Under the pieces are notes generated by a model. The model saw only the letters and a list, made by a program, of their open reading frames with translations, had not been told where the DNA came from and ran no database searches. Shown here piece after piece: positions 1 to 64,000 of a DNA stretch of 64,000 nt. Source of the DNA: Chryseolinea sp. GTDB lineage: Bacteria > Bacteroidota > Bacteroidia > Cytophagales > Cyclobacteriaceae. Made by a program: the position numbers and the translations under genes. The DNA lies in assembly GCA_039930485.1 (NCBI GenBank), contig JBDTTT010000007.1, forward strand, positions 6,261 to 70,260. Reading direction: 5' to 3'. Position 1 is the first letter of the stretch. The number at the start of each line of letters is the position of its first letter.

Positions 1-501
1 ATCGCAACATTATACAATATTAGCCCGGCAAAGATTGAGTTTGCTGTGCCAGGTCGTTATAGCACACAAGTGAGACCCGGACAAAAAATTCTATTTACCA
101 TTGAAAGCGATAATCAGGATTTCCAGGGTGAAGTATATGCCATCGAACCTCGTATTGATCCAACAACACGCACATTAAAAATTCGCGCCATTGCTGAAAA
201 TTCAAAGGGCCTTTTGTTACCCGGTCAGTTTGTGAAAGTAGGTTTGATCTTGTCTTCGGTCAGTAACGCGATACTGGTTCCTACTGAAGCAGTGATCCCA
301 GATCTTAACAACCACAAAGTTTTTGTTATAGAGGGAGGCAAGGCAAAAGAAGTGAAAGTAGAAACCGGTATGCGCACAGAAACAAAGCTTGAAATCACTT
401 CCGGATTAAAGCCAGGTGATTCACTTATTACAACAGGCATTCTTCAGCTTCGTGCGGGTATTGCTGTTCAGGTAACGAAAGTGAATAGTGTCGACAAATA
501 G
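1..501 (+). CDS. Efflux RND periplasmic adaptor (membrane fusion protein), C-terminal fragment truncated by the window edge
   Basis: The frame is open from base 1 (IATLYNISPAKIEFAVPGRY...). It has a beta-barrel / membrane-proximal-domain-like sequence and sits directly upstream of an RND pump and a TolC-like gene. Confidence 0.8.
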   Translation: MATLYNISPAKIEFAVPGRYSTQVRPGQKILFTIESDNQDFQGEVYAIEPRIDPTTRTLKIRAIAENSKGLLLPGQFVKVGLILSSVSNAILVPTEAVIPDLNNHKVFVIEGGKAKEVKVETGMRTETKLEITSGLKPGDSLITTGILQLRAGIAVQVTKVNSVDK

Positions 502-576
502 TGACAAGGAATAAGCTTGTAAAGCAAAATTTAAAGGGACGTAACGTAAATCATAATTTGTAAATTTTAAATCGGC

Positions 577-3500
577 ATGGCTAGTTTATCCACCATAAGT
601 ATTAACCGTCCGGTGCTGGCGATTGTAATGTCGCTAGTCATTATTCTTTTTGGCGTTATTGGATTTTCATTCTTGGGTGTGCGGGAATTCCCGAGCGTTG
701 ATCCTCCTATCATTACGGTTTCAACAAATTATGTTGGTGCCAATGCCGATGTTATCGAATCGCAAATTACTGAACCACTCGAAGAAGCGGTAAATGGTAT
801 TCCGGGTATTCGCGGAATTACCTCCACGAGTCGTGAAGGACGAAGCAACATTACGGTAGAATTTGAACTGGGTGTTGATCTGGAAACCGCAGCGAATGAT
901 GTGCGCGATAAAGTATCGGGTGCATTAAGCCGACTTCCTCCTGATGTTGATCCACCGGTTGTTGAAAAAGCGGATGCGGATTCAAGCCCGATTATTTTTA
1001 TGACCATTCAGAGTGATAAGCGTGATCCACTTGAGCTCTCGAAGTTTGCCGAGAATGTTTTTAAGGAAAGAATTCAAACTATACCGGGTGTAAGCTCCGT
1101 TGGAATTTGGGGACAGAAGCGCTACTCGATGCGCTTGTGGATGGACCCCATTAAACTCGCATCGCTTAAGCTTGCACCCTCCGATGTATTGCAAGCAGTG
1201 AATCGTGAAAACGTAGAGCTTCCTTCAGGTCGTGTTGAAGGACAAAGCACGGAACTTACCGTGCGCACTATGGGTAGGCTTAATACCGTGGAAGATTTTG
1301 ATAATCTTATTGTAAAAGAAGATGGCGATCAGGTAGTACGTTTCAAAGACATTGGTCATGCACAGCTCTATCCTGAAAATGATCGAACTATATTGCGAAG
1401 AGATGGTGTGCCTGGTGTTGCTATTGCTGTTGTTGCTCAACCGGGAGCAAACAACATTGACATATCGGAACGACTCAATAAAAAAATAGAACAGATCAAA
1501 CGCGATTTACCTGAAGACATTGAATATACGATGAGCTATGACTCAACAGAATATATTCGTGCCTCAATTTTTGAAGTCGAGGAAACGATCATCATTGCTT
1601 TTTGTTTAGTACTCTCTATTATCTTTCTTTTTTTGCGCGACTGGCGCACAACGATTATTCCAATTGCGACCATTCCGATTTCCCTTATCGGCTCCTTCTT
1701 TTTTATGTACCTCTTGGGGTTTACAATTAACGTACTTACACTTTTAGGAATTGTGTTGGCTATTGGTCTTGTTGTAGACGATGCTATTGTGGTATTGGAA
1801 AATATTTATGTAAAAATTGAAGAAGGTGAAGAACCCAAGGAAGCAGCACGAAAAGGTTCCATTGAAATTTATTTTGCCGTTATCTCCACAACGGTAGCGG
1901 TTATTGCCGTTTTCCTTCCGGTAATTTTTCTTCAAGGACTTACCGGGAGATTGTTTAGGGAATTCGGATTGGTGGTAGCGAGCGCAGTAGCGATTAGTGC
2001 ATTTGTATCGCTTACACTCACCCCAATGATGAGTGCCACTATTTTGAAGAGAAGAGAAAAACACAATTGGTTTTACAATAAGACGGAACCCTTCTTTGTA
2101 AAACTTACCGAAGGTTATTCAAAATCATTAGCGGGTTTTATGAAGATGCGCTGGATGGCCTTTGTCATCATTGCCTCTTCGGTTGGTTTGATTTATCTCT
2201 TTTTCATAATTCTTCCCTCCGAACTCACACCTATGGAAGATCGAAGTGAATTCAGATTGCAGGCACAAGCGCCTGAAGGAGCTACATTTGAATACATGGA
2301 TGGATATATAAAAGAGCTGACGGAATTCATCAACAAAGAAGTACCAGAACGTGCTGGCATGGTAAGCGTGACAGCCCCCGGCTCTGGTGGTTCAGCCGCT
2401 AACACGGGCTTTGTGCGTGTTATTCTGAAAGATCCGATCGACCGTACCAGAACTCAACAAGAAATTGTTGATGATGTTACTGGAAAAGTTCGCAAATACA
2501 GTGGTGTCAGAACGTCAATCACGCAGGCACAAACCATTGGTGATCGAAGAGGTGGATTTCCGGTTCAGTTTGTAATTCAAGCGCCGGAAATTGATAAACT
2601 GAAAAAAGTATTGCCAGAGTTTATGTTGAAGGTATCACAAAGTTCAAAGTTTGGCTTTGTAGATCTTGATTTAAAATTCAATAAACCGGAAATCAATATT
2701 TCAATCGATCGTGACAAAGCGAGAAACTTGGGCGTGAACATTATTGACATTTCGCAAACGCTTCAACTTGGTTTGAGTGGTGCGCGCTTCGGATATTTTA
2801 TTATGGACGGCAAGCAATATCAAATCATCGGACAAGTAGAACGTGCCGATCGTGACGAGCCGTTGGATTTGAAAACACTGTATGTAAAAAATAAGCGAGG
2901 TGAATTAATTCAACTCGATAATCTTGTTACCATGGAGGAGCAAAGCAGACCGCCACAACTGTATCGCTTCAATCGGTATTCATCGGCAAAGGTAGGAGCG
3001 CAGTTAGCAAAGGGTGTTGCGCTGGGTGAAGGGATAGAAGAAATGGAACGGATTGCTAACGAAGTGCTGGATGAAAGCTATACCACCAGTTTAGACGGAG
3101 CTTCGCGTGAGTTCACAGAAAGCTCTTCAAGTATTTACTTAGCGCTGGTAATTGCACTTGCCATTATTTATTTAATACTCGCGGGTCAGTTCGAAAGTTT
3201 TAAAGATCCACTCATCATTATGTTTACCGTGCCACTCGCTGTAGCAGGTGCACTATTGTCTCTGTGGTACTTCGATCAAACATTAAATATTTTCAGTAAG
3301 ATCGGTATTATCATGTTGATTGGATTGGTAACAAAGAATGGAATTCTCATTGTTGAGTTTGCTAACCAGCGTAAGGAACAAGGTCTAAAAGTAATGGATG
3401 CTGTAATTGGCGCTGCGGAGTCACGCTTCCGCCCGATTATTATGACGAGTCTTGCAACGATGCTGGGTATTTTACCTATTGCGTTAGCACTTGGAGCCGG

Positions 3501-3633
3501 ATCAGAAAGCCGGGTATCGATGGGTATTGCTGTAATCGGAGGAATGGCTTTTGCAACAGTGCTTACACTTTTTGTAATCCCTGTCATCTATTCTTACTTC
3601 AGCGGAAAAGAAGGTAGAGTTCATATTGATTAA
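577..3633 (+). CDS. Efflux RND transporter permease (AcrB/HAE1-like), 1018 aa
   Basis: N-terminus SINRPVLAIVMSLVIILFG..REFPSVDPPIITV. It shows a 12-TM layout with two large periplasmic loops, and length and motifs typical of AcrB/CzcA-type pumps. Confidence 0.95.
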   Translation: MASLSTISINRPVLAIVMSLVIILFGVIGFSFLGVREFPSVDPPIITVSTNYVGANADVIESQITEPLEEAVNGIPGIRGITSTSREGRSNITVEFELGVDLETAANDVRDKVSGALSRLPPDVDPPVVEKADADSSPIIFMTIQSDKRDPLELSKFAENVFKERIQTIPGVSSVGIWGQKRYSMRLWMDPIKLASLKLAPSDVLQAVNRENVELPSGRVEGQSTELTVRTMGRLNTVEDFDNLIVKEDGDQVVRFKDIGHAQLYPENDRTILRRDGVPGVAIAVVAQPGANNIDISERLNKKIEQIKRDLPEDIEYTMSYDSTEYIRASIFEVEETIIIAFCLVLSIIFLFLRDWRTTIIPIATIPISLIGSFFFMYLLGFTINVLTLLGIVLAIGLVVDDAIVVLENIYVKIEEGEEPKEAARKGSIEIYFAVISTTVAVIAVFLPVIFLQGLTGRLFREFGLVVASAVAISAFVSLTLTPMMSATILKRREKHNWFYNKTEPFFVKLTEGYSKSLAGFMKMRWMAFVIIASSVGLIYLFFIILPSELTPMEDRSEFRLQAQAPEGATFEYMDGYIKELTEFINKEVPERAGMVSVTAPGSGGSAANTGFVRVILKDPIDRTRTQQEIVDDVTGKVRKYSGVRTSITQAQTIGDRRGGFPVQFVIQAPEIDKLKKVLPEFMLKVSQSSKFGFVDLDLKFNKPEINISIDRDKARNLGVNIIDISQTLQLGLSGARFGYFIMDGKQYQIIGQVERADRDEPLDLKTLYVKNKRGELIQLDNLVTMEEQSRPPQLYRFNRYSSAKVGAQLAKGVALGEGIEEMERIANEVLDESYTTSLDGASREFTESSSSIYLALVIALAIIYLILAGQFESFKDPLIIMFTVPLAVAGALLSLWYFDQTLNIFSKIGIIMLIGLVTKNGILIVEFANQRKEQGLKVMDAVIGAAESRFRPIIMTSLATMLGILPIALALGAGSESRVSMGIAVIGGMAFATVLTLFVIPVIYSYFSGKEGRVHID

Positions 3634-3664
3634 GCATATTTTTCACATACCGATTTTTAGTTGA

Positions 3665-5107
3665 ATGAAATATCACACAAGGTTTGATAAAGGAAGTATG
3701 ACAAGAGTTTTAGTATTTGTTTTTTTTGCACTGTTATCGCAAGCTGCATTTTCACAGGAAACATTAACGTTAGCGCGAGCTATTGAACTGGGCCTTAAAA
3801 ACAATTTCGATATTCAGATTACAAAACAGAATATTGATATCGCAACCAATAATAATAACTGGGGTCAGGCCGGTCGATATCCAACCATCAACTTAAGTCT
3901 GAATCAAACCAACAATATTATTGTACGAAAACCAGCCAACCCTTTCGCGGTTGCGGGCCAAAACATAAATGACAACCTGGTGGGTCAGCTCGATATTCAA
4001 TTTACATTGTTTCGTGGTTTTGCAATAACGGTAACAAAGGACCAGCTGGAACGATTAGAAGAAATCAGTCAGGGAAATTCTACTTTTGTAATGGAGACTA
4101 CGCTGCAGAGTATTATTCTGGCATATTATCAAGCGCTCCTGGATAAGGAAAATTTAAATGTGCTGCGCATCAATCGTTCATTTTCAAAAGAAAGGTATGA
4201 GTTTGTTCGCTTGCGTAAATCACTTGGAGGTGCAATTACCTTCGATGTATTACAAGAGCAAAATAATTACCTCACTGATTCGGCTAATGTATTGCAACAA
4301 GAAATCAAGTATACAAATACTCTGCGCAGCCTTAACTTACTACTAAGTGATGACATCAATCGTTCGTATGTATTAGCTGATTCACTTCACTTTGTAGATG
4401 AAGCGTTTGTGTATGATGATTTAAGATCACGCATGGAACGATCGAATACGAACTTGCACAATCAATTTGTCAATCAGGAAATTTTACGCAACAACACCCG
4501 ATTGCAGCAATCCAATTTATATCCTTCCCTTGTTCTAAATGCCGGAGCAAACGGAAGTCTCGATCAATTAAATGCCGACTTCCGTTCAACAACTGTAGTG
4601 GGTCCTCTAACGAATACAGTGGGGTATGTAGGTGGAGATACAAATCAGCCAGTCTATAATTATCAATCTGTTTCTACTAACCAAACTCTTGTCGGAAATT
4701 CATACGGTACTTATGCTAACCTTAGCCTTCGCTGGACTTTGTTTAATGGCGGACAAATAAGACGGTCGGTTGAGAATGCCAAGATTAACGAGAAGATTGG
4801 TTTGCTTTCGATTGATCAGTTAAAACTTTCGTTGGAATATGATTTACTTTCAACATTTGATTTATACAATCTTCGCAGACAACTCGTTGCTATCACTGTT
4901 GAAAAAATGAAAGCAGCTCAATTAAATTTAACGTTGGCAAATGAGCGTTATAAAAATGGAGCACTTAGCGCCATCGACTTGCGTATCGTTCAGGAAAATT
5001 ATCGAAATGCTGCTCTTGAAAAATATTTAGCGCTTTACAGTGTGTTAGCAGCCCAAGCCAATCTCATTCGCCTGACGGGTGGTATGTTGGAACGGTCTAC
5101 TGACTAA
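3665..5107 (+). CDS. TolC-family outer membrane efflux protein
   Basis: It has a signal peptide (VLVFVFFALLSQAAFSQE) and the LTLARAIELGLKNNFDIQ motif typical of OEP/TolC repeats. It is the third gene of the MFP-RND-OMP operon. The true start may be the internal Met at 3698. Confidence 0.85.
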   Translation: MKYHTRFDKGSMTRVLVFVFFALLSQAAFSQETLTLARAIELGLKNNFDIQITKQNIDIATNNNNWGQAGRYPTINLSLNQTNNIIVRKPANPFAVAGQNINDNLVGQLDIQFTLFRGFAITVTKDQLERLEEISQGNSTFVMETTLQSIILAYYQALLDKENLNVLRINRSFSKERYEFVRLRKSLGGAITFDVLQEQNNYLTDSANVLQQEIKYTNTLRSLNLLLSDDINRSYVLADSLHFVDEAFVYDDLRSRMERSNTNLHNQFVNQEILRNNTRLQQSNLYPSLVLNAGANGSLDQLNADFRSTTVVGPLTNTVGYVGGDTNQPVYNYQSVSTNQTLVGNSYGTYANLSLRWTLFNGGQIRRSVENAKINEKIGLLSIDQLKLSLEYDLLSTFDLYNLRRQLVAITVEKMKAAQLNLTLANERYKNGALSAIDLRIVQENYRNAALEKYLALYSVLAAQANLIRLTGGMLERSTD

Positions 5108-5125
5108 GATCAATACCGGAAGGCC

Positions 5126-5845
5126 ATGACCATCAAACAATATCCTGATTACTCAACGCTATCCCGCGCAACAGCCGACTTAATTGTAGAATACATTAGC
5201 GCTAAGAAAGATTCAATTATTTGTTTAGCATCAGGTCATACACCCCGTGGCGTGTTTGAATGTTTAGTGGATGATGTGAAATCAAATCGTCTTGATATAC
5301 GTAAATGTATTTTTGTTAGTCTGGATGAATGGATTGGTGTAGCGGCATCTCAAAAAGGATCGTGTCGTGAAATGATGGATGTTGATTTTTTTTATCCGCT
5401 TCAAATACCTTCATCACAAATTAAATTCTTTGATGGTTTGACTGATGATCTTGAATTGCAGGTAAGGAATATGAATGCTTTCATTGAATCAAACGGTGGT
5501 CTGGATATTATGTTAGTAGGTATTGGCACCAACGGTCACATTGCTATGAATGAGCCTGGCACATCCTTTAACATCGATGCACACATCAGCACATTAGCAG
5601 AGGAAACAAAAACTGTTGGACAGAAATATTTTCCGGGATCAACCATTTTGGACAAAGGGATTACATTAGGATTAAAACATTTTCGAGAAGCAAAGCTGCC
5701 TATACTGATGGCGAATGGAGAAAAGAAAACGGCCATCATGAAGCAAACACTTTCATCGCCAGCAAGTGAAGCTTTACCCTCCAGTGTTGTTCATCTAATT
5801 CCACAAGGCTATATAATGGTGGACAATTTAGCAGCGGGTAAGTGA
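5126..5845 (+). CDS. Glucosamine-6-phosphate deaminase / 6-phosphogluconolactonase family protein
   Basis: The motifs LASGHTPRGVFE, VSLDEWIGV and LVGIGTNGHIAMNEPG are characteristic of the NagB/Pgl fold family. Confidence 0.8.
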   Translation: MTIKQYPDYSTLSRATADLIVEYISAKKDSIICLASGHTPRGVFECLVDDVKSNRLDIRKCIFVSLDEWIGVAASQKGSCREMMDVDFFYPLQIPSSQIKFFDGLTDDLELQVRNMNAFIESNGGLDIMLVGIGTNGHIAMNEPGTSFNIDAHISTLAEETKTVGQKYFPGSTILDKGITLGLKHFREAKLPILMANGEKKTAIMKQTLSSPASEALPSSVVHLIPQGYIMVDNLAAGK

Positions 5846-5971
5846 GGTAATAATCTTTTATGGAAGATCAATTAGTGATCGTGTCTAATCGGTAGACCGG
5901 CATCTATTGCAAATGCCGCAACTTTGGCGTAGTATTAATTGCATTTATTGAAAACCCTAGCCCAATTGTAA

Positions 5972-6928
5972 ATGACCAGCTCAGACAGCATACAAAGTGC
6001 TTTTTTGGAAGAGGTAAAAAAAAGATTACCCGCCAATCTTTCGTTTGTTGATGAACTGGCGGAAATTCTCAGTATTAGCCGCGACAGTGCCTACCGTAGA
6101 ATTAGGGGTGAGACAGTGCTATCGTTGGATGAGGCAAAAAAATTATGCGGACGCTATGGCGTTTCGGTCGATTCATTATTCACCCCTACATCGAACATGG
6201 TTCCCTTTATGGACCGGTCTCCTTCAGCCAACTATACGCTTGATCAATGGCTGACTTCTATTTTTAAGAATGTTGAAATGCTGACTGAAATTACCTATGC
6301 AGCGAAAGACATTCCTATCTTTCACTATTTGCGCCATCCGGAGCTTGCTGCTTTTAAAATGTTTTTCTGGCAGAAGACCATTATTGAAAATGCCGAATTC
6401 AAAACGCTGGCTTTTGAACGAGATACAATAAGTAAAGAAATGATTCAGTTGGGCAATAGGATATGGACTCGTTACGCAGCCATTCCTAGCGTTGAAATAT
6501 GGGCGATTGAAGCCATCAATAATACATTGAAACAAATAGAATTCTATCAAGAGTGCAGCTTTTTTGCTAATCCAAAACAAGCCACTCAGTTGTGTGATTA
6601 CCTTATTGAGTTGATGCGTACCGTGCAAGCAGAGGCAGCAAATGCTAAAAAATTGGACGGCAGTACTTTCAATTTATATCAGAATGAAATATTGATGTCG
6701 GATAATACCATTGCTGCGCGATCTGGCGATAAGCGATTGGCCTATATAAATTATAATACCATTAGCCTACTGATTACACAGCACGAATTGTTTTGCGAAA
6801 AAACAGAACAGTATTTATACAGCCTTATCAAACACTCCACATTAATAAGTGGAACGGCCGAAAAAGAACGGATCAAGTTCTTTACTAAAATGACAAATAG
6901 AATTGAGGATTTTAAGAAGACACTGTAG
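5972..6928 (+). CDS. Helix-turn-helix domain protein (putative transcriptional regulator) with an uncharacterised C-terminal domain
   Basis: The N-terminal segment LAEILSISRDSAYRRIRGETVLSLDEAKKLCGRYGVSVDSLF looks like an XRE-type HTH. I do not recognise the remaining ~250 aa. Confidence 0.5.
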   Translation: MTSSDSIQSAFLEEVKKRLPANLSFVDELAEILSISRDSAYRRIRGETVLSLDEAKKLCGRYGVSVDSLFTPTSNMVPFMDRSPSANYTLDQWLTSIFKNVEMLTEITYAAKDIPIFHYLRHPELAAFKMFFWQKTIIENAEFKTLAFERDTISKEMIQLGNRIWTRYAAIPSVEIWAIEAINNTLKQIEFYQECSFFANPKQATQLCDYLIELMRTVQAEAANAKKLDGSTFNLYQNEILMSDNTIAARSGDKRLAYINYNTISLLITQHELFCEKTEQYLYSLIKHSTLISGTAEKERIKFFTKMTNRIEDFKKTL

Positions 6929-6993
6929 TTGTAGCTAACTAATCTGTTTTTGGTAATCAGTGATCAGTTTAACCGAATACCGATTACCATTTT

Positions 6994-7548
6994 CTAAACG
7001 GTCATAATCTCCACCTCTTTTTTCTTCAGAAGTGTATCAATGCGATTCATGAAATCGTCCGTCATTTTTTGAACAGTGGCTTCGGCATTTTTTATATCAT
7101 CTTCTGAAGCACCTTTGATTTTCTTTAATTGTTCGTTTATTTCTTTGCGAATGTTACGGATGCTGATGCGGCCTTGCTCACCTTCTTGATTCGCCTGCTT
7201 CACTAACTGCTTCCTTCTTTCTTCTGTTAACATTGGGATGTTAATGATGATTTGTTGACCATCGTTTTGTGGATTGAGTCCCAGGTTCGCATTAATGATG
7301 GTGCGCTCAATTTCACTAATAATATTTTTTTCCCAGGGTTTGATAAAGAGAGTTCGGGCATCAGGTGCCGTTATCGATGATACTTGTTGCAACGGACTCA
7401 TGGCACCATAATAGGATACCAGCAGACCATCTAACATGGATGGATTTGCTTTTCCAGCTCTGATTTTGGTAAGCTCATGTCCTAGATGGTTGATCCCCTT
7501 GGTCATTAATTCGTTGGCTTCGTCAAGGTATAGTTCAATTTCTTCCAT
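6994..7548 (-). CDS. frr: Ribosome recycling factor
   Basis: 184 aa; RAGKANPSMLD, ITAPDARTL, INIPMLTEERRKQLVK and RNIRK are canonical Frr motifs. It is adjacent to pyrH, as in most bacteria. Confidence 0.95.
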   Translation of the reverse strand: MEEIELYLDEANELMTKGINHLGHELTKIRAGKANPSMLDGLLVSYYGAMSPLQQVSSITAPDARTLFIKPWEKNIISEIERTIINANLGLNPQNDGQQIIINIPMLTEERRKQLVKQANQEGEQGRISIRNIRKEINEQLKKIKGASEDDIKNAEATVQKMTDDFMNRIDTLLKKKEVEIMTV

Positions 7549-7574
7549 AGAATAATTTTAGATTTATGATCTAG

Positions 7575-7619
7575 GATTTGTGATTTTTAAGACGCTAACG
7601 AAATCTGAAATCACAAATC
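7575..7619. repeat. Intergenic hairpin (12-bp perfect stem, 21-nt loop) between pyrH and frr
   Basis: gatttgtgattt (7575-7586) is the exact reverse complement of aaatcacaaatc (7608-7619). No clear U-tract follows on the minus strand, so a terminator role is uncertain. Confidence 0.35.
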
Positions 7620-7631
7620 TAAATTCTCAAA

Positions 7632-8339
7632 TTAACTTATCAGCGTGCCGGCTGTCTCTCCATTCGCTACTTTCAACAAGTTTCCTTTCTTGTTCATGTC
7701 GAAAACAATAATCGGAAGTTTGTTTTCCTGGCAAAGAGTAAAGGCGGTCATGTCCATGATGTTCAGATTTTTCTCATACGCTTCCTGAAAAGAAAGAGTA
7801 GTGTATCGAACAGCATCTGGAAATTTCTCCGGGTCTTTCGTATATACACCGTCTACACGAGTCCCTTTTAATACGATGTCGGCTTGCACTTCTATGGCGC
7901 GAAGACTGGCGGTAGAATCCGTAGTGAAATAAGGATTACCAATGCCTGCTCCAAAGATTACAATTCTTCCTTTTTCTAAGTGACGGATGGCTCTGCGTCT
8001 GATGAAGGGTTCGCAAACTTGTTCCATTTTTATACCGGCCATCAACCGTGTGTAAACTCCATGGCGCTCAAGCGCACCTTGCAAGGCCATCGCATTAATA
8101 ACCGTTGCCAACATTCCCATATAATCACCCTGAACCCGGTCGATACCAAGCGCTTCTGCTTGCCCACCGCGGAAAATATTTCCACCACCAATAACAATGG
8201 CCAGTTCAACACCTTGTTCTTTTACTGCTTTTATTTCCTCACAATATTGATCCAATACATTCGGATCGATATTGGTGGTCTTGGATGAACCTTGTAGCGA
8301 CTCACCGCTAAGCTTGAGAACAATGCGTTTGTATTTCAT
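7632..8339 (-). CDS. pyrH: UMP kinase
   Basis: 235 aa; the motifs [20 protein letters not shown] and [12 protein letters not shown] are typical of the PyrH amino-acid kinase family. Confidence 0.95.
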
Positions 8340-8537
8340 GTGTTAGTTATTCTTTTTAAATGGGCACATGTAATGGTCAGGCGTAAGTTCATGCCTTAGC
8401 TCCAAGATTACACGTGACCATTTCATCAGTAAAGGTTAAAATCCAGCAAATATGCCCACTATTTTTTCAGGATTCAAGGTTTTTGACGAAGCAAAGATGC
8501 GTTAATGGATTTTTTTTATTCCTCAGGATGATAAAAT

Positions 8538-9032
8538 TTAGAATTCAATCAGCACCTGACTTTTTTCCACGCTATCTCCCTTCTTTACCTTCACCGATTT
8601 CACAATTCCTTCACCCGGTGATTTAATGATGTTCTCCATCTTCATGGCTTCGAGAATCAATAGCACATCATTTACTTTTACAACATCACCTTCTTTTACT
8701 TTCAAGTCAATGATAAGACCAGGCATGGGAGCCTTGATATTATTTACTTTGCTTGCTGCCTGCGAATTCATTCCCATTTTTTCGAGCAGCAAATCAAATT
8801 TGTCTTTCAGTTCAACCGGATATGTTTTTCCATTAATTTTAATGACACATGTTTTAGTGGCTGCATCTACCTTCACCACTTCTGCGCGATAACTTTCCTG
8901 TTGATGAAGGATATGAAAATGCCCATCTGAAATTTTTGACAGATCCCATTGAAACATTTCCCCGTTGACCATGAAGTCATCCGACTGTTGCTCAATCTCA
9001 AACGACTTGCTATTTACGATCGCTTTATACAT
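8538..9032 (-). CDS. Biotin/lipoyl-attachment domain protein (biotin carboxyl carrier-like)
   Basis: The C-terminal ILEAMKMEN biotinylation motif lies within a biotinyl-domain-like sequence (APMPGLIIDLKVKEGDVV...). Confidence 0.85.
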   Translation of the reverse strand: MYKAIVNSKSFEIEQQSDDFMVNGEMFQWDLSKISDGHFHILHQQESYRAEVVKVDAATKTCVIKINGKTYPVELKDKFDLLLEKMGMNSQAASKVNNIKAPMPGLIIDLKVKEGDVVKVNDVLLILEAMKMENIIKSPGEGIVKSVKVKKGDSVEKSQVLIEF

Positions 9033-9164
9033 GCTTCAAAAATAGAGTATCTGTGTGGAATGTAATGGGTTAGAGGTTAAAAGTTATATGATATTGTGTG
9101 ACTGAGATTGACCATCAACTGCGAATTTTGACTTCATTAAAAAATAACCACTACATTTGCGCTG

Positions 9165-9250
9165 TCGAAAGACAAAGGGGTGCCAAATATAACGGGCTGA
9201 GATTATACCCATAGAACCTGATGCCGGTAATGCGGACGAAGGGAGGCAAG
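9165..9250 (+). promoter_or_regulatory. TPP (THI-box) riboswitch
   Basis: GGGGUGCC (9177-9184), CUGAGA (9197-9202), ACCC (9207-9210) and AACCUGAUGCCGGUAAUGCGGACGAAGGGA (9215-9244) match the conserved THI-box core in order and spacing. The element lies about 60 nt upstream of the TonB receptor start. Confidence 0.85.
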
Positions 9251-9310
9251 TAAACACGTAAGTAAGGTACATTCCCCGATGTGCCTGCGGGTTTAAACTT
9301 TTTAAAAACA

Positions 9311-11668
9311 ATGTTCAAATCAATCATCGTAGCATGTGTAATGCTGCTGTCTGCGCGCGTTGCTGCGCAGGAATTTTCCATTGCGGGAACCGTAAGAGAT
9401 GGAAAAAGTAATCAGGTATTGGCCGGAGCTTCCGTTCAGTTAGAAAAGTCAAATCGCGCTGAGGTAACAGATGCGTTTGGGAAATTTAAGATCGGAAAAT
9501 TATCCGAAGGAAAGTATGTGCTGATCATTCGCTTTCTTGGGTATCAGGAAAAGAGAGAGGAGGTTTCGGTGGCATCAAACTCAAACTTGACCATTCTGAT
9601 GGATGAGTCGGCTCAACTTACCGATGAAGTTGTGGTGTATGCAACACGCGCAAATGAGAAAACCCCAACGACATTTACTAATGTAAGTGGCAAAGCTCTG
9701 CAGTCACAAAACTTCGGACAAGATATGCCAATGCTTCTGAATTGGACTCCTTCTCTGGTCACCACTTCGGACGCTGGATCGGGTGTTGGTTACACTGGGC
9801 TGCGTATCCGCGGAAGCGATGCCACACGCATCAACGTTACGATCAATGGCATTCCATATAACGATAGTGAATCACAATCTACTTATTGGGTTGATATTCC
9901 AGATGTCGCGTCATCGACACAAAGTGTACAGATACAACGTGGTGTGGGCACGTCAACCAATGGCGCAGGTGCGTTTGGTGGAAGTGTAAATGTGCAAACC
10001 ATTTCGCAACAAGCTGATCCGTATGCTGAGGTAATTACTGCTGCCGGATCATTCAATACTCAGCGATATACTTTAAAAATGGGAACGGGATTGATTGATG
10101 GTAAGTGGTCGTTTGACGGACGCGTGTCCAAAATTAAATCGGACGGATACATTGATCGCGCATCGTCCGATCTTGGATCCTATTATTTAAGTGGAGGATA
10201 TTATGGAGCAAAAACCATTATAAAAGCAATTGCATTTGGAGGAACGGAAAAAACATATCAATCGTGGAATGGCAATGATGCCGAAACGATGAAGACCAAT
10301 CGCACCTTTAACTCTGCGGGAGCATTATATGATGAAAACTGGAACGTAACCGGATACTATGACAATGAAGTAGATAATTACAAACAGGATCACTACCAGC
10401 TTCACCTTACTCAAAAGTTTAGTGAGTATTGGAATGCAAATCTTTCGCTTCACTATACACACGGGAGCGGCTATTATGAGCAATACAAACAAGCTCGTGA
10501 TTTTGCAGACTATGGACTTGATAATGTTGTGTTGAAAGACACGACACTCACATCAAGTGATTTCATTGTGCGTAAGTGGCTGGATAATAAATTTTACGGA
10601 ACTACTTTTTCTGTAAACTATGAAAAAGATAAAGTAGGACTTTCTATTGGCGGAGCGTACAATCAGTATGCAAACGCGCGGCACTATGGCGAAATCATAT
10701 GGGCACAGTATTCTTCCAACGCTGCGATTCGTCATACCTATTACGATGGAAAATCCCAAAAGAATGATGGAAACATCTATGGAAAATTGAGCTATGCAGC
10801 TACGAGCACCTTGAATGCTTTTGTGGATTTGCAATACCGATATGTAGACTATAAAACTGCAGGTACAGATGACGACCTGGTGCCGTATAACTTTCACGAT
10901 TCATTTCACTTTTTTAATCCAAAAGCCGGGTTGAGTTATTCAATATCAGGTAGTAATGTTTTGTATGCTTCTTATGCAGTCGCCAATCGTGAGCCCAATC
11001 GCACGGATTATACGGAAGGAGCTGTAAAACCAAAATCGGAAAGATTAAATAATTTGGAAGCAGGCTGGAGAAGAAATACATCGAATCTTCAACTTGAGGT
11101 AAATTATTATTTGATGAACTATACAAACCAGCTTGTCTTAACCGGAGCCATTGATAACGTAGGCAATCCGATTCGCGCCAATGTTGGTAAGAGCGTTCGG
11201 ACGGGAGTTGAAGCATCTGCCACCATTCGATTTTCCAGTCACTGGAGTTGGAATGTAAATGCTACGTTTAGCCGAAATACAAACAAAGATTTTGTATTTG
11301 AAGAAGACAATGCAACGGTAAAACGAAACACAACGATTATTCTTTCACCAAGTGTAATCGCTGGAAGTCAGCTAACATGGACTGCCTTTAAAGGTTTTCA
11401 AACTACACTCCTAACCAAGTATGTAGGCAAGCAATACCTTGACAATACAGAAAACGAAACCCTTACATTGGATCCGTATTTCATTAACGATATCAGGTTC
11501 AATTACTCGTTTCCGCTGAAAGGAATAAAATCACTTAGCTTAAGTTTGTTGTTGAACAACGTATTGGATGTGAAATATTCTTCAAACGGTTACGGCTATG
11601 ATGGCGTACCGTATTTCTTCCCACAAGCCGGAAGAAATTTCATGGCCATGATTTCATTGAAGATTTGA
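9311..11668 (+). CDS. TonB-dependent outer membrane receptor with an N-terminal carboxypeptidase-regulatory-like domain, riboswitch-controlled
   Basis: It has a signal peptide MFKSIIVACVMLLSARVAAQ, a CarbopepD_reg-like start (FSIAGTVRDGKS..), a plug region (VVVYATRANEK.., GLRIRGSD) and a C-terminal barrel ending in F-containing strands. I prefer the ATG at 9311 over the ORF-track GTG at 9281. Confidence 0.9.
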   Translation: MFKSIIVACVMLLSARVAAQEFSIAGTVRDGKSNQVLAGASVQLEKSNRAEVTDAFGKFKIGKLSEGKYVLIIRFLGYQEKREEVSVASNSNLTILMDESAQLTDEVVVYATRANEKTPTTFTNVSGKALQSQNFGQDMPMLLNWTPSLVTTSDAGSGVGYTGLRIRGSDATRINVTINGIPYNDSESQSTYWVDIPDVASSTQSVQIQRGVGTSTNGAGAFGGSVNVQTISQQADPYAEVITAAGSFNTQRYTLKMGTGLIDGKWSFDGRVSKIKSDGYIDRASSDLGSYYLSGGYYGAKTIIKAIAFGGTEKTYQSWNGNDAETMKTNRTFNSAGALYDENWNVTGYYDNEVDNYKQDHYQLHLTQKFSEYWNANLSLHYTHGSGYYEQYKQARDFADYGLDNVVLKDTTLTSSDFIVRKWLDNKFYGTTFSVNYEKDKVGLSIGGAYNQYANARHYGEIIWAQYSSNAAIRHTYYDGKSQKNDGNIYGKLSYAATSTLNAFVDLQYRYVDYKTAGTDDDLVPYNFHDSFHFFNPKAGLSYSISGSNVLYASYAVANREPNRTDYTEGAVKPKSERLNNLEAGWRRNTSNLQLEVNYYLMNYTNQLVLTGAIDNVGNPIRANVGKSVRTGVEASATIRFSSHWSWNVNATFSRNTNKDFVFEEDNATVKRNTTIILSPSVIAGSQLTWTAFKGFQTTLLTKYVGKQYLDNTENETLTLDPYFINDIRFNYSFPLKGIKSLSLSLLLNNVLDVKYSSNGYGYDGVPYFFPQAGRNFMAMISLKI

Positions 11669-11676
11669 TACTTAAC

Positions 11677-11725
11677 TCTTTGCGTCTCTGTGCCTCTGCG
11701 GTGAAAACTTACCGTAGAGACGCAG
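11677..11725. repeat. REP-like imperfect inverted repeat / possible terminator downstream of the TonB receptor
   Basis: ctctgcggt (11693-11701) pairs with accgtagag (11711-11719) with one G-U. The flanks contain degenerate copies of a ctctg[tc]g[ac]ctct motif in inverted orientation. Confidence 0.4.
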
Positions 11726-11812
11726 AGTCACAGAGAAATAATGAGTTATAACTAAACCTCATCCGTTGCATCATTTCTAACCCTCTGCTCGTTACTTTTG
11801 TCATTAAGCGTC

Positions 11813-12670
11813 ATGACAAGAGCCAAAACAAAAAAAAGAAATTTTATCGAAGCAGTGCTGAAACTAACACGCTTTGGCAATCTCACCATTATCGGTTTGG
11901 CGCAATATTTTACTGCAGCATTTCTGATTGATAAGAGTATTGTATTTGATCTTGAGTTGTTCCTTCTATCATGTTCTACCGTTTTAATTGCTGCGGCAGG
12001 CTACATCATTAATGATTACTATGATGTAAAGATCGACTTCATCAACAAACCAGAACGTGTTGTCATTGGAAGAAGCATTGCCAGGCGATATGCTATTTTG
12101 TTTCATGTGGCATTGTCATTTTTGGGTATTTTAATCGGGACATATTTGTCTTTGAGAGTAGGTGCACTCAATATACTTTCAGTGTTCCTACTTTGGCTTT
12201 ACTCTAATAACCTGAAGCGCTTACCGCTCATTGGTAATGTAACCGTAGCTTTTCTTACAGGACTTTCAATATATATGGTAGAGGTTTACTACCGAACCGG
12301 AAACTCGTTGGTCTTGATCTATGCCAGCTTTGCATTCTTCATGACATTGATCCGTGAGATCATAAAAGATATGGAAGACTTGAAGGGCGACAATACCTTT
12401 GGTTGCAAAACCCTTCCCATCATCTTGGGCATTCGCAAGACGAAGATGGTGATCTATAGTATTCTAACGGCCTTCTCTATTACCGTTCTGGTGCTCAACT
12501 ACTTTTACGTGGGCTTGTCTATTTACTACTTCCTGCTTTGCCTGTTTATCCCGTTGCTTATTTTACTCTTGCGCCTGATTCGCGCAGATCGGATGAAAGA
12601 CTTTGCATGGTTGAGTACCTTCAGTAAGGTAATTATGTTGCTTGGCATTCTCAGTATGGCCTTTTTATAG
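11813..12670 (+). CDS. UbiA-family prenyltransferase (integral membrane)
   Basis: It is multi-TM, with an aspartate-rich NDYYDVKID motif and a second D-rich segment (KDMEDLKGD) typical of the UbiA superfamily. I chose the ATG at 11813 over the TTG at 11798. Confidence 0.8.
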   Translation: MTRAKTKKRNFIEAVLKLTRFGNLTIIGLAQYFTAAFLIDKSIVFDLELFLLSCSTVLIAAAGYIINDYYDVKIDFINKPERVVIGRSIARRYAILFHVALSFLGILIGTYLSLRVGALNILSVFLLWLYSNNLKRLPLIGNVTVAFLTGLSIYMVEVYYRTGNSLVLIYASFAFFMTLIREIIKDMEDLKGDNTFGCKTLPIILGIRKTKMVIYSILTAFSITVLVLNYFYVGLSIYYFLLCLFIPLLILLLRLIRADRMKDFAWLSTFSKVIMLLGILSMAFL

Positions 12671-12693
12671 GCATATCCTTTTTTGATATGAAA

Positions 12694-12715
12694 TTTTCGA
12701 AATCGATTTCGAAAA
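12694..12715. promoter_or_regulatory. Perfect 22-bp palindrome upstream of ppc (candidate operator or terminator stem)
   Basis: ttttcgaaatcgatttcgaaaa is its own reverse complement. It lies 24 nt after the UbiA-family stop and 78 nt before the ppc start. Confidence 0.4.
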
Positions 12716-12792
12716 AAAATACTTCAATAGATACGAGCATAGACAACCTCCTTCACTTGAATTGATAAATTTGCTATAACGCAACCAGCATT

Positions 12793-15363
12793 ATGATCAA
12801 TACCTTTCAAAAGTCGGTGTCTACCCGATACCACATTTACAACAGCTTGTTCCTGAACTTGCCCTATACCGGCATTTACAGAACTGGAACATTGCTGCCA
12901 TTACTTCAACAACATTGTGAAGATGGCTTTGCAAGTGGTAAAGATCCCAAAACGATTATCCGGAATTTCTTTCGCGATTATGCACCGAAGGCAACGCAAC
13001 AAGAACAGTTTGATTTGCTCTTCAGCTTCATTCAATATGCCGAACGACAAGTAGTATTGTTTGATTCCATTGAAGATGCTGCCTTCGAAGAGATAAATGA
13101 TTTGAACGGAAAGGGAACAGTGTCGGCACTTTTGCTGCGCACATCTTCGGAAGATAAGAGAGAAGCTCTAAAGAAAAAGCTACAAGACTTCAGTGTTCGG
13201 GTTGTGCTAACAGCTCACCCGACACAATTTTATCCAGGTACTGTATTGGCTATTATAAATGATTTGGAAGATGCCATTCGCGAAAGCCGATTGGAGCATA
13301 TCAATTTATTATTGCGTCAATTGGGGAAGACTGCCTTCATCAATAAAGAGAAGCCAACACCCTTTGATGAAGCCATCAGTTTATGCTGGTTTTTGGAGAA
13401 TGTATTCTACCAGGTAATTCCGGATATCATCGGTAAGTTGATCAATGGTTTGGAAATGACACCAGAAGAATGGACCAATTTTGATTTGATCAAGATCGGA
13501 TTCTGGCCAGGAGGTGATCGCGATGGTAATCCATTTGTTACCCATGAGATTACCCTACAAGTTGCACAGCGCTTGCAACAAACATTGTTGAAGTGTTACT
13601 ATAAAGACATCCGCTTCTTAAAGAGACGCCTCACGTTCAAGGGTGTTGAAGATATCATGGCGCGTGTCGAACACAAAGTGTATCCAATTGCATTTGGTGG
13701 AGGGTTCGGAGAAATCTATGAAGGTCCTGAAGAATTACTGCATGATTTGAATGAAGTGCGTGAGGTATTGATCCGCGATCACAAAGGATTGTTCCTCGAT
13801 TTGCTCGATGCCTTTATTCTGAAAGTAAAAATCTTTGGTTTCTATTTTGCCAGCATGGACATTCGTCAGGATAGCCGCAAGCATGCTTATGTGTGGGAGA
13901 ATATTTTAACTCAGCTTCAGGCAAAGAATAAAAAACTAAAAGACTTTGATCAGCTTTCGAATCGACAGAAAATTGATACCCTGCTGTCGTTGAAATTCAA
14001 ACCATCATCGTTAAAGTTTGAAGATCCTTTTATTTCCGAGTTGATCGGAAGCATGGATGCCATCGGCCAGATACAGGAACAAAATGGAGTGCAAGGTTGC
14101 CAGCGTTACATTATTAGTAACTGTCAATCGGCATTAGACATTGTGCGTGTTTATCAACTTGCAAAACTAATATTGGGTAAAGGAGAAACACTTCCTCTTG
14201 ATATCGTTCCGCTATTTGAAACGATTGATGACCTTGCCAACTCGGCTGATATTATGCGAGAGCTTTATAGTATTCCAGAATATACCAAACATTTAAAAAC
14301 TCGTGGGGGCAGACAGCCTATCATGTTAGGTTTCTCCGATGGAACAAAAGACGGAGGATACCTTCGTGCCAACTGGTCCATTTTCTGCGCAAAAGAAACG
14401 CTCACTCAAATATCCCGCGAAAGCGATGTTGTTGCCGTTTTCTTTGACGGACGCGGTGGCCCACCAGCACGTGGAGGTGGAAACACACACGACTTCTATG
14501 CATCCTTGGGTGATACCATTGAAGACAAAGAAGTTCAGATCACGATTCAAGGCCAGACCATCAGTTCAAATTTTGGAAAGCCAGCATCGTGTATTTATAA
14601 TTTAGAGCAATTGCTTTCGGCTGGTGTGGAGAATGAAGTGTTTAGCAGCACGAACCCACAGATGAGCAAGAAGGAAAAAACATTGCTTGAATCATTGGCG
14701 CAAGAAGGACATCGCTCCTACTTAAACCTGAAACAAGATCCCAAGTTTGTTCCCTATTTAGAGAAGATTACACCACTTGCTTATTTTGGTGATACCAATA
14801 TTGGTTCACGCCCGGTAAAACGGAGTGGTGGTGGAGGATTAAAGTTTGAAGATTTGCGTGCTATTCCGTTTGTAGGATCGTGGGCCCAAATGAAACAGAA
14901 CATTCCGGGTTTCTATGGAGTGGGTAGTGCGTTGCAAGCATTGAAGAAAAAAGGAAAGATGGGCGAATTGAAAGAGTTGTTCAATCAGTCTTTATTCTTC
15001 AGAACATTGTTGAGCAATAGTATGATGTCGCTTACTAAATCATATTACCCTGCCACAGCATACTTAGCAAAAGATAAAGAGTTTGGAACATTTTGGAAGA
15101 AGATGCATGCGGAATACAAATTATCAGTATCCATGATTTTAGAGGTTTCAGGATTACATGAACTGATGGAGAACAATCCGGTAAACCGCGATTCTGTAAA
15201 ACTCCGCGAACGTATTGTGCTTCCTCTCATTACAACGCAGCAATATGCTTTGCAACAACTGCGTAACATGAGTACCAACGATAAAGCATTTGAAAAGCAT
15301 TATCGCAAACTCGTGCTTCGCTGCATGTTTGGTATCATCAATGCTGCCCGAAATTCGGCCTAG
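12793..15363 (+). CDS. ppc: Phosphoenolpyruvate carboxylase
   Basis: 856 aa; VLTAHPTQ, GFSDGTKDGGY, FFDGRGGPPARGGG and the C-terminal ...INAARNSA are hallmark PEPC motifs. Confidence 0.95.
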   Translation: MINTFQKSVSTRYHIYNSLFLNLPYTGIYRTGTLLPLLQQHCEDGFASGKDPKTIIRNFFRDYAPKATQQEQFDLLFSFIQYAERQVVLFDSIEDAAFEEINDLNGKGTVSALLLRTSSEDKREALKKKLQDFSVRVVLTAHPTQFYPGTVLAIINDLEDAIRESRLEHINLLLRQLGKTAFINKEKPTPFDEAISLCWFLENVFYQVIPDIIGKLINGLEMTPEEWTNFDLIKIGFWPGGDRDGNPFVTHEITLQVAQRLQQTLLKCYYKDIRFLKRRLTFKGVEDIMARVEHKVYPIAFGGGFGEIYEGPEELLHDLNEVREVLIRDHKGLFLDLLDAFILKVKIFGFYFASMDIRQDSRKHAYVWENILTQLQAKNKKLKDFDQLSNRQKIDTLLSLKFKPSSLKFEDPFISELIGSMDAIGQIQEQNGVQGCQRYIISNCQSALDIVRVYQLAKLILGKGETLPLDIVPLFETIDDLANSADIMRELYSIPEYTKHLKTRGGRQPIMLGFSDGTKDGGYLRANWSIFCAKETLTQISRESDVVAVFFDGRGGPPARGGGNTHDFYASLGDTIEDKEVQITIQGQTISSNFGKPASCIYNLEQLLSAGVENEVFSSTNPQMSKKEKTLLESLAQEGHRSYLNLKQDPKFVPYLEKITPLAYFGDTNIGSRPVKRSGGGGLKFEDLRAIPFVGSWAQMKQNIPGFYGVGSALQALKKKGKMGELKELFNQSLFFRTLLSNSMMSLTKSYYPATAYLAKDKEFGTFWKKMHAEYKLSVSMILEVSGLHELMENNPVNRDSVKLRERIVLPLITTQQYALQQLRNMSTNDKAFEKHYRKLVLRCMFGIINAARNSA

Positions 15364-15437
15364 GTGGTATGATTAACTGCTCATTTGCTTTAGGCGCTGG
15401 GTGGTTAAATGGGATACGTTCAAAGAAATTGTAAAGA

Positions 15438-15466
15438 AAAGCTCACTAAACCAGTGGGCTTTTTTA
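15438..15466 (+). terminator. Probable rho-independent terminator of ppc
   Basis: The stem aaagctcact / agtgggcttt (one G-U) is followed by a T-run (tttttat). Confidence 0.5.
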
Positions 15467-15496
15467 TCTTTCGACTAAAATCATTGGCTATTATTC

Positions 15497-16663
15497 ATGA
15501 GAGTGTTCGGTTTATCACTATCCCTATTTTTACTCTTACCATTGTGCTTATTTAGCCAGGCGACTAAGGATGGTTTTATCATCGTAAACAATGGGCAGTT
15601 TAAGTATGGCAGCATTCAAATTGGAAATATTGATAGTCAGTATACGGAATGCTTCTTTAAGGAATCTTCCAAATCAGAATTTAAGAAGTACACATCAAAT
15701 GAGATTGAAGGTTACGGAGTAATTAATGAAAGTAAATTCGTTACCCGGCAAATTGAAATTCATTCCGAATCACAAAAAATATTTTTGAAGGTTGAGTTTG
15801 AAGGACTCGTTAAATTATACTCCTATCGCAATAGAATTTTTGCGGAAGAAAGTTCATTCGTTGAGTTGCTGGAAGCGAATGATGTGTATAAGAATAACTT
15901 GTCGGATTTAATGAAGTCGTGTAAAAATTCGGCTTCAGCAATAAAGCACTCTGTCTTTACTACAAAAAGTATCATTTCATTACTAAAACGATATGACCAG
16001 TGTTCTAAAACCAATTTCGAGCTTCCCAAAAGAATTAATATCAATTTAGAAGCCGTTGCAGGAGTTGAATACAACTCCACCCAACTAACAAGCCATGTTC
16101 CGTTATTCTATTTTGCGAATGTTAGGAATCTAAAAGATAAGACACTTCTTAGCACGGGGATCAGAGTGCAGATATCATCCTCCCGCATTAAGTCTTTGTC
16201 TTTCTGCACCGGGTTATATTATTATCAGCAGCAGTTTTATCTTCTCTCTGCCTCACAAGCAAACGCGTCAATAATTGATAAGATGAATTTCAATTTCAAT
16301 GAATTCGTTGTGCCAATAAATTTGCAGTATGGTTCAGATAATGAGAAAAAGAAACTGCGCCCATATGTAAGAGGGGGAATTTCTATTCCTTTTGTTACAA
16401 ATTCATCGCTCACGTTAGAACATTCTGAAGAAACAAATAATGTGGTTTACCTTGATCAGTACGATGCTATGAAATCCTTTAAAGAATCCATCCAGATTGA
16501 TGTAGCGGGTGGAGTAAATTTTAATGTATCCAAAAAAATAAGATCATTTGTGGAACTTCATTTTAATACGGGCAAGGGTGAGATTGTCACTAATCTTTCC
16601 AATACCGAAACGATTGAGAGCAAGAGCAAGCGTTTTAACATATTAGTGGGCATACGTTTTTAG
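15497..16663 (+). CDS. Hypothetical secreted protein, probable outer-membrane beta-barrel
   Basis: It has a signal peptide (LSLFLLLPLCLFSQA), alternating-hydrophobic strands in the C-terminal half, and a terminal aromatic (..ILVGIRF). Confidence 0.5.
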   Translation: MRVFGLSLSLFLLLPLCLFSQATKDGFIIVNNGQFKYGSIQIGNIDSQYTECFFKESSKSEFKKYTSNEIEGYGVINESKFVTRQIEIHSESQKIFLKVEFEGLVKLYSYRNRIFAEESSFVELLEANDVYKNNLSDLMKSCKNSASAIKHSVFTTKSIISLLKRYDQCSKTNFELPKRININLEAVAGVEYNSTQLTSHVPLFYFANVRNLKDKTLLSTGIRVQISSSRIKSLSFCTGLYYYQQQFYLLSASQANASIIDKMNFNFNEFVVPINLQYGSDNEKKKLRPYVRGGISIPFVTNSSLTLEHSEETNNVVYLDQYDAMKSFKESIQIDVAGGVNFNVSKKIRSFVELHFNTGKGEIVTNLSNTETIESKSKRFNILVGIRF

Positions 16664-16670
16664 AAATTCG

Positions 16671-19238
16671 ATGAAGCAAAACTGGTTTAATACTTTTTTT
16701 CTGATTGCAATACTGATTTCCTGTATTGATGAAGAAGAAATTGATAGAGACTATCCGACAATAGTAACAAATCCGGTATTGGAGATAGCACCTTCTGGCG
16801 CTACATTCTCCGGCAAAATTGAATCCTCATCGTTAAATGAAATTTCTGAATATGGTTTTGTTTGGGGACAGGATGATAAACTCTTGCCTGAAAATTCTTT
16901 CTCACTTAAATTCGGTAAGCCCCTAGCCAATATCATTACGACTAAAATCAAGTCATCGTTGGTAGCGCAAAAAATATATTATGCACGCTTTTATATTAAG
17001 ACAGACGACAAGACCATTTATGGAAATCTTGTAACATTTAAGAGCCTCGGAAGTGAAGGCCCAATCATTACTGCACTAAGTGCAGCCTCAGGAGTTTTAG
17101 GGGATACGGTCGTTATTCGCGGGAGAAATTTTGTTGCTCAGGAAGAAAAGAATGTGGTGAAGTTCGGTTTGATGGAGGTGCCCATTCTTTCATTAACAGA
17201 TACAGCGATTGTCGTTATCGTTCCTGAAGACTTACCTTTGGATTCAGAACATGTTAATGTGTCGGTGAGCATAGAAGGAAATGTTGCAAATTCTCCGGAG
17301 CCCTTTACACTTTTGCTGGGAGAAATAATTCCAATCATTACATCTGTTTATCCCCACGAAATCAAAGCGTGTGATACCGTTTTGATTGTGGGCAAAAACT
17401 TTAAAGCAACATCAGATTTAGTGGAGCTATTTCTTCCATACAATTATGAAGTTAATCTGATTAAGGCAAAGGATGACTCCATCATGTTTTCAATTAAACT
17501 TATTCAGTATGGTGAATTTGGTTTTACAATTAAGACGGGAAGATTTGAATTGGCAAGCCCGATTGATTTTAATGAAGGAAGGCCAACCTTTATTTCATCA
17601 GACCCTTTAAACTATAAACCGGGAGGCATCATAACACTGCAAGTGAAAAATTTCCCGACTTGCTTGCCTATTGTTGCCGCTGCTGGGGGATATGCTGCTG
17701 AGATAGTTTCAAGAACAGAAAATGAGGTAAAAGTAAAGCTGGGTGAATATTGTTATTACGGAAATTATGGAAGCGAAATTACGATAGCATTTGGAGTCTC
17801 TTATGGCGATTATTTTTTATACTCTCCTTCCATTCAAGCTAAACCACCCCAGATTTTTTCAATAGAACCCAATCACGGAGGGGTTAATGACGAAGTTGTT
17901 ATTCACGGAGAAAACTTTTTCTATATTCAGGATTACTCTACTGATTTTCTAAACATAACCAGTCACACAGAAACAGAAATACGAGGAACACTAAGAGATG
18001 TTTATTCACCTACCGGGGTAATCGATGTAAGTGTTAATTCATGTGGTCAGGTTGCTACGCTTGAACATGGATTTCAATATGATGCACCTGAAATTTTAGA
18101 TTTCAACCCCAAAATAATTACATCTCGTGATCAAATCATTACCATTGAAGGGAAGAATTTTAGCCAGGGGAACTACACTAACTTTATATCTTTTAATAAT
18201 TCTACATCAGCTACTTATGGACTTTCCCAAAGTACTAATCAAATAACATTCTCTGCCGATGTGCTAATACCCGATGACTTAGTTGAAGCAAAATTTTCCA
18301 CGCTAATTACTGTTCGCACATCAACAGGGATGGAGGTGACAACGACACTTAACTTAACCATTGACTATGACGGCCCTTGGAAAAAACTCAAAGATTTTCC
18401 TGGTGAACCCAGATATAATGCCGTTGGATTTTCGATTGCAGGAAAGGGTTATGCGGGCCTTGGTGAGGGAATCACGGATTGGTACACAACGCACTTAACA
18501 GATTTGTGGGAATTTGATCCGCTAACAGAAGACTGGACACAAAAGGCAAGCTTTCCTGGAATGCATTCCTATGATGTTAACAATACTTTAGTAGCAAATG
18601 ACAAAGCATATTACATGAATCAAAATAGAGAGTTTTGGGAATATGATCCATCGTTAGATCACTGGGAGAAAAAGACAGATTACCCGGGATTGGCAGGTTC
18701 CGGAACCGAAGCAGTGACGATCAACAATAAAATCTATATGGGTGGTGGCTATATGGACGGAAGCACACAGGTATATGATTTTTGGGAATATAATCCGTCA
18801 CAAAATACATGGCTACGTCTTGCTGATGTCCCTTCGCCAATTGCAAAACCCCAAGTATTCTATGAAAAAGACGGAAAAATGTATAGTTATAGTGTGACCA
18901 TTTTGGGACAGAAGTTCCTGCTCACCTATAACCCGATTGCAAATGTATGGACGAGCCAATCCTTTGATTATTCTGACACAAGATTGACTGAACAAATTTT
19001 TAGTTTCGCTGACTATGTATTTGTAGGTCGGGTCTATTGTTGTGTTTTTGGCACAGAAGGAGTCTTGACCAAGATTGATCCAACTAGCAATACATCAACT
19101 ACAGTGCCTTATAAAGGTCCATCACGACATTGGTATACCGGATTTACAATAGGTAATTTTGGATATATTGGATTGGGTCGAAGAGAAAATAATCAGCTGT
19201 TAAAAGAAATCTGGAGATTTGACCCTGAAAAATTCTGA
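16671..19238 (+). CDS. Lipoprotein with multiple IPT/TIG-like domains and a C-terminal Kelch-type beta-propeller
   Basis: A lipobox-like LISC is present. Repeated units follow the pattern P.I....P..G..GD.V.I.G.NF. The C-terminal repeats (LWEFDP..D.W, FWEYDPS.D.W, FWEYNPSQNTW) are Kelch-like. Confidence 0.7.
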   Translation: MKQNWFNTFFLIAILISCIDEEEIDRDYPTIVTNPVLEIAPSGATFSGKIESSSLNEISEYGFVWGQDDKLLPENSFSLKFGKPLANIITTKIKSSLVAQKIYYARFYIKTDDKTIYGNLVTFKSLGSEGPIITALSAASGVLGDTVVIRGRNFVAQEEKNVVKFGLMEVPILSLTDTAIVVIVPEDLPLDSEHVNVSVSIEGNVANSPEPFTLLLGEIIPIITSVYPHEIKACDTVLIVGKNFKATSDLVELFLPYNYEVNLIKAKDDSIMFSIKLIQYGEFGFTIKTGRFELASPIDFNEGRPTFISSDPLNYKPGGIITLQVKNFPTCLPIVAAAGGYAAEIVSRTENEVKVKLGEYCYYGNYGSEITIAFGVSYGDYFLYSPSIQAKPPQIFSIEPNHGGVNDEVVIHGENFFYIQDYSTDFLNITSHTETEIRGTLRDVYSPTGVIDVSVNSCGQVATLEHGFQYDAPEILDFNPKIITSRDQIITIEGKNFSQGNYTNFISFNNSTSATYGLSQSTNQITFSADVLIPDDLVEAKFSTLITVRTSTGMEVTTTLNLTIDYDGPWKKLKDFPGEPRYNAVGFSIAGKGYAGLGEGITDWYTTHLTDLWEFDPLTEDWTQKASFPGMHSYDVNNTLVANDKAYYMNQNREFWEYDPSLDHWEKKTDYPGLAGSGTEAVTINNKIYMGGGYMDGSTQVYDFWEYNPSQNTWLRLADVPSPIAKPQVFYEKDGKMYSYSVTILGQKFLLTYNPIANVWTSQSFDYSDTRLTEQIFSFADYVFVGRVYCCVFGTEGVLTKIDPTSNTSTTVPYKGPSRHWYTGFTIGNFGYIGLGRRENNQLLKEIWRFDPEKF

Positions 19239-19454
19239 TAATTTTTTTTGGACCTGAGTTGAAGTTAAAAATCTTGAGACACTGGACAAATGATTTTATT
19301 GTAGTCCGGATTAGATTCAGTTTTCAAATCCAGCGAACAAATTTATTTTACCCTTCCATAATACCTTCCTTTCCGATCAGATCGTTAATTGATCGTACTT
19401 AACAAAAAAGTTTAGCGACCTGCATTTTTCCGTACTATATTCATTCATAAAAGG

Positions 19455-20618
19455 ATGAGAAATTTCTTCAACATCATTATTCTATTAGGTGCGCTGCAAG
19501 GACTCATCATTGGGGCATTGCTTTTTTTTAAGAAGGGAGGAACGCACGCCAATCGAATTCTGGCGATTCTCATCCTGATTATCTCAATGGCTTGTTTCAA
19601 TATTTACCTTATGGAAATAGGAGCAAGGTATTCATATAGTTTTTGGGCTGCGATTGAGGTGTACATTCCGTTTATAATAGCCATGCCCATTGGCCCTCTT
19701 ATCTTTTTCAATACAAAGGCAAATCTTAACTCAACGTTTAGAATAAGTAGTACCGATCGCATTCATTTCTATCCATTGATTCTAGATCTCATTCCAAACA
19801 TCACCTTTATTCTTTTCGCTATAGGATTATTGATGGGATTTTTATCTGAAGAGGATCGAACAAACTGGCGATACTTTGCTGATGAATACAATACCTATAT
19901 AGATATTCCCCGGTGGATTTCGATCTCAATCTATGTATTGCTGGCAAAAAGAGAGATTGATCTCATTACGTTAAACAGTAATGAGATCAAGAAATCACTG
20001 AGATGGCCTAAACGGTTTGTATTTGTATTCTTAATGTTTCAATTGATATGGCTGCTTCATCTTATTCCGTATGTAATCCCTGGAGTAAGCGATTCGTTAT
20101 TGAAATTAGTAGGATGGTATCCAATCTATATTCCACTGGCCGTGATGGTGTATTGGCTAGGCATTAATGGCTACCTGGTTAGTCAGGCAAAGTCGCGAGA
20201 AACATCTGCCAGCAAACCATTGGCCTTGTCTGACGATGTAGTAAATCAAACCAAAAATATTTTGCGTCAGGCGATGGAAGAGGATAAACTTTTTCTTGAT
20301 CCTCTATTTAATCTGACGGCATTAGTTCATCATACAGGTATTCAGCAAAAAATTATTTCGAGTGTTTTGAATCAACACCTTGGCAAAAGTTTTAATGACT
20401 TCGTGAATGAGTACCGTGTTAATGAGGTCAAAAAGAAATTAGTGAAGTCGGATTACAATCACTTAACGATTACCGGAATTGCAATGGAGTGTGGCTTTAA
20501 TTCACAAGCCACTTTTCAAAGAACCTTTAAACATATTGTTGGCCAATCGCCAAGGGAATTTCAGTCAGAGCATCTTGCATCAACTCAAAAAATGCCGACA
20601 AAGACTGCTCAAATCTAG
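19455..20618 (+). CDS. Membrane-embedded AraC-family transcriptional regulator (about 7 TM N-terminal domain plus C-terminal HTH)
   Basis: Multiple hydrophobic helices occupy the first ~240 aa. The C-terminal ITGIAMECGFNSQATFQRTFKHIVGQSPREF is the AraC/XylS HTH signature. Confidence 0.8.
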   Translation: MRNFFNIIILLGALQGLIIGALLFFKKGGTHANRILAILILIISMACFNIYLMEIGARYSYSFWAAIEVYIPFIIAMPIGPLIFFNTKANLNSTFRISSTDRIHFYPLILDLIPNITFILFAIGLLMGFLSEEDRTNWRYFADEYNTYIDIPRWISISIYVLLAKREIDLITLNSNEIKKSLRWPKRFVFVFLMFQLIWLLHLIPYVIPGVSDSLLKLVGWYPIYIPLAVMVYWLGINGYLVSQAKSRETSASKPLALSDDVVNQTKNILRQAMEEDKLFLDPLFNLTALVHHTGIQQKIISSVLNQHLGKSFNDFVNEYRVNEVKKKLVKSDYNHLTITGIAMECGFNSQATFQRTFKHIVGQSPREFQSEHLASTQKMPTKTAQI

Positions 20619-20671
20619 ATTTGAGATGATTTTAGTTCAGATCAATTGTTTCTTGCGAGAAAAATTTAACG

Positions 20672-22360
20672 ATGAAGATCTCTTTCCTGCCCTTTCTGTT
20701 TTGTTTAATATTTTCTCCGTTTGTTTCATGGACACAAATAAAGCAAGAACAAAAGATTGATTCTCTGTTTATTAATTGGCAAGTAAAAGAAAGTCCGGGT
20801 GGTGTAGTTGCAATACTTCAAGAAGGAAATGTAATCTATAAAAAAGCTTTTGGTCTGGCGGATATTGAAAAGAAGATCAAGAACTCACCAGAACTAAAAT
20901 ATGATCTCGCCTCCATTGCCAAACAGTTTACTGCATTTTGCATTGCACTCCTGGACGAGCAGGGCAAACTTTCAGTTGAAGATGATCTGACGAAATACTA
21001 TCCGGAATTTCAGTATCCCGAAGGAATAAAGATTAAGAATTTATTGGATCACACCAGTGGCATTCGCGAAGCGTATGTCTTGGCCATGCTTTCGGGAAAA
21101 ATGAATTTGAAGGGAGAAGTTCCAAAAAAATACAATACAAAAGAATTCTTGCTAAAAGTGTTGTCTAAGGAAAAAGATCTCAACTTTAAAACCGGTGACG
21201 AATTAGCCTACACCAACGTCAATTACATTTTGCTGGGTGACATTGTTGAACGCGTAAGTAAAAGACCGCTGCATGTTTTTGCCGACAGCGTTATTTTCAA
21301 ACCACTTGGCATGAACAATACCGTTTTCAGATACAAACAAAAGATGGAGATTCATGGTGAAGCTTCAGGGTATTATCAAAAAAATAAAAAATTTAAAAAA
21401 GGAAAAGCTTTCGGTGGTATTGTGGGCGATCATAATTTGCTCAGTACGATTGATGATCTTATCAAGTGGGAGTTAAACTTTTATAATAATCAATTGGGAA
21501 AACGAAATCAGCAGCTAATTGATAAAGTCTACGCGAGCAGTAAGCTGAATAATGGTGAACTCACTCATTATGCTTATGGACTCTGGACTAACGAGTATCG
21601 CGGACTCAAACAAATTAATCATGGTGGAGATGATGGCCGGCATACCTCCTTCATTTTAAAATTTCCTGAAAAACAACTTGATATAATCGTACTAGCGAAC
21701 TCCTATCGCTATAACGATACTGAAAGTAAGGCCTATGGCATCGCCAATATTATTTTGGAGGATTTTCTTACAAAACCTATTGAATCAAATGAGCCTGCCG
21801 ATATCATATTCCCTTTAGCAGAGGAGCTAAAAACAAAGACAGGATTATATACAAGAGTAACAAAGGAAGGATTAGCGCAACTTCGAAAAATAAGTTTTGT
21901 GGATAGCAGCTTATACATCAGTGCTTCTTATTACGGTAATGGTATTAAACTTTCGGCAACAACGAACAATATTTTCGTTGCTACAACGGGTTACGGCAAG
22001 CGTATTCAATTCCAGTTTGAAAATGATTCCGCCCAGTTAGTATTGAAAGAAATTTTTGGTGAGAAGATCGGATACTTTAAACGTATGAAAGAATTCAAAC
22101 CCGTATTCACAAACTTTCTAGGATCGTATGTAAACGAGAGCACAGGAGCAAAATTGAAAGTGAAGAAAAGGAAGAATGGAATTGTGGCGCGAAAAGGTAT
22201 TATCAAATTTCCATTAATTGTATTTGACCGCGATCAATTCTTCGCATTTCAACATGATGCTCTTTTTATTTTTGAACGCGATGCTTCTGGAAAAGTGATT
22301 CGGCTAAAAGCAAACGCAAAAGATTTCAGAAATTTTGTATTCACACGGCACCAAAACTGA
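20672..22360 (+). CDS. Serine hydrolase of the beta-lactamase / PBP4-like (class C-like) family
   Basis: It has a signal peptide, an S-x-x-K motif (SIAKQF), YTNVNY (Y-x-N) and HGG near the C-terminal part of the catalytic domain. Confidence 0.8.
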   Translation: MKISFLPFLFCLIFSPFVSWTQIKQEQKIDSLFINWQVKESPGGVVAILQEGNVIYKKAFGLADIEKKIKNSPELKYDLASIAKQFTAFCIALLDEQGKLSVEDDLTKYYPEFQYPEGIKIKNLLDHTSGIREAYVLAMLSGKMNLKGEVPKKYNTKEFLLKVLSKEKDLNFKTGDELAYTNVNYILLGDIVERVSKRPLHVFADSVIFKPLGMNNTVFRYKQKMEIHGEASGYYQKNKKFKKGKAFGGIVGDHNLLSTIDDLIKWELNFYNNQLGKRNQQLIDKVYASSKLNNGELTHYAYGLWTNEYRGLKQINHGGDDGRHTSFILKFPEKQLDIIVLANSYRYNDTESKAYGIANIILEDFLTKPIESNEPADIIFPLAEELKTKTGLYTRVTKEGLAQLRKISFVDSSLYISASYYGNGIKLSATTNNIFVATTGYGKRIQFQFENDSAQLVLKEIFGEKIGYFKRMKEFKPVFTNFLGSYVNESTGAKLKVKKRKNGIVARKGIIKFPLIVFDRDQFFAFQHDALFIFERDASGKVIRLKANAKDFRNFVFTRHQN

Positions 22361-22429
22361 AGTTCTCCAATCTCTTTGAAAGAATTTCTTGACTGTTATT
22401 TAAAAATTCGTTTATTTGCTTAACAAAAC

Positions 22430-22456
22430 ATAAGGATATATAAAGTATAAGGATAT
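22430..22456 (+). promoter_or_regulatory. Direct repeat ataaggatat x2 spanning the PadR start codon (candidate operator)
   Basis: Identical 10-mers occur at 22430-22439 and 22447-22456, a 17-nt period. The second copy contains the PadR ATG at 22455. Confidence 0.3.
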
Positions 22457-22787
22457 GGCAAAGGAATATTTGGGAGAGTTTGAGGAGTTGATTTTAACCA
22501 TGGTGGCTGCTTTGCAAGAAGATGCATACGGTGCCGCCATCTCAGAAGAAATTGAAACGCGATTGAAACGCGAAGTGAACCTGAGCGCGGTACACGTAAC
22601 GCTATACCGCCTGGAAGATAAAGGACTCATCAAATCGAGTTTGGGCGGAGGTACGAATGAAAGAGGAGGAAGACGAAAAAGAATTTTCACCATTACCAGT
22701 GCGGGCATGGCCATGTTGCGTGCGATGAAAGAAGCAAGAATTGATTTGTGGAAGTTGGTTCCTCAATTGAAGATGACAGGAATATGA
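22455..22787 (+). CDS. PadR-family winged-helix transcriptional regulator
   Basis: 110 aa; GEFEELIL...AYGAAISEEIE...VHVTLYRLEDKGLIKS...GGRRKRIFTITSAG matches the PadR wHTH pattern. Its stop overlaps the next start (ATGA at 22784-22787). Confidence 0.85.
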   Translation: MAKEYLGEFEELILTMVAALQEDAYGAAISEEIETRLKREVNLSAVHVTLYRLEDKGLIKSSLGGGTNERGGRRKRIFTITSAGMAMLRAMKEARIDLWKLVPQLKMTGI

Positions 22788-25396
22788 ACGAACAACTTCC
22801 AAAATGGATGTTGAAATTTCTCAAATGGTTTTGCCCTGAACATTTGTATGAAGAGATCGAAGGTGATCTCATTCAGAAATTTAATCGGGATGTAAAAGCT
22901 TTTGGTGATAGCAGCGCAAAGAGAAGATTGGTATTGAATTCTATTCGTTTTTTCAGACCGGGAATTATACTTCGAAATAAATATGTGTTAACCCCAATGC
23001 CTTTCTATATGCTAGCAAATTATTTCAAAATCGCCTTACGGATAATGTTGCGAAATAAAGGATATTCAGCGATCAATATTTTCGGTCTTGCTTTTGGTAT
23101 GACCGGTGCTATTCTTCTCGGATTATGGATATCACGGGAATTTAGTTACGATCAGTTTCATGCAGATAAAGAACGAATCTATAAAGCATGGAATCGTACA
23201 AAGGCCCAAGGTGAATGGCAATGCTGGGACATTACGCCTCGTGTGCTGGCTCCAACTTTGGTATCTGATTTTTCTTCCGTAGAATCTGCAGTGAGTTTAT
23301 CCTATTATAACGACTCATATTTGTTTTCCGTTGGCGATGTACACATCATGAAGAACAATGCTTCATTTGCCGATCCCGAGTTTCTTACCATGTTTTCATT
23401 TCCACTTATAAAGGGTGATGCTAAGAAAGCACTGGGTAATGCCAACTCCATTGTGTTAACGGAAGGCTTTGCTCACAAACTCTTCGGAGATAAAGAAGCG
23501 TTTGGTGAAAGTCTAACCATTTCGCAGGCAGAGTATGACATTCCGTTTACCGTAACTGGGATTTTAAAAGATCTTCCTTCCAACACCGATTTTCATTTTG
23601 AATTTCTTATTCCATGGCAATTTATCGAAAGTAATTATGGCAAGGATACGGAGTGGAACAACAACTCGGTGAGTTCGTATGTGAAAATAAAAGAGGGCAT
23701 ATCTTTCGAAACATTAAATCGGGAAATTAAAGACATTAAGAAAAAAAACACAAAGGGAAGTGATGAGACGGAAATATTTCTGTATCCGATTACTAAAATG
23801 CATCTCTATTCACGGTTTGAAAATGGAGTAGCGGTTGGTGGTCGCATCGAGATCATGCGGATGCTAGGCATTTTAGGTGTATGTCTTGTTGTCATTGCGT
23901 GCATCAACTTTATTAATTTAAGTACAGCACGGGCTGCCAGAAGATCAAAAGAAGTAGCCGTTCGAAAAGTGACCGGTGCATTTCGATATTCTCTTATCGT
24001 CCAGTTTTTATGTGAGTCGGTCTTGGTTGCCTTTGGTGCTGGTGTTATCTCATTATTTGCTGTTTATCTCGCATTACCTTTTTTCAATACATTGGTGCAG
24101 CAACAACTTGAATTGAACTTTAGTGATTACGCTTTCTGGGTATTCGCTGTTGCAGCTATTGTCTTTATCGGCCTAATGGCAGGAAGTTATCCTGCATTTT
24201 ATCTGTCATCATTTCAACCGGTCCGCATATTGAAGGGAGTACCAATTGTTTCGAATAGCAGAAATGTGTTTCGGTCCTTGCTTGTGATATTTCAATTTGG
24301 GTTTGCTCTTACGTTAATTACCTCTACGGTTGTGATTTATCAGCAGACTGCTTATTTGCAAAACAGAGAATCCGGTTACGCTAAAAACAATTTGGTATAC
24401 CAGCTTATGACGGGTGACCTCATTAAAAATTTTCAAGCCTACAAAAACGAGTTGATTGAATCCGGTGTAGCAGTTTCTGTAACGCGAACAAGTTCTCCCA
24501 TCACAGAAAGACTAAGCAACACTTCTGGAATGAAATGGAACGGAAAAGACCCTGAAAATAAATCGGAAGTAGAGCGATTTTATGTTGACGAAAATATTTC
24601 TGCAACGGCTGGTGTTAAAATCCTGAAAGGAAGAGATATGAATCTTGGAAAATATCCATCCGATTCTACTGCTGTGCTGTTGAATGAATCAGCCGTGAAC
24701 ATGATGGGCTTTAAAGAACCGCTTGGTGAAATAATTGAAGACAATGGTATTCCATGGCATGTTGTAGGTGTTGTTCAGGATTTTATTCTTACCTCGCCCT
24801 ATAAGAAAGTTGAGCCCATTGTATTGTTAGGAAGTAAAGGCGGAGACAATGGTATGTTTGGTGTGATTCATATCCGACTCAATCCGGAGCAAACTACAAA
24901 AATGAATCTGGCTACAATTGCCAAAGCCTTTTCAAAATACAATCCTGACTATCCGTTTGAATATCACTTTGTAGATGTAGAGTATGCGCGAAAATTTGCG
25001 AACGTTAAAGCAACACTCACCATCACGTCTTTATTCAGTGGCATTGCCATCTTCATCGGTTGCCTCGGATTATTAGGACTATCAACCTACATGATTGAGG
25101 CACGCGTAAAAGAAATTGGTATTCGCAAAGTAATGGGCGGATCGGTATTCAATATCATTCGATTATTAAGTGGTCATTCATTGAAGCCCATTGTGTGGGG
25201 GATATTAATATTTAGTCCGGGTGCATGGTGGGCTATGAATTGGTGGCTTCAATCTTTTGAATACCGGATCTCATTTTCGGTTTGGGTAATCGTTGCAGCA
25301 GCAGCATCCATTCTTTTGCTCGCATTGCTCACCATTACACTTCAGATCTATAAAGCCGCGCGCGTTAATCCTATAAAGAGTTTGAGAACAGAATAA
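22784..25396 (+). CDS. Prefix-domain duplicated FtsX/MacB-type ABC permease, paralogue 1
   Basis: N-terminal WFCPEHLYEEIEGDLIQKFNRD module, then two TM-ECD-3TM halves. The coupling-helix motifs are RSKEVAVRKVTGA and RVKEIGIRKVMGG. I chose the ATG at 22784, not the ORF-track GTG at 22748. Confidence 0.85.
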   Translation: MNEQLPKWMLKFLKWFCPEHLYEEIEGDLIQKFNRDVKAFGDSSAKRRLVLNSIRFFRPGIILRNKYVLTPMPFYMLANYFKIALRIMLRNKGYSAINIFGLAFGMTGAILLGLWISREFSYDQFHADKERIYKAWNRTKAQGEWQCWDITPRVLAPTLVSDFSSVESAVSLSYYNDSYLFSVGDVHIMKNNASFADPEFLTMFSFPLIKGDAKKALGNANSIVLTEGFAHKLFGDKEAFGESLTISQAEYDIPFTVTGILKDLPSNTDFHFEFLIPWQFIESNYGKDTEWNNNSVSSYVKIKEGISFETLNREIKDIKKKNTKGSDETEIFLYPITKMHLYSRFENGVAVGGRIEIMRMLGILGVCLVVIACINFINLSTARAARRSKEVAVRKVTGAFRYSLIVQFLCESVLVAFGAGVISLFAVYLALPFFNTLVQQQLELNFSDYAFWVFAVAAIVFIGLMAGSYPAFYLSSFQPVRILKGVPIVSNSRNVFRSLLVIFQFGFALTLITSTVVIYQQTAYLQNRESGYAKNNLVYQLMTGDLIKNFQAYKNELIESGVAVSVTRTSSPITERLSNTSGMKWNGKDPENKSEVERFYVDENISATAGVKILKGRDMNLGKYPSDSTAVLLNESAVNMMGFKEPLGEIIEDNGIPWHVVGVVQDFILTSPYKKVEPIVLLGSKGGDNGMFGVIHIRLNPEQTTKMNLATIAKAFSKYNPDYPFEYHFVDVEYARKFANVKATLTITSLFSGIAIFIGCLGLLGLSTYMIEARVKEIGIRKVMGGSVFNIIRLLSGHSLKPIVWGILIFSPGAWWAMNWWLQSFEYRISFSVWVIVAAAASILLLALLTITLQIYKAARVNPIKSLRTE
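22826..22897 (+). repeat. Conserved 72-nt 5' box, copy 1 of 5
   Basis: tggttttgccctgaacatttgtatgaagagatcgaaggtgatctcattcagaaatttaatcgggatgtaaaa. The 26-nt core gatctcattcagaaatttaatcggga is identical to copy 2. Confidence 0.9.
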
Positions 25397-25431
25397 GTCA
25401 TCATCAAGCCAGAATCTTTTCAAGAGAAGGC

Positions 25432-28131
25432 ATGAAAGAAGAAAGAGATACGATACCCTCTAAAGCAACGGTGCAATTCCTCTCATGGTTTTGTCCGGAT
25501 CATATCTATGAAGAAATTGAAGGCGATCTCATTCAGAAATTTAATCGGGATATAAGAACAGTTGGCGAGAAACGAGCGAAGCGAAAATTGATTTGGAATA
25601 CCGTTTGTTTCTTCAGACCTGAAATTATTTTACGAAATACATTTTCATATTCTTTAATCAATACCATTATGCTTCGAAACTATTTTACCATCGCCTTTCG
25701 AAATGTTCTGAAGAACAAAGTGTTTTCGGCTATTAACATTTTTGGATTGGGTATTGGATTGGCAGCGTGTCTGCTCATCTTTCAATTCGTGAGTTTTGAA
25801 TTGAGTTACGATACATTCAGTGAGAAATTGGATCGTACCTATCGTGTTACGAACGATCGATTTCAAAATGGAAAGTTAATTCAGCATGGCACAATCATGT
25901 ACCCTACCATTGGTCCAACAATGGCTAAGGATTATCCAGAGATTGAGATGTATACGCGCCTGATGCCAGGAGGCGATCTGAATATTAAGGTCGATGAAAA
26001 GATTTTCAAAGGAGAGAATTCTCATTTTGTTGATGAGCACTTTCTTTCTGTTTTCAGTTTCCCCATGCTGGCAGGAGAGAGACTTACGGCTTTGAAAGAT
26101 CGATATACGATGGTAATCACAGAGAGAACCGCTATTAAATACTTTGGCGTTCCGGATAAGAACTATTCGAGCGTACTCGGCAAGGAAGTGTATTGGGGGC
26201 TTGACACTCAACCCTATAAAATAACAGGAGTTTGTACTAATGTTCCTGAAAACTCACATCTTCAATTTGATGGACTTGTTTCTTATTCTACACTGATCTA
26301 TCCGCAAGACCATGGTGCGGATGATAGTTGGACCTGGTCTGACATGTATCACTATCTCGTGTTGAAACCAGGAGTGGATTACAAAACGCTTGAAGCAAAA
26401 TTCCCGGAGTTCAGTCAACGCTATTTTCAAGGTGACAAAGTTTCGGGCAGTGTTGAAAAATTTTACTTGCAACCGATGAAGAATACACACTTGTATTCAG
26501 ACTATGAGTATGACTTCGCAAAGACAGCAAGTGGTAAAGCAGTATGGGCCATGGTTATTGTTGCCGTTTTTGTTTTGCTCATTGCGTGGATCAATTACAT
26601 AAACCTTACTACATCGCGTGCACTTGATCGCGCTAAAGAAGTGGGCTTACGAAAAGTAATGGGAGCTTTGAGATCACAATTGATTAAACAATTTCTGTTT
26701 GAATCGATACTCATTAGTCTTTTTGCTTTTGTGATTGCTCTAGCCATTGTAATGCTTTCTCAATCCTCATTCAACGAAATGATTAATGGAAATCTTTCGT
26801 GGTGGAAGGTGCTGTCGGAAATGAATGCATCGACTACCATGATTTTAGTTTCAGTAATGATTACGGGTGTTCTGCTATCCGGCTTTTATCCTGCATTTGT
26901 TTTATCATCCTATCATCCAGTCACAGTTTTGAAAGGGAAATTTCAGCGATCTTCTCGTGGACAATTCTTAAGAAAATCTTTAGTAGTGTTTCAGTTCACT
27001 TCATCAGCCGCATTAATTACAGGAACACTGGTCGTTTCAAAGCAACTTCGCTTTATGAATGAAGCGGATCTCGGAGTGAATATTCACAACACATTGATTG
27101 TTCAGGCACCTGAGCGCACGGCTTGGGATTCCACATTTATTCAACGCGTGGAATCATATAAACATGAGCTTACTCAAATTAAGGGTGTCGTCAGCGCCAC
27201 AACATCCTGGCGACTTCCCGGTGATCGATTGGGAAGAAGTTTTGGTATCCGCCTAAGCGATCAACCTTCTGATGCTCATTTTACGATGAGTCATCAAGGT
27301 GTGGATCATAACTTTTTTGATACGTATGACATAGCCATACTGGCAGGCAGAAAATTTCTGCCGACAGATCACAGAATAGATTTTGATAAAATTGAAGCAG
27401 TCATTTTAAATCTTAATGCTATCAAGCTTCTCGGAATAGACAGCCCTCAAAATGCAATTGGAAAGCAAATTATTTGGGGAGATTCCAAAACAAAAATTAC
27501 GATCGTGGGAGTGGTGAATAATTTTCACCAACAGTCATTGAAGAACCCGATGGAGCCGATGATCTTTGCTCCTGCTTATAGTACCAACTCGTCTACTTCA
27601 ATCAAGCTAGACAACACATACAAAGACAAGCCGCAAAAAATTATAGCCGATGTTCGGGAAGCGTTCTTAAAGTTCTTCCCAGATAATGCGTTCGAATACA
27701 CCTTCCTTGAGGACAGGTTCAAGCATCAATACAATGACGACAATCGTTTCGGCAAGGTGATTAGTGTATTTACTTTACTCGCCATTATCATTTCATGTTT
27801 AGGTCTTGTGGGATTATCATCATACATGGCGATTCAACGCACGAAAGAAATTGGCATTCGAAAAGTATTAGGTGCTTCGCTTTTCAGTATCGTGACACTG
27901 CTCTCCAGCGGCTTTATAAAATTGGTGCTACTCGCAACGCTTCTTGCTTTACCTATTGCTTATATCGCTGCAGAGAACTGGCTTGAGGGATATGCTTACA
28001 AAATTAGTCCGGGTGTTTTGATTTTTGCATTGCCAGTGATTTTGATCTTACTCATAGCATCCTTTACCATGAGTTTTCAAGTGCTGCGAACAGCGAGAAC
28101 CAATCCTGCGGACACATTGAAATATGAGTAG
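25432..28131 (+). CDS. Prefix-domain duplicated FtsX/MacB-type ABC permease, paralogue 2
   Basis: It has WFCPDHIYEEIEGDLIQKFNRD, the motifs RAKEVGLRKVMGA and RTKEIGIRKVLGA, and 8 predicted TM in a 1+3+1+3 layout. Confidence 0.9.
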   Translation: MKEERDTIPSKATVQFLSWFCPDHIYEEIEGDLIQKFNRDIRTVGEKRAKRKLIWNTVCFFRPEIILRNTFSYSLINTIMLRNYFTIAFRNVLKNKVFSAINIFGLGIGLAACLLIFQFVSFELSYDTFSEKLDRTYRVTNDRFQNGKLIQHGTIMYPTIGPTMAKDYPEIEMYTRLMPGGDLNIKVDEKIFKGENSHFVDEHFLSVFSFPMLAGERLTALKDRYTMVITERTAIKYFGVPDKNYSSVLGKEVYWGLDTQPYKITGVCTNVPENSHLQFDGLVSYSTLIYPQDHGADDSWTWSDMYHYLVLKPGVDYKTLEAKFPEFSQRYFQGDKVSGSVEKFYLQPMKNTHLYSDYEYDFAKTASGKAVWAMVIVAVFVLLIAWINYINLTTSRALDRAKEVGLRKVMGALRSQLIKQFLFESILISLFAFVIALAIVMLSQSSFNEMINGNLSWWKVLSEMNASTTMILVSVMITGVLLSGFYPAFVLSSYHPVTVLKGKFQRSSRGQFLRKSLVVFQFTSSAALITGTLVVSKQLRFMNEADLGVNIHNTLIVQAPERTAWDSTFIQRVESYKHELTQIKGVVSATTSWRLPGDRLGRSFGIRLSDQPSDAHFTMSHQGVDHNFFDTYDIAILAGRKFLPTDHRIDFDKIEAVILNLNAIKLLGIDSPQNAIGKQIIWGDSKTKITIVGVVNNFHQQSLKNPMEPMIFAPAYSTNSSTSIKLDNTYKDKPQKIIADVREAFLKFFPDNAFEYTFLEDRFKHQYNDDNRFGKVISVFTLLAIIISCLGLVGLSSYMAIQRTKEIGIRKVLGASLFSIVTLLSSGFIKLVLLATLLALPIAYIAAENWLEGYAYKISPGVLIFALPVILILLIASFTMSFQVLRTARTNPADTLKYE
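25486..25557 (+). repeat. Conserved 72-nt 5' box, copy 2 of 5
   Basis: tggttttgtccggatcatatctatgaagaaattgaaggcgatctcattcagaaatttaatcgggatataaga. Confidence 0.9.
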
Positions 28132-36495: not shown

Positions 36496-37395
36496 CTACT
36501 TTTGATATGAAACCGCAGCTTTGATTTTCACAAAATTCGGAATGTTGAAAAGAACTAAGGCAACAATGATGATAAAGTACCCAACGATTTGAATGGTACT
36601 AATGGTCTCTTTAAAAACCACAAAGGCAATTGAGAAATTAAGCAGTGGATTGATATACATTAAAATCCCAATGGTTGCCGAGTTGATTTTATTGAGCGCG
36701 AAGAGATTGAGGAATAAAGGAAGCACAGTAAATAATATGGCAATGCTTATAATGATGGCATAGAACTCAGAAGTCACAGGAACAGAATGAATAAGCTGGC
36801 CATAGAAGAAATTCAAAATCAGAAAAGAAAAAAGTACTTGAATGCCCAGCATCACCATACGATCGAACCCTTGATTTCTTCTTTGTGTGATGAGATACAA
36901 AGCATAGGTAAACGCAGTTAAGAAACTATAACCCAATTCAAATGCTGAGTTAATACCCATTAAAATACAACTCACTGCACAGAGGGCCACAGCTGCCCAT
37001 TGAAGTTTAGTCAATCGTTCTTTGATCAATACGTATCCTAATACAGCAGTGATAACAGGACAAATTAAATACGAGAAAGAAGCTGTTTTGATATTAACAT
37101 TATTAACGATGTAAATGAAGGTAAGCCAGTTCACGGTGAGTAATGCTCCTCCGGCAAGTGTAAGTCCGATGACTTCTCTTTGTTTTGTTTTGGCTAGTCC
37201 GTTGAAGAACGCCCAATCCTTTTTGATGTCTTTTCGTTTGAAACCAAAAACAATAATCAATAAAACGAGAGCCGAAAACAAAATTCTGAAATAGAGGATT
37301 TCTCCAGCAGAAAATTCCTTTAAAGCTCGCAACGGGATGGAGAAAAATCCCCAGATTACAAAAGCAGAAATAGCAGCCGCGTAATGTTTATTCAT
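36496..37395 (-). CDS. EamA/DMT-family transporter (RarD-like)
   Basis: 299 aa with 10 predicted TM helices in two EamA-like halves. The N-terminal AISAFVIWGFFSIP..L resembles RarD-type proteins. Confidence 0.8.
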   Translation of the reverse strand: MNKHYAAAISAFVIWGFFSIPLRALKEFSAGEILYFRILFSALVLLIIVFGFKRKDIKKDWAFFNGLAKTKQREVIGLTLAGGALLTVNWLTFIYIVNNVNIKTASFSYLICPVITAVLGYVLIKERLTKLQWAAVALCAVSCILMGINSAFELGYSFLTAFTYALYLITQRRNQGFDRMVMLGIQVLFSFLILNFFYGQLIHSVPVTSEFYAIIISIAILFTVLPLFLNLFALNKINSATIGILMYINPLLNFSIAFVVFKETISTIQIVGYFIIIVALVLFNIPNFVKIKAAVSYQK

Positions 37396-37641
37396 CTTGG
37401 TAGTGTAGTTGACAGCCGATTTAGTTTGCTTACTAAATCAAAGCTAAAGTAAGTAAACCGTCATTATGCTATGAAAGTTCGGGGAGAAATTCTCTTCATC
37501 AAGTATTTGCTTAAAGAGGACATCCCAGCATGACCTCGTTTCATTTAAATCGATTGTGTTTCACAATATCCTGATCTGCAAGACGTATTAATCAGGCAAC
37601 GGTAGAGGGGAGGATAGTCGATTACCTACTTCATTATTCAA

Positions 37642-39039
37642 ATGAACCTCATACCTAAACATTCACGCCTTTGGATTCTATTCTTATTTATTCCGATAGT
37701 CGGATGTAGTCAGGTAAGTAAAAAAATCCGGGAATACGATCGGTTGTTTCAATTTTCCCTTTTACCAGGAATAAGCACCAACGGAATTTACAGTGCTTCC
37801 TTTCGAAATCGTTTTTCATTAAATCTTTTTGGAGGCATATCAGCAGGCAATCGCATATTGGAGATCGGTCTTATCTCAAATGTTAACATTAAAAACTCAA
37901 CGGGTATACAAATCGCTGGCATCGCGAATATTGTTGGTACGAATGCTTTTGTTAATCTTTCACAGTCGGAGGAACGAGAGTTGATCATCAAGGAAGGATT
38001 CAAGTCGGACAGCAAAGGAATTCAGGTTGCGGGATTAATAAATTATGTGCGTGACAATGCTACGGGTATTCAATTCGCTGGAGGATTTAATCTTATCGGT
38101 TATGATTTTAAAGGAACACAGTTTGCAGGCATAGGTAATGTTGTGGGTGAGCAAGGACAAGGGTTACAGTTCGCAGGTTTGTTTAACATCGCCCATGAGT
38201 CGATGGGTGGTTTTCAAATCACTACACTTTTAAATTACACACATGGCCAGTTAGCAGGTCTCCAACTTGCACTTATTAATAAAAACGGTTCAATGGATGG
38301 AAGAAAATCAACACCACCGACAAGAGGAAGAAGTCTGCAGCTCGGACTTTTGAATATGAGCAAAGCAATGGATGGTGTGCAAATTGGATTGATCAATTTT
38401 GGTGGTAAACCACGCGGTGTACAGATTGGATTGATTAATTTTTTCAAAAAATATGGATCAAAAGAAAATGTAAAAATGGGCACGCCCATCGGGTTGTTGA
38501 ATATTGGTTCGAGAGGTTCTGTCTTTCGACTTTATTATAATGAGTTGTTTACAACAAATGCGGAATACACTACAGGGAATTGTTTGAACTGCAGTTATGT
38601 AATGGGATCGGAAATGCCGTACAATGACAATTATAAAATCTACAATCAAAATGCATTGATTTTAGGATATGATCATTCTCTTCAAACCTGGGGTTTTGGC
38701 TATGGCTTTGAAAGAATACTGTATAATAAAGTATCGATGGAGCCCATCCCACCAAATGAAAAAAGAATGATCGGTTATGGGATAAAGTTTTTACATCTCA
38801 ACAAGGAAATGAAAATTGACCAAGACTTTAATCTGTTAAGCAAACTTCATGTTGAGTATGGGAAAAGATGGAAAGGTAAACGGTATTTTTTTGTGAGTGC
38901 TTCCGTAAATTATTTTTTGCTTGAAGAAGAGGCGGTCATCAAAGACTATCACATTAAGAGTGCCGTTATCACAACAGGTAAATTTTTTGATTTGAATAGT
39001 TTCATCTGGCCAGGCTATGCGATTGGGCTTCAGATTTAA
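37642..39039 (+). CDS. Secreted repeat protein with about 11 G-x-Q-x-[AG]-[GL]-x-x-N units, plus a C-terminal domain of unknown function
   Basis: It has a lipobox-like IVGCSQ. The repeats include GIQIAGIAN, GIQVAGLIN, GIQFAGGFN, GTQFAGIGN, GLQFAGLFN, GFQITTLLN, GLQLALIN, SLQLGLLN, GVQIGLIN (x2) and PIGLLN, with a period of about 16-18 aa. Confidence 0.6.
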   Translation: MNLIPKHSRLWILFLFIPIVGCSQVSKKIREYDRLFQFSLLPGISTNGIYSASFRNRFSLNLFGGISAGNRILEIGLISNVNIKNSTGIQIAGIANIVGTNAFVNLSQSEERELIIKEGFKSDSKGIQVAGLINYVRDNATGIQFAGGFNLIGYDFKGTQFAGIGNVVGEQGQGLQFAGLFNIAHESMGGFQITTLLNYTHGQLAGLQLALINKNGSMDGRKSTPPTRGRSLQLGLLNMSKAMDGVQIGLINFGGKPRGVQIGLINFFKKYGSKENVKMGTPIGLLNIGSRGSVFRLYYNELFTTNAEYTTGNCLNCSYVMGSEMPYNDNYKIYNQNALILGYDHSLQTWGFGYGFERILYNKVSMEPIPPNEKRMIGYGIKFLHLNKEMKIDQDFNLLSKLHVEYGKRWKGKRYFFVSASVNYFLLEEEAVIKDYHIKSAVITTGKFFDLNSFIWPGYAIGLQI

Positions 39040-39159
39040 AAATATCGCTTCATGTTTTACATTGAGATTTAAGCCTCATCCCATCAACTGGTCTGCGCCT
39101 GTACGAATCGTACAACTTTCTTCGCCCAAACCATTGTTAAGGACGCAAGTTTTGCCCAA

Positions 39160-39298
39160 GAGGAGCAGCCTGTTTGTAGCAATGTCATTAGTCATATTCA
39201 TCTGGCTCCAGAGGAGCCACCTGACTCGGAATAATAGGTGGCTCCTCTGGAGCCAGTTCTTTTAACGTTATTCTGTTTCTACAAACAGGCTGCTCCTC
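39160..39298. repeat. Nested palindromic REP/MITE-like element between convergent genes
   Basis: The outer 20-bp arms are gaggagcagcctgtttgtag (39160-39179) and ctacaaacaggctgctcctc (39279-39298). The inner perfect 21-bp hairpin is ctggctccagaggagccacct (39202-39222) and aggtggctcctctggagccag (39236-39256), with a 13-nt loop. Confidence 0.75.
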
Positions 39299-39418
39299 CA
39301 GAGCAAAGTCTATCAAAGATGTGTGAACGGAGATAAGCTAGAGAGCATTATTTGTAATTAGTATTAGAAATATCACGAGACAATTACCCGACTAAAGAAC
39401 AACCACCAACATCAAGAG

Positions 39419-40087
39419 TTACCCAAGCACATCCTTCAGCACCTGCACCGATCTGATCTCTCCAAGATTATCAACATGATCGGCATAAAACCGAAGCAAG
39501 AGTTCAAGTACTTTTCTGCGAAGTACATTGGTCATTGGAATAGTTGCATCGTAGTCACTGGATACGAGTAGTTCCACAATCATTTCGGTTTCTATATCGG
39601 CTGGTCTTCCTCCCACCACTTCATTTACCTGATGGGCACCAAAGCCTAACAAGCGACTAAGCTTAAGCATAAAAATCAAATGAAAATTTTCTACGCTTGT
39701 TGAAAGATTGTCCAGCGATATCAATGAATCAACCAGGAAGTCACTTAACTCTTGCGCATGACTCTCTTCCTTAACGGTCTTGTTCATGATTTCATTAATG
39801 AACATAGAAACGGCTGACTTCCGTACATCCTGATAAAGCGTTTGATAAGGATGAAAGCACTTTATTTCTTTTATGCGATTGATGTGTGCATGCTCACGAT
39901 AATATACTACCATGTCGAGTAGAGTGAGTGGTTGGTACAATGCAATTTTGCTTTTTGCTGATTTAGAGCGAACGCCATTCACGATATATGCTTGCAGACC
40001 GAAGAGTTCGGTGAAGATGTTTACAATGATGGAAGTCTCACCATATTTTGTAAACCTGAAAACAATGCCGCGTGTTTTGTGTAGCAA
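39419..40087 (-). CDS. recO: DNA repair protein RecO
   Basis: 222 aa; the N-terminal OB-fold region TRGIVFRFTKYGETSIIVNIFTELFGLQAYIVNGVRS is typical of Bacteroidota RecO. Confidence 0.9.
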   Translation of the reverse strand: MLHKTRGIVFRFTKYGETSIIVNIFTELFGLQAYIVNGVRSKSAKSKIALYQPLTLLDMVVYYREHAHINRIKEIKCFHPYQTLYQDVRKSAVSMFINEIMNKTVKEESHAQELSDFLVDSLISLDNLSTSVENFHLIFMLKLSRLLGFGAHQVNEVVGGRPADIETEMIVELLVSSDYDATIPMTNVLRRKVLELLLRFYADHVDNLGEIRSVQVLKDVLG

Positions 40088-40103
40088 GAGTTTGTGATTA
40101 GGA

Positions 40104-40148
40104 TTGCCACGAATGCACGAATAGGATTTATTCGTGCATTCGTGGCAA
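40104..40148. terminator. Perfect 20-bp stem / 5-nt loop hairpin between the propeller gene and recO
   Basis: ttgccacgaatgcacgaata (40104-40123) is the exact reverse complement of tattcgtgcattcgtggcaa (40129-40148). The T-rich tract lies on the plus-strand side only, so its function as a minus-strand terminator is uncertain. Confidence 0.5.
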
Positions 40149-40197
40149 CTTTATTTTCAATATTTTATTTTCTTTGAAGAATCTACGTTTCAACCGA

Positions 40198-42453
40198 TCA
40201 CTCAATCACAGCAATCTTCCCAACTGCACTTTCTCCACCATCTTCTGTTGCACTAAATACAATGTACATTCCTGTAGCAGCATGTCTGCCATTGTAGTCA
40301 CGAACATTCCACGTTGCTGTGCCACCATTGGCTTTTGTTTGCCAGATTAATTTTCCGCTAATGTCGGTGATCTTTACGATAGCATCGTTTGCCAATCCAC
40401 TTATGCCAACTGTGCCTGTAAACTCTGATGTAACAGGATTTGGAAATATTTTTACGGTTTCAAAAGCATCAGTACCAACTGTTGCATCGGATCGATAGGA
40501 GATGACACCTTTATTTGTCGAAAAGAATACTTCACCCGTTTTGTCATCAAGCTCAATTGCCCGGATTACATTAGAGAGTAGCGGACTATTTTCAGCTGTG
40601 AAATTATGAATGAGTGTTTCACCGGTAGCATCGAAAAGCCAAACGCCTCGTTCTGTACCCATCCACTTTCTATTTCCGCCATCAACAGCAAGTGCTGTTA
40701 CCTTATCGTCTTTTAACAGAAATCGGTTTTCGAAAATGGGTTTGATAGCATTAACACCAGGAGTGAATAAATCGAATGGATCGATAAAATAGGCAACACC
40801 GATATCTGTACCAACCCAAACATAGCCATCACGATCCATCGCGATCGAACGAACATTTCTGCTAGGTAATCCACCTGATCCTGCAACTTCAGTAAGGTAG
40901 GCTGATTTATTTTCTTCTTTGTTAAAAACAATAATGCCACCGCCCTGATCTGGATTAGCAATCATCCACACTTGATTGTAAACATCTACCTCTAGCTCAG
41001 TTGGATATTTCGAAGCGCTTGCTGAAAAGGAAAATGATTCCCAAGTATTGTCCGGCTTTAAAAGTTGAAGTGGTTTGTTTGCTCCATAATTGGCAACCCA
41101 TAATCCGTTGGATGAAGATTTAATAGCAGTTATGTTTACAAAATCTCCCGGAGGATTTAAATTGATCAACGGACTATTGCTTTCATCATATCGTTGTACA
41201 ACACCTTGACTGTTTCGCGACTCAATACCATAACCAAATGAAGAAGTGAAAGTGAATTCGTTATTATTAGAGAAATCAATGTCAGTAACATCCAACATGC
41301 TGGATGCTTGAGTTGTCCACAGCCCACGCTCAAGTAAATCGTAATTACCTTTTTTTGCTAACGCTACGAAAGAACTATTGTATCCACCACCGACTCCGTA
41401 TAATATACCTTCGTGAAATTTCATTCCGAATGTTTGTGTATTGGCCGGGCCATTTGGTAAATAGGTTTCAAAACTTCCAGTGCGATCAGAAACTAATCCG
41501 TGTTCTCCATCGCCAATCCAAAGTTTTCCACTTCCATCTTCTGTTGCCATGAAGGGGGAGGAGATCAAATCAGATTGAATTTGTGTAAATGAATTGCCGG
41601 TAGTTAGTTTCCAAAGTGCATCTGTTGTAGCGATGAATAAATTATTTGATGATCCGTTGAGCGATTGAAATGAAATACCTTGAAGAAAAGATTCTTGCGT
41701 CCAATTCGCGCCTGTGAAATGATATAGACCTGATGAATTGACAGCTGCATAAACTTTTGAGTTGCTTGTCACAACTGATTTGATACTTCCGCTAAATGCT
41801 CCAGCATTGAATCGACTCCATTTATTGAAGTCCAACAAATTGTCATTTAAATTTCCTGCCAACACACCCTTTTCAGTAGCAAGAAAAATGCTATCGTTTA
41901 AAAATGTGCTTTGAAAAATTTTAAGTGTTCCACCAGTATCACCTAAATCGCGCCAGGTTTCTTTTACCTCCTGCTTGGTAATATCAAAGACAACTACACC
42001 GTAATCTGTAGACAAGTAAGCGAACGAACTTCGAAACGAAATGTGATTGATTCGTTTTGATCCGGGAATGGTTTCTGAATTTTTTAATCGATCGAAGTTA
42101 GTGATTGTGTTTTCCTGAAGGATATCAAGATTGCCATCGCCATAAGCAATCAATACTTTTTTTGTTATCGGATCAGCACTGATGTAGGTAATGCCGGAGG
42201 AACTTAATCCATCCAACTTCGAATAGCCGGTTAAACTATTATCGTCAGTATTAAAAATCATCACACCATTTTCAGCCGCACCATAAACCTGTGTATTGGT
42301 TAATGCTACGCTATGAATTGATTGAAATGAAATGTGAGCCCGCCAGGTATCAATTGGAATATTTTCCTGGGCTTCAACAGTATCGAATAGAAAAACGGAA
42401 AGCAAAACTCCATAGAATAAATAACTGACACACCGGCTTAACGAACCCATCAT
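40198..42453 (-). CDS. T9SS-sorted double beta-propeller protein (two-component-regulator-propeller repeats; PorZ-like)
   Basis: It has a signal peptide, many Reg_prop-like repeats (..G.LWIGT..G.....), and a C-terminal ~80-aa Por/T9SS sorting domain (KIFPNPVTSEF...ITDISGKLIW...GMYIVF...KIAVIE). I chose the start Met at 42453 over 42492. Confidence 0.6.
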   Translation of the reverse strand: MMGSLSRCVSYLFYGVLLSVFLFDTVEAQENIPIDTWRAHISFQSIHSVALTNTQVYGAAENGVMIFNTDDNSLTGYSKLDGLSSSGITYISADPITKKVLIAYGDGNLDILQENTITNFDRLKNSETIPGSKRINHISFRSSFAYLSTDYGVVVFDITKQEVKETWRDLGDTGGTLKIFQSTFLNDSIFLATEKGVLAGNLNDNLLDFNKWSRFNAGAFSGSIKSVVTSNSKVYAAVNSSGLYHFTGANWTQESFLQGISFQSLNGSSNNLFIATTDALWKLTTGNSFTQIQSDLISSPFMATEDGSGKLWIGDGEHGLVSDRTGSFETYLPNGPANTQTFGMKFHEGILYGVGGGYNSSFVALAKKGNYDLLERGLWTTQASSMLDVTDIDFSNNNEFTFTSSFGYGIESRNSQGVVQRYDESNSPLINLNPPGDFVNITAIKSSSNGLWVANYGANKPLQLLKPDNTWESFSFSASASKYPTELEVDVYNQVWMIANPDQGGGIIVFNKEENKSAYLTEVAGSGGLPSRNVRSIAMDRDGYVWVGTDIGVAYFIDPFDLFTPGVNAIKPIFENRFLLKDDKVTALAVDGGNRKWMGTERGVWLFDATGETLIHNFTAENSPLLSNVIRAIELDDKTGEVFFSTNKGVISYRSDATVGTDAFETVKIFPNPVTSEFTGTVGISGLANDAIVKITDISGKLIWQTKANGGTATWNVRDYNGRHAATGMYIVFSATEDGGESAVGKIAVIE

Positions 42454-42504
42454 TTTATAAATTAACAATCTGCACATTGAATAATCGATCATTGATAATT
42501 AGAA

Positions 42505-43101
42505 TTATTTCCCCCGAATCTTCATTCCATCCAGAAATGCTTTTCGGCTTCGTGCTTCGTATTCATTTTTTTCGCCCAGCATTACTTGTTGCTCATGTTC
42601 ACTTAATCGAAAAGAGAACGAAGCAAGTTCGCCTGTTTGTGCACAAATGGCATGAACTTTTGTAACAAATTCAGCAACAGCCAAAAGATTCGGCATCGGA
42701 CCGAACGGTCTGCCTTCATAGTCCATGTCAAGACCTGCAACAATTACACGCTTCCCCTGATTAGCAAGGGTATTACATATTTCTACAATGGCATCATCAA
42801 AAAACTGTGCTTCATCAATACCCACTACATCACAATCGCCTGCTAATAATAAAATGTCGTTCGCAAATTGAACAGGGGTTGAGCGAATGGATTTTTCATT
42901 GTGAGAAACCACTTGTTCAGTATGATAGCGCTTATCAATAGAGGGCTTGAATATCTCTACTTTTTGTTTGGCTATGAGCGCACGATTAAGTCTGCGGATG
43001 AGCTCCTCGGTTTTGCCTGAGAACATACAACCACTAATCACTTCAATCCAGCCTGCGCGCCCCGATGAAGATTTGCCCCCAAGATTTGGTTCAATAAACA
43101 T
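42505..43101 (-). CDS. tdk: Thymidine kinase
   Basis: It has the P-loop GCMFSGKTEELIRR, VIGIDEAQFF, and a C-terminal zinc-lasso region (VHAICAQTGE...). Confidence 0.95.
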   Translation of the reverse strand: MFIEPNLGGKSSSGRAGWIEVISGCMFSGKTEELIRRLNRALIAKQKVEIFKPSIDKRYHTEQVVSHNEKSIRSTPVQFANDILLLAGDCDVVGIDEAQFFDDAIVEICNTLANQGKRVIVAGLDMDYEGRPFGPMPNLLAVAEFVTKVHAICAQTGELASFSFRLSEHEQQVMLGEKNEYEARSRKAFLDGMKIRGK

Positions 43102-43160
43102 GGTTCAAAATTAAGAGACTTTACACAATAGACATGGATTTTCCGACTTAGAGCCCTGCA

Positions 43161-43484
43161 TTATTCGGAATACTGAAGATGAGGGAGTTTGCAATCATCG
43201 GGCACTGAAATAACAATATCGTCTAATACAATCGCCTGGCAAGCCAGACGTTCATTATCTTGAAGAAGGTCTTGTTCCCGATATTGCTCCTCGGCCTTGG
43301 TTAAGGGTGCAATATGGTCAGCCCCATCAATAATCTTAAACCGGCAAGTTGTACATCGACCTTTCCCCCCACAGGCATGCATCCAATCAAGCTGGTGAAG
43401 ACCGAATTGAATAAGTGCCGGCCTGGAAAAATCCTGAACAACAATTTCACGGGCATTAAGATTTCGAATAGTAATTTTTGCCAT
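43161..43484 (-). CDS. 2Fe-2S ferredoxin (plant-type fold)
   Basis: 107 aa; the cluster motif is CGGKGRCTTCR...C (C-x4-C-x2-C plus a distal Cys in LACQA). Confidence 0.85.
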   Translation of the reverse strand: MAKITIRNLNAREIVVQDFSRPALIQFGLHQLDWMHACGGKGRCTTCRFKIIDGADHIAPLTKAEEQYREQDLLQDNERLACQAIVLDDIVISVPDDCKLPHLQYSE

Positions 43485-43580
43485 GGTATTAGTACCTACC
43501 TTTTATCGCTGACTGTGGACATTGACGAATATGCATTAACTTTAGGCGACAATTACCTCATTCATAATATTGATTACCAC

Positions 43581-44654
43581 ATGGACGAAAAGATAAGTCT
43601 CGAAGCAATTGCCCTCTATGCCGATGCCTATGCCGACAAGGTATTAAAAAAATTTTTCGCTTCGAAAGACAAGATCACCGGTAAAGAAATTTTATCGCTC
43701 TGCAATATTCAGCAAGCCAATCTTTTCATTATTCGCGAGTTGTTTAAGACCTGGAAGGACGACACTAAGAAATTTAAAAGTCCCTACTTTGATTTTGAAC
43801 ACCCCGATGTAAAGGAAGCTCTAGAGAGTTTTATGGGCACGCTCTCCAATAATATTTCCATTGATCAATTGTATTTTGCTCCGCTGCTGAAGAAGGCCGT
43901 TAGTCAAACCCTTTTGGTCATCTTTGATCCGTACGATTTCTTTTCCATGATCGTCACCGGAAAAAATAACAAGCTGGAAGTAGCACCTTTTCGCGAAGAG
44001 ATAAAATATTTGAAAGTGAATAAAGAGCCGCTGGAGCGGATGTTGCAGAAGCTCGAAGAAAAAGGAGTGAAAGAAATTTCAGGCAACGAAGCCTTTGCCA
44101 TTTTAGATCAGATATTGGAAGAGGTGAATTTCAATCCGGAAGATGTAGACGAATACATTGAAAAATTCTCTTCCGTTTCTCCATTGGAACCCAATCGCTT
44201 TTATGTTTCGAAGGATGAAGAGACTGCACCTATCGCGATGCCAGAACTAAAACAACCCGAGGTGAAAGCTCCGGAAGTTAGGATCAAAGAAGTTGCACCT
44301 GCACCTCCGCTTATTACACCTCGGCCAGAACCAATAGCGGCACAACCTGTAAAGCAAGCCGCACCGCTAATCACTGAATCATCGAATCGTGAACCGAAGC
44401 CTACTGTTGTTGCCAACTTTCAAAAAATCGGGAAGATTAAAGACAGTCTGACCATCAATCAGAAATTCATGTTCACCAAAGTGCTCTTCCATGGCGACTT
44501 TGAATTGTTCAGCAAAGCCATTGATCACTTAGACAGACAGGATAACATGAAGGCTGCACTTCGCTACATTGATGACGAACACGCTTCCTCATGGGATCGC
44601 GACAGCGAAGAGTTTCATGAGTTTATGGAGTTGGTGGAGAGAAGATTTGCGTGA
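43581..44654 (+). CDS. Hypothetical protein with a central proline-rich linker
   Basis: The ORF-track start at 43314 overlaps the opposite-strand ferredoxin, so I prefer the first ATG clear of it, at 43581 (alternative GTG at 43515). The P-rich segment is PELKQPEVKAPEVRIKEVAPAPPLITPRPEPIAAQP. I do not recognise a family. Confidence 0.55.
   Translation: MDEKISLEAIALYADAYADKVLKKFFASKDKITGKEILSLCNIQQANLFIIRELFKTWKDDTKKFKSPYFDFEHPDVKEALESFMGTLSNNISIDQLYFAPLLKKAVSQTLLVIFDPYDFFSMIVTGKNNKLEVAPFREEIKYLKVNKEPLERMLQKLEEKGVKEISGNEAFAILDQILEEVNFNPEDVDEYIEKFSSVSPLEPNRFYVSKDEETAPIAMPELKQPEVKAPEVRIKEVAPAPPLITPRPEPIAAQPVKQAAPLITESSNREPKPTVVANFQKIGKIKDSLTINQKFMFTKVLFHGDFELFSKAIDHLDRQDNMKAALRYIDDEHASSWDRDSEEFHEFMELVERRFA
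44601..44654 (+). repeat. Direct repeat R1 (the functional 3' end of the 43581-44654 gene)
   Basis: gacagcgaagagtttcatgagtttatggagttggtggagagaagatttgcgtga. It is 50/54 identical to R2 and encodes DSEEFHEFMELVERRFA-stop. Confidence 0.9.
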
Positions 44655-44716
44655 GACTTAGGATTTATATGCAAGAGTGTATTGCATTCCGACTCGATCA
44701 ATTTAGCAAGTAACGC

Positions 44717-45007
44717 TTATGGATTACTGAATTTTTTCTTTGGATCTTGTCTAACGTCAAAGAAAGCAAGGATAATAATCTTCTCATCCCTTATTCTGTA
44801 GAGCATTCTTGTTTGAGGGGATAATTGAAAACCTCTAATGTCATCCTTTTCAATTTGACCCATTGCAGGATAATTTTTGAGGAGACTAAATGTTTTATCT
44901 GCTTTTTGAATAAACTGCCTGGCCGTCTTTTCTCCCCATTTATGTTTTATATAATCAATAATTGAGTCGAAATTCCGTTCAGCTCGAGCGGTTACAAAAA
45001 CCTGCAT
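44717..45007 (-). CDS. Type II toxin, RelE/ParE family
   Basis: 96 aa. The sequence pattern (..AERNFDSIIDYI...W....A..F......LL...P..G......IRGF.......LYRI....I.I..) is typical of ParE/RelE plasmid-stabilisation toxins. The ATG at 45007 shares one base with the antitoxin stop. Confidence 0.8.
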   Translation of the reverse strand: MQVFVTARAERNFDSIIDYIKHKWGEKTARQFIQKADKTFSLLKNYPAMGQIEKDDIRGFQLSPQTRMLYRIRDEKIIILAFFDVRQDPKKKFSNP

Positions 45008-45237
45008 CAAAATTTCTTCTTTATTTCCTCCCAGTCAATGAGATTTTTGTCATCCTGAGATTCTTCGTATGATAGGTAAACTTCTCTTTTCTGTTCTTCA
45101 GTCAATGTCTTCCATATCTGCCCCTCTTCAGCATTTTCACTTTGTTTAAGGAAATCATAAACAGTACGAAGCAATTGCTCGTTTTCAATTTTATCTAAAA
45201 TTTTATGCAAGTCCGATTTTATCTCCACAGTTCCCAT
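45007..45237 (-). CDS. Putative antitoxin partner of the RelE/ParE toxin
   Basis: This is a 76-aa acidic protein immediately upstream of and overlapping the toxin, the classic antitoxin-first arrangement. I do not recognise its family. Confidence 0.6.
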   Translation of the reverse strand: MGTVEIKSDLHKILDKIENEQLLRTVYDFLKQSENAEEGQIWKTLTEEQKREVYLSYEESQDDKNLIDWEEIKKKF

Positions 45238-45339
45238 GTTGCTTTTGATTTATATCAAATTTAAGAATTTTATTGGCGAAAAATCAATGAGCGTTCAATC
45301 ATCGACAAGGGAGCAGATCAACCTTCACTTTTTCCACGT

Positions 45340-45393
45340 GACAGCGAAGAGTTTCATGAGTTTATGGAGTTGGTGGAAAGAAGGTTTGTGTAA
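45340..45393 (+). pseudogene. Direct repeat R2: displaced or duplicated 3'-terminal fragment of the 43581-44654 gene
   Basis: gacagcgaagagtttcatgagtttatggagttggtggaaagaaggtttgtgtaa encodes DSEEFHEFMELVERRFV-stop in frame. No start codon or upstream gene body is present. Confidence 0.8.
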
Positions 45394-45490
45394 ATTCTAC
45401 CTATCCTTAGTTAAATGTTGTTGGTGATTAAGCGCTTTTGTGCTTGGTGAGTTGACGCTTCACTCTTAAAGGATGTATGTCTACAAACTC

Positions 45491-45910
45491 CTATTTATTC
45501 ACCCTTATCCCAATCGACTGGAATGATTTTCCATGGATAAGAACATTTAGTTCTTTTTGTGTTTTCATAATCTCGTCTAACGGTAGTCCTAGTTCGGTGT
45601 GATAAATTTTATAGATTAACTCCCACTCTTCTTTATCCATAAAGCCATCGGAGTTGGCAATGACACTTAGCCAGGCAAGGCATCGGATTTGTTTTTTCTT
45701 GTCTAATTTTTTCAGTCCCGCAATACATTCAGCAAGTGTGGTTGCGCCATCTTTTGTTTTCAGCTCCTCCATCTGTGTCTTAAAGCTAGCCTCATCAATA
45801 CCTTCTACCTTTAGCATTTCCTTGCCGAAGGAGAGCTCCTTTTCATTCACATTATCATCGGCCAATACTAAGAGATGATACAGGCCGGTGAGTGTTGCTT
45901 TATAGTCCAT
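45491..45910 (-). CDS. Hypothetical helical protein, possibly TerB-like
   Basis: 139 aa. Paired amphipathic segments carry D/E-rich motifs (LVLADDNVNEKEL and VIANSDGFMDKEEWELI) reminiscent of TerB-family metal-binding repeats. This is a by-eye assignment only. Confidence 0.4.
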   Translation of the reverse strand: MDYKATLTGLYHLLVLADDNVNEKELSFGKEMLKVEGIDEASFKTQMEELKTKDGATTLAECIAGLKKLDKKKQIRCLAWLSVIANSDGFMDKEEWELIYKIYHTELGLPLDEIMKTQKELNVLIHGKSFQSIGIRVNK

Positions 45911-46003
45911 GTTAATACGATACGTCTTACAACTTAGTGGTAATGTGCTGTTGTAAAAACATACAAAACACCTTAACTAAGAATTTTACGTGATCATTTT
46001 AGT

Positions 46004-46327
46004 TCAATCTTTTTTGTTGTCTGTATTAATCTTATCCATATTCTTTCGAATGTTTTCTTTCACTGATTTTGGAAGGTACTTTTTCTTGCCGGGGCGTGGA
46101 CAATCCCATTCGGCAAGCGAAACATTTTGAATCGTTACGCGTGAATCTTTGCTACGTTGATAGGTTTCTGCATTAGCTTGTTCCTGATTGGCCCTGGCTG
46201 TAAATGCAGTTGGCCGGTAATGCGTGCGAAGCCTGGCTTCCTTAATTTTGGGGCAGGGTATTCTGCCCATCTGACAAGCTGTACATAAAAGAAGAAGTAA
46301 AATAATCCATCTAATCGGAGTCTTCAT
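46004..46327 (-). CDS. Small hypothetical lipoprotein
   Basis: The internal start gives MKTPIRWIILLLLLCTAC, a lipoprotein signal peptide. The rest is basic and low-complexity. An alternative start is at 46336. Confidence 0.45.
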   Translation of the reverse strand: MKTPIRWIILLLLLCTACQMGRIPCPKIKEARLRTHYRPTAFTARANQEQANAETYQRSKDSRVTIQNVSLAEWDCPRPGKKKYLPKSVKENIRKNMDKINTDNKKD

Positions 46328-46524
46328 AATGGTCATTTCTAAGGTGAATCTCAATTTACATGTAATAGAACGGTCTTCTGAATGCAATAATTTCAATGTT
46401 TAAGGTAATATTATTCTGGCAAAAGAGCCTTATACCCTTCGGTTTATTGCATTTCATTATAACCACATTTTATTCAAGTTGTTATAGCAATTTGTTGCGC
46501 TACCTTTGGCCCTATTAATTGAAT

Positions 46525-46911
46525 ATGAAGGATTTTAAGAAATACTATATCATTCCCGCTCCTCCTGAGGAGGTTTATCTGGCACTTACGCTTGCAGCCA
46601 CTATTCAACTGTGGTCAGGGGACCATGCTGAAATGTCTGCTGAACCCGGCACAGAATTTTCGCTTTGGGATGGAAGTATTGTAGGGAAAAACCTGGAGTT
46701 TGAAACCAGCAAAAAAATAGTGCAGGAATGGTATTTTGGTGATGAGTCAGTTGAGCACGAAAAATCAATTGTCACGATTAAACTTCATCCCGATGCGCAA
46801 GGCACTTCCGTGGAATTAAAACACATTAATATTCCGGAAGAGGATTATGAGGATATTGTAGACGGTTGGAATGACATCTACTTTGGTTCCCTTCGAGAGT
46901 TCTACGAATAA
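46525..46911 (+). CDS. SRPBCC-superfamily protein (Aha1/START-like)
   Basis: About 128 aa. The pattern PPEEVY.ALT....I..W.G........G..F.LW.G...G..LE is typical of AHSA1/START-like small proteins. Confidence 0.65.
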   Translation: MKDFKKYYIIPAPPEEVYLALTLAATIQLWSGDHAEMSAEPGTEFSLWDGSIVGKNLEFETSKKIVQEWYFGDESVEHEKSIVTIKLHPDAQGTSVELKHINIPEEDYEDIVDGWNDIYFGSLREFYE

Positions 46912-46965
46912 TTGACAAATCTGAGGAAAACTGATTTAAATGAAATTGTTCTAACGAATCTAAGA

Positions 46966-47175
46966 CTAGCTCTTCTTTAAAAATTCTGTTCTGAGTACTA
47001 TACTCGATCCGTTGATTCTGCAATCCACCTCATCTTCGTTGTCCGTAAGTTTAATTTTCTTTACAACGGTACCTCGCTTTAGATTGAGCGAAGAGCCTTT
47101 TACTTTAAGATCCTTAATCAAGGTTACTGAATCGCCATCATTCAATATATTCCCGTTACTGTCTTTTACTTCCAT
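46966..47175 (-). CDS. PhnA C-terminal-domain protein (no N-terminal zinc ribbon)
   Basis: KDSNGN.L.DGDSVTLIKDLKVKGSS..LKRGT.VK.I.L.....E.DCRI.G..IVLRTEFLKK matches the PhnA/YjdM C-terminal domain. I chose the start Met at 47175. Confidence 0.7.
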   Translation of the reverse strand: MEVKDSNGNILNDGDSVTLIKDLKVKGSSLNLKRGTVVKKIKLTDNEDEVDCRINGSSIVLRTEFLKKS

Positions 47176-47394
47176 GTCAATTTTCCTTTGAACGCGCAAG
47201 GTATGGAAATTTAAGGACGTTGCATTGACTAAACGATGTCCACTTTATAGAGTTCGGCAGTTCAATAACATTGACCTTCAGAAAATTAATCGGATATTGA
47301 ATATTGTGATCCTTAACAAGGTTTATTCTTTTTCTTCCTAATTTCTATTTGACCGCCTCAGAATTTTGTCGTATCAGTAATAGCCAACACCTAA

Positions 47395-47973
47395 ATGCAA
47401 TACTCGGATGAACTTAATTTAATTGAAAAGGTTCAGCGTGGCGATAGCCAGGCCTTTCGAAAATTAGTTGAGATGCATCAACGCTTTGCGTACTCCGTTG
47501 CATTTCGGTTTACGGGTAATGCTGCCGATGCTGAGGATATTACGCAGGAGGTCTTTATCAAATTGTGGAAGAACTTAGGAAAGTATAAACAAGGTATAAA
47601 ACTCACCACGTGGTTATATCAAATTATTACGAATCATTGTCTCGACTATTTGAAATCAGCATCGAGGAAAAATCAAATGAAGCATGTGGAGATGAAATTA
47701 AGCAGACAAGTAACAGATGAATCGAATCATGAACAGCAAGCAGAGGATCGTGAATTGCTTCAGATTGTTACTCATCTGGCAAAACAACTAACGCCCAAGC
47801 AACAAACTGTTTTTGTTTTGCGTGATCTCGAAGGACTTTCTGTTGATGAGGTCTGTAAAATATTACACATGTCTGCTGAAAAAATGAAAAGCAATCTCTA
47901 TTACGCCAGGCAGAAAATAAGAGAAGACCTGACACTGTACTACAAGGAATTCACTAAATCGACAATACTATGA
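47395..47973 (+). CDS. ECF-type RNA polymerase sigma-70 factor
   Basis: Region 2 (FRKLVEMHQRFAYSVAFRFTGNAADAEDITQEVFIKLW) and region 4 (VFVLRDLEGLSVDEVCKILHMSAEKMKSNLYYARQKI) are both present. Confidence 0.9.
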   Translation: MQYSDELNLIEKVQRGDSQAFRKLVEMHQRFAYSVAFRFTGNAADAEDITQEVFIKLWKNLGKYKQGIKLTTWLYQIITNHCLDYLKSASRKNQMKHVEMKLSRQVTDESNHEQQAEDRELLQIVTHLAKQLTPKQQTVFVLRDLEGLSVDEVCKILHMSAEKMKSNLYYARQKIREDLTLYYKEFTKSTIL

Positions 47974-48521
47974 ATTGTAAAAGAACGCATCAGCAAATTC
48001 ATTTATTTACGGAATTAACAAGAGAAGAACGAGACGAAGTTCTTAATCACATTAGCGAATGTGAACAATGTAGGGAGCTGGCCGAATCAATGAAGGTTAT
48101 GACTAATGTGCTAAGTCGAATTTCGATAATATCAGTTGAGCCGATGCATTCATCTCGATTGACGAACAAAATTATGTCTGAAATAAATAAATCGCAGGCT
48201 CAATCTTTCAATTTATTCGAATGGATTTTAACCTATATCGAATTGGGACAAGTGAAACTGGTTATGGCCGGAGTATCCCTTGTCCTGTTTTCTTTATTTG
48301 CGATTGAGCAAACACGATCTCCTGTAAAGGCAAACCAATATTCTTCTAACTCAGATTTTAACTCTGCAATCCTCAATGCTAGAAATTTTCAAGATCAATT
48401 AAGTAGTTATAAAGCAAGAGAAAAAAGTAGAACGATAAAGGCTTGCAGAAATTTGTTCAGCAAATCTAAATTAAGTGTTGCTTGCCTGCGCGAAAAGAGT
48501 TCCCGCTTTAAAACTTTATAG
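47970..48521 (+). CDS. Putative anti-sigma factor (zf-HC2-like, single TM)
   Basis: It overlaps the sigma gene by ATGA. It has an H-x3-C-x2-C motif (HISECEQC) and one TM (VKLVMAGVSLVLFSLFAI). Confidence 0.7.
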   Translation: MNCKRTHQQIHLFTELTREERDEVLNHISECEQCRELAESMKVMTNVLSRISIISVEPMHSSRLTNKIMSEINKSQAQSFNLFEWILTYIELGQVKLVMAGVSLVLFSLFAIEQTRSPVKANQYSSNSDFNSAILNARNFQDQLSSYKAREKSRTIKACRNLFSKSKLSVACLREKSSRFKTL

Positions 48522-48544
48522 TAAAATAGATAATCTCCGTAAAT

Positions 48545-49576
48545 ATGAAAATGAATTGGATACTTGCACTCGGTGTCGGAATGATGATCCTCTCATCATG
48601 CGAAAGACCGATGACCTTAGGGACAAAAGTTTACGAGGATGGAACATTTGATAAAACAATTGTTTTTGAAAAAGCAGATTCTTCCCTTGTTCAACAAAAT
48701 GTGTTTGGAATTAACGCTCAGCATGGATGGTCTACTTCTGTGGAGGAACGATCAAAACAAAAGAAAGACAATAAGGATAGGTTTCACATCACCTTTAATA
48801 AGCACTTCAATTCGATTGAAGAGATGAACGTTGAATTAAATTCTTCATCGGATACTCTTTTTCAAATCAAATCAACCTTTGAGAGAAAATTCAAATGGTT
48901 TTATACCTACATCCGATACACGGAGACCTTTACTCCTATCAATCGGTTCAAGATGCTTCCGATAACAGATTACATTAACAAAGAAGACTTTCAGTTTATT
49001 GAACGGTTGCCCAGTGAAGGGAGTAGCATTTCGAAAGCAGACAGTGTTTTTTTACAGACCCTAAATGAAAAAATTGTTGATCAGTATGCTAACATGGCAA
49101 TTTTTAATGAGCAATATGATATTCTTATAAGACTGTTGAAAAAGAATAATATGGAGGAAGGATGGTTTGATACATTGGCCCGCAAAAGAGATTACATCTA
49201 CAATCATATTGATAAAATGAAAGGTGATCCGAGTTTAGCAATGGAGATGGCAGATTCATTACAAATTCCGTTACCACGTGAAAAAGCAAAGAAGGATGCG
49301 GCAGAGCTTTCAAAAGATTTTAATAGCAGATTAAGTTTTATGGGTTTTGCCAAAGATGGTAAGTATAGGAATGCGATAGATATGCCGTGGCAAGTTGTCG
49401 AAACTAATGCTGATTCAGTTTCGGGAAATAAGTTGTTTTGGCACCCTGTGGCTACGAAGTTTTTAATTACTAACTATGTTATGTACGCGGAGTCTAGAAA
49501 ATTAAACATTTGGACTTTGGTCGTCTCAGCAATATTCCTTGTTGCAACAGCTTTTGTTCTGTTGCGGAAAAGGTAG
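48545..49576 (+). CDS. Hypothetical lipoprotein with a C-terminal TM anchor
   Basis: It has a lipobox MILSSC and a C-terminal hydrophobic helix IWTLVVSAIFLVATAFVLL followed by RKR. I do not recognise a domain. Confidence 0.45.
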   Translation: MKMNWILALGVGMMILSSCERPMTLGTKVYEDGTFDKTIVFEKADSSLVQQNVFGINAQHGWSTSVEERSKQKKDNKDRFHITFNKHFNSIEEMNVELNSSSDTLFQIKSTFERKFKWFYTYIRYTETFTPINRFKMLPITDYINKEDFQFIERLPSEGSSISKADSVFLQTLNEKIVDQYANMAIFNEQYDILIRLLKKNNMEEGWFDTLARKRDYIYNHIDKMKGDPSLAMEMADSLQIPLPREKAKKDAAELSKDFNSRLSFMGFAKDGKYRNAIDMPWQVVETNADSVSGNKLFWHPVATKFLITNYVMYAESRKLNIWTLVVSAIFLVATAFVLLRKR

Positions 49577-49815
49577 AAGAAAAATTAGATAACTGTATGA
49601 TATTGACAAGATCAAGTCACTGGTACACCTGACTGATTATCACTATGGGAAAGCCAATGAGCACGGAAGATATTTTAGAACTAATTAACGAAGAAGCTTT
49701 TGAGTCGCTGAATGAAAAGAAAGAAGAGTAAAACATTATATTTGAGTCTGTGCAAATGAAAATTGATTGAACGATGTACAATACAGTTACAATTTTTAAT
49801 ATAACTTGAACCAAC

Positions 49816-50424
49816 ATGAAAAAGTCATTCTTGCTCGGCTTTTCGTTTTTACTGGTTGCTTCAATTTCCTATTCACAAGGAAGAACGCACAGCGGTTTTT
49901 ATTTTTCGATGGGTCTTGGCCCTGCATGGGGAACTTCCAATGGTTACGATAACCAAGGCAGTGTTGCTATTATTACGGGTACTGGTGTAGAGTTTGACTT
50001 TCAAATGGGTGGATCAATTACAAAAAACATTATTCTCCACGGCACCATTACAGGTAAAGTGGTTGCGGGACCTCAGATAAATGGAACGGTTGTTTCAGAT
50101 GATTATTCACTAAGTGAAACTATGATTGGAGGTGGAATAACCCATTACACTCCTCGTAATTTTTTCTTAACTGGCAATTTGGGCGCAGGGAAATTTACAT
50201 TTTCACAGAGCACAGGTAACAGTTACAATTCCAATGACGTGTCAACAAAGTATGGGTTTTCCCTCTTGCTCAAAGCTGGAAAAGAGTTTTGGATTTCAAA
50301 AAAGCTCGGTTTAGGTGTAGCCGTTACCTATGGTAAAACTATGGTGAATAGTACGGAAGGTACTTACACTGAGAAGTGGAATAGTAATCGATATGGAGTT
50401 CTGCTTCAACTTACAATTGATTGA
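49816..50424 (+). CDS. Small outer-membrane beta-barrel protein (OmpW/porin-family-like)
   Basis: It has a signal peptide (LLVASISYSQG), Gly/aromatic-rich alternating strands, and a C-terminal YGVLLQLTID. Confidence 0.5.
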   Translation: MKKSFLLGFSFLLVASISYSQGRTHSGFYFSMGLGPAWGTSNGYDNQGSVAIITGTGVEFDFQMGGSITKNIILHGTITGKVVAGPQINGTVVSDDYSLSETMIGGGITHYTPRNFFLTGNLGAGKFTFSQSTGNSYNSNDVSTKYGFSLLLKAGKEFWISKKLGLGVAVTYGKTMVNSTEGTYTEKWNSNRYGVLLQLTID

Positions 50425-50519
50425 AAATATCATATTCATCAATTCTCGTATTTAGTTGACTTAATTTTCTTAAGTATTCAAACCTTTAAATGATGAATTC
50501 ATCGATTTTATTAATTCGA

Positions 50520-50601
50520 TTGTAGACTTTTAGATTTTCAAATTATCTTTTCTGATCTGCTTGTAGACTTTTGGATTTTCAAATTATCTTTTGCGATCTG
50601 C
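50520..50601. repeat. Tandem duplication, 2 x 41 bp (38/41 identical)
   Basis: ttgtagacttttagattttcaaattatcttttctgatctgc (50520-50560) is followed directly by ttgtagacttttggattttcaaattatcttttgcgatctgc (50561-50601). It ends 120 nt upstream of the 50722 start. Confidence 0.9.
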
Positions 50602-50721
50602 GCCATTGCTTACAGTCATTAGTTTCACTAAGTTTTAGATAGGTTAGTCGACCGATTGTAAATAAACGTTAGGAGGACACTTCTAAGTTTTGCTATCTTT
50701 AAAAATTAATTAAACTTCAGA

Positions 50722-53700
50722 ATGAAACGCTTCAACACTAGTATTGCTCTCTCAATTTTATCGGTCCTCACAACGTTGCTTTTTAGTAGTTGTGAACAAA
50801 AAGTAACAGATAAAAGAATCAAACAAATGGATCCAGCTGTAACAGCATCCATTGCAAAATCCATTGAGACTACTGTTACACCTCAACTCGCAGAAGGGCT
50901 TAATCTTAAACTATGGGGAATTGATTCATTAGTAGCTGATCCTGTGTCAATCGACATTGATGATCAGGGAAGAATTTATTATACCCGAACGAATCGCCAG
51001 AAAAATTCAGAGTTTGATATTCGTAGTCACCAGGATTGGGAAATTGAATCCATTCAACTTACCAATATTGAAGAGAAGCGTGCCTTTCTTCATCGCATTT
51101 TGTCTCCTGAGAACAGCAAGAAAAATGAATGGCTTGCTGATGTAAATGGTGATGGATCGCACGATTGGAAAGACATGACCGTTGAGAAAGAACATGTATA
51201 TAGAGTGGAAGATACTTCGGGCGATGGTGTTGCAGACAAATCGCAGTTAGTGGTAGATGATTTTCATGATGAAGTAACGGATGCTGCTGGAGGTGTTTTG
51301 AAATATGGAAATGATCTATTTGTTGACATTGGCCCTGACTTATGGCGCATCCAGGAAAATAAAGATGGCATTGCAGAGAAGACCACATCGATCTCTCATG
51401 GTTATGGAATTCACATTGGTTTCAGCGGACATGGTATGTCTGGTATTGAAGTGGGACCTGAAGGAAAAATTTATTGGCAGATTGGAGATATCGGATTTAA
51501 TGGAGTTGGCCCTGACGGACAAAAGTGGGAGCATCCCAACAGTGGTGTAATTGTTCGATCAAACCCGGATGGAAGTGACTTCGAAGTATTTGCTTATGGA
51601 AATAGAAACACACACGAGTTTGTTTTTGATGAATATGGAAATTTGATCAGTGAGGATAATGATGGAGATCATCCAGGAGAAAGCGAACGCATTGTATATG
51701 TAGTAAATGGAGCTGACATTGGATGGAGAACAAACTGGCAGTTTGGAAAATATCGCGATCCCGATAACAATACTTATAAAGTTTGGATGGATGAGAAGAT
51801 GTATGTGCCACGTTTCGAAGGACAAGCGGCTTACATCTTACCAACGATTAAGAATTTTGTAAACGGACCAACAGGGATGTTGTACAACCCCGGCACAGCA
51901 TTGAGTGATGAATACAAGAATTCATTTTTCATTGCAGAGTTTGTAGGGAATCCAACGCAATCCGGAATTCACTCTTTTAAACTGAAGCCAAAAGGAGCAT
52001 CATTTGATTTTGTTGAATCGAAAAGAATTCTTGGAGGAGTTTTAGCAACGGGTATTGACTTTGGTCCTGATGGTGCTTTGTATTTGGCCGATTGGATCGA
52101 AGGATGGGGAACAAAAGATCATGGACGCATTTGGAAATTGGATGTAAACAATCCGAACGTAGACGAACGCAAGCGTACTCAGGAATTATTAGGAGCTGAT
52201 TTCTCAAGCTATGACGATGATAAGGTAGGCGAACAACTAAAAAATCCTGACATGCGTGTGCGACAAAAAGCACAATTCGAATTAGTTGCACGTAGTGACA
52301 AAGGATTGGATATTCTTACGAAATACAGTTTGCAAAAAGAAAATCAATTAGCACGGGTGCATGCCATCTGGGGAATTAGTCAGTTTGCAAGAAAAGATTT
52401 GAAGCATGCACAATTGTTGTTGCCTTTGCTATCCGATAGTGATCCTGAAATTCGCGCACAAGCAGCCAAGTGGATTGGAGACGTGCGGTATAAAGAAGCA
52501 GGTGATAAATTAATTCCGTTATTGAAAGACGAATTTAGTCGCACACGATTCTTCGCGGCTGAGGCATTGGGTAGAATTGCATACGAACCTGCCATCAACC
52601 CGATTGTTGAATTAATCCAAAGCAACAATGATGTTGATGAATACATTCGTCACGCTGCAAGTTTAGCATTAGCAAGAATTGGAAAACCAGAACCTGTAAT
52701 TTCTTTGTCTACCAATTCATCGCGTGCGGTTCGTATTGCTGCTGTGGTTGCTTTGAGAAGAATGCAAAATCCTGGTATCAAAGTTTTCCTGAATGATGCC
52801 GATGAGTTTGTGGCAACGGAAGCAGCACGTGCCATCAATGATGATCTCTCTATTAAGGATGCGTTGCCAGCCTTAGGTAATGCATTGAGCAATTACAACT
52901 TTACCAACGAAGCCTTTGTCAGAAGAGCTATCAACGCAAACTTGCGTGTGGGAACGGATGAAGCCATGCAAAACCTTTTGAATTATGCGAAACATGATGG
53001 CAGTCCAGTGGCCATGAGGGCAGAAGCCATTGACGCACTGAGTACATGGGCAAAACCATCCGTGCTTGACCGGGTTGATGGACGTTACCGCGGAGTGATC
53101 ACGCGTGATCTGGCAACGGTGCAGAATAAATCAACTGATGTATTTATTCAGTTATTGTCAAATAAAGAATCAGTGGTTCGTCTTCACGCAGCAAAAGCTT
53201 CTGGAAAATTGAAAATTGAAAAAGCCTCAGCACAATTGTTGACGCGTTTAAAAACAGATCCAACACCTGAAGTTCGGGTTGAAGCACTTAACGCTCTTGC
53301 TGCAATAAAAGATAAACAGATTGATTTAGCGATTAAAGTTGCGTTGGCCGACAAAGAAAAAAGTGTTCGTGTAGTGGGTCTTGATCTGTTGACCACAATG
53401 GAAATTCCAAAAGAACTCATGGCTAGTCTTCTTACGGATGTAATCAATACGCGTACAGTCGAAGAAAAGCAAGCTGCAATTACTACTTTGGGTACATTAC
53501 CTTTACAATACTCAGAGAAAACATTTGATCAATTGCTTACTAAACTAGAAGCAAAAAAACTTCCAGCAGAAGTTCAGCTAGAACTTGCCGATGCAATTGA
53601 TAGCACGCACTCTAAAGTATTAATCGATCGATTTAAAAAACTGAGTAGCAATTCTTCTCCAGATTCTTTGAAGGCAGCGTACGCTGGAGCATTAATGGGA

Positions 53701-54123
53701 GGAGATCCAGGACGTGGAGGTCGGATTTTCTGGAGTCATCAAACTGCACAATGTATTCGCTGTCACTCGTTCGATGACTATGGCGGTTCAGCAGGCCCGC
53801 GACTCAATGGAGTAGCAAGCCGGTTAACACGTGAGCAAATTCTTGAAGCCCTTATTGAACCCAGTGCACGAATTGCTCCCCGGTTTGGCAGCGTTACATT
53901 AGAATTGAAGAACAACAAAAAAATCAGCGGCATTCTTCAGGAAGAGAAACCAAATGGTTTTGTTTTGAAGATTGGCGATAAGCCAGACACATTGATTCTT
54001 AAAACAGATGTAGTGAAGAGAATCAACTCAACTTCAAGTATGCCTCCAATGATTTATCTTTTAACCAAAAAAGAAATTCGTGATGTTGTTAGCTTCCTGG
54101 TAACATTGAAAGAGAATAAATAA
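50722..54123 (+). CDS. Large lipoprotein: PVC-type membrane-bound-dehydrogenase-like beta-propeller region, HEAT repeats and a C-terminal c-type heme-binding domain
   Basis: It has a lipobox LLFSSC and a central series of HEAT-like repeats (..D.D..VR..AA..LG......A...L..LL.D). A single CxxCH site (CIRCH, 53752-53766) lies in a context typical of the Planctomycete/Verrucomicrobium-type heme-binding domain. Confidence 0.75.
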   Translation: MKRFNTSIALSILSVLTTLLFSSCEQKVTDKRIKQMDPAVTASIAKSIETTVTPQLAEGLNLKLWGIDSLVADPVSIDIDDQGRIYYTRTNRQKNSEFDIRSHQDWEIESIQLTNIEEKRAFLHRILSPENSKKNEWLADVNGDGSHDWKDMTVEKEHVYRVEDTSGDGVADKSQLVVDDFHDEVTDAAGGVLKYGNDLFVDIGPDLWRIQENKDGIAEKTTSISHGYGIHIGFSGHGMSGIEVGPEGKIYWQIGDIGFNGVGPDGQKWEHPNSGVIVRSNPDGSDFEVFAYGNRNTHEFVFDEYGNLISEDNDGDHPGESERIVYVVNGADIGWRTNWQFGKYRDPDNNTYKVWMDEKMYVPRFEGQAAYILPTIKNFVNGPTGMLYNPGTALSDEYKNSFFIAEFVGNPTQSGIHSFKLKPKGASFDFVESKRILGGVLATGIDFGPDGALYLADWIEGWGTKDHGRIWKLDVNNPNVDERKRTQELLGADFSSYDDDKVGEQLKNPDMRVRQKAQFELVARSDKGLDILTKYSLQKENQLARVHAIWGISQFARKDLKHAQLLLPLLSDSDPEIRAQAAKWIGDVRYKEAGDKLIPLLKDEFSRTRFFAAEALGRIAYEPAINPIVELIQSNNDVDEYIRHAASLALARIGKPEPVISLSTNSSRAVRIAAVVALRRMQNPGIKVFLNDADEFVATEAARAINDDLSIKDALPALGNALSNYNFTNEAFVRRAINANLRVGTDEAMQNLLNYAKHDGSPVAMRAEAIDALSTWAKPSVLDRVDGRYRGVITRDLATVQNKSTDVFIQLLSNKESVVRLHAAKASGKLKIEKASAQLLTRLKTDPTPEVRVEALNALAAIKDKQIDLAIKVALADKEKSVRVVGLDLLTTMEIPKELMASLLTDVINTRTVEEKQAAITTLGTLPLQYSEKTFDQLLTKLEAKKLPAEVQLELADAIDSTHSKVLIDRFKKLSSNSSPDSLKAAYAGALMGGDPGRGGRIFWSHQTAQCIRCHSFDDYGGSAGPRLNGVASRLTREQILEALIEPSARIAPRFGSVTLELKNNKKISGILQEEKPNGFVLKIGDKPDTLILKTDVVKRINSTSSMPPMIYLLTKKEIRDVVSFLVTLKENK

Positions 54124-54151
54124 TTTGATTTGACCTAGTGATCTTTCTAAG

Positions 54152-54190
54152 AAAGGAGGAGCGACAGCCGATGTTGTCCTCCTTTTTTGT
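54152..54190 (+). terminator. Rho-independent terminator of the 50722-54123 gene
   Basis: The stem aaaggagga (54152-54160) / tcctccttt (54177-54185) is followed by a T-run. Confidence 0.6.
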
Positions 54191-54383
54191 TGATTATCAA
54201 AAGCCGATTAATTTCATAAGAACTTTGAACAACGGATACACAAGATCAATTGGTAATAAATTTTGTCCGCAGGCGAACGTATTATAATTACTATCGAACT
54301 GCCTGACCTCTCTCAGACTCTGTTTTCGCTGTTTTCTTAATGGCTTAGTGTTTGTATATCATGTCATCATTAACTTTTGTTTT

Positions 54384-56792
54384 ATGATGATTCGAAACTA
54401 TTTCATTACGTCTCTCCGAAATTTGGCGAGAGAAAAGACAAACACCATCATCAATATAGTGGGCCTTACCTTGGGCATTACAGGAAGTCTTGTGCTTTTC
54501 CTTATAGTGAAGCATGGAACCAGTTACGATACCTATCATACAAATAAGGATCGCATTTATAGAGTGGTGACGAAATCGAAAGGCAACGATGGTTATAATT
54601 TTACGCAAGGCATTCCGTTTGCATTGCCTGAAGCATTTAAAAATGATTTTGCTGAAGCAGAGGAAGTAGCGTTTACATCATTTCAAAGAGGAAGTTTAAT
54701 TACGATTACACAAGCAAATGGACAAGTAAAAAAATACGAAGAAGGAAAAGGTTTGGTATTTACGGAGCCTTCGTTCTTTAAAATCTTTGATCGCAAAATA
54801 CTCATTGGTTCAGCTGACAAAGGACTGGATGATCCTAACGAAGCAATCATCTCAAAAAAGTGGGCACTGAAATATTTTAGTAAAGAAGATGTTATCAACG
54901 AACTCATAACATACAATAACATTGAATACAAGATTGCAGCAGTAATGGAGGACTTTCCAACCAATACTGATTTGCCCTTTGACCTCATGTTGTCGAGTAT
55001 CACCATAAAAAAGCAATTAGACGAAAGAGGTTGGGCAGGTATTTCGGATACAGATAATTGTTATGTTCTCTTGAAGGATAATAAGTCTGTTGCCAACGTT
55101 GAGGCACGCATGGAAGCTTTTGTAAAAACACACATTGGTAATGGTGGTAAAGACATTCCTGAGAATACTTTTATCATGCAGCCATTAACCGATCTTCATT
55201 CGGATAACCGCTTCTCTAATTACAACAAGAAATTGCCAAAGGCAGCGCAGATTGGTTTTGCAGTGATTGCTGTTTTTCTATTGATAACCGCTTGCATCAA
55301 TTTTATAAACCTCACTACAGCAGAAGCGGTTAAGCGCACACGCGAAGTAGGCATTCGTAAAGTATTAGGAAGTACCCGTAAGCAATTGATCTTAAAATTT
55401 ATGGGAGAGGCCTTTTTAGTGACCATCATCGCACTAACCCTATCGCTTGCTGTTGCACAAGTCCTACTGGGCTTTATGAACTCGTTCATGGAACTTTCAT
55501 TGACGCTCAATCTCACTGATATTAAGGTGTGGGGATTTCTTGGCGTGCTCACTATCATCGTAACATTGTTTGCCGGATTGTATCCTGCAATTGTTGTCTC
55601 TGCATTTAAACCAGCGCTCGCCATTCGAAATCAGATTAACAGCAATCGTTCTTCGGGATTTACGATGAGAAGAGGATTAGTGGTGCTACAGTTTTTCATT
55701 TCGCAATTCTTCATAATCGGAACAATTGTTCTTACACAACAAATGGATTACATGCATAAGCAAGACATTGGTTTTGCTAAGGATGCGATCATAACCATAC
55801 CCATTCCTGTCCACGAAGAACCAATTGGACAAAATGGCTCCAGTAAAATGCGAACGCTGAAGAATGAGATTTTGCGATTACCTGGCGTTGAGAAGACCAG
55901 TCTTGGTTATGCTCCTCCTTCTTTTAATGCTGTGGTTGGAATAGGTTTTAAAATGGTTGGGAGCGCAGATGAATACGACACACAAGTAAAACCAATAGAT
56001 GGAGATTATTTGGGATTGTATAGTATTCAACTTTTATCAGGTGAAGCGTTGACGGATCTCGACACGGCAACAGGACTTGTTGTTAACGAGAAATTAGTGA
56101 AGATGGCAGGCTTTTCAAACAATGATGAAATTGTAGGTAAGGAAATTTCGTTTTGGGGAAAGCAGTTGACAGTGAAAGGAGTTGTGAAAGATTTTAATAC
56201 GCAATCACTTGAAAAAGCGATAGAACCAGTAGTGATGTTAAATAATATAAGCGATTACAAAAGCCTTTCAATCAAGTTGAATCCATCGGACATGCAAGAG
56301 ACCATTCACCTTATTCAAGAAAAATGGGAAGCTGCCTATCCGGAATATATTTTCAGTTATAAATTTGTTGACGAACAGATTCGGGATTTGTACAAGGGTG
56401 AGCGTAAGATATCAACCTTGCTTAATGTATTCTCTTTCATTGCCATTTTTATAGGTTGCCTTGGCTTATTCGGGCTCGTCACGTTTATGGCGAATCAAAA
56501 AACAAAGGAGATTGGTGTTCGCAAAGTATTGGGTGCTTCTGTGCAAAGTATACTCTTCCTCTTCTCAAAAGAGTTTGGAAAACTCATCCTGATTGGCTTT
56601 GCGTTGGCTGCACCTGCAGCAGGATTTTTGATGCACATGCTGCTGCAAGAATTCGCGTATAAGATTGAGCTGGGACCAATAATATTTTTGACAGGTCTCT
56701 TCATCACTTTCTGTATTGCTTTTGTTACGGTAGGGTATCGGTCGTTTAGGGCGTCTACTGTAAATCCCGTACAATCATTGCGGTCGGAATAG
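54384..56792 (+). CDS. Duplicated FtsX/MacB-type ABC permease, sixth paralogue WITHOUT the N-terminal prefix module
   Basis: It starts directly at MMIRNYFITSLRNLAREK, the segment that follows the prefix in the other five. It has the motifs RTREVGIRKVLGS and KTKEIGVRKVLGA and ends ..NPVQSLRSE like the others. Confidence 0.85.
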   Translation: MMIRNYFITSLRNLAREKTNTIINIVGLTLGITGSLVLFLIVKHGTSYDTYHTNKDRIYRVVTKSKGNDGYNFTQGIPFALPEAFKNDFAEAEEVAFTSFQRGSLITITQANGQVKKYEEGKGLVFTEPSFFKIFDRKILIGSADKGLDDPNEAIISKKWALKYFSKEDVINELITYNNIEYKIAAVMEDFPTNTDLPFDLMLSSITIKKQLDERGWAGISDTDNCYVLLKDNKSVANVEARMEAFVKTHIGNGGKDIPENTFIMQPLTDLHSDNRFSNYNKKLPKAAQIGFAVIAVFLLITACINFINLTTAEAVKRTREVGIRKVLGSTRKQLILKFMGEAFLVTIIALTLSLAVAQVLLGFMNSFMELSLTLNLTDIKVWGFLGVLTIIVTLFAGLYPAIVVSAFKPALAIRNQINSNRSSGFTMRRGLVVLQFFISQFFIIGTIVLTQQMDYMHKQDIGFAKDAIITIPIPVHEEPIGQNGSSKMRTLKNEILRLPGVEKTSLGYAPPSFNAVVGIGFKMVGSADEYDTQVKPIDGDYLGLYSIQLLSGEALTDLDTATGLVVNEKLVKMAGFSNNDEIVGKEISFWGKQLTVKGVVKDFNTQSLEKAIEPVVMLNNISDYKSLSIKLNPSDMQETIHLIQEKWEAAYPEYIFSYKFVDEQIRDLYKGERKISTLLNVFSFIAIFIGCLGLFGLVTFMANQKTKEIGVRKVLGASVQSILFLFSKEFGKLILIGFALAAPAAGFLMHMLLQEFAYKIELGPIIFLTGLFITFCIAFVTVGYRSFRASTVNPVQSLRSE

Positions 56793-56877
56793 AATTTAAG
56801 CAATAGGTTAATTGAAAATGAATGTTGCTCTTTGAATTTGAGTCAATCTTCTTACTTTTGATTACAACCCATTTATC

Positions 56878-57267
56878 ATGAAAACAAAAATCCTCTTGTC
56901 TATTGGCGTACTCATTGCATTCACATTATTTGCAAATTTTATGTTTATTAAATCAAATCAGGTAAAACACATTGTTATCTTCAAGTATAAGGAGAAAGCT
57001 ACTCCTGCACAGATTGAAGAAGTAACACAGGCATTCAAAGCGCTGAAAGGAAAGATTCCTGGAATTGTTTCGTTTGAATATGGGGTAAACAACAGTCCCG
57101 AAAATCTGAACAAAGGATTTACACATGCTTATTTGCTTACCTTCAAAGATGCTGCTTCACGCGATGCATATCTTCCACATCCTGAACATAAAAAATTTGG
57201 TGAGTTATTAGGAAAACTAGATGTACTTGAAGAACCATTCGTTGTTGATTTTCAGGTAACGGAATAA
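56878..57267 (+). CDS. Dabb (stress-responsive alpha/beta-barrel) domain protein with an N-terminal signal/anchor
   Basis: VKHIVIFKYKE..T..QIEEV...F..L...IPGI.SFEYG.N.SPE.L..GFTH....TF.D...RDAYL.HP.H..F is the Dabb signature. Confidence 0.8.
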   Translation: MKTKILLSIGVLIAFTLFANFMFIKSNQVKHIVIFKYKEKATPAQIEEVTQAFKALKGKIPGIVSFEYGVNNSPENLNKGFTHAYLLTFKDAASRDAYLPHPEHKKFGELLGKLDVLEEPFVVDFQVTE

Positions 57268-57284
57268 TTTTTTCCTATATCATT

Positions 57285-57335
57285 CAATCCCCCAAAACAA
57301 CAATCCAATTGTTGTTTTGGGGGATTGTTATTTTC
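57285..57335 (+). terminator. Rho-independent terminator (19-bp perfect stem) of the Dabb gene
   Basis: caatcccccaaaacaacaa (57285-57303) and ttgttgttttgggggattg (57309-57327) flank a 5-nt loop and are followed by ttattttc. Confidence 0.8.
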
Positions 57336-57577
57336 TCCCCACGCTAATTGTGTTCTAGCATTTTCCGCCTGCCAACCAAGAACACCTTTCATATCCGGCT
57401 TGTTGTATCTAAATAATTGATGTGGCCTTTCATCTTTGAATTATGTAGATTGCTCTAATCACTTTTGCTTGTGTTCGATCTGAGGCAGTGAGGAGCAGAA
57501 TGGTCTTCAAAAATTTGATGGTGTTATAATCGCACACTCTTAAGATCAGAATTATTCAACCAATCCCTTTTCAAAGT

Positions 57578-59116
57578 ATGAAAACCAAAAAGAAAAGCTC
57601 AACTCGTTCCATTAACCGAAGAGAGTTCATTGGAGGCATGACCACTGCGGCACTTGCTTTTACCATTGTTCCGAGACATGTTCTGGGAGGAAATAATTTT
57701 GTTGCCCCGAGTGATAAACTAACACTTGCATACATTGGAACAGGTACACAAGGGCTTCGCGAAATGGTACCGCTGCTTTCCGCTTCCCAGGTTCAAATCG
57801 TTGCCATTTGCGATCCGAACAAAGAAGCCGTTGGCTATCGCGATTGGGGGAAAGAGTATTTGCGAAATCAAATACGCGAAGGGATAAAAAATCCGAATTG
57901 GAATCCAGGTGGAGACAATGTAATTCCGGGCGGTAGAGACAACGGAAAAGAAATTGTGGATGCCTACTATGCAAAAGTACGGGGAGCTGAGAAATTCAAG
58001 AGTTGTTCAGCATACGCTGACTTTCGAGAAATGTTTGAGAAAGAAAAAGATTTGAATGCTGTTAAGATAATGACGCCCGATCATTTGCATGGCCTTATTG
58101 CGATGGCGGCATTGAAGCGCGGCAAACACGTCACCATGCATAAACCAATATCAAATCGATTGATGGAAGGAAAGCAGGTGATTGATATGGCTAAAAAATC
58201 AAATGCAACGACCCATCTGATTGCCTGGGATTCAAATGGCTCGATGGATACCATCATGGAATGGATCAACAGTGGTGCGATTGGTACATTAAAAGAAGTA
58301 CACAACTGGACAAACCGACCCGTGTGGCCACAGTATTCTACATTACCAACAGAACCGATGCCAGTGCCTAAAGGACTTGATTGGGATTTATGGCTGGGGC
58401 CTGAACATGAAAGGCCATATCATTCCAACTACACGAACATGGTATTCCGTGGATGGTATGATTTCGGTGGCGGATCAATGGCGGACATGGGGCACTATAG
58501 TTTGTGGACCGTGTTTAATGCTTTGCAACTAGACACACCTACGATCATTGAACCAAACTTAAGCCATGTGTGTGGATTGAATGGAGAAGTTCCGTTTCGG
58601 GTGAAGAATGATTTTTCATTTCCAATGTCAAGTCAGGTACGATTTAAATTTCCGGCCAAAGGATCGCGACCAGCAATTGATCTTTGCTGGTATGACGGAG
58701 GTATGAGACCACCTGTGCCTGAAGAGTTGTATAAACAAAAGAAAGAAATGCCACCAGAAGGAATGATGTTTATTGGTGATCAGGGTAAAATTCTAGCAGA
58801 TTTTCACGCAGGGAATCCACAAATTATTTCAGGCAAACACACAGGTGAATCCAAGAAAGATGTCGAGCAAGAGGATACACCAGAGCAATACATACCAAAG
58901 AAATTTATTGAAGGCTGCCTGTCAGGGAAACAATGTCCGGGAAGTTTACGAGATGCATGGCCGCTCACCGAAGCCATTAACTTATATGCTGTTGCATTGC
59001 GCACAGGCAAGACATTGTATTATGATGCTGCCTCGATGAAAATCACCAACATACCCGATGCTAACAAACACCTTTCGCGGGAATATCGCAAGGGCTGGGA
59101 ACCATCTTCTATATAA
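57578..59116 (+). CDS. Gfo/Idh/MocA-family oxidoreductase with a twin-arginine (TAT) signal
   Basis: It has the TAT motif NRREFIGG..AALAF and the Rossmann start LAYIGTGTQG. Size and layout are typical of periplasmic Gfo/Idh/MocA enzymes of Bacteroidota and Planctomycetes. Confidence 0.85.
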   Translation: MKTKKKSSTRSINRREFIGGMTTAALAFTIVPRHVLGGNNFVAPSDKLTLAYIGTGTQGLREMVPLLSASQVQIVAICDPNKEAVGYRDWGKEYLRNQIREGIKNPNWNPGGDNVIPGGRDNGKEIVDAYYAKVRGAEKFKSCSAYADFREMFEKEKDLNAVKIMTPDHLHGLIAMAALKRGKHVTMHKPISNRLMEGKQVIDMAKKSNATTHLIAWDSNGSMDTIMEWINSGAIGTLKEVHNWTNRPVWPQYSTLPTEPMPVPKGLDWDLWLGPEHERPYHSNYTNMVFRGWYDFGGGSMADMGHYSLWTVFNALQLDTPTIIEPNLSHVCGLNGEVPFRVKNDFSFPMSSQVRFKFPAKGSRPAIDLCWYDGGMRPPVPEELYKQKKEMPPEGMMFIGDQGKILADFHAGNPQIISGKHTGESKKDVEQEDTPEQYIPKKFIEGCLSGKQCPGSLRDAWPLTEAINLYAVALRTGKTLYYDAASMKITNIPDANKHLSREYRKGWEPSSI

Positions 59117-59138
59117 CTAACATCACAAAGAAAATATA

Positions 59139-60005
59139 ATGAACAACCTGACACGAAGAGAATTTATTTACAAAGGCGCAGCAGGTCTTGCCCTTACTTC
59201 AGCAATCATCCCATCTTTTTTACAAGCGAAAAATCTTTCCTCAGTTAAAGGACCGATTGGATTTCAAAGCTGGGTGATACGCGAGGAACTCGCAAAAGAT
59301 TTTGCTGGCACATTAAAGACGATGGCCGGCCTGGGTTATCAAAGTTTAGAAATGTGTTCACCTCCCGGATATTCAAAATATGGTTTTGGTCCTCTTGAGA
59401 ATTTAAAAGCCGGAGAGATGAAGAAAATTATTAATGGTGCCGGCATGACCTGCGTAAGTTGTCATTATGGATTTGATGAATTGAAAGAGCACGGGCAGGA
59501 GCGGATGGATTTTGCCAAAGAACTCGGGCTTTCACAAATGATACTATCCGCTTTTGGTTTACCTGAAAATGCTACACTAAGTGATTGGAAGAGATCAGCC
59601 GATGAATTGAACAAAATAGGAGAACTGGCAAGGAAGAACGGAATTCAAATGGGATATCACAACCATAACATGGAATTCGAAAAACTCGATGGACAATTGA
59701 TTTATGATGTATTGCTTCAGCAGCTCGATCCTGCATTAATCAAAATGCAATTTCAGGTTTGGGTAATTATTGCCGGCTATAAAGCCGCTGATTACTTTAG
59801 AAAATATCCGGGCCGTTTTATTTCAGCGCACTTGTCGGATTGGTCTGGTGTTGGAGAAGATCAAGTGGCACTAGGAAAAGGAAAGGTAGACTGGAATGAT
59901 TTTTTTGATGCGGCTAAGACAGGAGGACTGAAAAACTTTTTTGTTGAAATGGAAGGAATGCCAAAACTAAAAGATAGCGTGTCGTATTTAAAAAGTTTAA
60001 AATAA
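59139..60005 (+). CDS. Xylose-isomerase-like TIM-barrel protein (sugar phosphate isomerase/epimerase family) with a TAT signal
   Basis: It has the TAT motif TRREFIYKGAAGLAL and metal-ligand-like segments (YHNHNMEF, AHLSDW, FFVEME) typical of the AP-endonuclease-2 / xylose isomerase-like fold. Confidence 0.8.
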   Translation: MNNLTRREFIYKGAAGLALTSAIIPSFLQAKNLSSVKGPIGFQSWVIREELAKDFAGTLKTMAGLGYQSLEMCSPPGYSKYGFGPLENLKAGEMKKIINGAGMTCVSCHYGFDELKEHGQERMDFAKELGLSQMILSAFGLPENATLSDWKRSADELNKIGELARKNGIQMGYHNHNMEFEKLDGQLIYDVLLQQLDPALIKMQFQVWVIIAGYKAADYFRKYPGRFISAHLSDWSGVGEDQVALGKGKVDWNDFFDAAKTGGLKNFFVEMEGMPKLKDSVSYLKSLK

Positions 60006-60067
60006 GAATACACGGGCTAAGTTGGCCTAAGACGAATTGAGTTCCTGATGGAACAAATGGATGAAAA

Positions 60068-61084
60068 TCATTTCACCTCTTCTGTTCCATCAGGGTATTT
60101 TGCGAACCTGGTCTTCTCTCTAGGATGAACATGTTCGTAACTAGGCCAGGGCCATCCGCCAAAGTGCGTTATTTGATATTCGTTCATTGCCTGTTGAATT
60201 TCCACTTGTGTATTCATTACGAATGGTCCGTGTTGTGCGACCGGTTCGCTGATCGGCCTACCTTGTAGCAAGAGCAGGAAACTTTCAGTATCACCATTTT
60301 TTAAAATAACTTCTTTATCAGCATAAAGTTCAATAGCCTGATGCGAGGTGAAATTCTTTTCACCAATCTCGATAGAAGATCCTTGATAGAAATAGAGTGA
60401 GCGATTTACTCCCGCAGAAGCTATTGGTAATTTCCATTGTGCACCAGCTTCTATCTTAATCGTCCATATGGCTACTTCGTTGTTAGTATCAGCTGCCCAT
60501 GAGTCAGGGGCAGGATTGGGTGCTTTTACATTTTCTATTTTACCTGCGATAACACGCACGTTTGTGGTTTTTTCATTTATATCTTTTGAAGTGTAGGTTA
60601 GAATAGTATCGTTCCATAGCATAGCGAAATGTGGAGCTGCGAACTTATTTGCTTTAGGTAAGTTGAGCCAGATTTGAAACAGTTCCAATGGATTGCCTGT
60701 CTCTTTATTCAACAATGGAAACATCTCACAATGCTGAACGCCCTTACCGGCTGTCATCCATTGAACATCGCCAAAACCAAACCGTCCTGCTGCACCCAGT
60801 GAGTCGGAATGATCAACAAGCCCTTTCGTAACAACAGTTACAGTTTCAAAACCACGGTGTGGGTGAGCAGGAAAACCAGGCACCTTTTCACCATGATACA
60901 TGCGCCACTTTTGACTAGGTGAAAAATCTTGTCCAATGTTACGACCTGCAAGCGATGCTTCAGGTCCCATTACATCATTTCCTTTCGGGTAAAAATCTTC
61001 GTGATGAACACAAAAGAGAAACGGATCCTGGGTTTGCCACGGAAAACCAAGTGGTTTGATTGCTTTAATTGCTGTATTGCTCAT
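60068..61084 (-). CDS. Pirin-family (bicupin) protein
   Basis: It has the [10 protein letters not shown] metal-binding motif and a two-cupin layout. I chose the start Met at 61084 over the ORF-track 61162. Confidence 0.9.
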
Positions 61085-61227
61085 ATGTAATGACAAGAAT
61101 AATGATGTTGTTTGATAAACTGAAAGAAGAAGCAAAAAGTTTAGTTCTTCGTATTGATTCACAAATCAGTAAAAGCATCAATACTTTATTTTTGATACCT
61201 TAGTACCTGGACAATCTTAATTGAGTT

Positions 61228-62574
61228 ATGATTCCAATAACTATAATACGCCATAAAGGATTCAGATTTTGGATACAGAATACGGTCAACCTGGTTAGCC
61301 TTATTCTATTTTTTTCATTTCAATATTCTGCTTATGCACAGCTTACTAAAATCGAAAAAAAAATAGAGGCATCTGTAGATCTTCATAATAATGAGGCTGT
61401 AAAACTTTTAGAGCAAGTAGTAAACATCAACAGTGGCTCTATGAATTTTGAAGGTGTATATAAAGTCGGCAAGATTTTTAAATCAAAATTTGATGCACTT
61501 GGGTTTACTACAAAATGGGTAGACGGAAAACCTTTTGGACGTGCAGGGCATTTGGTAGCTCAACATTATGGCAAAGGGAAAACCCTGTTACTTATCGGAC
61601 ACCTTGACACTGTTTTTGAATTAGAAAGTCCTTTTCAGCAGTTCAAAATGCTAAATGATTCAATGGCATCCGGTCCTGGCGTGGGAGACATGAAAGGTGG
61701 AGATGTTGTTATTGTTCAATCGATAACCGCATTGCGCGATGCAGGATTATTGAACGATATGAACATTATTATAGTGATGACAGGCGATGAAGAATTAAGC
61801 GGCCGCCCATTAGATCTTGCACGTAAGGATTTAATTCAAGCTGCGAAAGACGCAGACATTGCCATTGGTTTTGAAGATGGATCCGGAAACCCAAAGACGG
61901 CTGTTGTTTCACGAAGAAGTTCTTCAGGCTGGGAATTGAAAGTTAACGGAACACCGGCTCATTCATCCCAGCTCTTTACAGAAAAAGTAGGAGCTGGTGC
62001 AATCTATGAAGCTGCGCGCATCTTGAACCAATTTTATATTGAGCTTTCACCGGAGCCAAACTTAACATTCAATCCTGGGGTGATTCTCGGAGGAAACTAC
62101 GTTGAACACAATGACGAAATAAATGGAGGCAGTGCTACTGGAAAGGATAATATTGTTGCAAAGGAAGTTGTGGTGACAGGTGATATTCGCGCGATGTCTC
62201 TACAACAATTATATAAAGCACAGGACATAATGAAAGCCATCGTGGCAAAAAATCTTCAGGCTACATCTGCAGAGATTACATTCGATATTGGATATCCTCC
62301 TTTAGCTCCATCTGCCGGAAATAATCAATTGTTAAAAATGTTTGATCAGGTAAGCAGAGATCTTGGATTTGGAAATGTGATAGCAGTGAATCCTCGTGAT
62401 GCGGGTGCTGCTGATATTTCGTTCACTGCTGCTTACGTGGAAATGGCAATGGATGGATTGGGATTAGGAAGCAGTGGCGGTCATACGGTAAATGAAGTAG
62501 CAAATTTAAAAACACTATCGATGCAGACGAAGCGTGCTGCTATATTGATGTATCGATTAACACACGCAAAATAG
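61228..62574 (+). CDS. M20-family metallopeptidase (glutamate carboxypeptidase / CPG2-like), secreted
   Basis: It has a signal sequence and the motifs GHLDTVF, GPGVGDMKGG, TGDEE and GTPAHSS, typical of M20 dimetal peptidases. Confidence 0.85.
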   Translation: MIPITIIRHKGFRFWIQNTVNLVSLILFFSFQYSAYAQLTKIEKKIEASVDLHNNEAVKLLEQVVNINSGSMNFEGVYKVGKIFKSKFDALGFTTKWVDGKPFGRAGHLVAQHYGKGKTLLLIGHLDTVFELESPFQQFKMLNDSMASGPGVGDMKGGDVVIVQSITALRDAGLLNDMNIIIVMTGDEELSGRPLDLARKDLIQAAKDADIAIGFEDGSGNPKTAVVSRRSSSGWELKVNGTPAHSSQLFTEKVGAGAIYEAARILNQFYIELSPEPNLTFNPGVILGGNYVEHNDEINGGSATGKDNIVAKEVVVTGDIRAMSLQQLYKAQDIMKAIVAKNLQATSAEITFDIGYPPLAPSAGNNQLLKMFDQVSRDLGFGNVIAVNPRDAGAADISFTAAYVEMAMDGLGLGSSGGHTVNEVANLKTLSMQTKRAAILMYRLTHAK

Positions 62575-62626
62575 AAATGAACTCAAAATATTGATGATCC
62601 ATTGAGTCATTCACTTAAAGAGAAAA

Positions 62627-63937
62627 TTATTCAATCACTTTTGGCAACGTAACACGAAAGGTGCTTCCCTTCTCTAGTTCTGTCTCTACTGTAATTGTTC
62701 CTTTAATTTTTTCGAGCGTTTCTTTCACAATATAAAGTCCCAGTCCGGAACCATCTGATTTTTCATAGCCTTGAAAAAACATTTCAAATATTTTTGTTAC
62801 ATAATCAGGATGAATACCTATACCATTATCTTGTATTGATATGTCAACATGCGTTGCATTATTATGCGTGTTAATTTTGATAAAAGAATTCACCTTCGCG
62901 CGGTCCGTATATTTAAAGGCATTGGAAAGCAGATTGCCTAATAAAATCTGCATACGGGTTGGATCACTCTGAATCGTTAATTCATTCGGAACATTTACCT
63001 CTAGTTTTATTTTTTCTGCCCCGGGATAGAATTGCAGGTTTTCAAGGACCTCGTTAATAAAACTTTTAATGTTTACTTCTCCGATGTTTAAGGGCAGTCT
63101 TGAGTTTCGTGAGTAGTCTGAAATGTCTTTGATGAATTTGTCCAATCGAATCAATCGTCCTTCCATCATGGTGAGGTAAGATTTTATTTCAACAGGATCG
63201 TTGGTGTATTTTGTCAGATTGATTAATCCTCTCAATGAACTGATGGGTGATCGTAAATCATGGGAGGTGCTGTAGACAAAACGATCTAGCTCTTTATTTA
63301 CTTTCACAAGCTCTCCGTTTTTTTGATTCAAATCAGCTTCATTTTTGCGCAATGAATTTTCTGAATAATAGTTGAGTGTCACCAGAAAGTAAACCACCAG
63401 CACACTGGTGATCGATGTAACAAGTAAATTAATAATCAGGTTGACGCTTATGTATTCAGGAGTATATATTCTTCTGGGAATAATGTGCAGCTCAAAAACA
63501 ACAGAAGAAAGAATTAATAAAGTAGTAAAAGCAATTAACACCAGGGAAGTTCTTCGATGCTCAAAGCCAAAGCCGGCAATAGTAACGATATAACAAAGAA
63601 TAAAAAGGAAGCCAACTCCAATTTCAATTGGCTCTAATATAGAAAAGGAGAAGACGATAATATCGCCAGCAATGATCAATAACACTTTTGCCCAATAGTG
63701 ATACCCCTTCCTGTTTAATATAAAACTGAGTAGCGCGAGAAGAGCTCCTCCAAGTTGTAAATACCATGAATCATAAATGCCATTCTGAAGATCAATAACA
63801 AGGTAGAGCAGGCAGATGAAAATCGTGAGTAGGCTGAGCTGTGCCGTTAGCACGACTAATTTATAATCTGCAAATGCAAGTACAGGCTGATTTTTGCCGA
63901 GTAGAAAGTTTTGAGTTGGGCGATGGAATTGCGTCAT
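62627..63937 (-). CDS. Membrane-bound sensor histidine kinase
   Basis: It has about 6 N-terminal TM helices, a coiled linker, the H-box STSHDLRSPI, the N-box LLSNAFKYT, and G-boxes DNGIGI and GSGLGLYIVKE. No response regulator is adjacent within the window. Confidence 0.85.
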   Translation of the reverse strand: MTQFHRPTQNFLLGKNQPVLAFADYKLVVLTAQLSLLTIFICLLYLVIDLQNGIYDSWYLQLGGALLALLSFILNRKGYHYWAKVLLIIAGDIIVFSFSILEPIEIGVGFLFILCYIVTIAGFGFEHRRTSLVLIAFTTLLILSSVVFELHIIPRRIYTPEYISVNLIINLLVTSITSVLVVYFLVTLNYYSENSLRKNEADLNQKNGELVKVNKELDRFVYSTSHDLRSPISSLRGLINLTKYTNDPVEIKSYLTMMEGRLIRLDKFIKDISDYSRNSRLPLNIGEVNIKSFINEVLENLQFYPGAEKIKLEVNVPNELTIQSDPTRMQILLGNLLSNAFKYTDRAKVNSFIKINTHNNATHVDISIQDNGIGIHPDYVTKIFEMFFQGYEKSDGSGLGLYIVKETLEKIKGTITVETELEKGSTFRVTLPKVIE

Positions 63938-64000
63938 AACATAACGAACCGGCAGCCAAAGTAGAAATAATTTTCAAATGACGCACGATTCGGGAAGGCC

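Follow-up and report, generated by a model that had tools for sequence, protein, structure and literature searches.

Silent-site similarity in the 5' prefix of a PadR-led permease array of Chryseolinea sp.: probable gene conversion between neighbouring genes

Gene array and protein families

The window, that is the whole 64,000-nt stretch of Chryseolinea sp. DNA that was analysed, carries five neighbouring permease genes (g1 to g5) which make up one array behind a PadR-family regulator gene (Table 1). The stop codon of the regulator gene overlaps the start of g1 (ATGA), and the start of g3 overlaps the stop of g2 by 8 nt. The five proteins share just 28.5-36.7% identity overall, and the genes are ancient paralogues in one translationally coupled array. 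The upstream flank codes for an AraC-type regulator and a beta-lactamase-fold protein, and the downstream flank for an EamA transporter and a protein without a Pfam match. Promoter and terminator sites were no commoner in the array than in shuffled sequence; the sigma-70 consensus is unsuited to Bacteroidota.

The comparison set for the array was 73 related loci of Cytophagales plus one JGI contig. Most of these loci are metagenome-assembled, and L003 is a chromosome-level record. A PadR gene at 75-97% identity heads almost every related array, a PadR was counted at the head of 57 of them, and the regulator of the window is 97% identical to that of L003.

Table 1. Coordinates of the array genes and of the five boxes in the window
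Feature	Coordinates	Strand	Details
PadR-family transcriptional regulator	22455..22787	+	Pfam PF03551, 37 bits; heads the array
g1, ADOP-like duplicated FtsX/MacB_PCD permease with N-terminal perm_prefix_2	22784..25396	+	prefix ~22799-22978
Box copy 1	22826..22897	+	core 22847-22891; in g1
g2, paralogous permease	25432..28131	+	prefix ~25474-25638
Box copy 2	25486..25557	+	core 25507-25551; in g2
g3, paralogous permease	28124..30805	+	prefix ~28157-28321
Box copy 3	28169..28240	+	core 28190-28234; in g3
g4, paralogous permease	30798..33413	+	prefix ~30828-30992
Box copy 4	30840..30911	+	core 30861-30905; in g4
g5, paralogous permease, GTG start	33406..36060	+	prefix ~33451-33591
Box copy 5	33460..33531	+	core 33481-33525; in g5; nucleotide homology to L003 resumes at 33463

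All five proteins matched NF038404 (perm_prefix_2) over residues ~6-69 with 46.8-57.1 bits, against a curated cut-off of 35 bits. The Pfam search revealed FtsX (PF02687) twice in each of the five proteins and MacB_PCD (PF12704) once or twice. With TIGR03434, the model for the acidobacterial duplicated orphan permease (ADOP), the scores were 203-316 bits, under the curated whole-protein cut-off of 622.3 bits. Judged by these scores, the proteins are best described as ADOP-like relatives outside the curated TIGR03434 membership. The ABC ATPase domain PF00005 was absent from the genes flanking the array (Pfam, this locus only), in accordance with the 'orphan' status of the family.

ADOP genes cluster with PadR genes (TIGR03433), and clusters of this kind occur in the Bacteroidota Psychroflexus torquis (PMC3914696) and Dyadobacter (PMC11573002); the P. 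torquis cluster contains a toxin-antitoxin module (PMC3914696). The window array resembles these systems in the duplicated MacB_PCD and FtsX domains, the large clustered paralogue families, the missing adjacent ABC ATPase and the association with PadR. It differs from them in the low TIGR03434 scores and in the Bacteroidota-type prefix NF038404.

The AlphaFold model has two domains in the periplasm and two membrane modules of four helices each. In the model of g3, the prefix is a small helical bundle ahead of the first membrane helix (residues 93-121), and the box corresponds to a helix at residues ~20-41 with a pLDDT of ~90. The box is accordingly predicted to encode the long central helix of a cytoplasmic perm_prefix_2 domain. 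The literature searches found no description of the function or evolution of this prefix domain.

Silent-site similarity of the five boxes

A first-pass annotation had described five 72-nt boxes with a shared core in the 5' ends of the genes. A degenerate 45-nt core gave exactly five matches, all on the + strand and each 21 nt inside the start of its box, with none expected from 100 shuffles, which bears out the description. The peptide YEEIEGDLIQKFNRD is invariant across all five boxes. The identical stretch noted in copies 1 and 2 was recovered as a 27-nt run, with one or two differences there in the remaining copies, and the codon check agreed on CGG as the Arg codon of NRD in four of the copies, with CGA in the fifth, the Arg of KRR being mostly AGA. 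The statement that third positions are largely fixed was too strong, as copy pairs differ at 2-5 of the 45 core positions. The box has only about eight variable silent sites, and the gene bodies are saturated. A GENECONV or RDP test on these five genes would for this reason pick out just the segment conserved in the protein, and orthologues were compared with paralogues in its place.

Codon identity at positions with the same amino acid was then calculated for the 15-codon core. The observed value was 114/150 (0.76), while the codon usage of the same genes predicts a mean of 71.3 (sd 7.3; 0.48), giving a z of 5.84. None of 5000 codon-usage simulations matched the observed identity, and the composition-matched expectation from the gene bodies was 0.50. 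For the rest of the genes the codon identity was 0.393 against 0.374 expected. The claim that synonymous conservation exceeds what protein-level selection and codon usage need is therefore upheld, and codon-usage bias alone does not account for the identities.

The Nei-Gojobori pS was 0.45 for the core, 0.50 for the 72-nt box and 0.764 for the bodies; 169 body windows gave a mean of 0.765 (sd 0.051) and a minimum of 0.643. The two KE[VI]GIRKVLGA motifs, which had been proposed as a yardstick, showed a pS of 0.59-0.66 and a codon identity of 0.51-0.52 against 0.36 expected. The trough of the box is deeper than that of the motifs, but the motifs also lie below body level. The conserved island itself is real; its confinement to 72 nt is not, because the excess runs on for ~100 nt on the downstream side, up to where the prefix domain ends (columns 41-75: 0.56 vs 0.35, z 5.4). 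The low-dS trough thus takes in most of the ~180-nt prefix. When the identical 15-residue peptide was drawn from five different genomes, the mean codon identity was 0.62 (sd 0.048), and the value of the window was attained in 0.5% of the draws (margin +0.14, P ~0.005).

Genome specificity of the prefix

The box codon identity of 0.62-0.65 within other genomes is lower than that of the window; it was 0.52 between genomes and 0.56 between the window and all others. When locus labels were shuffled, z was 10 in the box and 7.9 in the remaining prefix. Conserved body columns reached a z of 4.3 with a tiny effect (0.379 vs 0.361), and in the conserved body motifs the within- and between-genome values differed by just 0.035-0.04. 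Amino-acid-matched body columns predict 0.476 within and 0.459 between genomes, where 0.651 and 0.512 were observed for the box. The homogeneity of the box is genome- or array-specific and not family-wide.

These values bear on the explanation that nothing special has happened, and that protein constraint, codon bias and site-specific preferences produced the pattern with no exchange of sequence. Most residues of the peptide have two-fold degenerate codons, the preferred ones ending in A or T, and the expected identity is for that reason already 0.48; the KE[VI]GIRKVLGA motifs show some excess too. Codon preferences are also family-wide at several prefix sites, such as AGR Arg codons at sites toggling between Lys and Arg. 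This explanation is nevertheless improbable: the codon-usage simulations and the composition-matched expectation fall short of the observed identity, the genome specificity of the box far exceeds that of the body motifs, and neither the divergence of close orthologues nor the prefix replacement and array-specific variants given below are explained by it.

At individual sites, the five window copies all use CTC for Leu22, and across 186 other domains the codon is CTG (.26), CTT (.24), CTC (.22) or TTG (.20). For Arg28, four of the window copies use CGG; in the family CGT (.27), CGC (.22) and CGG (.20) are used.

As a point against the conversion account given below, several site-specific prefix codon preferences are shared by the whole family and are left over by it. 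Ile23 is ATT in 84% (background 49%), Val30 is GTA in 73% (26%) and Arg41 is AGA in 69% (18%).

Decoupling of prefix and body

Close orthologues were compared in pairs, which share sequences and are mutually non-independent. At 85-96% body identity the pooled pS was 0.53 for the box and 0.47 for the prefix, against 0.39 for the body. Over a set of 32 pairs, the prefix pS was below the body pS in 15 (median difference +0.005; Wilcoxon p = 0.24), and neither comparison gave silent-site constraint in box or prefix. Synonymous purifying selection received no support from these values. In the window paralogues the order is reversed, with a saturated body pS of 0.76 and a box pS of 0.45, lower than that between the boxes of close orthologues.

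The prefix pN exceeded the body pN in 26 of the 32 pairs (p = 3.6e-5). Orthologues 90% identical in the body are just 80.5% identical in the prefix, and paralogues 29.5% identical in the body reach 62-69% in the prefix. Along the gene, the nucleotide identity of orthologues is lowered in the first ~55 codons and regains the level of the body where the prefix ends. The window paralogues are 69-75% identical over the whole prefix.

For g1, g3, g4 and g5, the closest prefix belongs to a non-orthologue. The g2 gene, with orthologues in L003 (90%), L012 (86%), L016 and L066, still has an orthologous prefix, 87% identical to L003 at the nucleotide level. The body of g5 is 92% identical to L003 and L043, and its prefix, at 78-81% nucleotide identity, is no closer to them than to non-orthologues. 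A specific event is seen in g1: its body is 92% (amino acid) and 85% (nucleotide) identical to that of the L003 counterpart g1', the two prefixes are 60% identical at the nucleotide level, and the g1 prefix is 72-75% identical to its window paralogues. The sequence CPAHLAEEIEGDLLQKYERDLKKF is present in L003 g1' and in the distant g1 orthologues of L073, L030 and L026, and g1 of the window has a neighbour-type prefix. The original g1 prefix has thus been replaced by a neighbour-type version.

Other genomes show this pattern in a stronger form. The only close g3 orthologue, P0002 in L154 (86%), bears the prefix of its own array-mates including a shared insertion; it came from a protein search, and a scan of metagenome contigs with g3 gave a best relative of 49% identity. 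In L154 the prefixes within each array are 87-90% identical at the nucleotide level, with bodies at ~27-30%, and its two adjacent arrays each have their own prefix variant. The prefix identity is 91% in the second array of L053 and 85% in L042. In L154 and L053, tracts of 87-91% identity extend over ~135-171 nt and stop where the prefix does. For the window copies, the search for a donor carrying a long tract of near-identity was negative throughout, and the g1 prefix had a best match of 78%. Where window genes depart from the orthologue consensus, they match the window paralogues in 40% of cases and the paralogue sets of other genomes in ~29%, a modest difference.

The history of the prefix is incongruent with that of the flanking body, as gene conversion requires. 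For the prefix, paralogues within a genome are closer than orthologues between genomes, which is the mark of concerted evolution.

Evaluation of a nucleotide-level function

The first-pass annotation had also suggested a function at the nucleotide level. By this explanation the box is an mRNA hairpin, a binding site for an sRNA or protein, or a programmed pause, and its silent sites are under purifying selection. The rare codons CTC, CGG and CAG are indeed common to most window copies, codon preferences are family-wide at some sites, and the between-genome box codon identity of 0.512 is slightly higher than its composition-matched value. A stem of GUCCCGAU and AUCGGGAU, with an inner GAGAUC/GAUCUC pairing, appeared in four of the five folds.

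The remaining results make such an element highly improbable. The closest relative, L003, has AGA or CGA instead of CGG, which breaks the stem; across 182 family members the outer stem pairs are formed in 35-48%, and no compensatory pattern was found in them. Folding of the five boxes with flanks gave z-scores of -1.89, +1.67, -1.00, -1.41 and +0.71, so that no consistent RNA stability was found, and a permissive Rfam scan of 22000-36500 gave no match at E <= 1. A structured cis-regulatory RNA was rejected on these three results. A CCCGAT/ATCGGG stem seen in g4 and g5 was likewise dropped, being kept neither in L003 nor across the family. A translational pause cannot aid targeting because the box lies ~55 codons before the first transmembrane helix, and the helix is still untranslated when the box is read. 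The suggestion of a structure, binding site or pause was not borne out, as the orthologues show no silent-site constraint, the rare codons of the window are not family-wide and Rfam gave no match.

Array content and possible unequal crossing-over

The gene content of the array differs between genomes. In place of the g3 body and g4 of the window (5136 nt), L003 has a single, different body of 2486 nt, so that the two loci differ by 2650 nt. Homology between the window and L003 is lost at ~28327 and picked up again at 33463; both points lie in or at prefixes. In the window g4 precedes g5, and in L072 the g4 orthologue (86%) is likewise followed by a g5 orthologue; L003 and L043 lack g4. In almost all genomes, orthologous bodies differ in position and in the neighbour that they follow. 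Cassette boundaries are marked by stubs consisting of the prefix alone: one of 55 aa was found in L154, and others of ~20-40 codons lie ahead of PIN toxin-antitoxin pairs at six loci or more.

These observations favour the explanation that the box is kept as a recombination handle, selection favouring arrays that swap 2.65-kb permease cassettes by crossing-over at the box. The alignments speak against its simple forms. The body of L003 g3* is 47% identical to g3 and ~28% to g4, which rules out a g3/g4 hybrid. The prefix of L003 g5' resembles g4 or the consensus ahead of the box and g5 behind it, with interspersed patches, that is a fine-scale mosaic, and no clean hybrid junction with a single switch point was resolved in the L003 g5' alignments. 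A single unequal crossover deleting g4 in L003 was not borne out by three-way and six-way alignments, which show a patchwork.

Efficient RecA recombination usually has a minimum of identity, and the identical runs of 12-27 nt lie at or below it. Selection for evolvability is moreover hard to show, and an account of the exchanges as a by-product is simpler. We consider a box maintained as a handle to be rather unlikely, although recombination at the box is in itself plausible. The earlier proposal of homology tracts for unequal crossing-over is therefore retained in part: the 2650-nt unit-size difference, the breakpoints in prefixes and the stubs agree with it, although the alignments resolved no clean hybrid junction.

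Probable recurrent gene conversion and comparison with known systems

The best explanation of the silent-site similarity, and one that we regard as likely, is repeated gene conversion of the prefix-coding segment between neighbouring genes of the array. This possibility had been listed in the first-pass annotation, and it is backed by the genome- and array-specific homogeneity, the decoupling of prefix and body and the replaced g1 prefix. Under gene conversion, protein-level selection would fix the peptide of the box, and the first ~170-190 nt of the array genes would evolve in concert as homologous recombination copies or exchanges short stretches between neighbours of the same array. The common ancestor of the prefixes would then be much younger than that of the rest of each gene. 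The process may be self-reinforcing: the most protein-constrained stretch would keep the longest identity runs (~14-27 nt) and so stay the preferred substrate. The window paralogue prefixes are just 69-75% identical, and therefore the conversion here would be old, short-patch, or both. The mechanism is presumably of the RecA-type short-patch kind, and any direction or date given to individual conversion events is similarly presumptive. Selection for a uniform prefix, for example through a shared partner such as the cognate PadR, may have helped to fix converted copies.

Concerted evolution by gene conversion is known from tufA/tufB and the rRNA operons. It has also been described for other bacterial paralogues, such as amoA/amoB, in a survey of prokaryotes (PMC6053082), in which permeases are not mentioned. 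The array agrees with the known cases in that paralogues within a genome are closer than orthologues and are probably homogenised by homologous recombination. It differs in that just a ~100-190-nt 5' segment is involved, the other 2.4 kb being saturated (~30% amino-acid identity), and in that homogenisation is partial (box pS of 0.45 in the window, prefixes of 85-91% nucleotide identity in other arrays) and apparently array-specific. No description of concerted prefix evolution was met in the ADOP literature found.

Segmental conversion with conserved ends and divergent middles is known from babA/babB and other hop genes of Helicobacter pylori and from the opa genes of Neisseria. There, as probably here, recombination is limited to conserved ends of diverged paralogues, and ends and middles have chimeric histories. 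Those genes lie at dispersed loci and serve antigenic or adhesin variation in pathogens, whereas the window array consists of tandem co-transcribed inner-membrane permeases of soil and freshwater Cytophagales, with no phase or antigenic variation implied. In polymorphic toxin loci, such as the Rhs and CdiA-CT orphan modules, a conserved motif-coding sequence demarcates swappable cassettes. The likeness is of architecture only, with a short conserved coding segment at the boundary of constant and variable parts and truncated stubs left behind; in the array it is a tiny N-terminal part that stays constant and a whole transporter that varies, and there is no toxin/immunity logic.

A more far-reaching idea, which we offer as speculative and hold to be unlikely on balance, is that the prefix is an array-specific recognition module co-evolving with its cognate PadR, for example as a membrane tether or sensor. 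Conversion would keep the permeases of an array matched, and the box would double as a portable recombination handle for permease bodies and toxin-antitoxin cassettes. If true, a PadR-matched prefix with such a handle would form a modular cassette system for transporters. The Spearman correlations between PadR and prefix (0.48 and 0.28) are confounded by phylogeny and were set aside as evidence of co-evolution.

Conclusion

The window array is a new and fairly ordinary example of a known process. It offers a clean bacterial case of concerted evolution restricted to a segment and leaves the understanding of the process itself unchanged. With gene conversion as the probable cause, a striking pattern in the raw sequence is accounted for without a hidden regulatory element. 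In practice, the orthology and phylogeny of these permeases are best inferred without the first ~65 codons, and PadR and the prefix are obvious candidates for partners that interact physically or in regulation. This transporter family of soil Bacteroidota, which is large and functionally uncharacterised, would evolve as a mosaic of a small prefix kept uniform inside each PadR-led array and of transporter bodies that diverge and reshuffle.

Synonymous similarity of the box

The silent-site similarity of the box, a 72-nt 5' stretch in each of the five paralogous permease genes g1-g5, was analysed. The degenerate 45-nt core of the box (15 codons) was found exactly five times, once at each box listed in the table, while none is expected by chance. 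The overall protein identity of g1-g5 is 28.5-36.7%, yet YEEIEGDLIQKFNRD is invariant. In the core the same codon is used in 114 of 150 same-amino-acid paralogue comparisons (0.76) against 0.48 predicted from the codon usage of the same genes (z = 5.8; none of 5000 simulations was as high); in the gene bodies, outside the N-terminal prefix domain, codon identity is 0.393 against 0.374 predicted. The proportion of synonymous differences (pS, Nei-Gojobori method) among the window paralogues was calculated region by region and was 0.45 for the core, 0.50 for the 72 nt, 0.56 for the rest of the prefix, 0.59-0.66 for the two KE[VI]GIRKVLGA motifs and 0.76 for the gene bodies (body windows: mean 0.765, sd 0.051, minimum 0.643). 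The dS trough expected in the first-pass annotation is real and deeper than in these motifs; it is not confined to 72 nt but spans roughly 100-190 nt, and silent sites said to be largely fixed still vary, with 2-5 mismatches over the 45-nt core in pairwise comparisons. The box observation is confirmed and extends over a longer stretch than claimed.

Array organisation and relatives

One compact gene array spans 22455-36060 on the forward strand, with permease genes of 871-899 codons. The array looks translationally coupled because the stop of the PadR gene overlaps the start of g1 (ATGA) and 8-nt overlaps occur at g2/g3, g3/g4 and g4/g5. All five proteins carry MacB_PCD and FtsX modules and the N-terminal NCBIfam NF038404 'perm_prefix_2' domain (46.8-57.1 bits, cut-off 35). 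They are ADOP-like proteins outside the curated ADOP members, since their TIGR03434 (ADOP) scores of 203-316 bits fall under the 622-bit cut-off. ADOP-like clusters of Bacteroidota have been described as large paralogous families of unknown function (PMC3914696, PMC11573002). No ABC ATPase gene was found in the flanking genes, which include a membrane-anchored AraC-type regulator and a 562-aa beta-lactamase-fold protein upstream and an EamA transporter downstream. In the AlphaFold model of g3 (mean pLDDT 86.8) the prefix folds with good confidence into a bundle of helices (8-17, 20-41, 43-56 and 60-67), with the box peptide inside the long helix 20-41 and ~55 residues before the start of the first membrane helix.

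Relatives were collected by back-translated search with one genome per species, giving 73 mostly metagenome-assembled loci (L001-L073), all from Cytophagales (Chryseolinea, Ohtaekwangia, Cyclobacteriaceae, Imperialibacter, Larkinella), and a codon-by-codon alignment was built from the 201 prefix domains and 146 full-length genes extracted from the window and these loci. Clear orthologues (body identity 60-92%) exist in other genomes for all window genes but g3, whereas body identity among the window paralogues is ~30%; therefore the paralogues long predate the split of these genomes. The closest relative used, L003, is a chromosome-level Chryseolinea record whose array is syntenic, with g1' (92%), g2' (90%), a different third gene g3* (47% to g3) and g5' (92%), and g4 is absent from it; both genes upstream of the window array are also syntenic. 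The body dS between window and L003 is 1.24 for g2 (25432-28131 against ~7300-10000), 0.75 for g1 and 0.58 for g5, and the g2 prefix dS of 0.66 is at the level of the g1 and g5 bodies; the high g2 body value may reflect allelic replacement of the body or a rate difference.

Coordinates of the features (window coordinates unless a related locus is named)
Feature	Coordinates	Strand	Remarks
AraC-type regulator and beta-lactamase-fold genes	from 19455 to 22360		upstream flank
PadR-family regulator gene	22455-22787	+	Pfam PF03551
g1, permease	22784-25396	+	box from 22826
g2, permease	25432-28131	+	box from 25486
g3, permease	28124-30805	+	box from 28169
g4, permease	30798-33413	+	box from 30840
g5, permease	33406-36060	+	box from 33460
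EamA transporter gene	36496-37395	opposite	downstream flank
8-bp stem arms, g4	30847-30854 with 30898-30905
8-bp stem arms, g5	33467-33474 with 33518-33525
L003 extra gene	3724-4635		303 aa, DUF2268/GldB-like
L073 extra gene	~9062
L154 two arrays	1154-12677		JGI Ga0620600_0005278
L154 stub	6824-6991		55 codons
L072 stub region	9977-10747		TA genes 10120-10524 and 10525-10734, minus strand
L043 stub region	9945-10655		TA 10031-10642, minus strand
L033/L034 stub and TA	~6604
L026 stub and TA	~9566
L036 stub and TA	~158
L001 stub and TA	~693

Constraint or conversion

Silent sites kept for a nucleotide-level function, as an RNA structure or translational pause, would make orthologues differ less in the box. 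This is not seen, and the explanation is therefore disfavoured and appears very unlikely. Orthologue pairs that are 85-96% identical in the body have a box pS of 0.53, against 0.47 for the prefix and 0.39 for the body. Among 32 pairs in the 80-97% range of body identity, 15 have a lower pS in the prefix than in the body (median difference +0.005, p = 0.24). All five window copies have CTC at Leu22, whereas elsewhere CTG, CTT, CTC and TTG take about a quarter each; at Arg28 four window copies have CGG, while other sequences are spread over CGT, CGC and CGG. No Rfam match was obtained, and the RNA folding z-scores were -1.9 to +1.7. Only one stem recurs (GUCCCGAU/AUCGGGAU); it is disrupted in L003, and the pairing is kept in only 35-48% of 182 family members. 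In g4 and g5, GTCCCGAT (Cys-Pro-Asp codons) and ATCGGGAT (Asn-Arg-Asp codons) could pair into an 8-bp stem around the box, which would favour the rare CGG Arg codon, but g3 lacks this stem, L003 disrupts it (AGA/CGA) and the family does not conserve it. A pause at the box would be of no aid to membrane targeting, because by the model the first membrane helix is still untranslated at that point.

The best explanation is probably protein constraint together with array-wise gene conversion, in which constraint at the protein level would hold the box peptide and the prefix-coding 5' segment would be converted array-wise between paralogues. Codon identity of ancient paralogues (body identity < 45%) within and between genomes was 0.651 and 0.518 for the box, 0.532 and 0.440 for the rest of the prefix, 0.41 and 0.375 for the KEVG motifs, and 0.379 and 0.361 for conserved body columns; when locus labels were shuffled, the z-scores were 10 (box), 7.9 (rest of the prefix) and 4.3 (conserved body columns). 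A set of body columns with matching amino-acid composition predicts just 0.476 within and 0.459 between genomes. For the identical peptide taken from five different genomes the mean codon identity is 0.62, and the 0.76 of the window lies in the top 0.5%. The histories of prefix and body are decoupled: orthologues show 90% identity in the body but 80.5% in the prefix, while paralogues show 29.5% in the body but 62-69% in the prefix. Of 32 orthologue pairs, 26 have a higher proportion of nonsynonymous differences in the prefix than in the body (p = 3.6e-5). The nucleotide identity of orthologues drops across the first ~55 codons and is regained precisely where the prefix ends, and for g1, g3, g4 and g5 the closest prefix sequences belong to non-orthologues.

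Comparison with L003 points to a concrete replacement event in g1. Nucleotide identity of g1 to g1' is 85% in the body and 60% in the prefix; the g1' prefix type (…AEEIEGDLLQKYERDLKKF…) is common to the distant g1 orthologues of L073, L030 and L026, and the window g1 prefix is of the type of its array neighbours. L003 also has an extra gene between PadR and g1', absent from the window, and L073 shares both this arrangement and the g1 prefix type; therefore the indel and the prefix replacement go together. Stronger cases were found elsewhere, with the whole-prefix identity of 69-75% making the window a moderate one. In the JGI contig L154, an 86% orthologue of g3 has the peculiar prefix of its array-mates, shared insertion included (87% nucleotide identity), and the two genes of a second adjacent array share another variant (90%), with body identity of ~27-30% in both arrays; prefix identity is 91% in the second array of L053 and 85% in L042. 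The two L154 arrays lie side by side, each PadR-led with one variant, and the variants are clearly different at amino-acid level; an intact prefix precedes the called start (1713) of the first gene. The gene conversion reading of the first-pass annotation is thus backed by four independent lines: genome specificity, decoupled histories, the g1 replacement and these cases.

In bacteria, tuf and rRNA genes evolve in concert by gene conversion, and in Helicobacter hop/bab and Neisseria opa conversion is restricted to conserved ends of otherwise diverged paralogues. Concerted evolution by gene conversion is well established in bacteria, with a survey of prokaryotes in PMC6053082. No description of prefix-domain homogenisation was found in the literature, and comparison with prefix domains of related loci identified no donor tract for any window copy. 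Of 77 departures of window genes from the orthologue consensus, 31 (0.40) match other window paralogues, against ~0.29 for paralogue sets of other genomes, a modest enrichment. Family-wide codon preferences are also present (Ile23 ATT 84% against 49% background, Val30 GTA 73% against 26%, Arg41 AGA 69% against 18%), which may arise from Lys/Arg toggling or generally young coalescence of prefix sequences. Further preferences are Lys AAG (71% against 35%), Leu TTG (61% against 24%) and Gly GGG (41% against 13%); the sites across L001-L073 are prefix HMM positions 23, 30, 39-42, 48, 51, 53, 55 and 57, mostly downstream of the box (about 22880-22970 in g1).

Possible exchange of whole units

The third reading, unequal crossing-over at the box, stands in part. 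The 5136 nt at 28327-33463 (g3 body and g4) stand where L003 has 2486 nt of g3* body, a difference of 2650 nt or one unit, and nucleotide homology stops just past the g3 prefix and picks up again exactly where the g5 box region begins. Upstream of g5, g4 is present in the window and L072 and missing in L003 and L043. The order and set of orthologous bodies differ in nearly every genome behind a highly conserved PadR (75-97% identity), and prefix-only stubs lie at boundaries; in L154 the stub closes the first array, just ahead of the second PadR. These unit differences and stubs fit recombination in or next to the box. However, the g5' prefix of L003 is a fine mosaic without a single switch point, and g3* as a g3/g4 hybrid was ruled out by sequence comparison, so whole-unit exchange at the box is graded as plausible and partly supported; selection for the box as an exchange handle is unproven. 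In at least six genomes (L072, L043, L033/L034, L026, L036, L001), a stub of roughly 20-40 prefix codons, cut off within the box or shortly past it (prefix positions 19 to 36), precedes a PIN_3 toxin of about 133 aa and a 69-aa antitoxin (TA) on the reverse strand, with an intact permease gene after them. An addiction (toxin-antitoxin) module has also been reported within an ADOP cluster of Psychroflexus torquis (PMC3914696).

PadR and the prefix

PadR is far more conserved than the permeases behind it, with 75-97% amino-acid identity across genera. Over the window and 57 related arrays, PadR identity and prefix identity showed Spearman correlations of 0.48 for the first gene and 0.28 for downstream genes, confounded by phylogeny, and in the two-array loci L022, L059, L053 and L154 the PadR that has diverged more accompanies the prefix that has diverged more. 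The prefix might be an array-specific partner of its PadR, with the box doubling as a handle for cassette exchange, though this proposal is rather doubtful.
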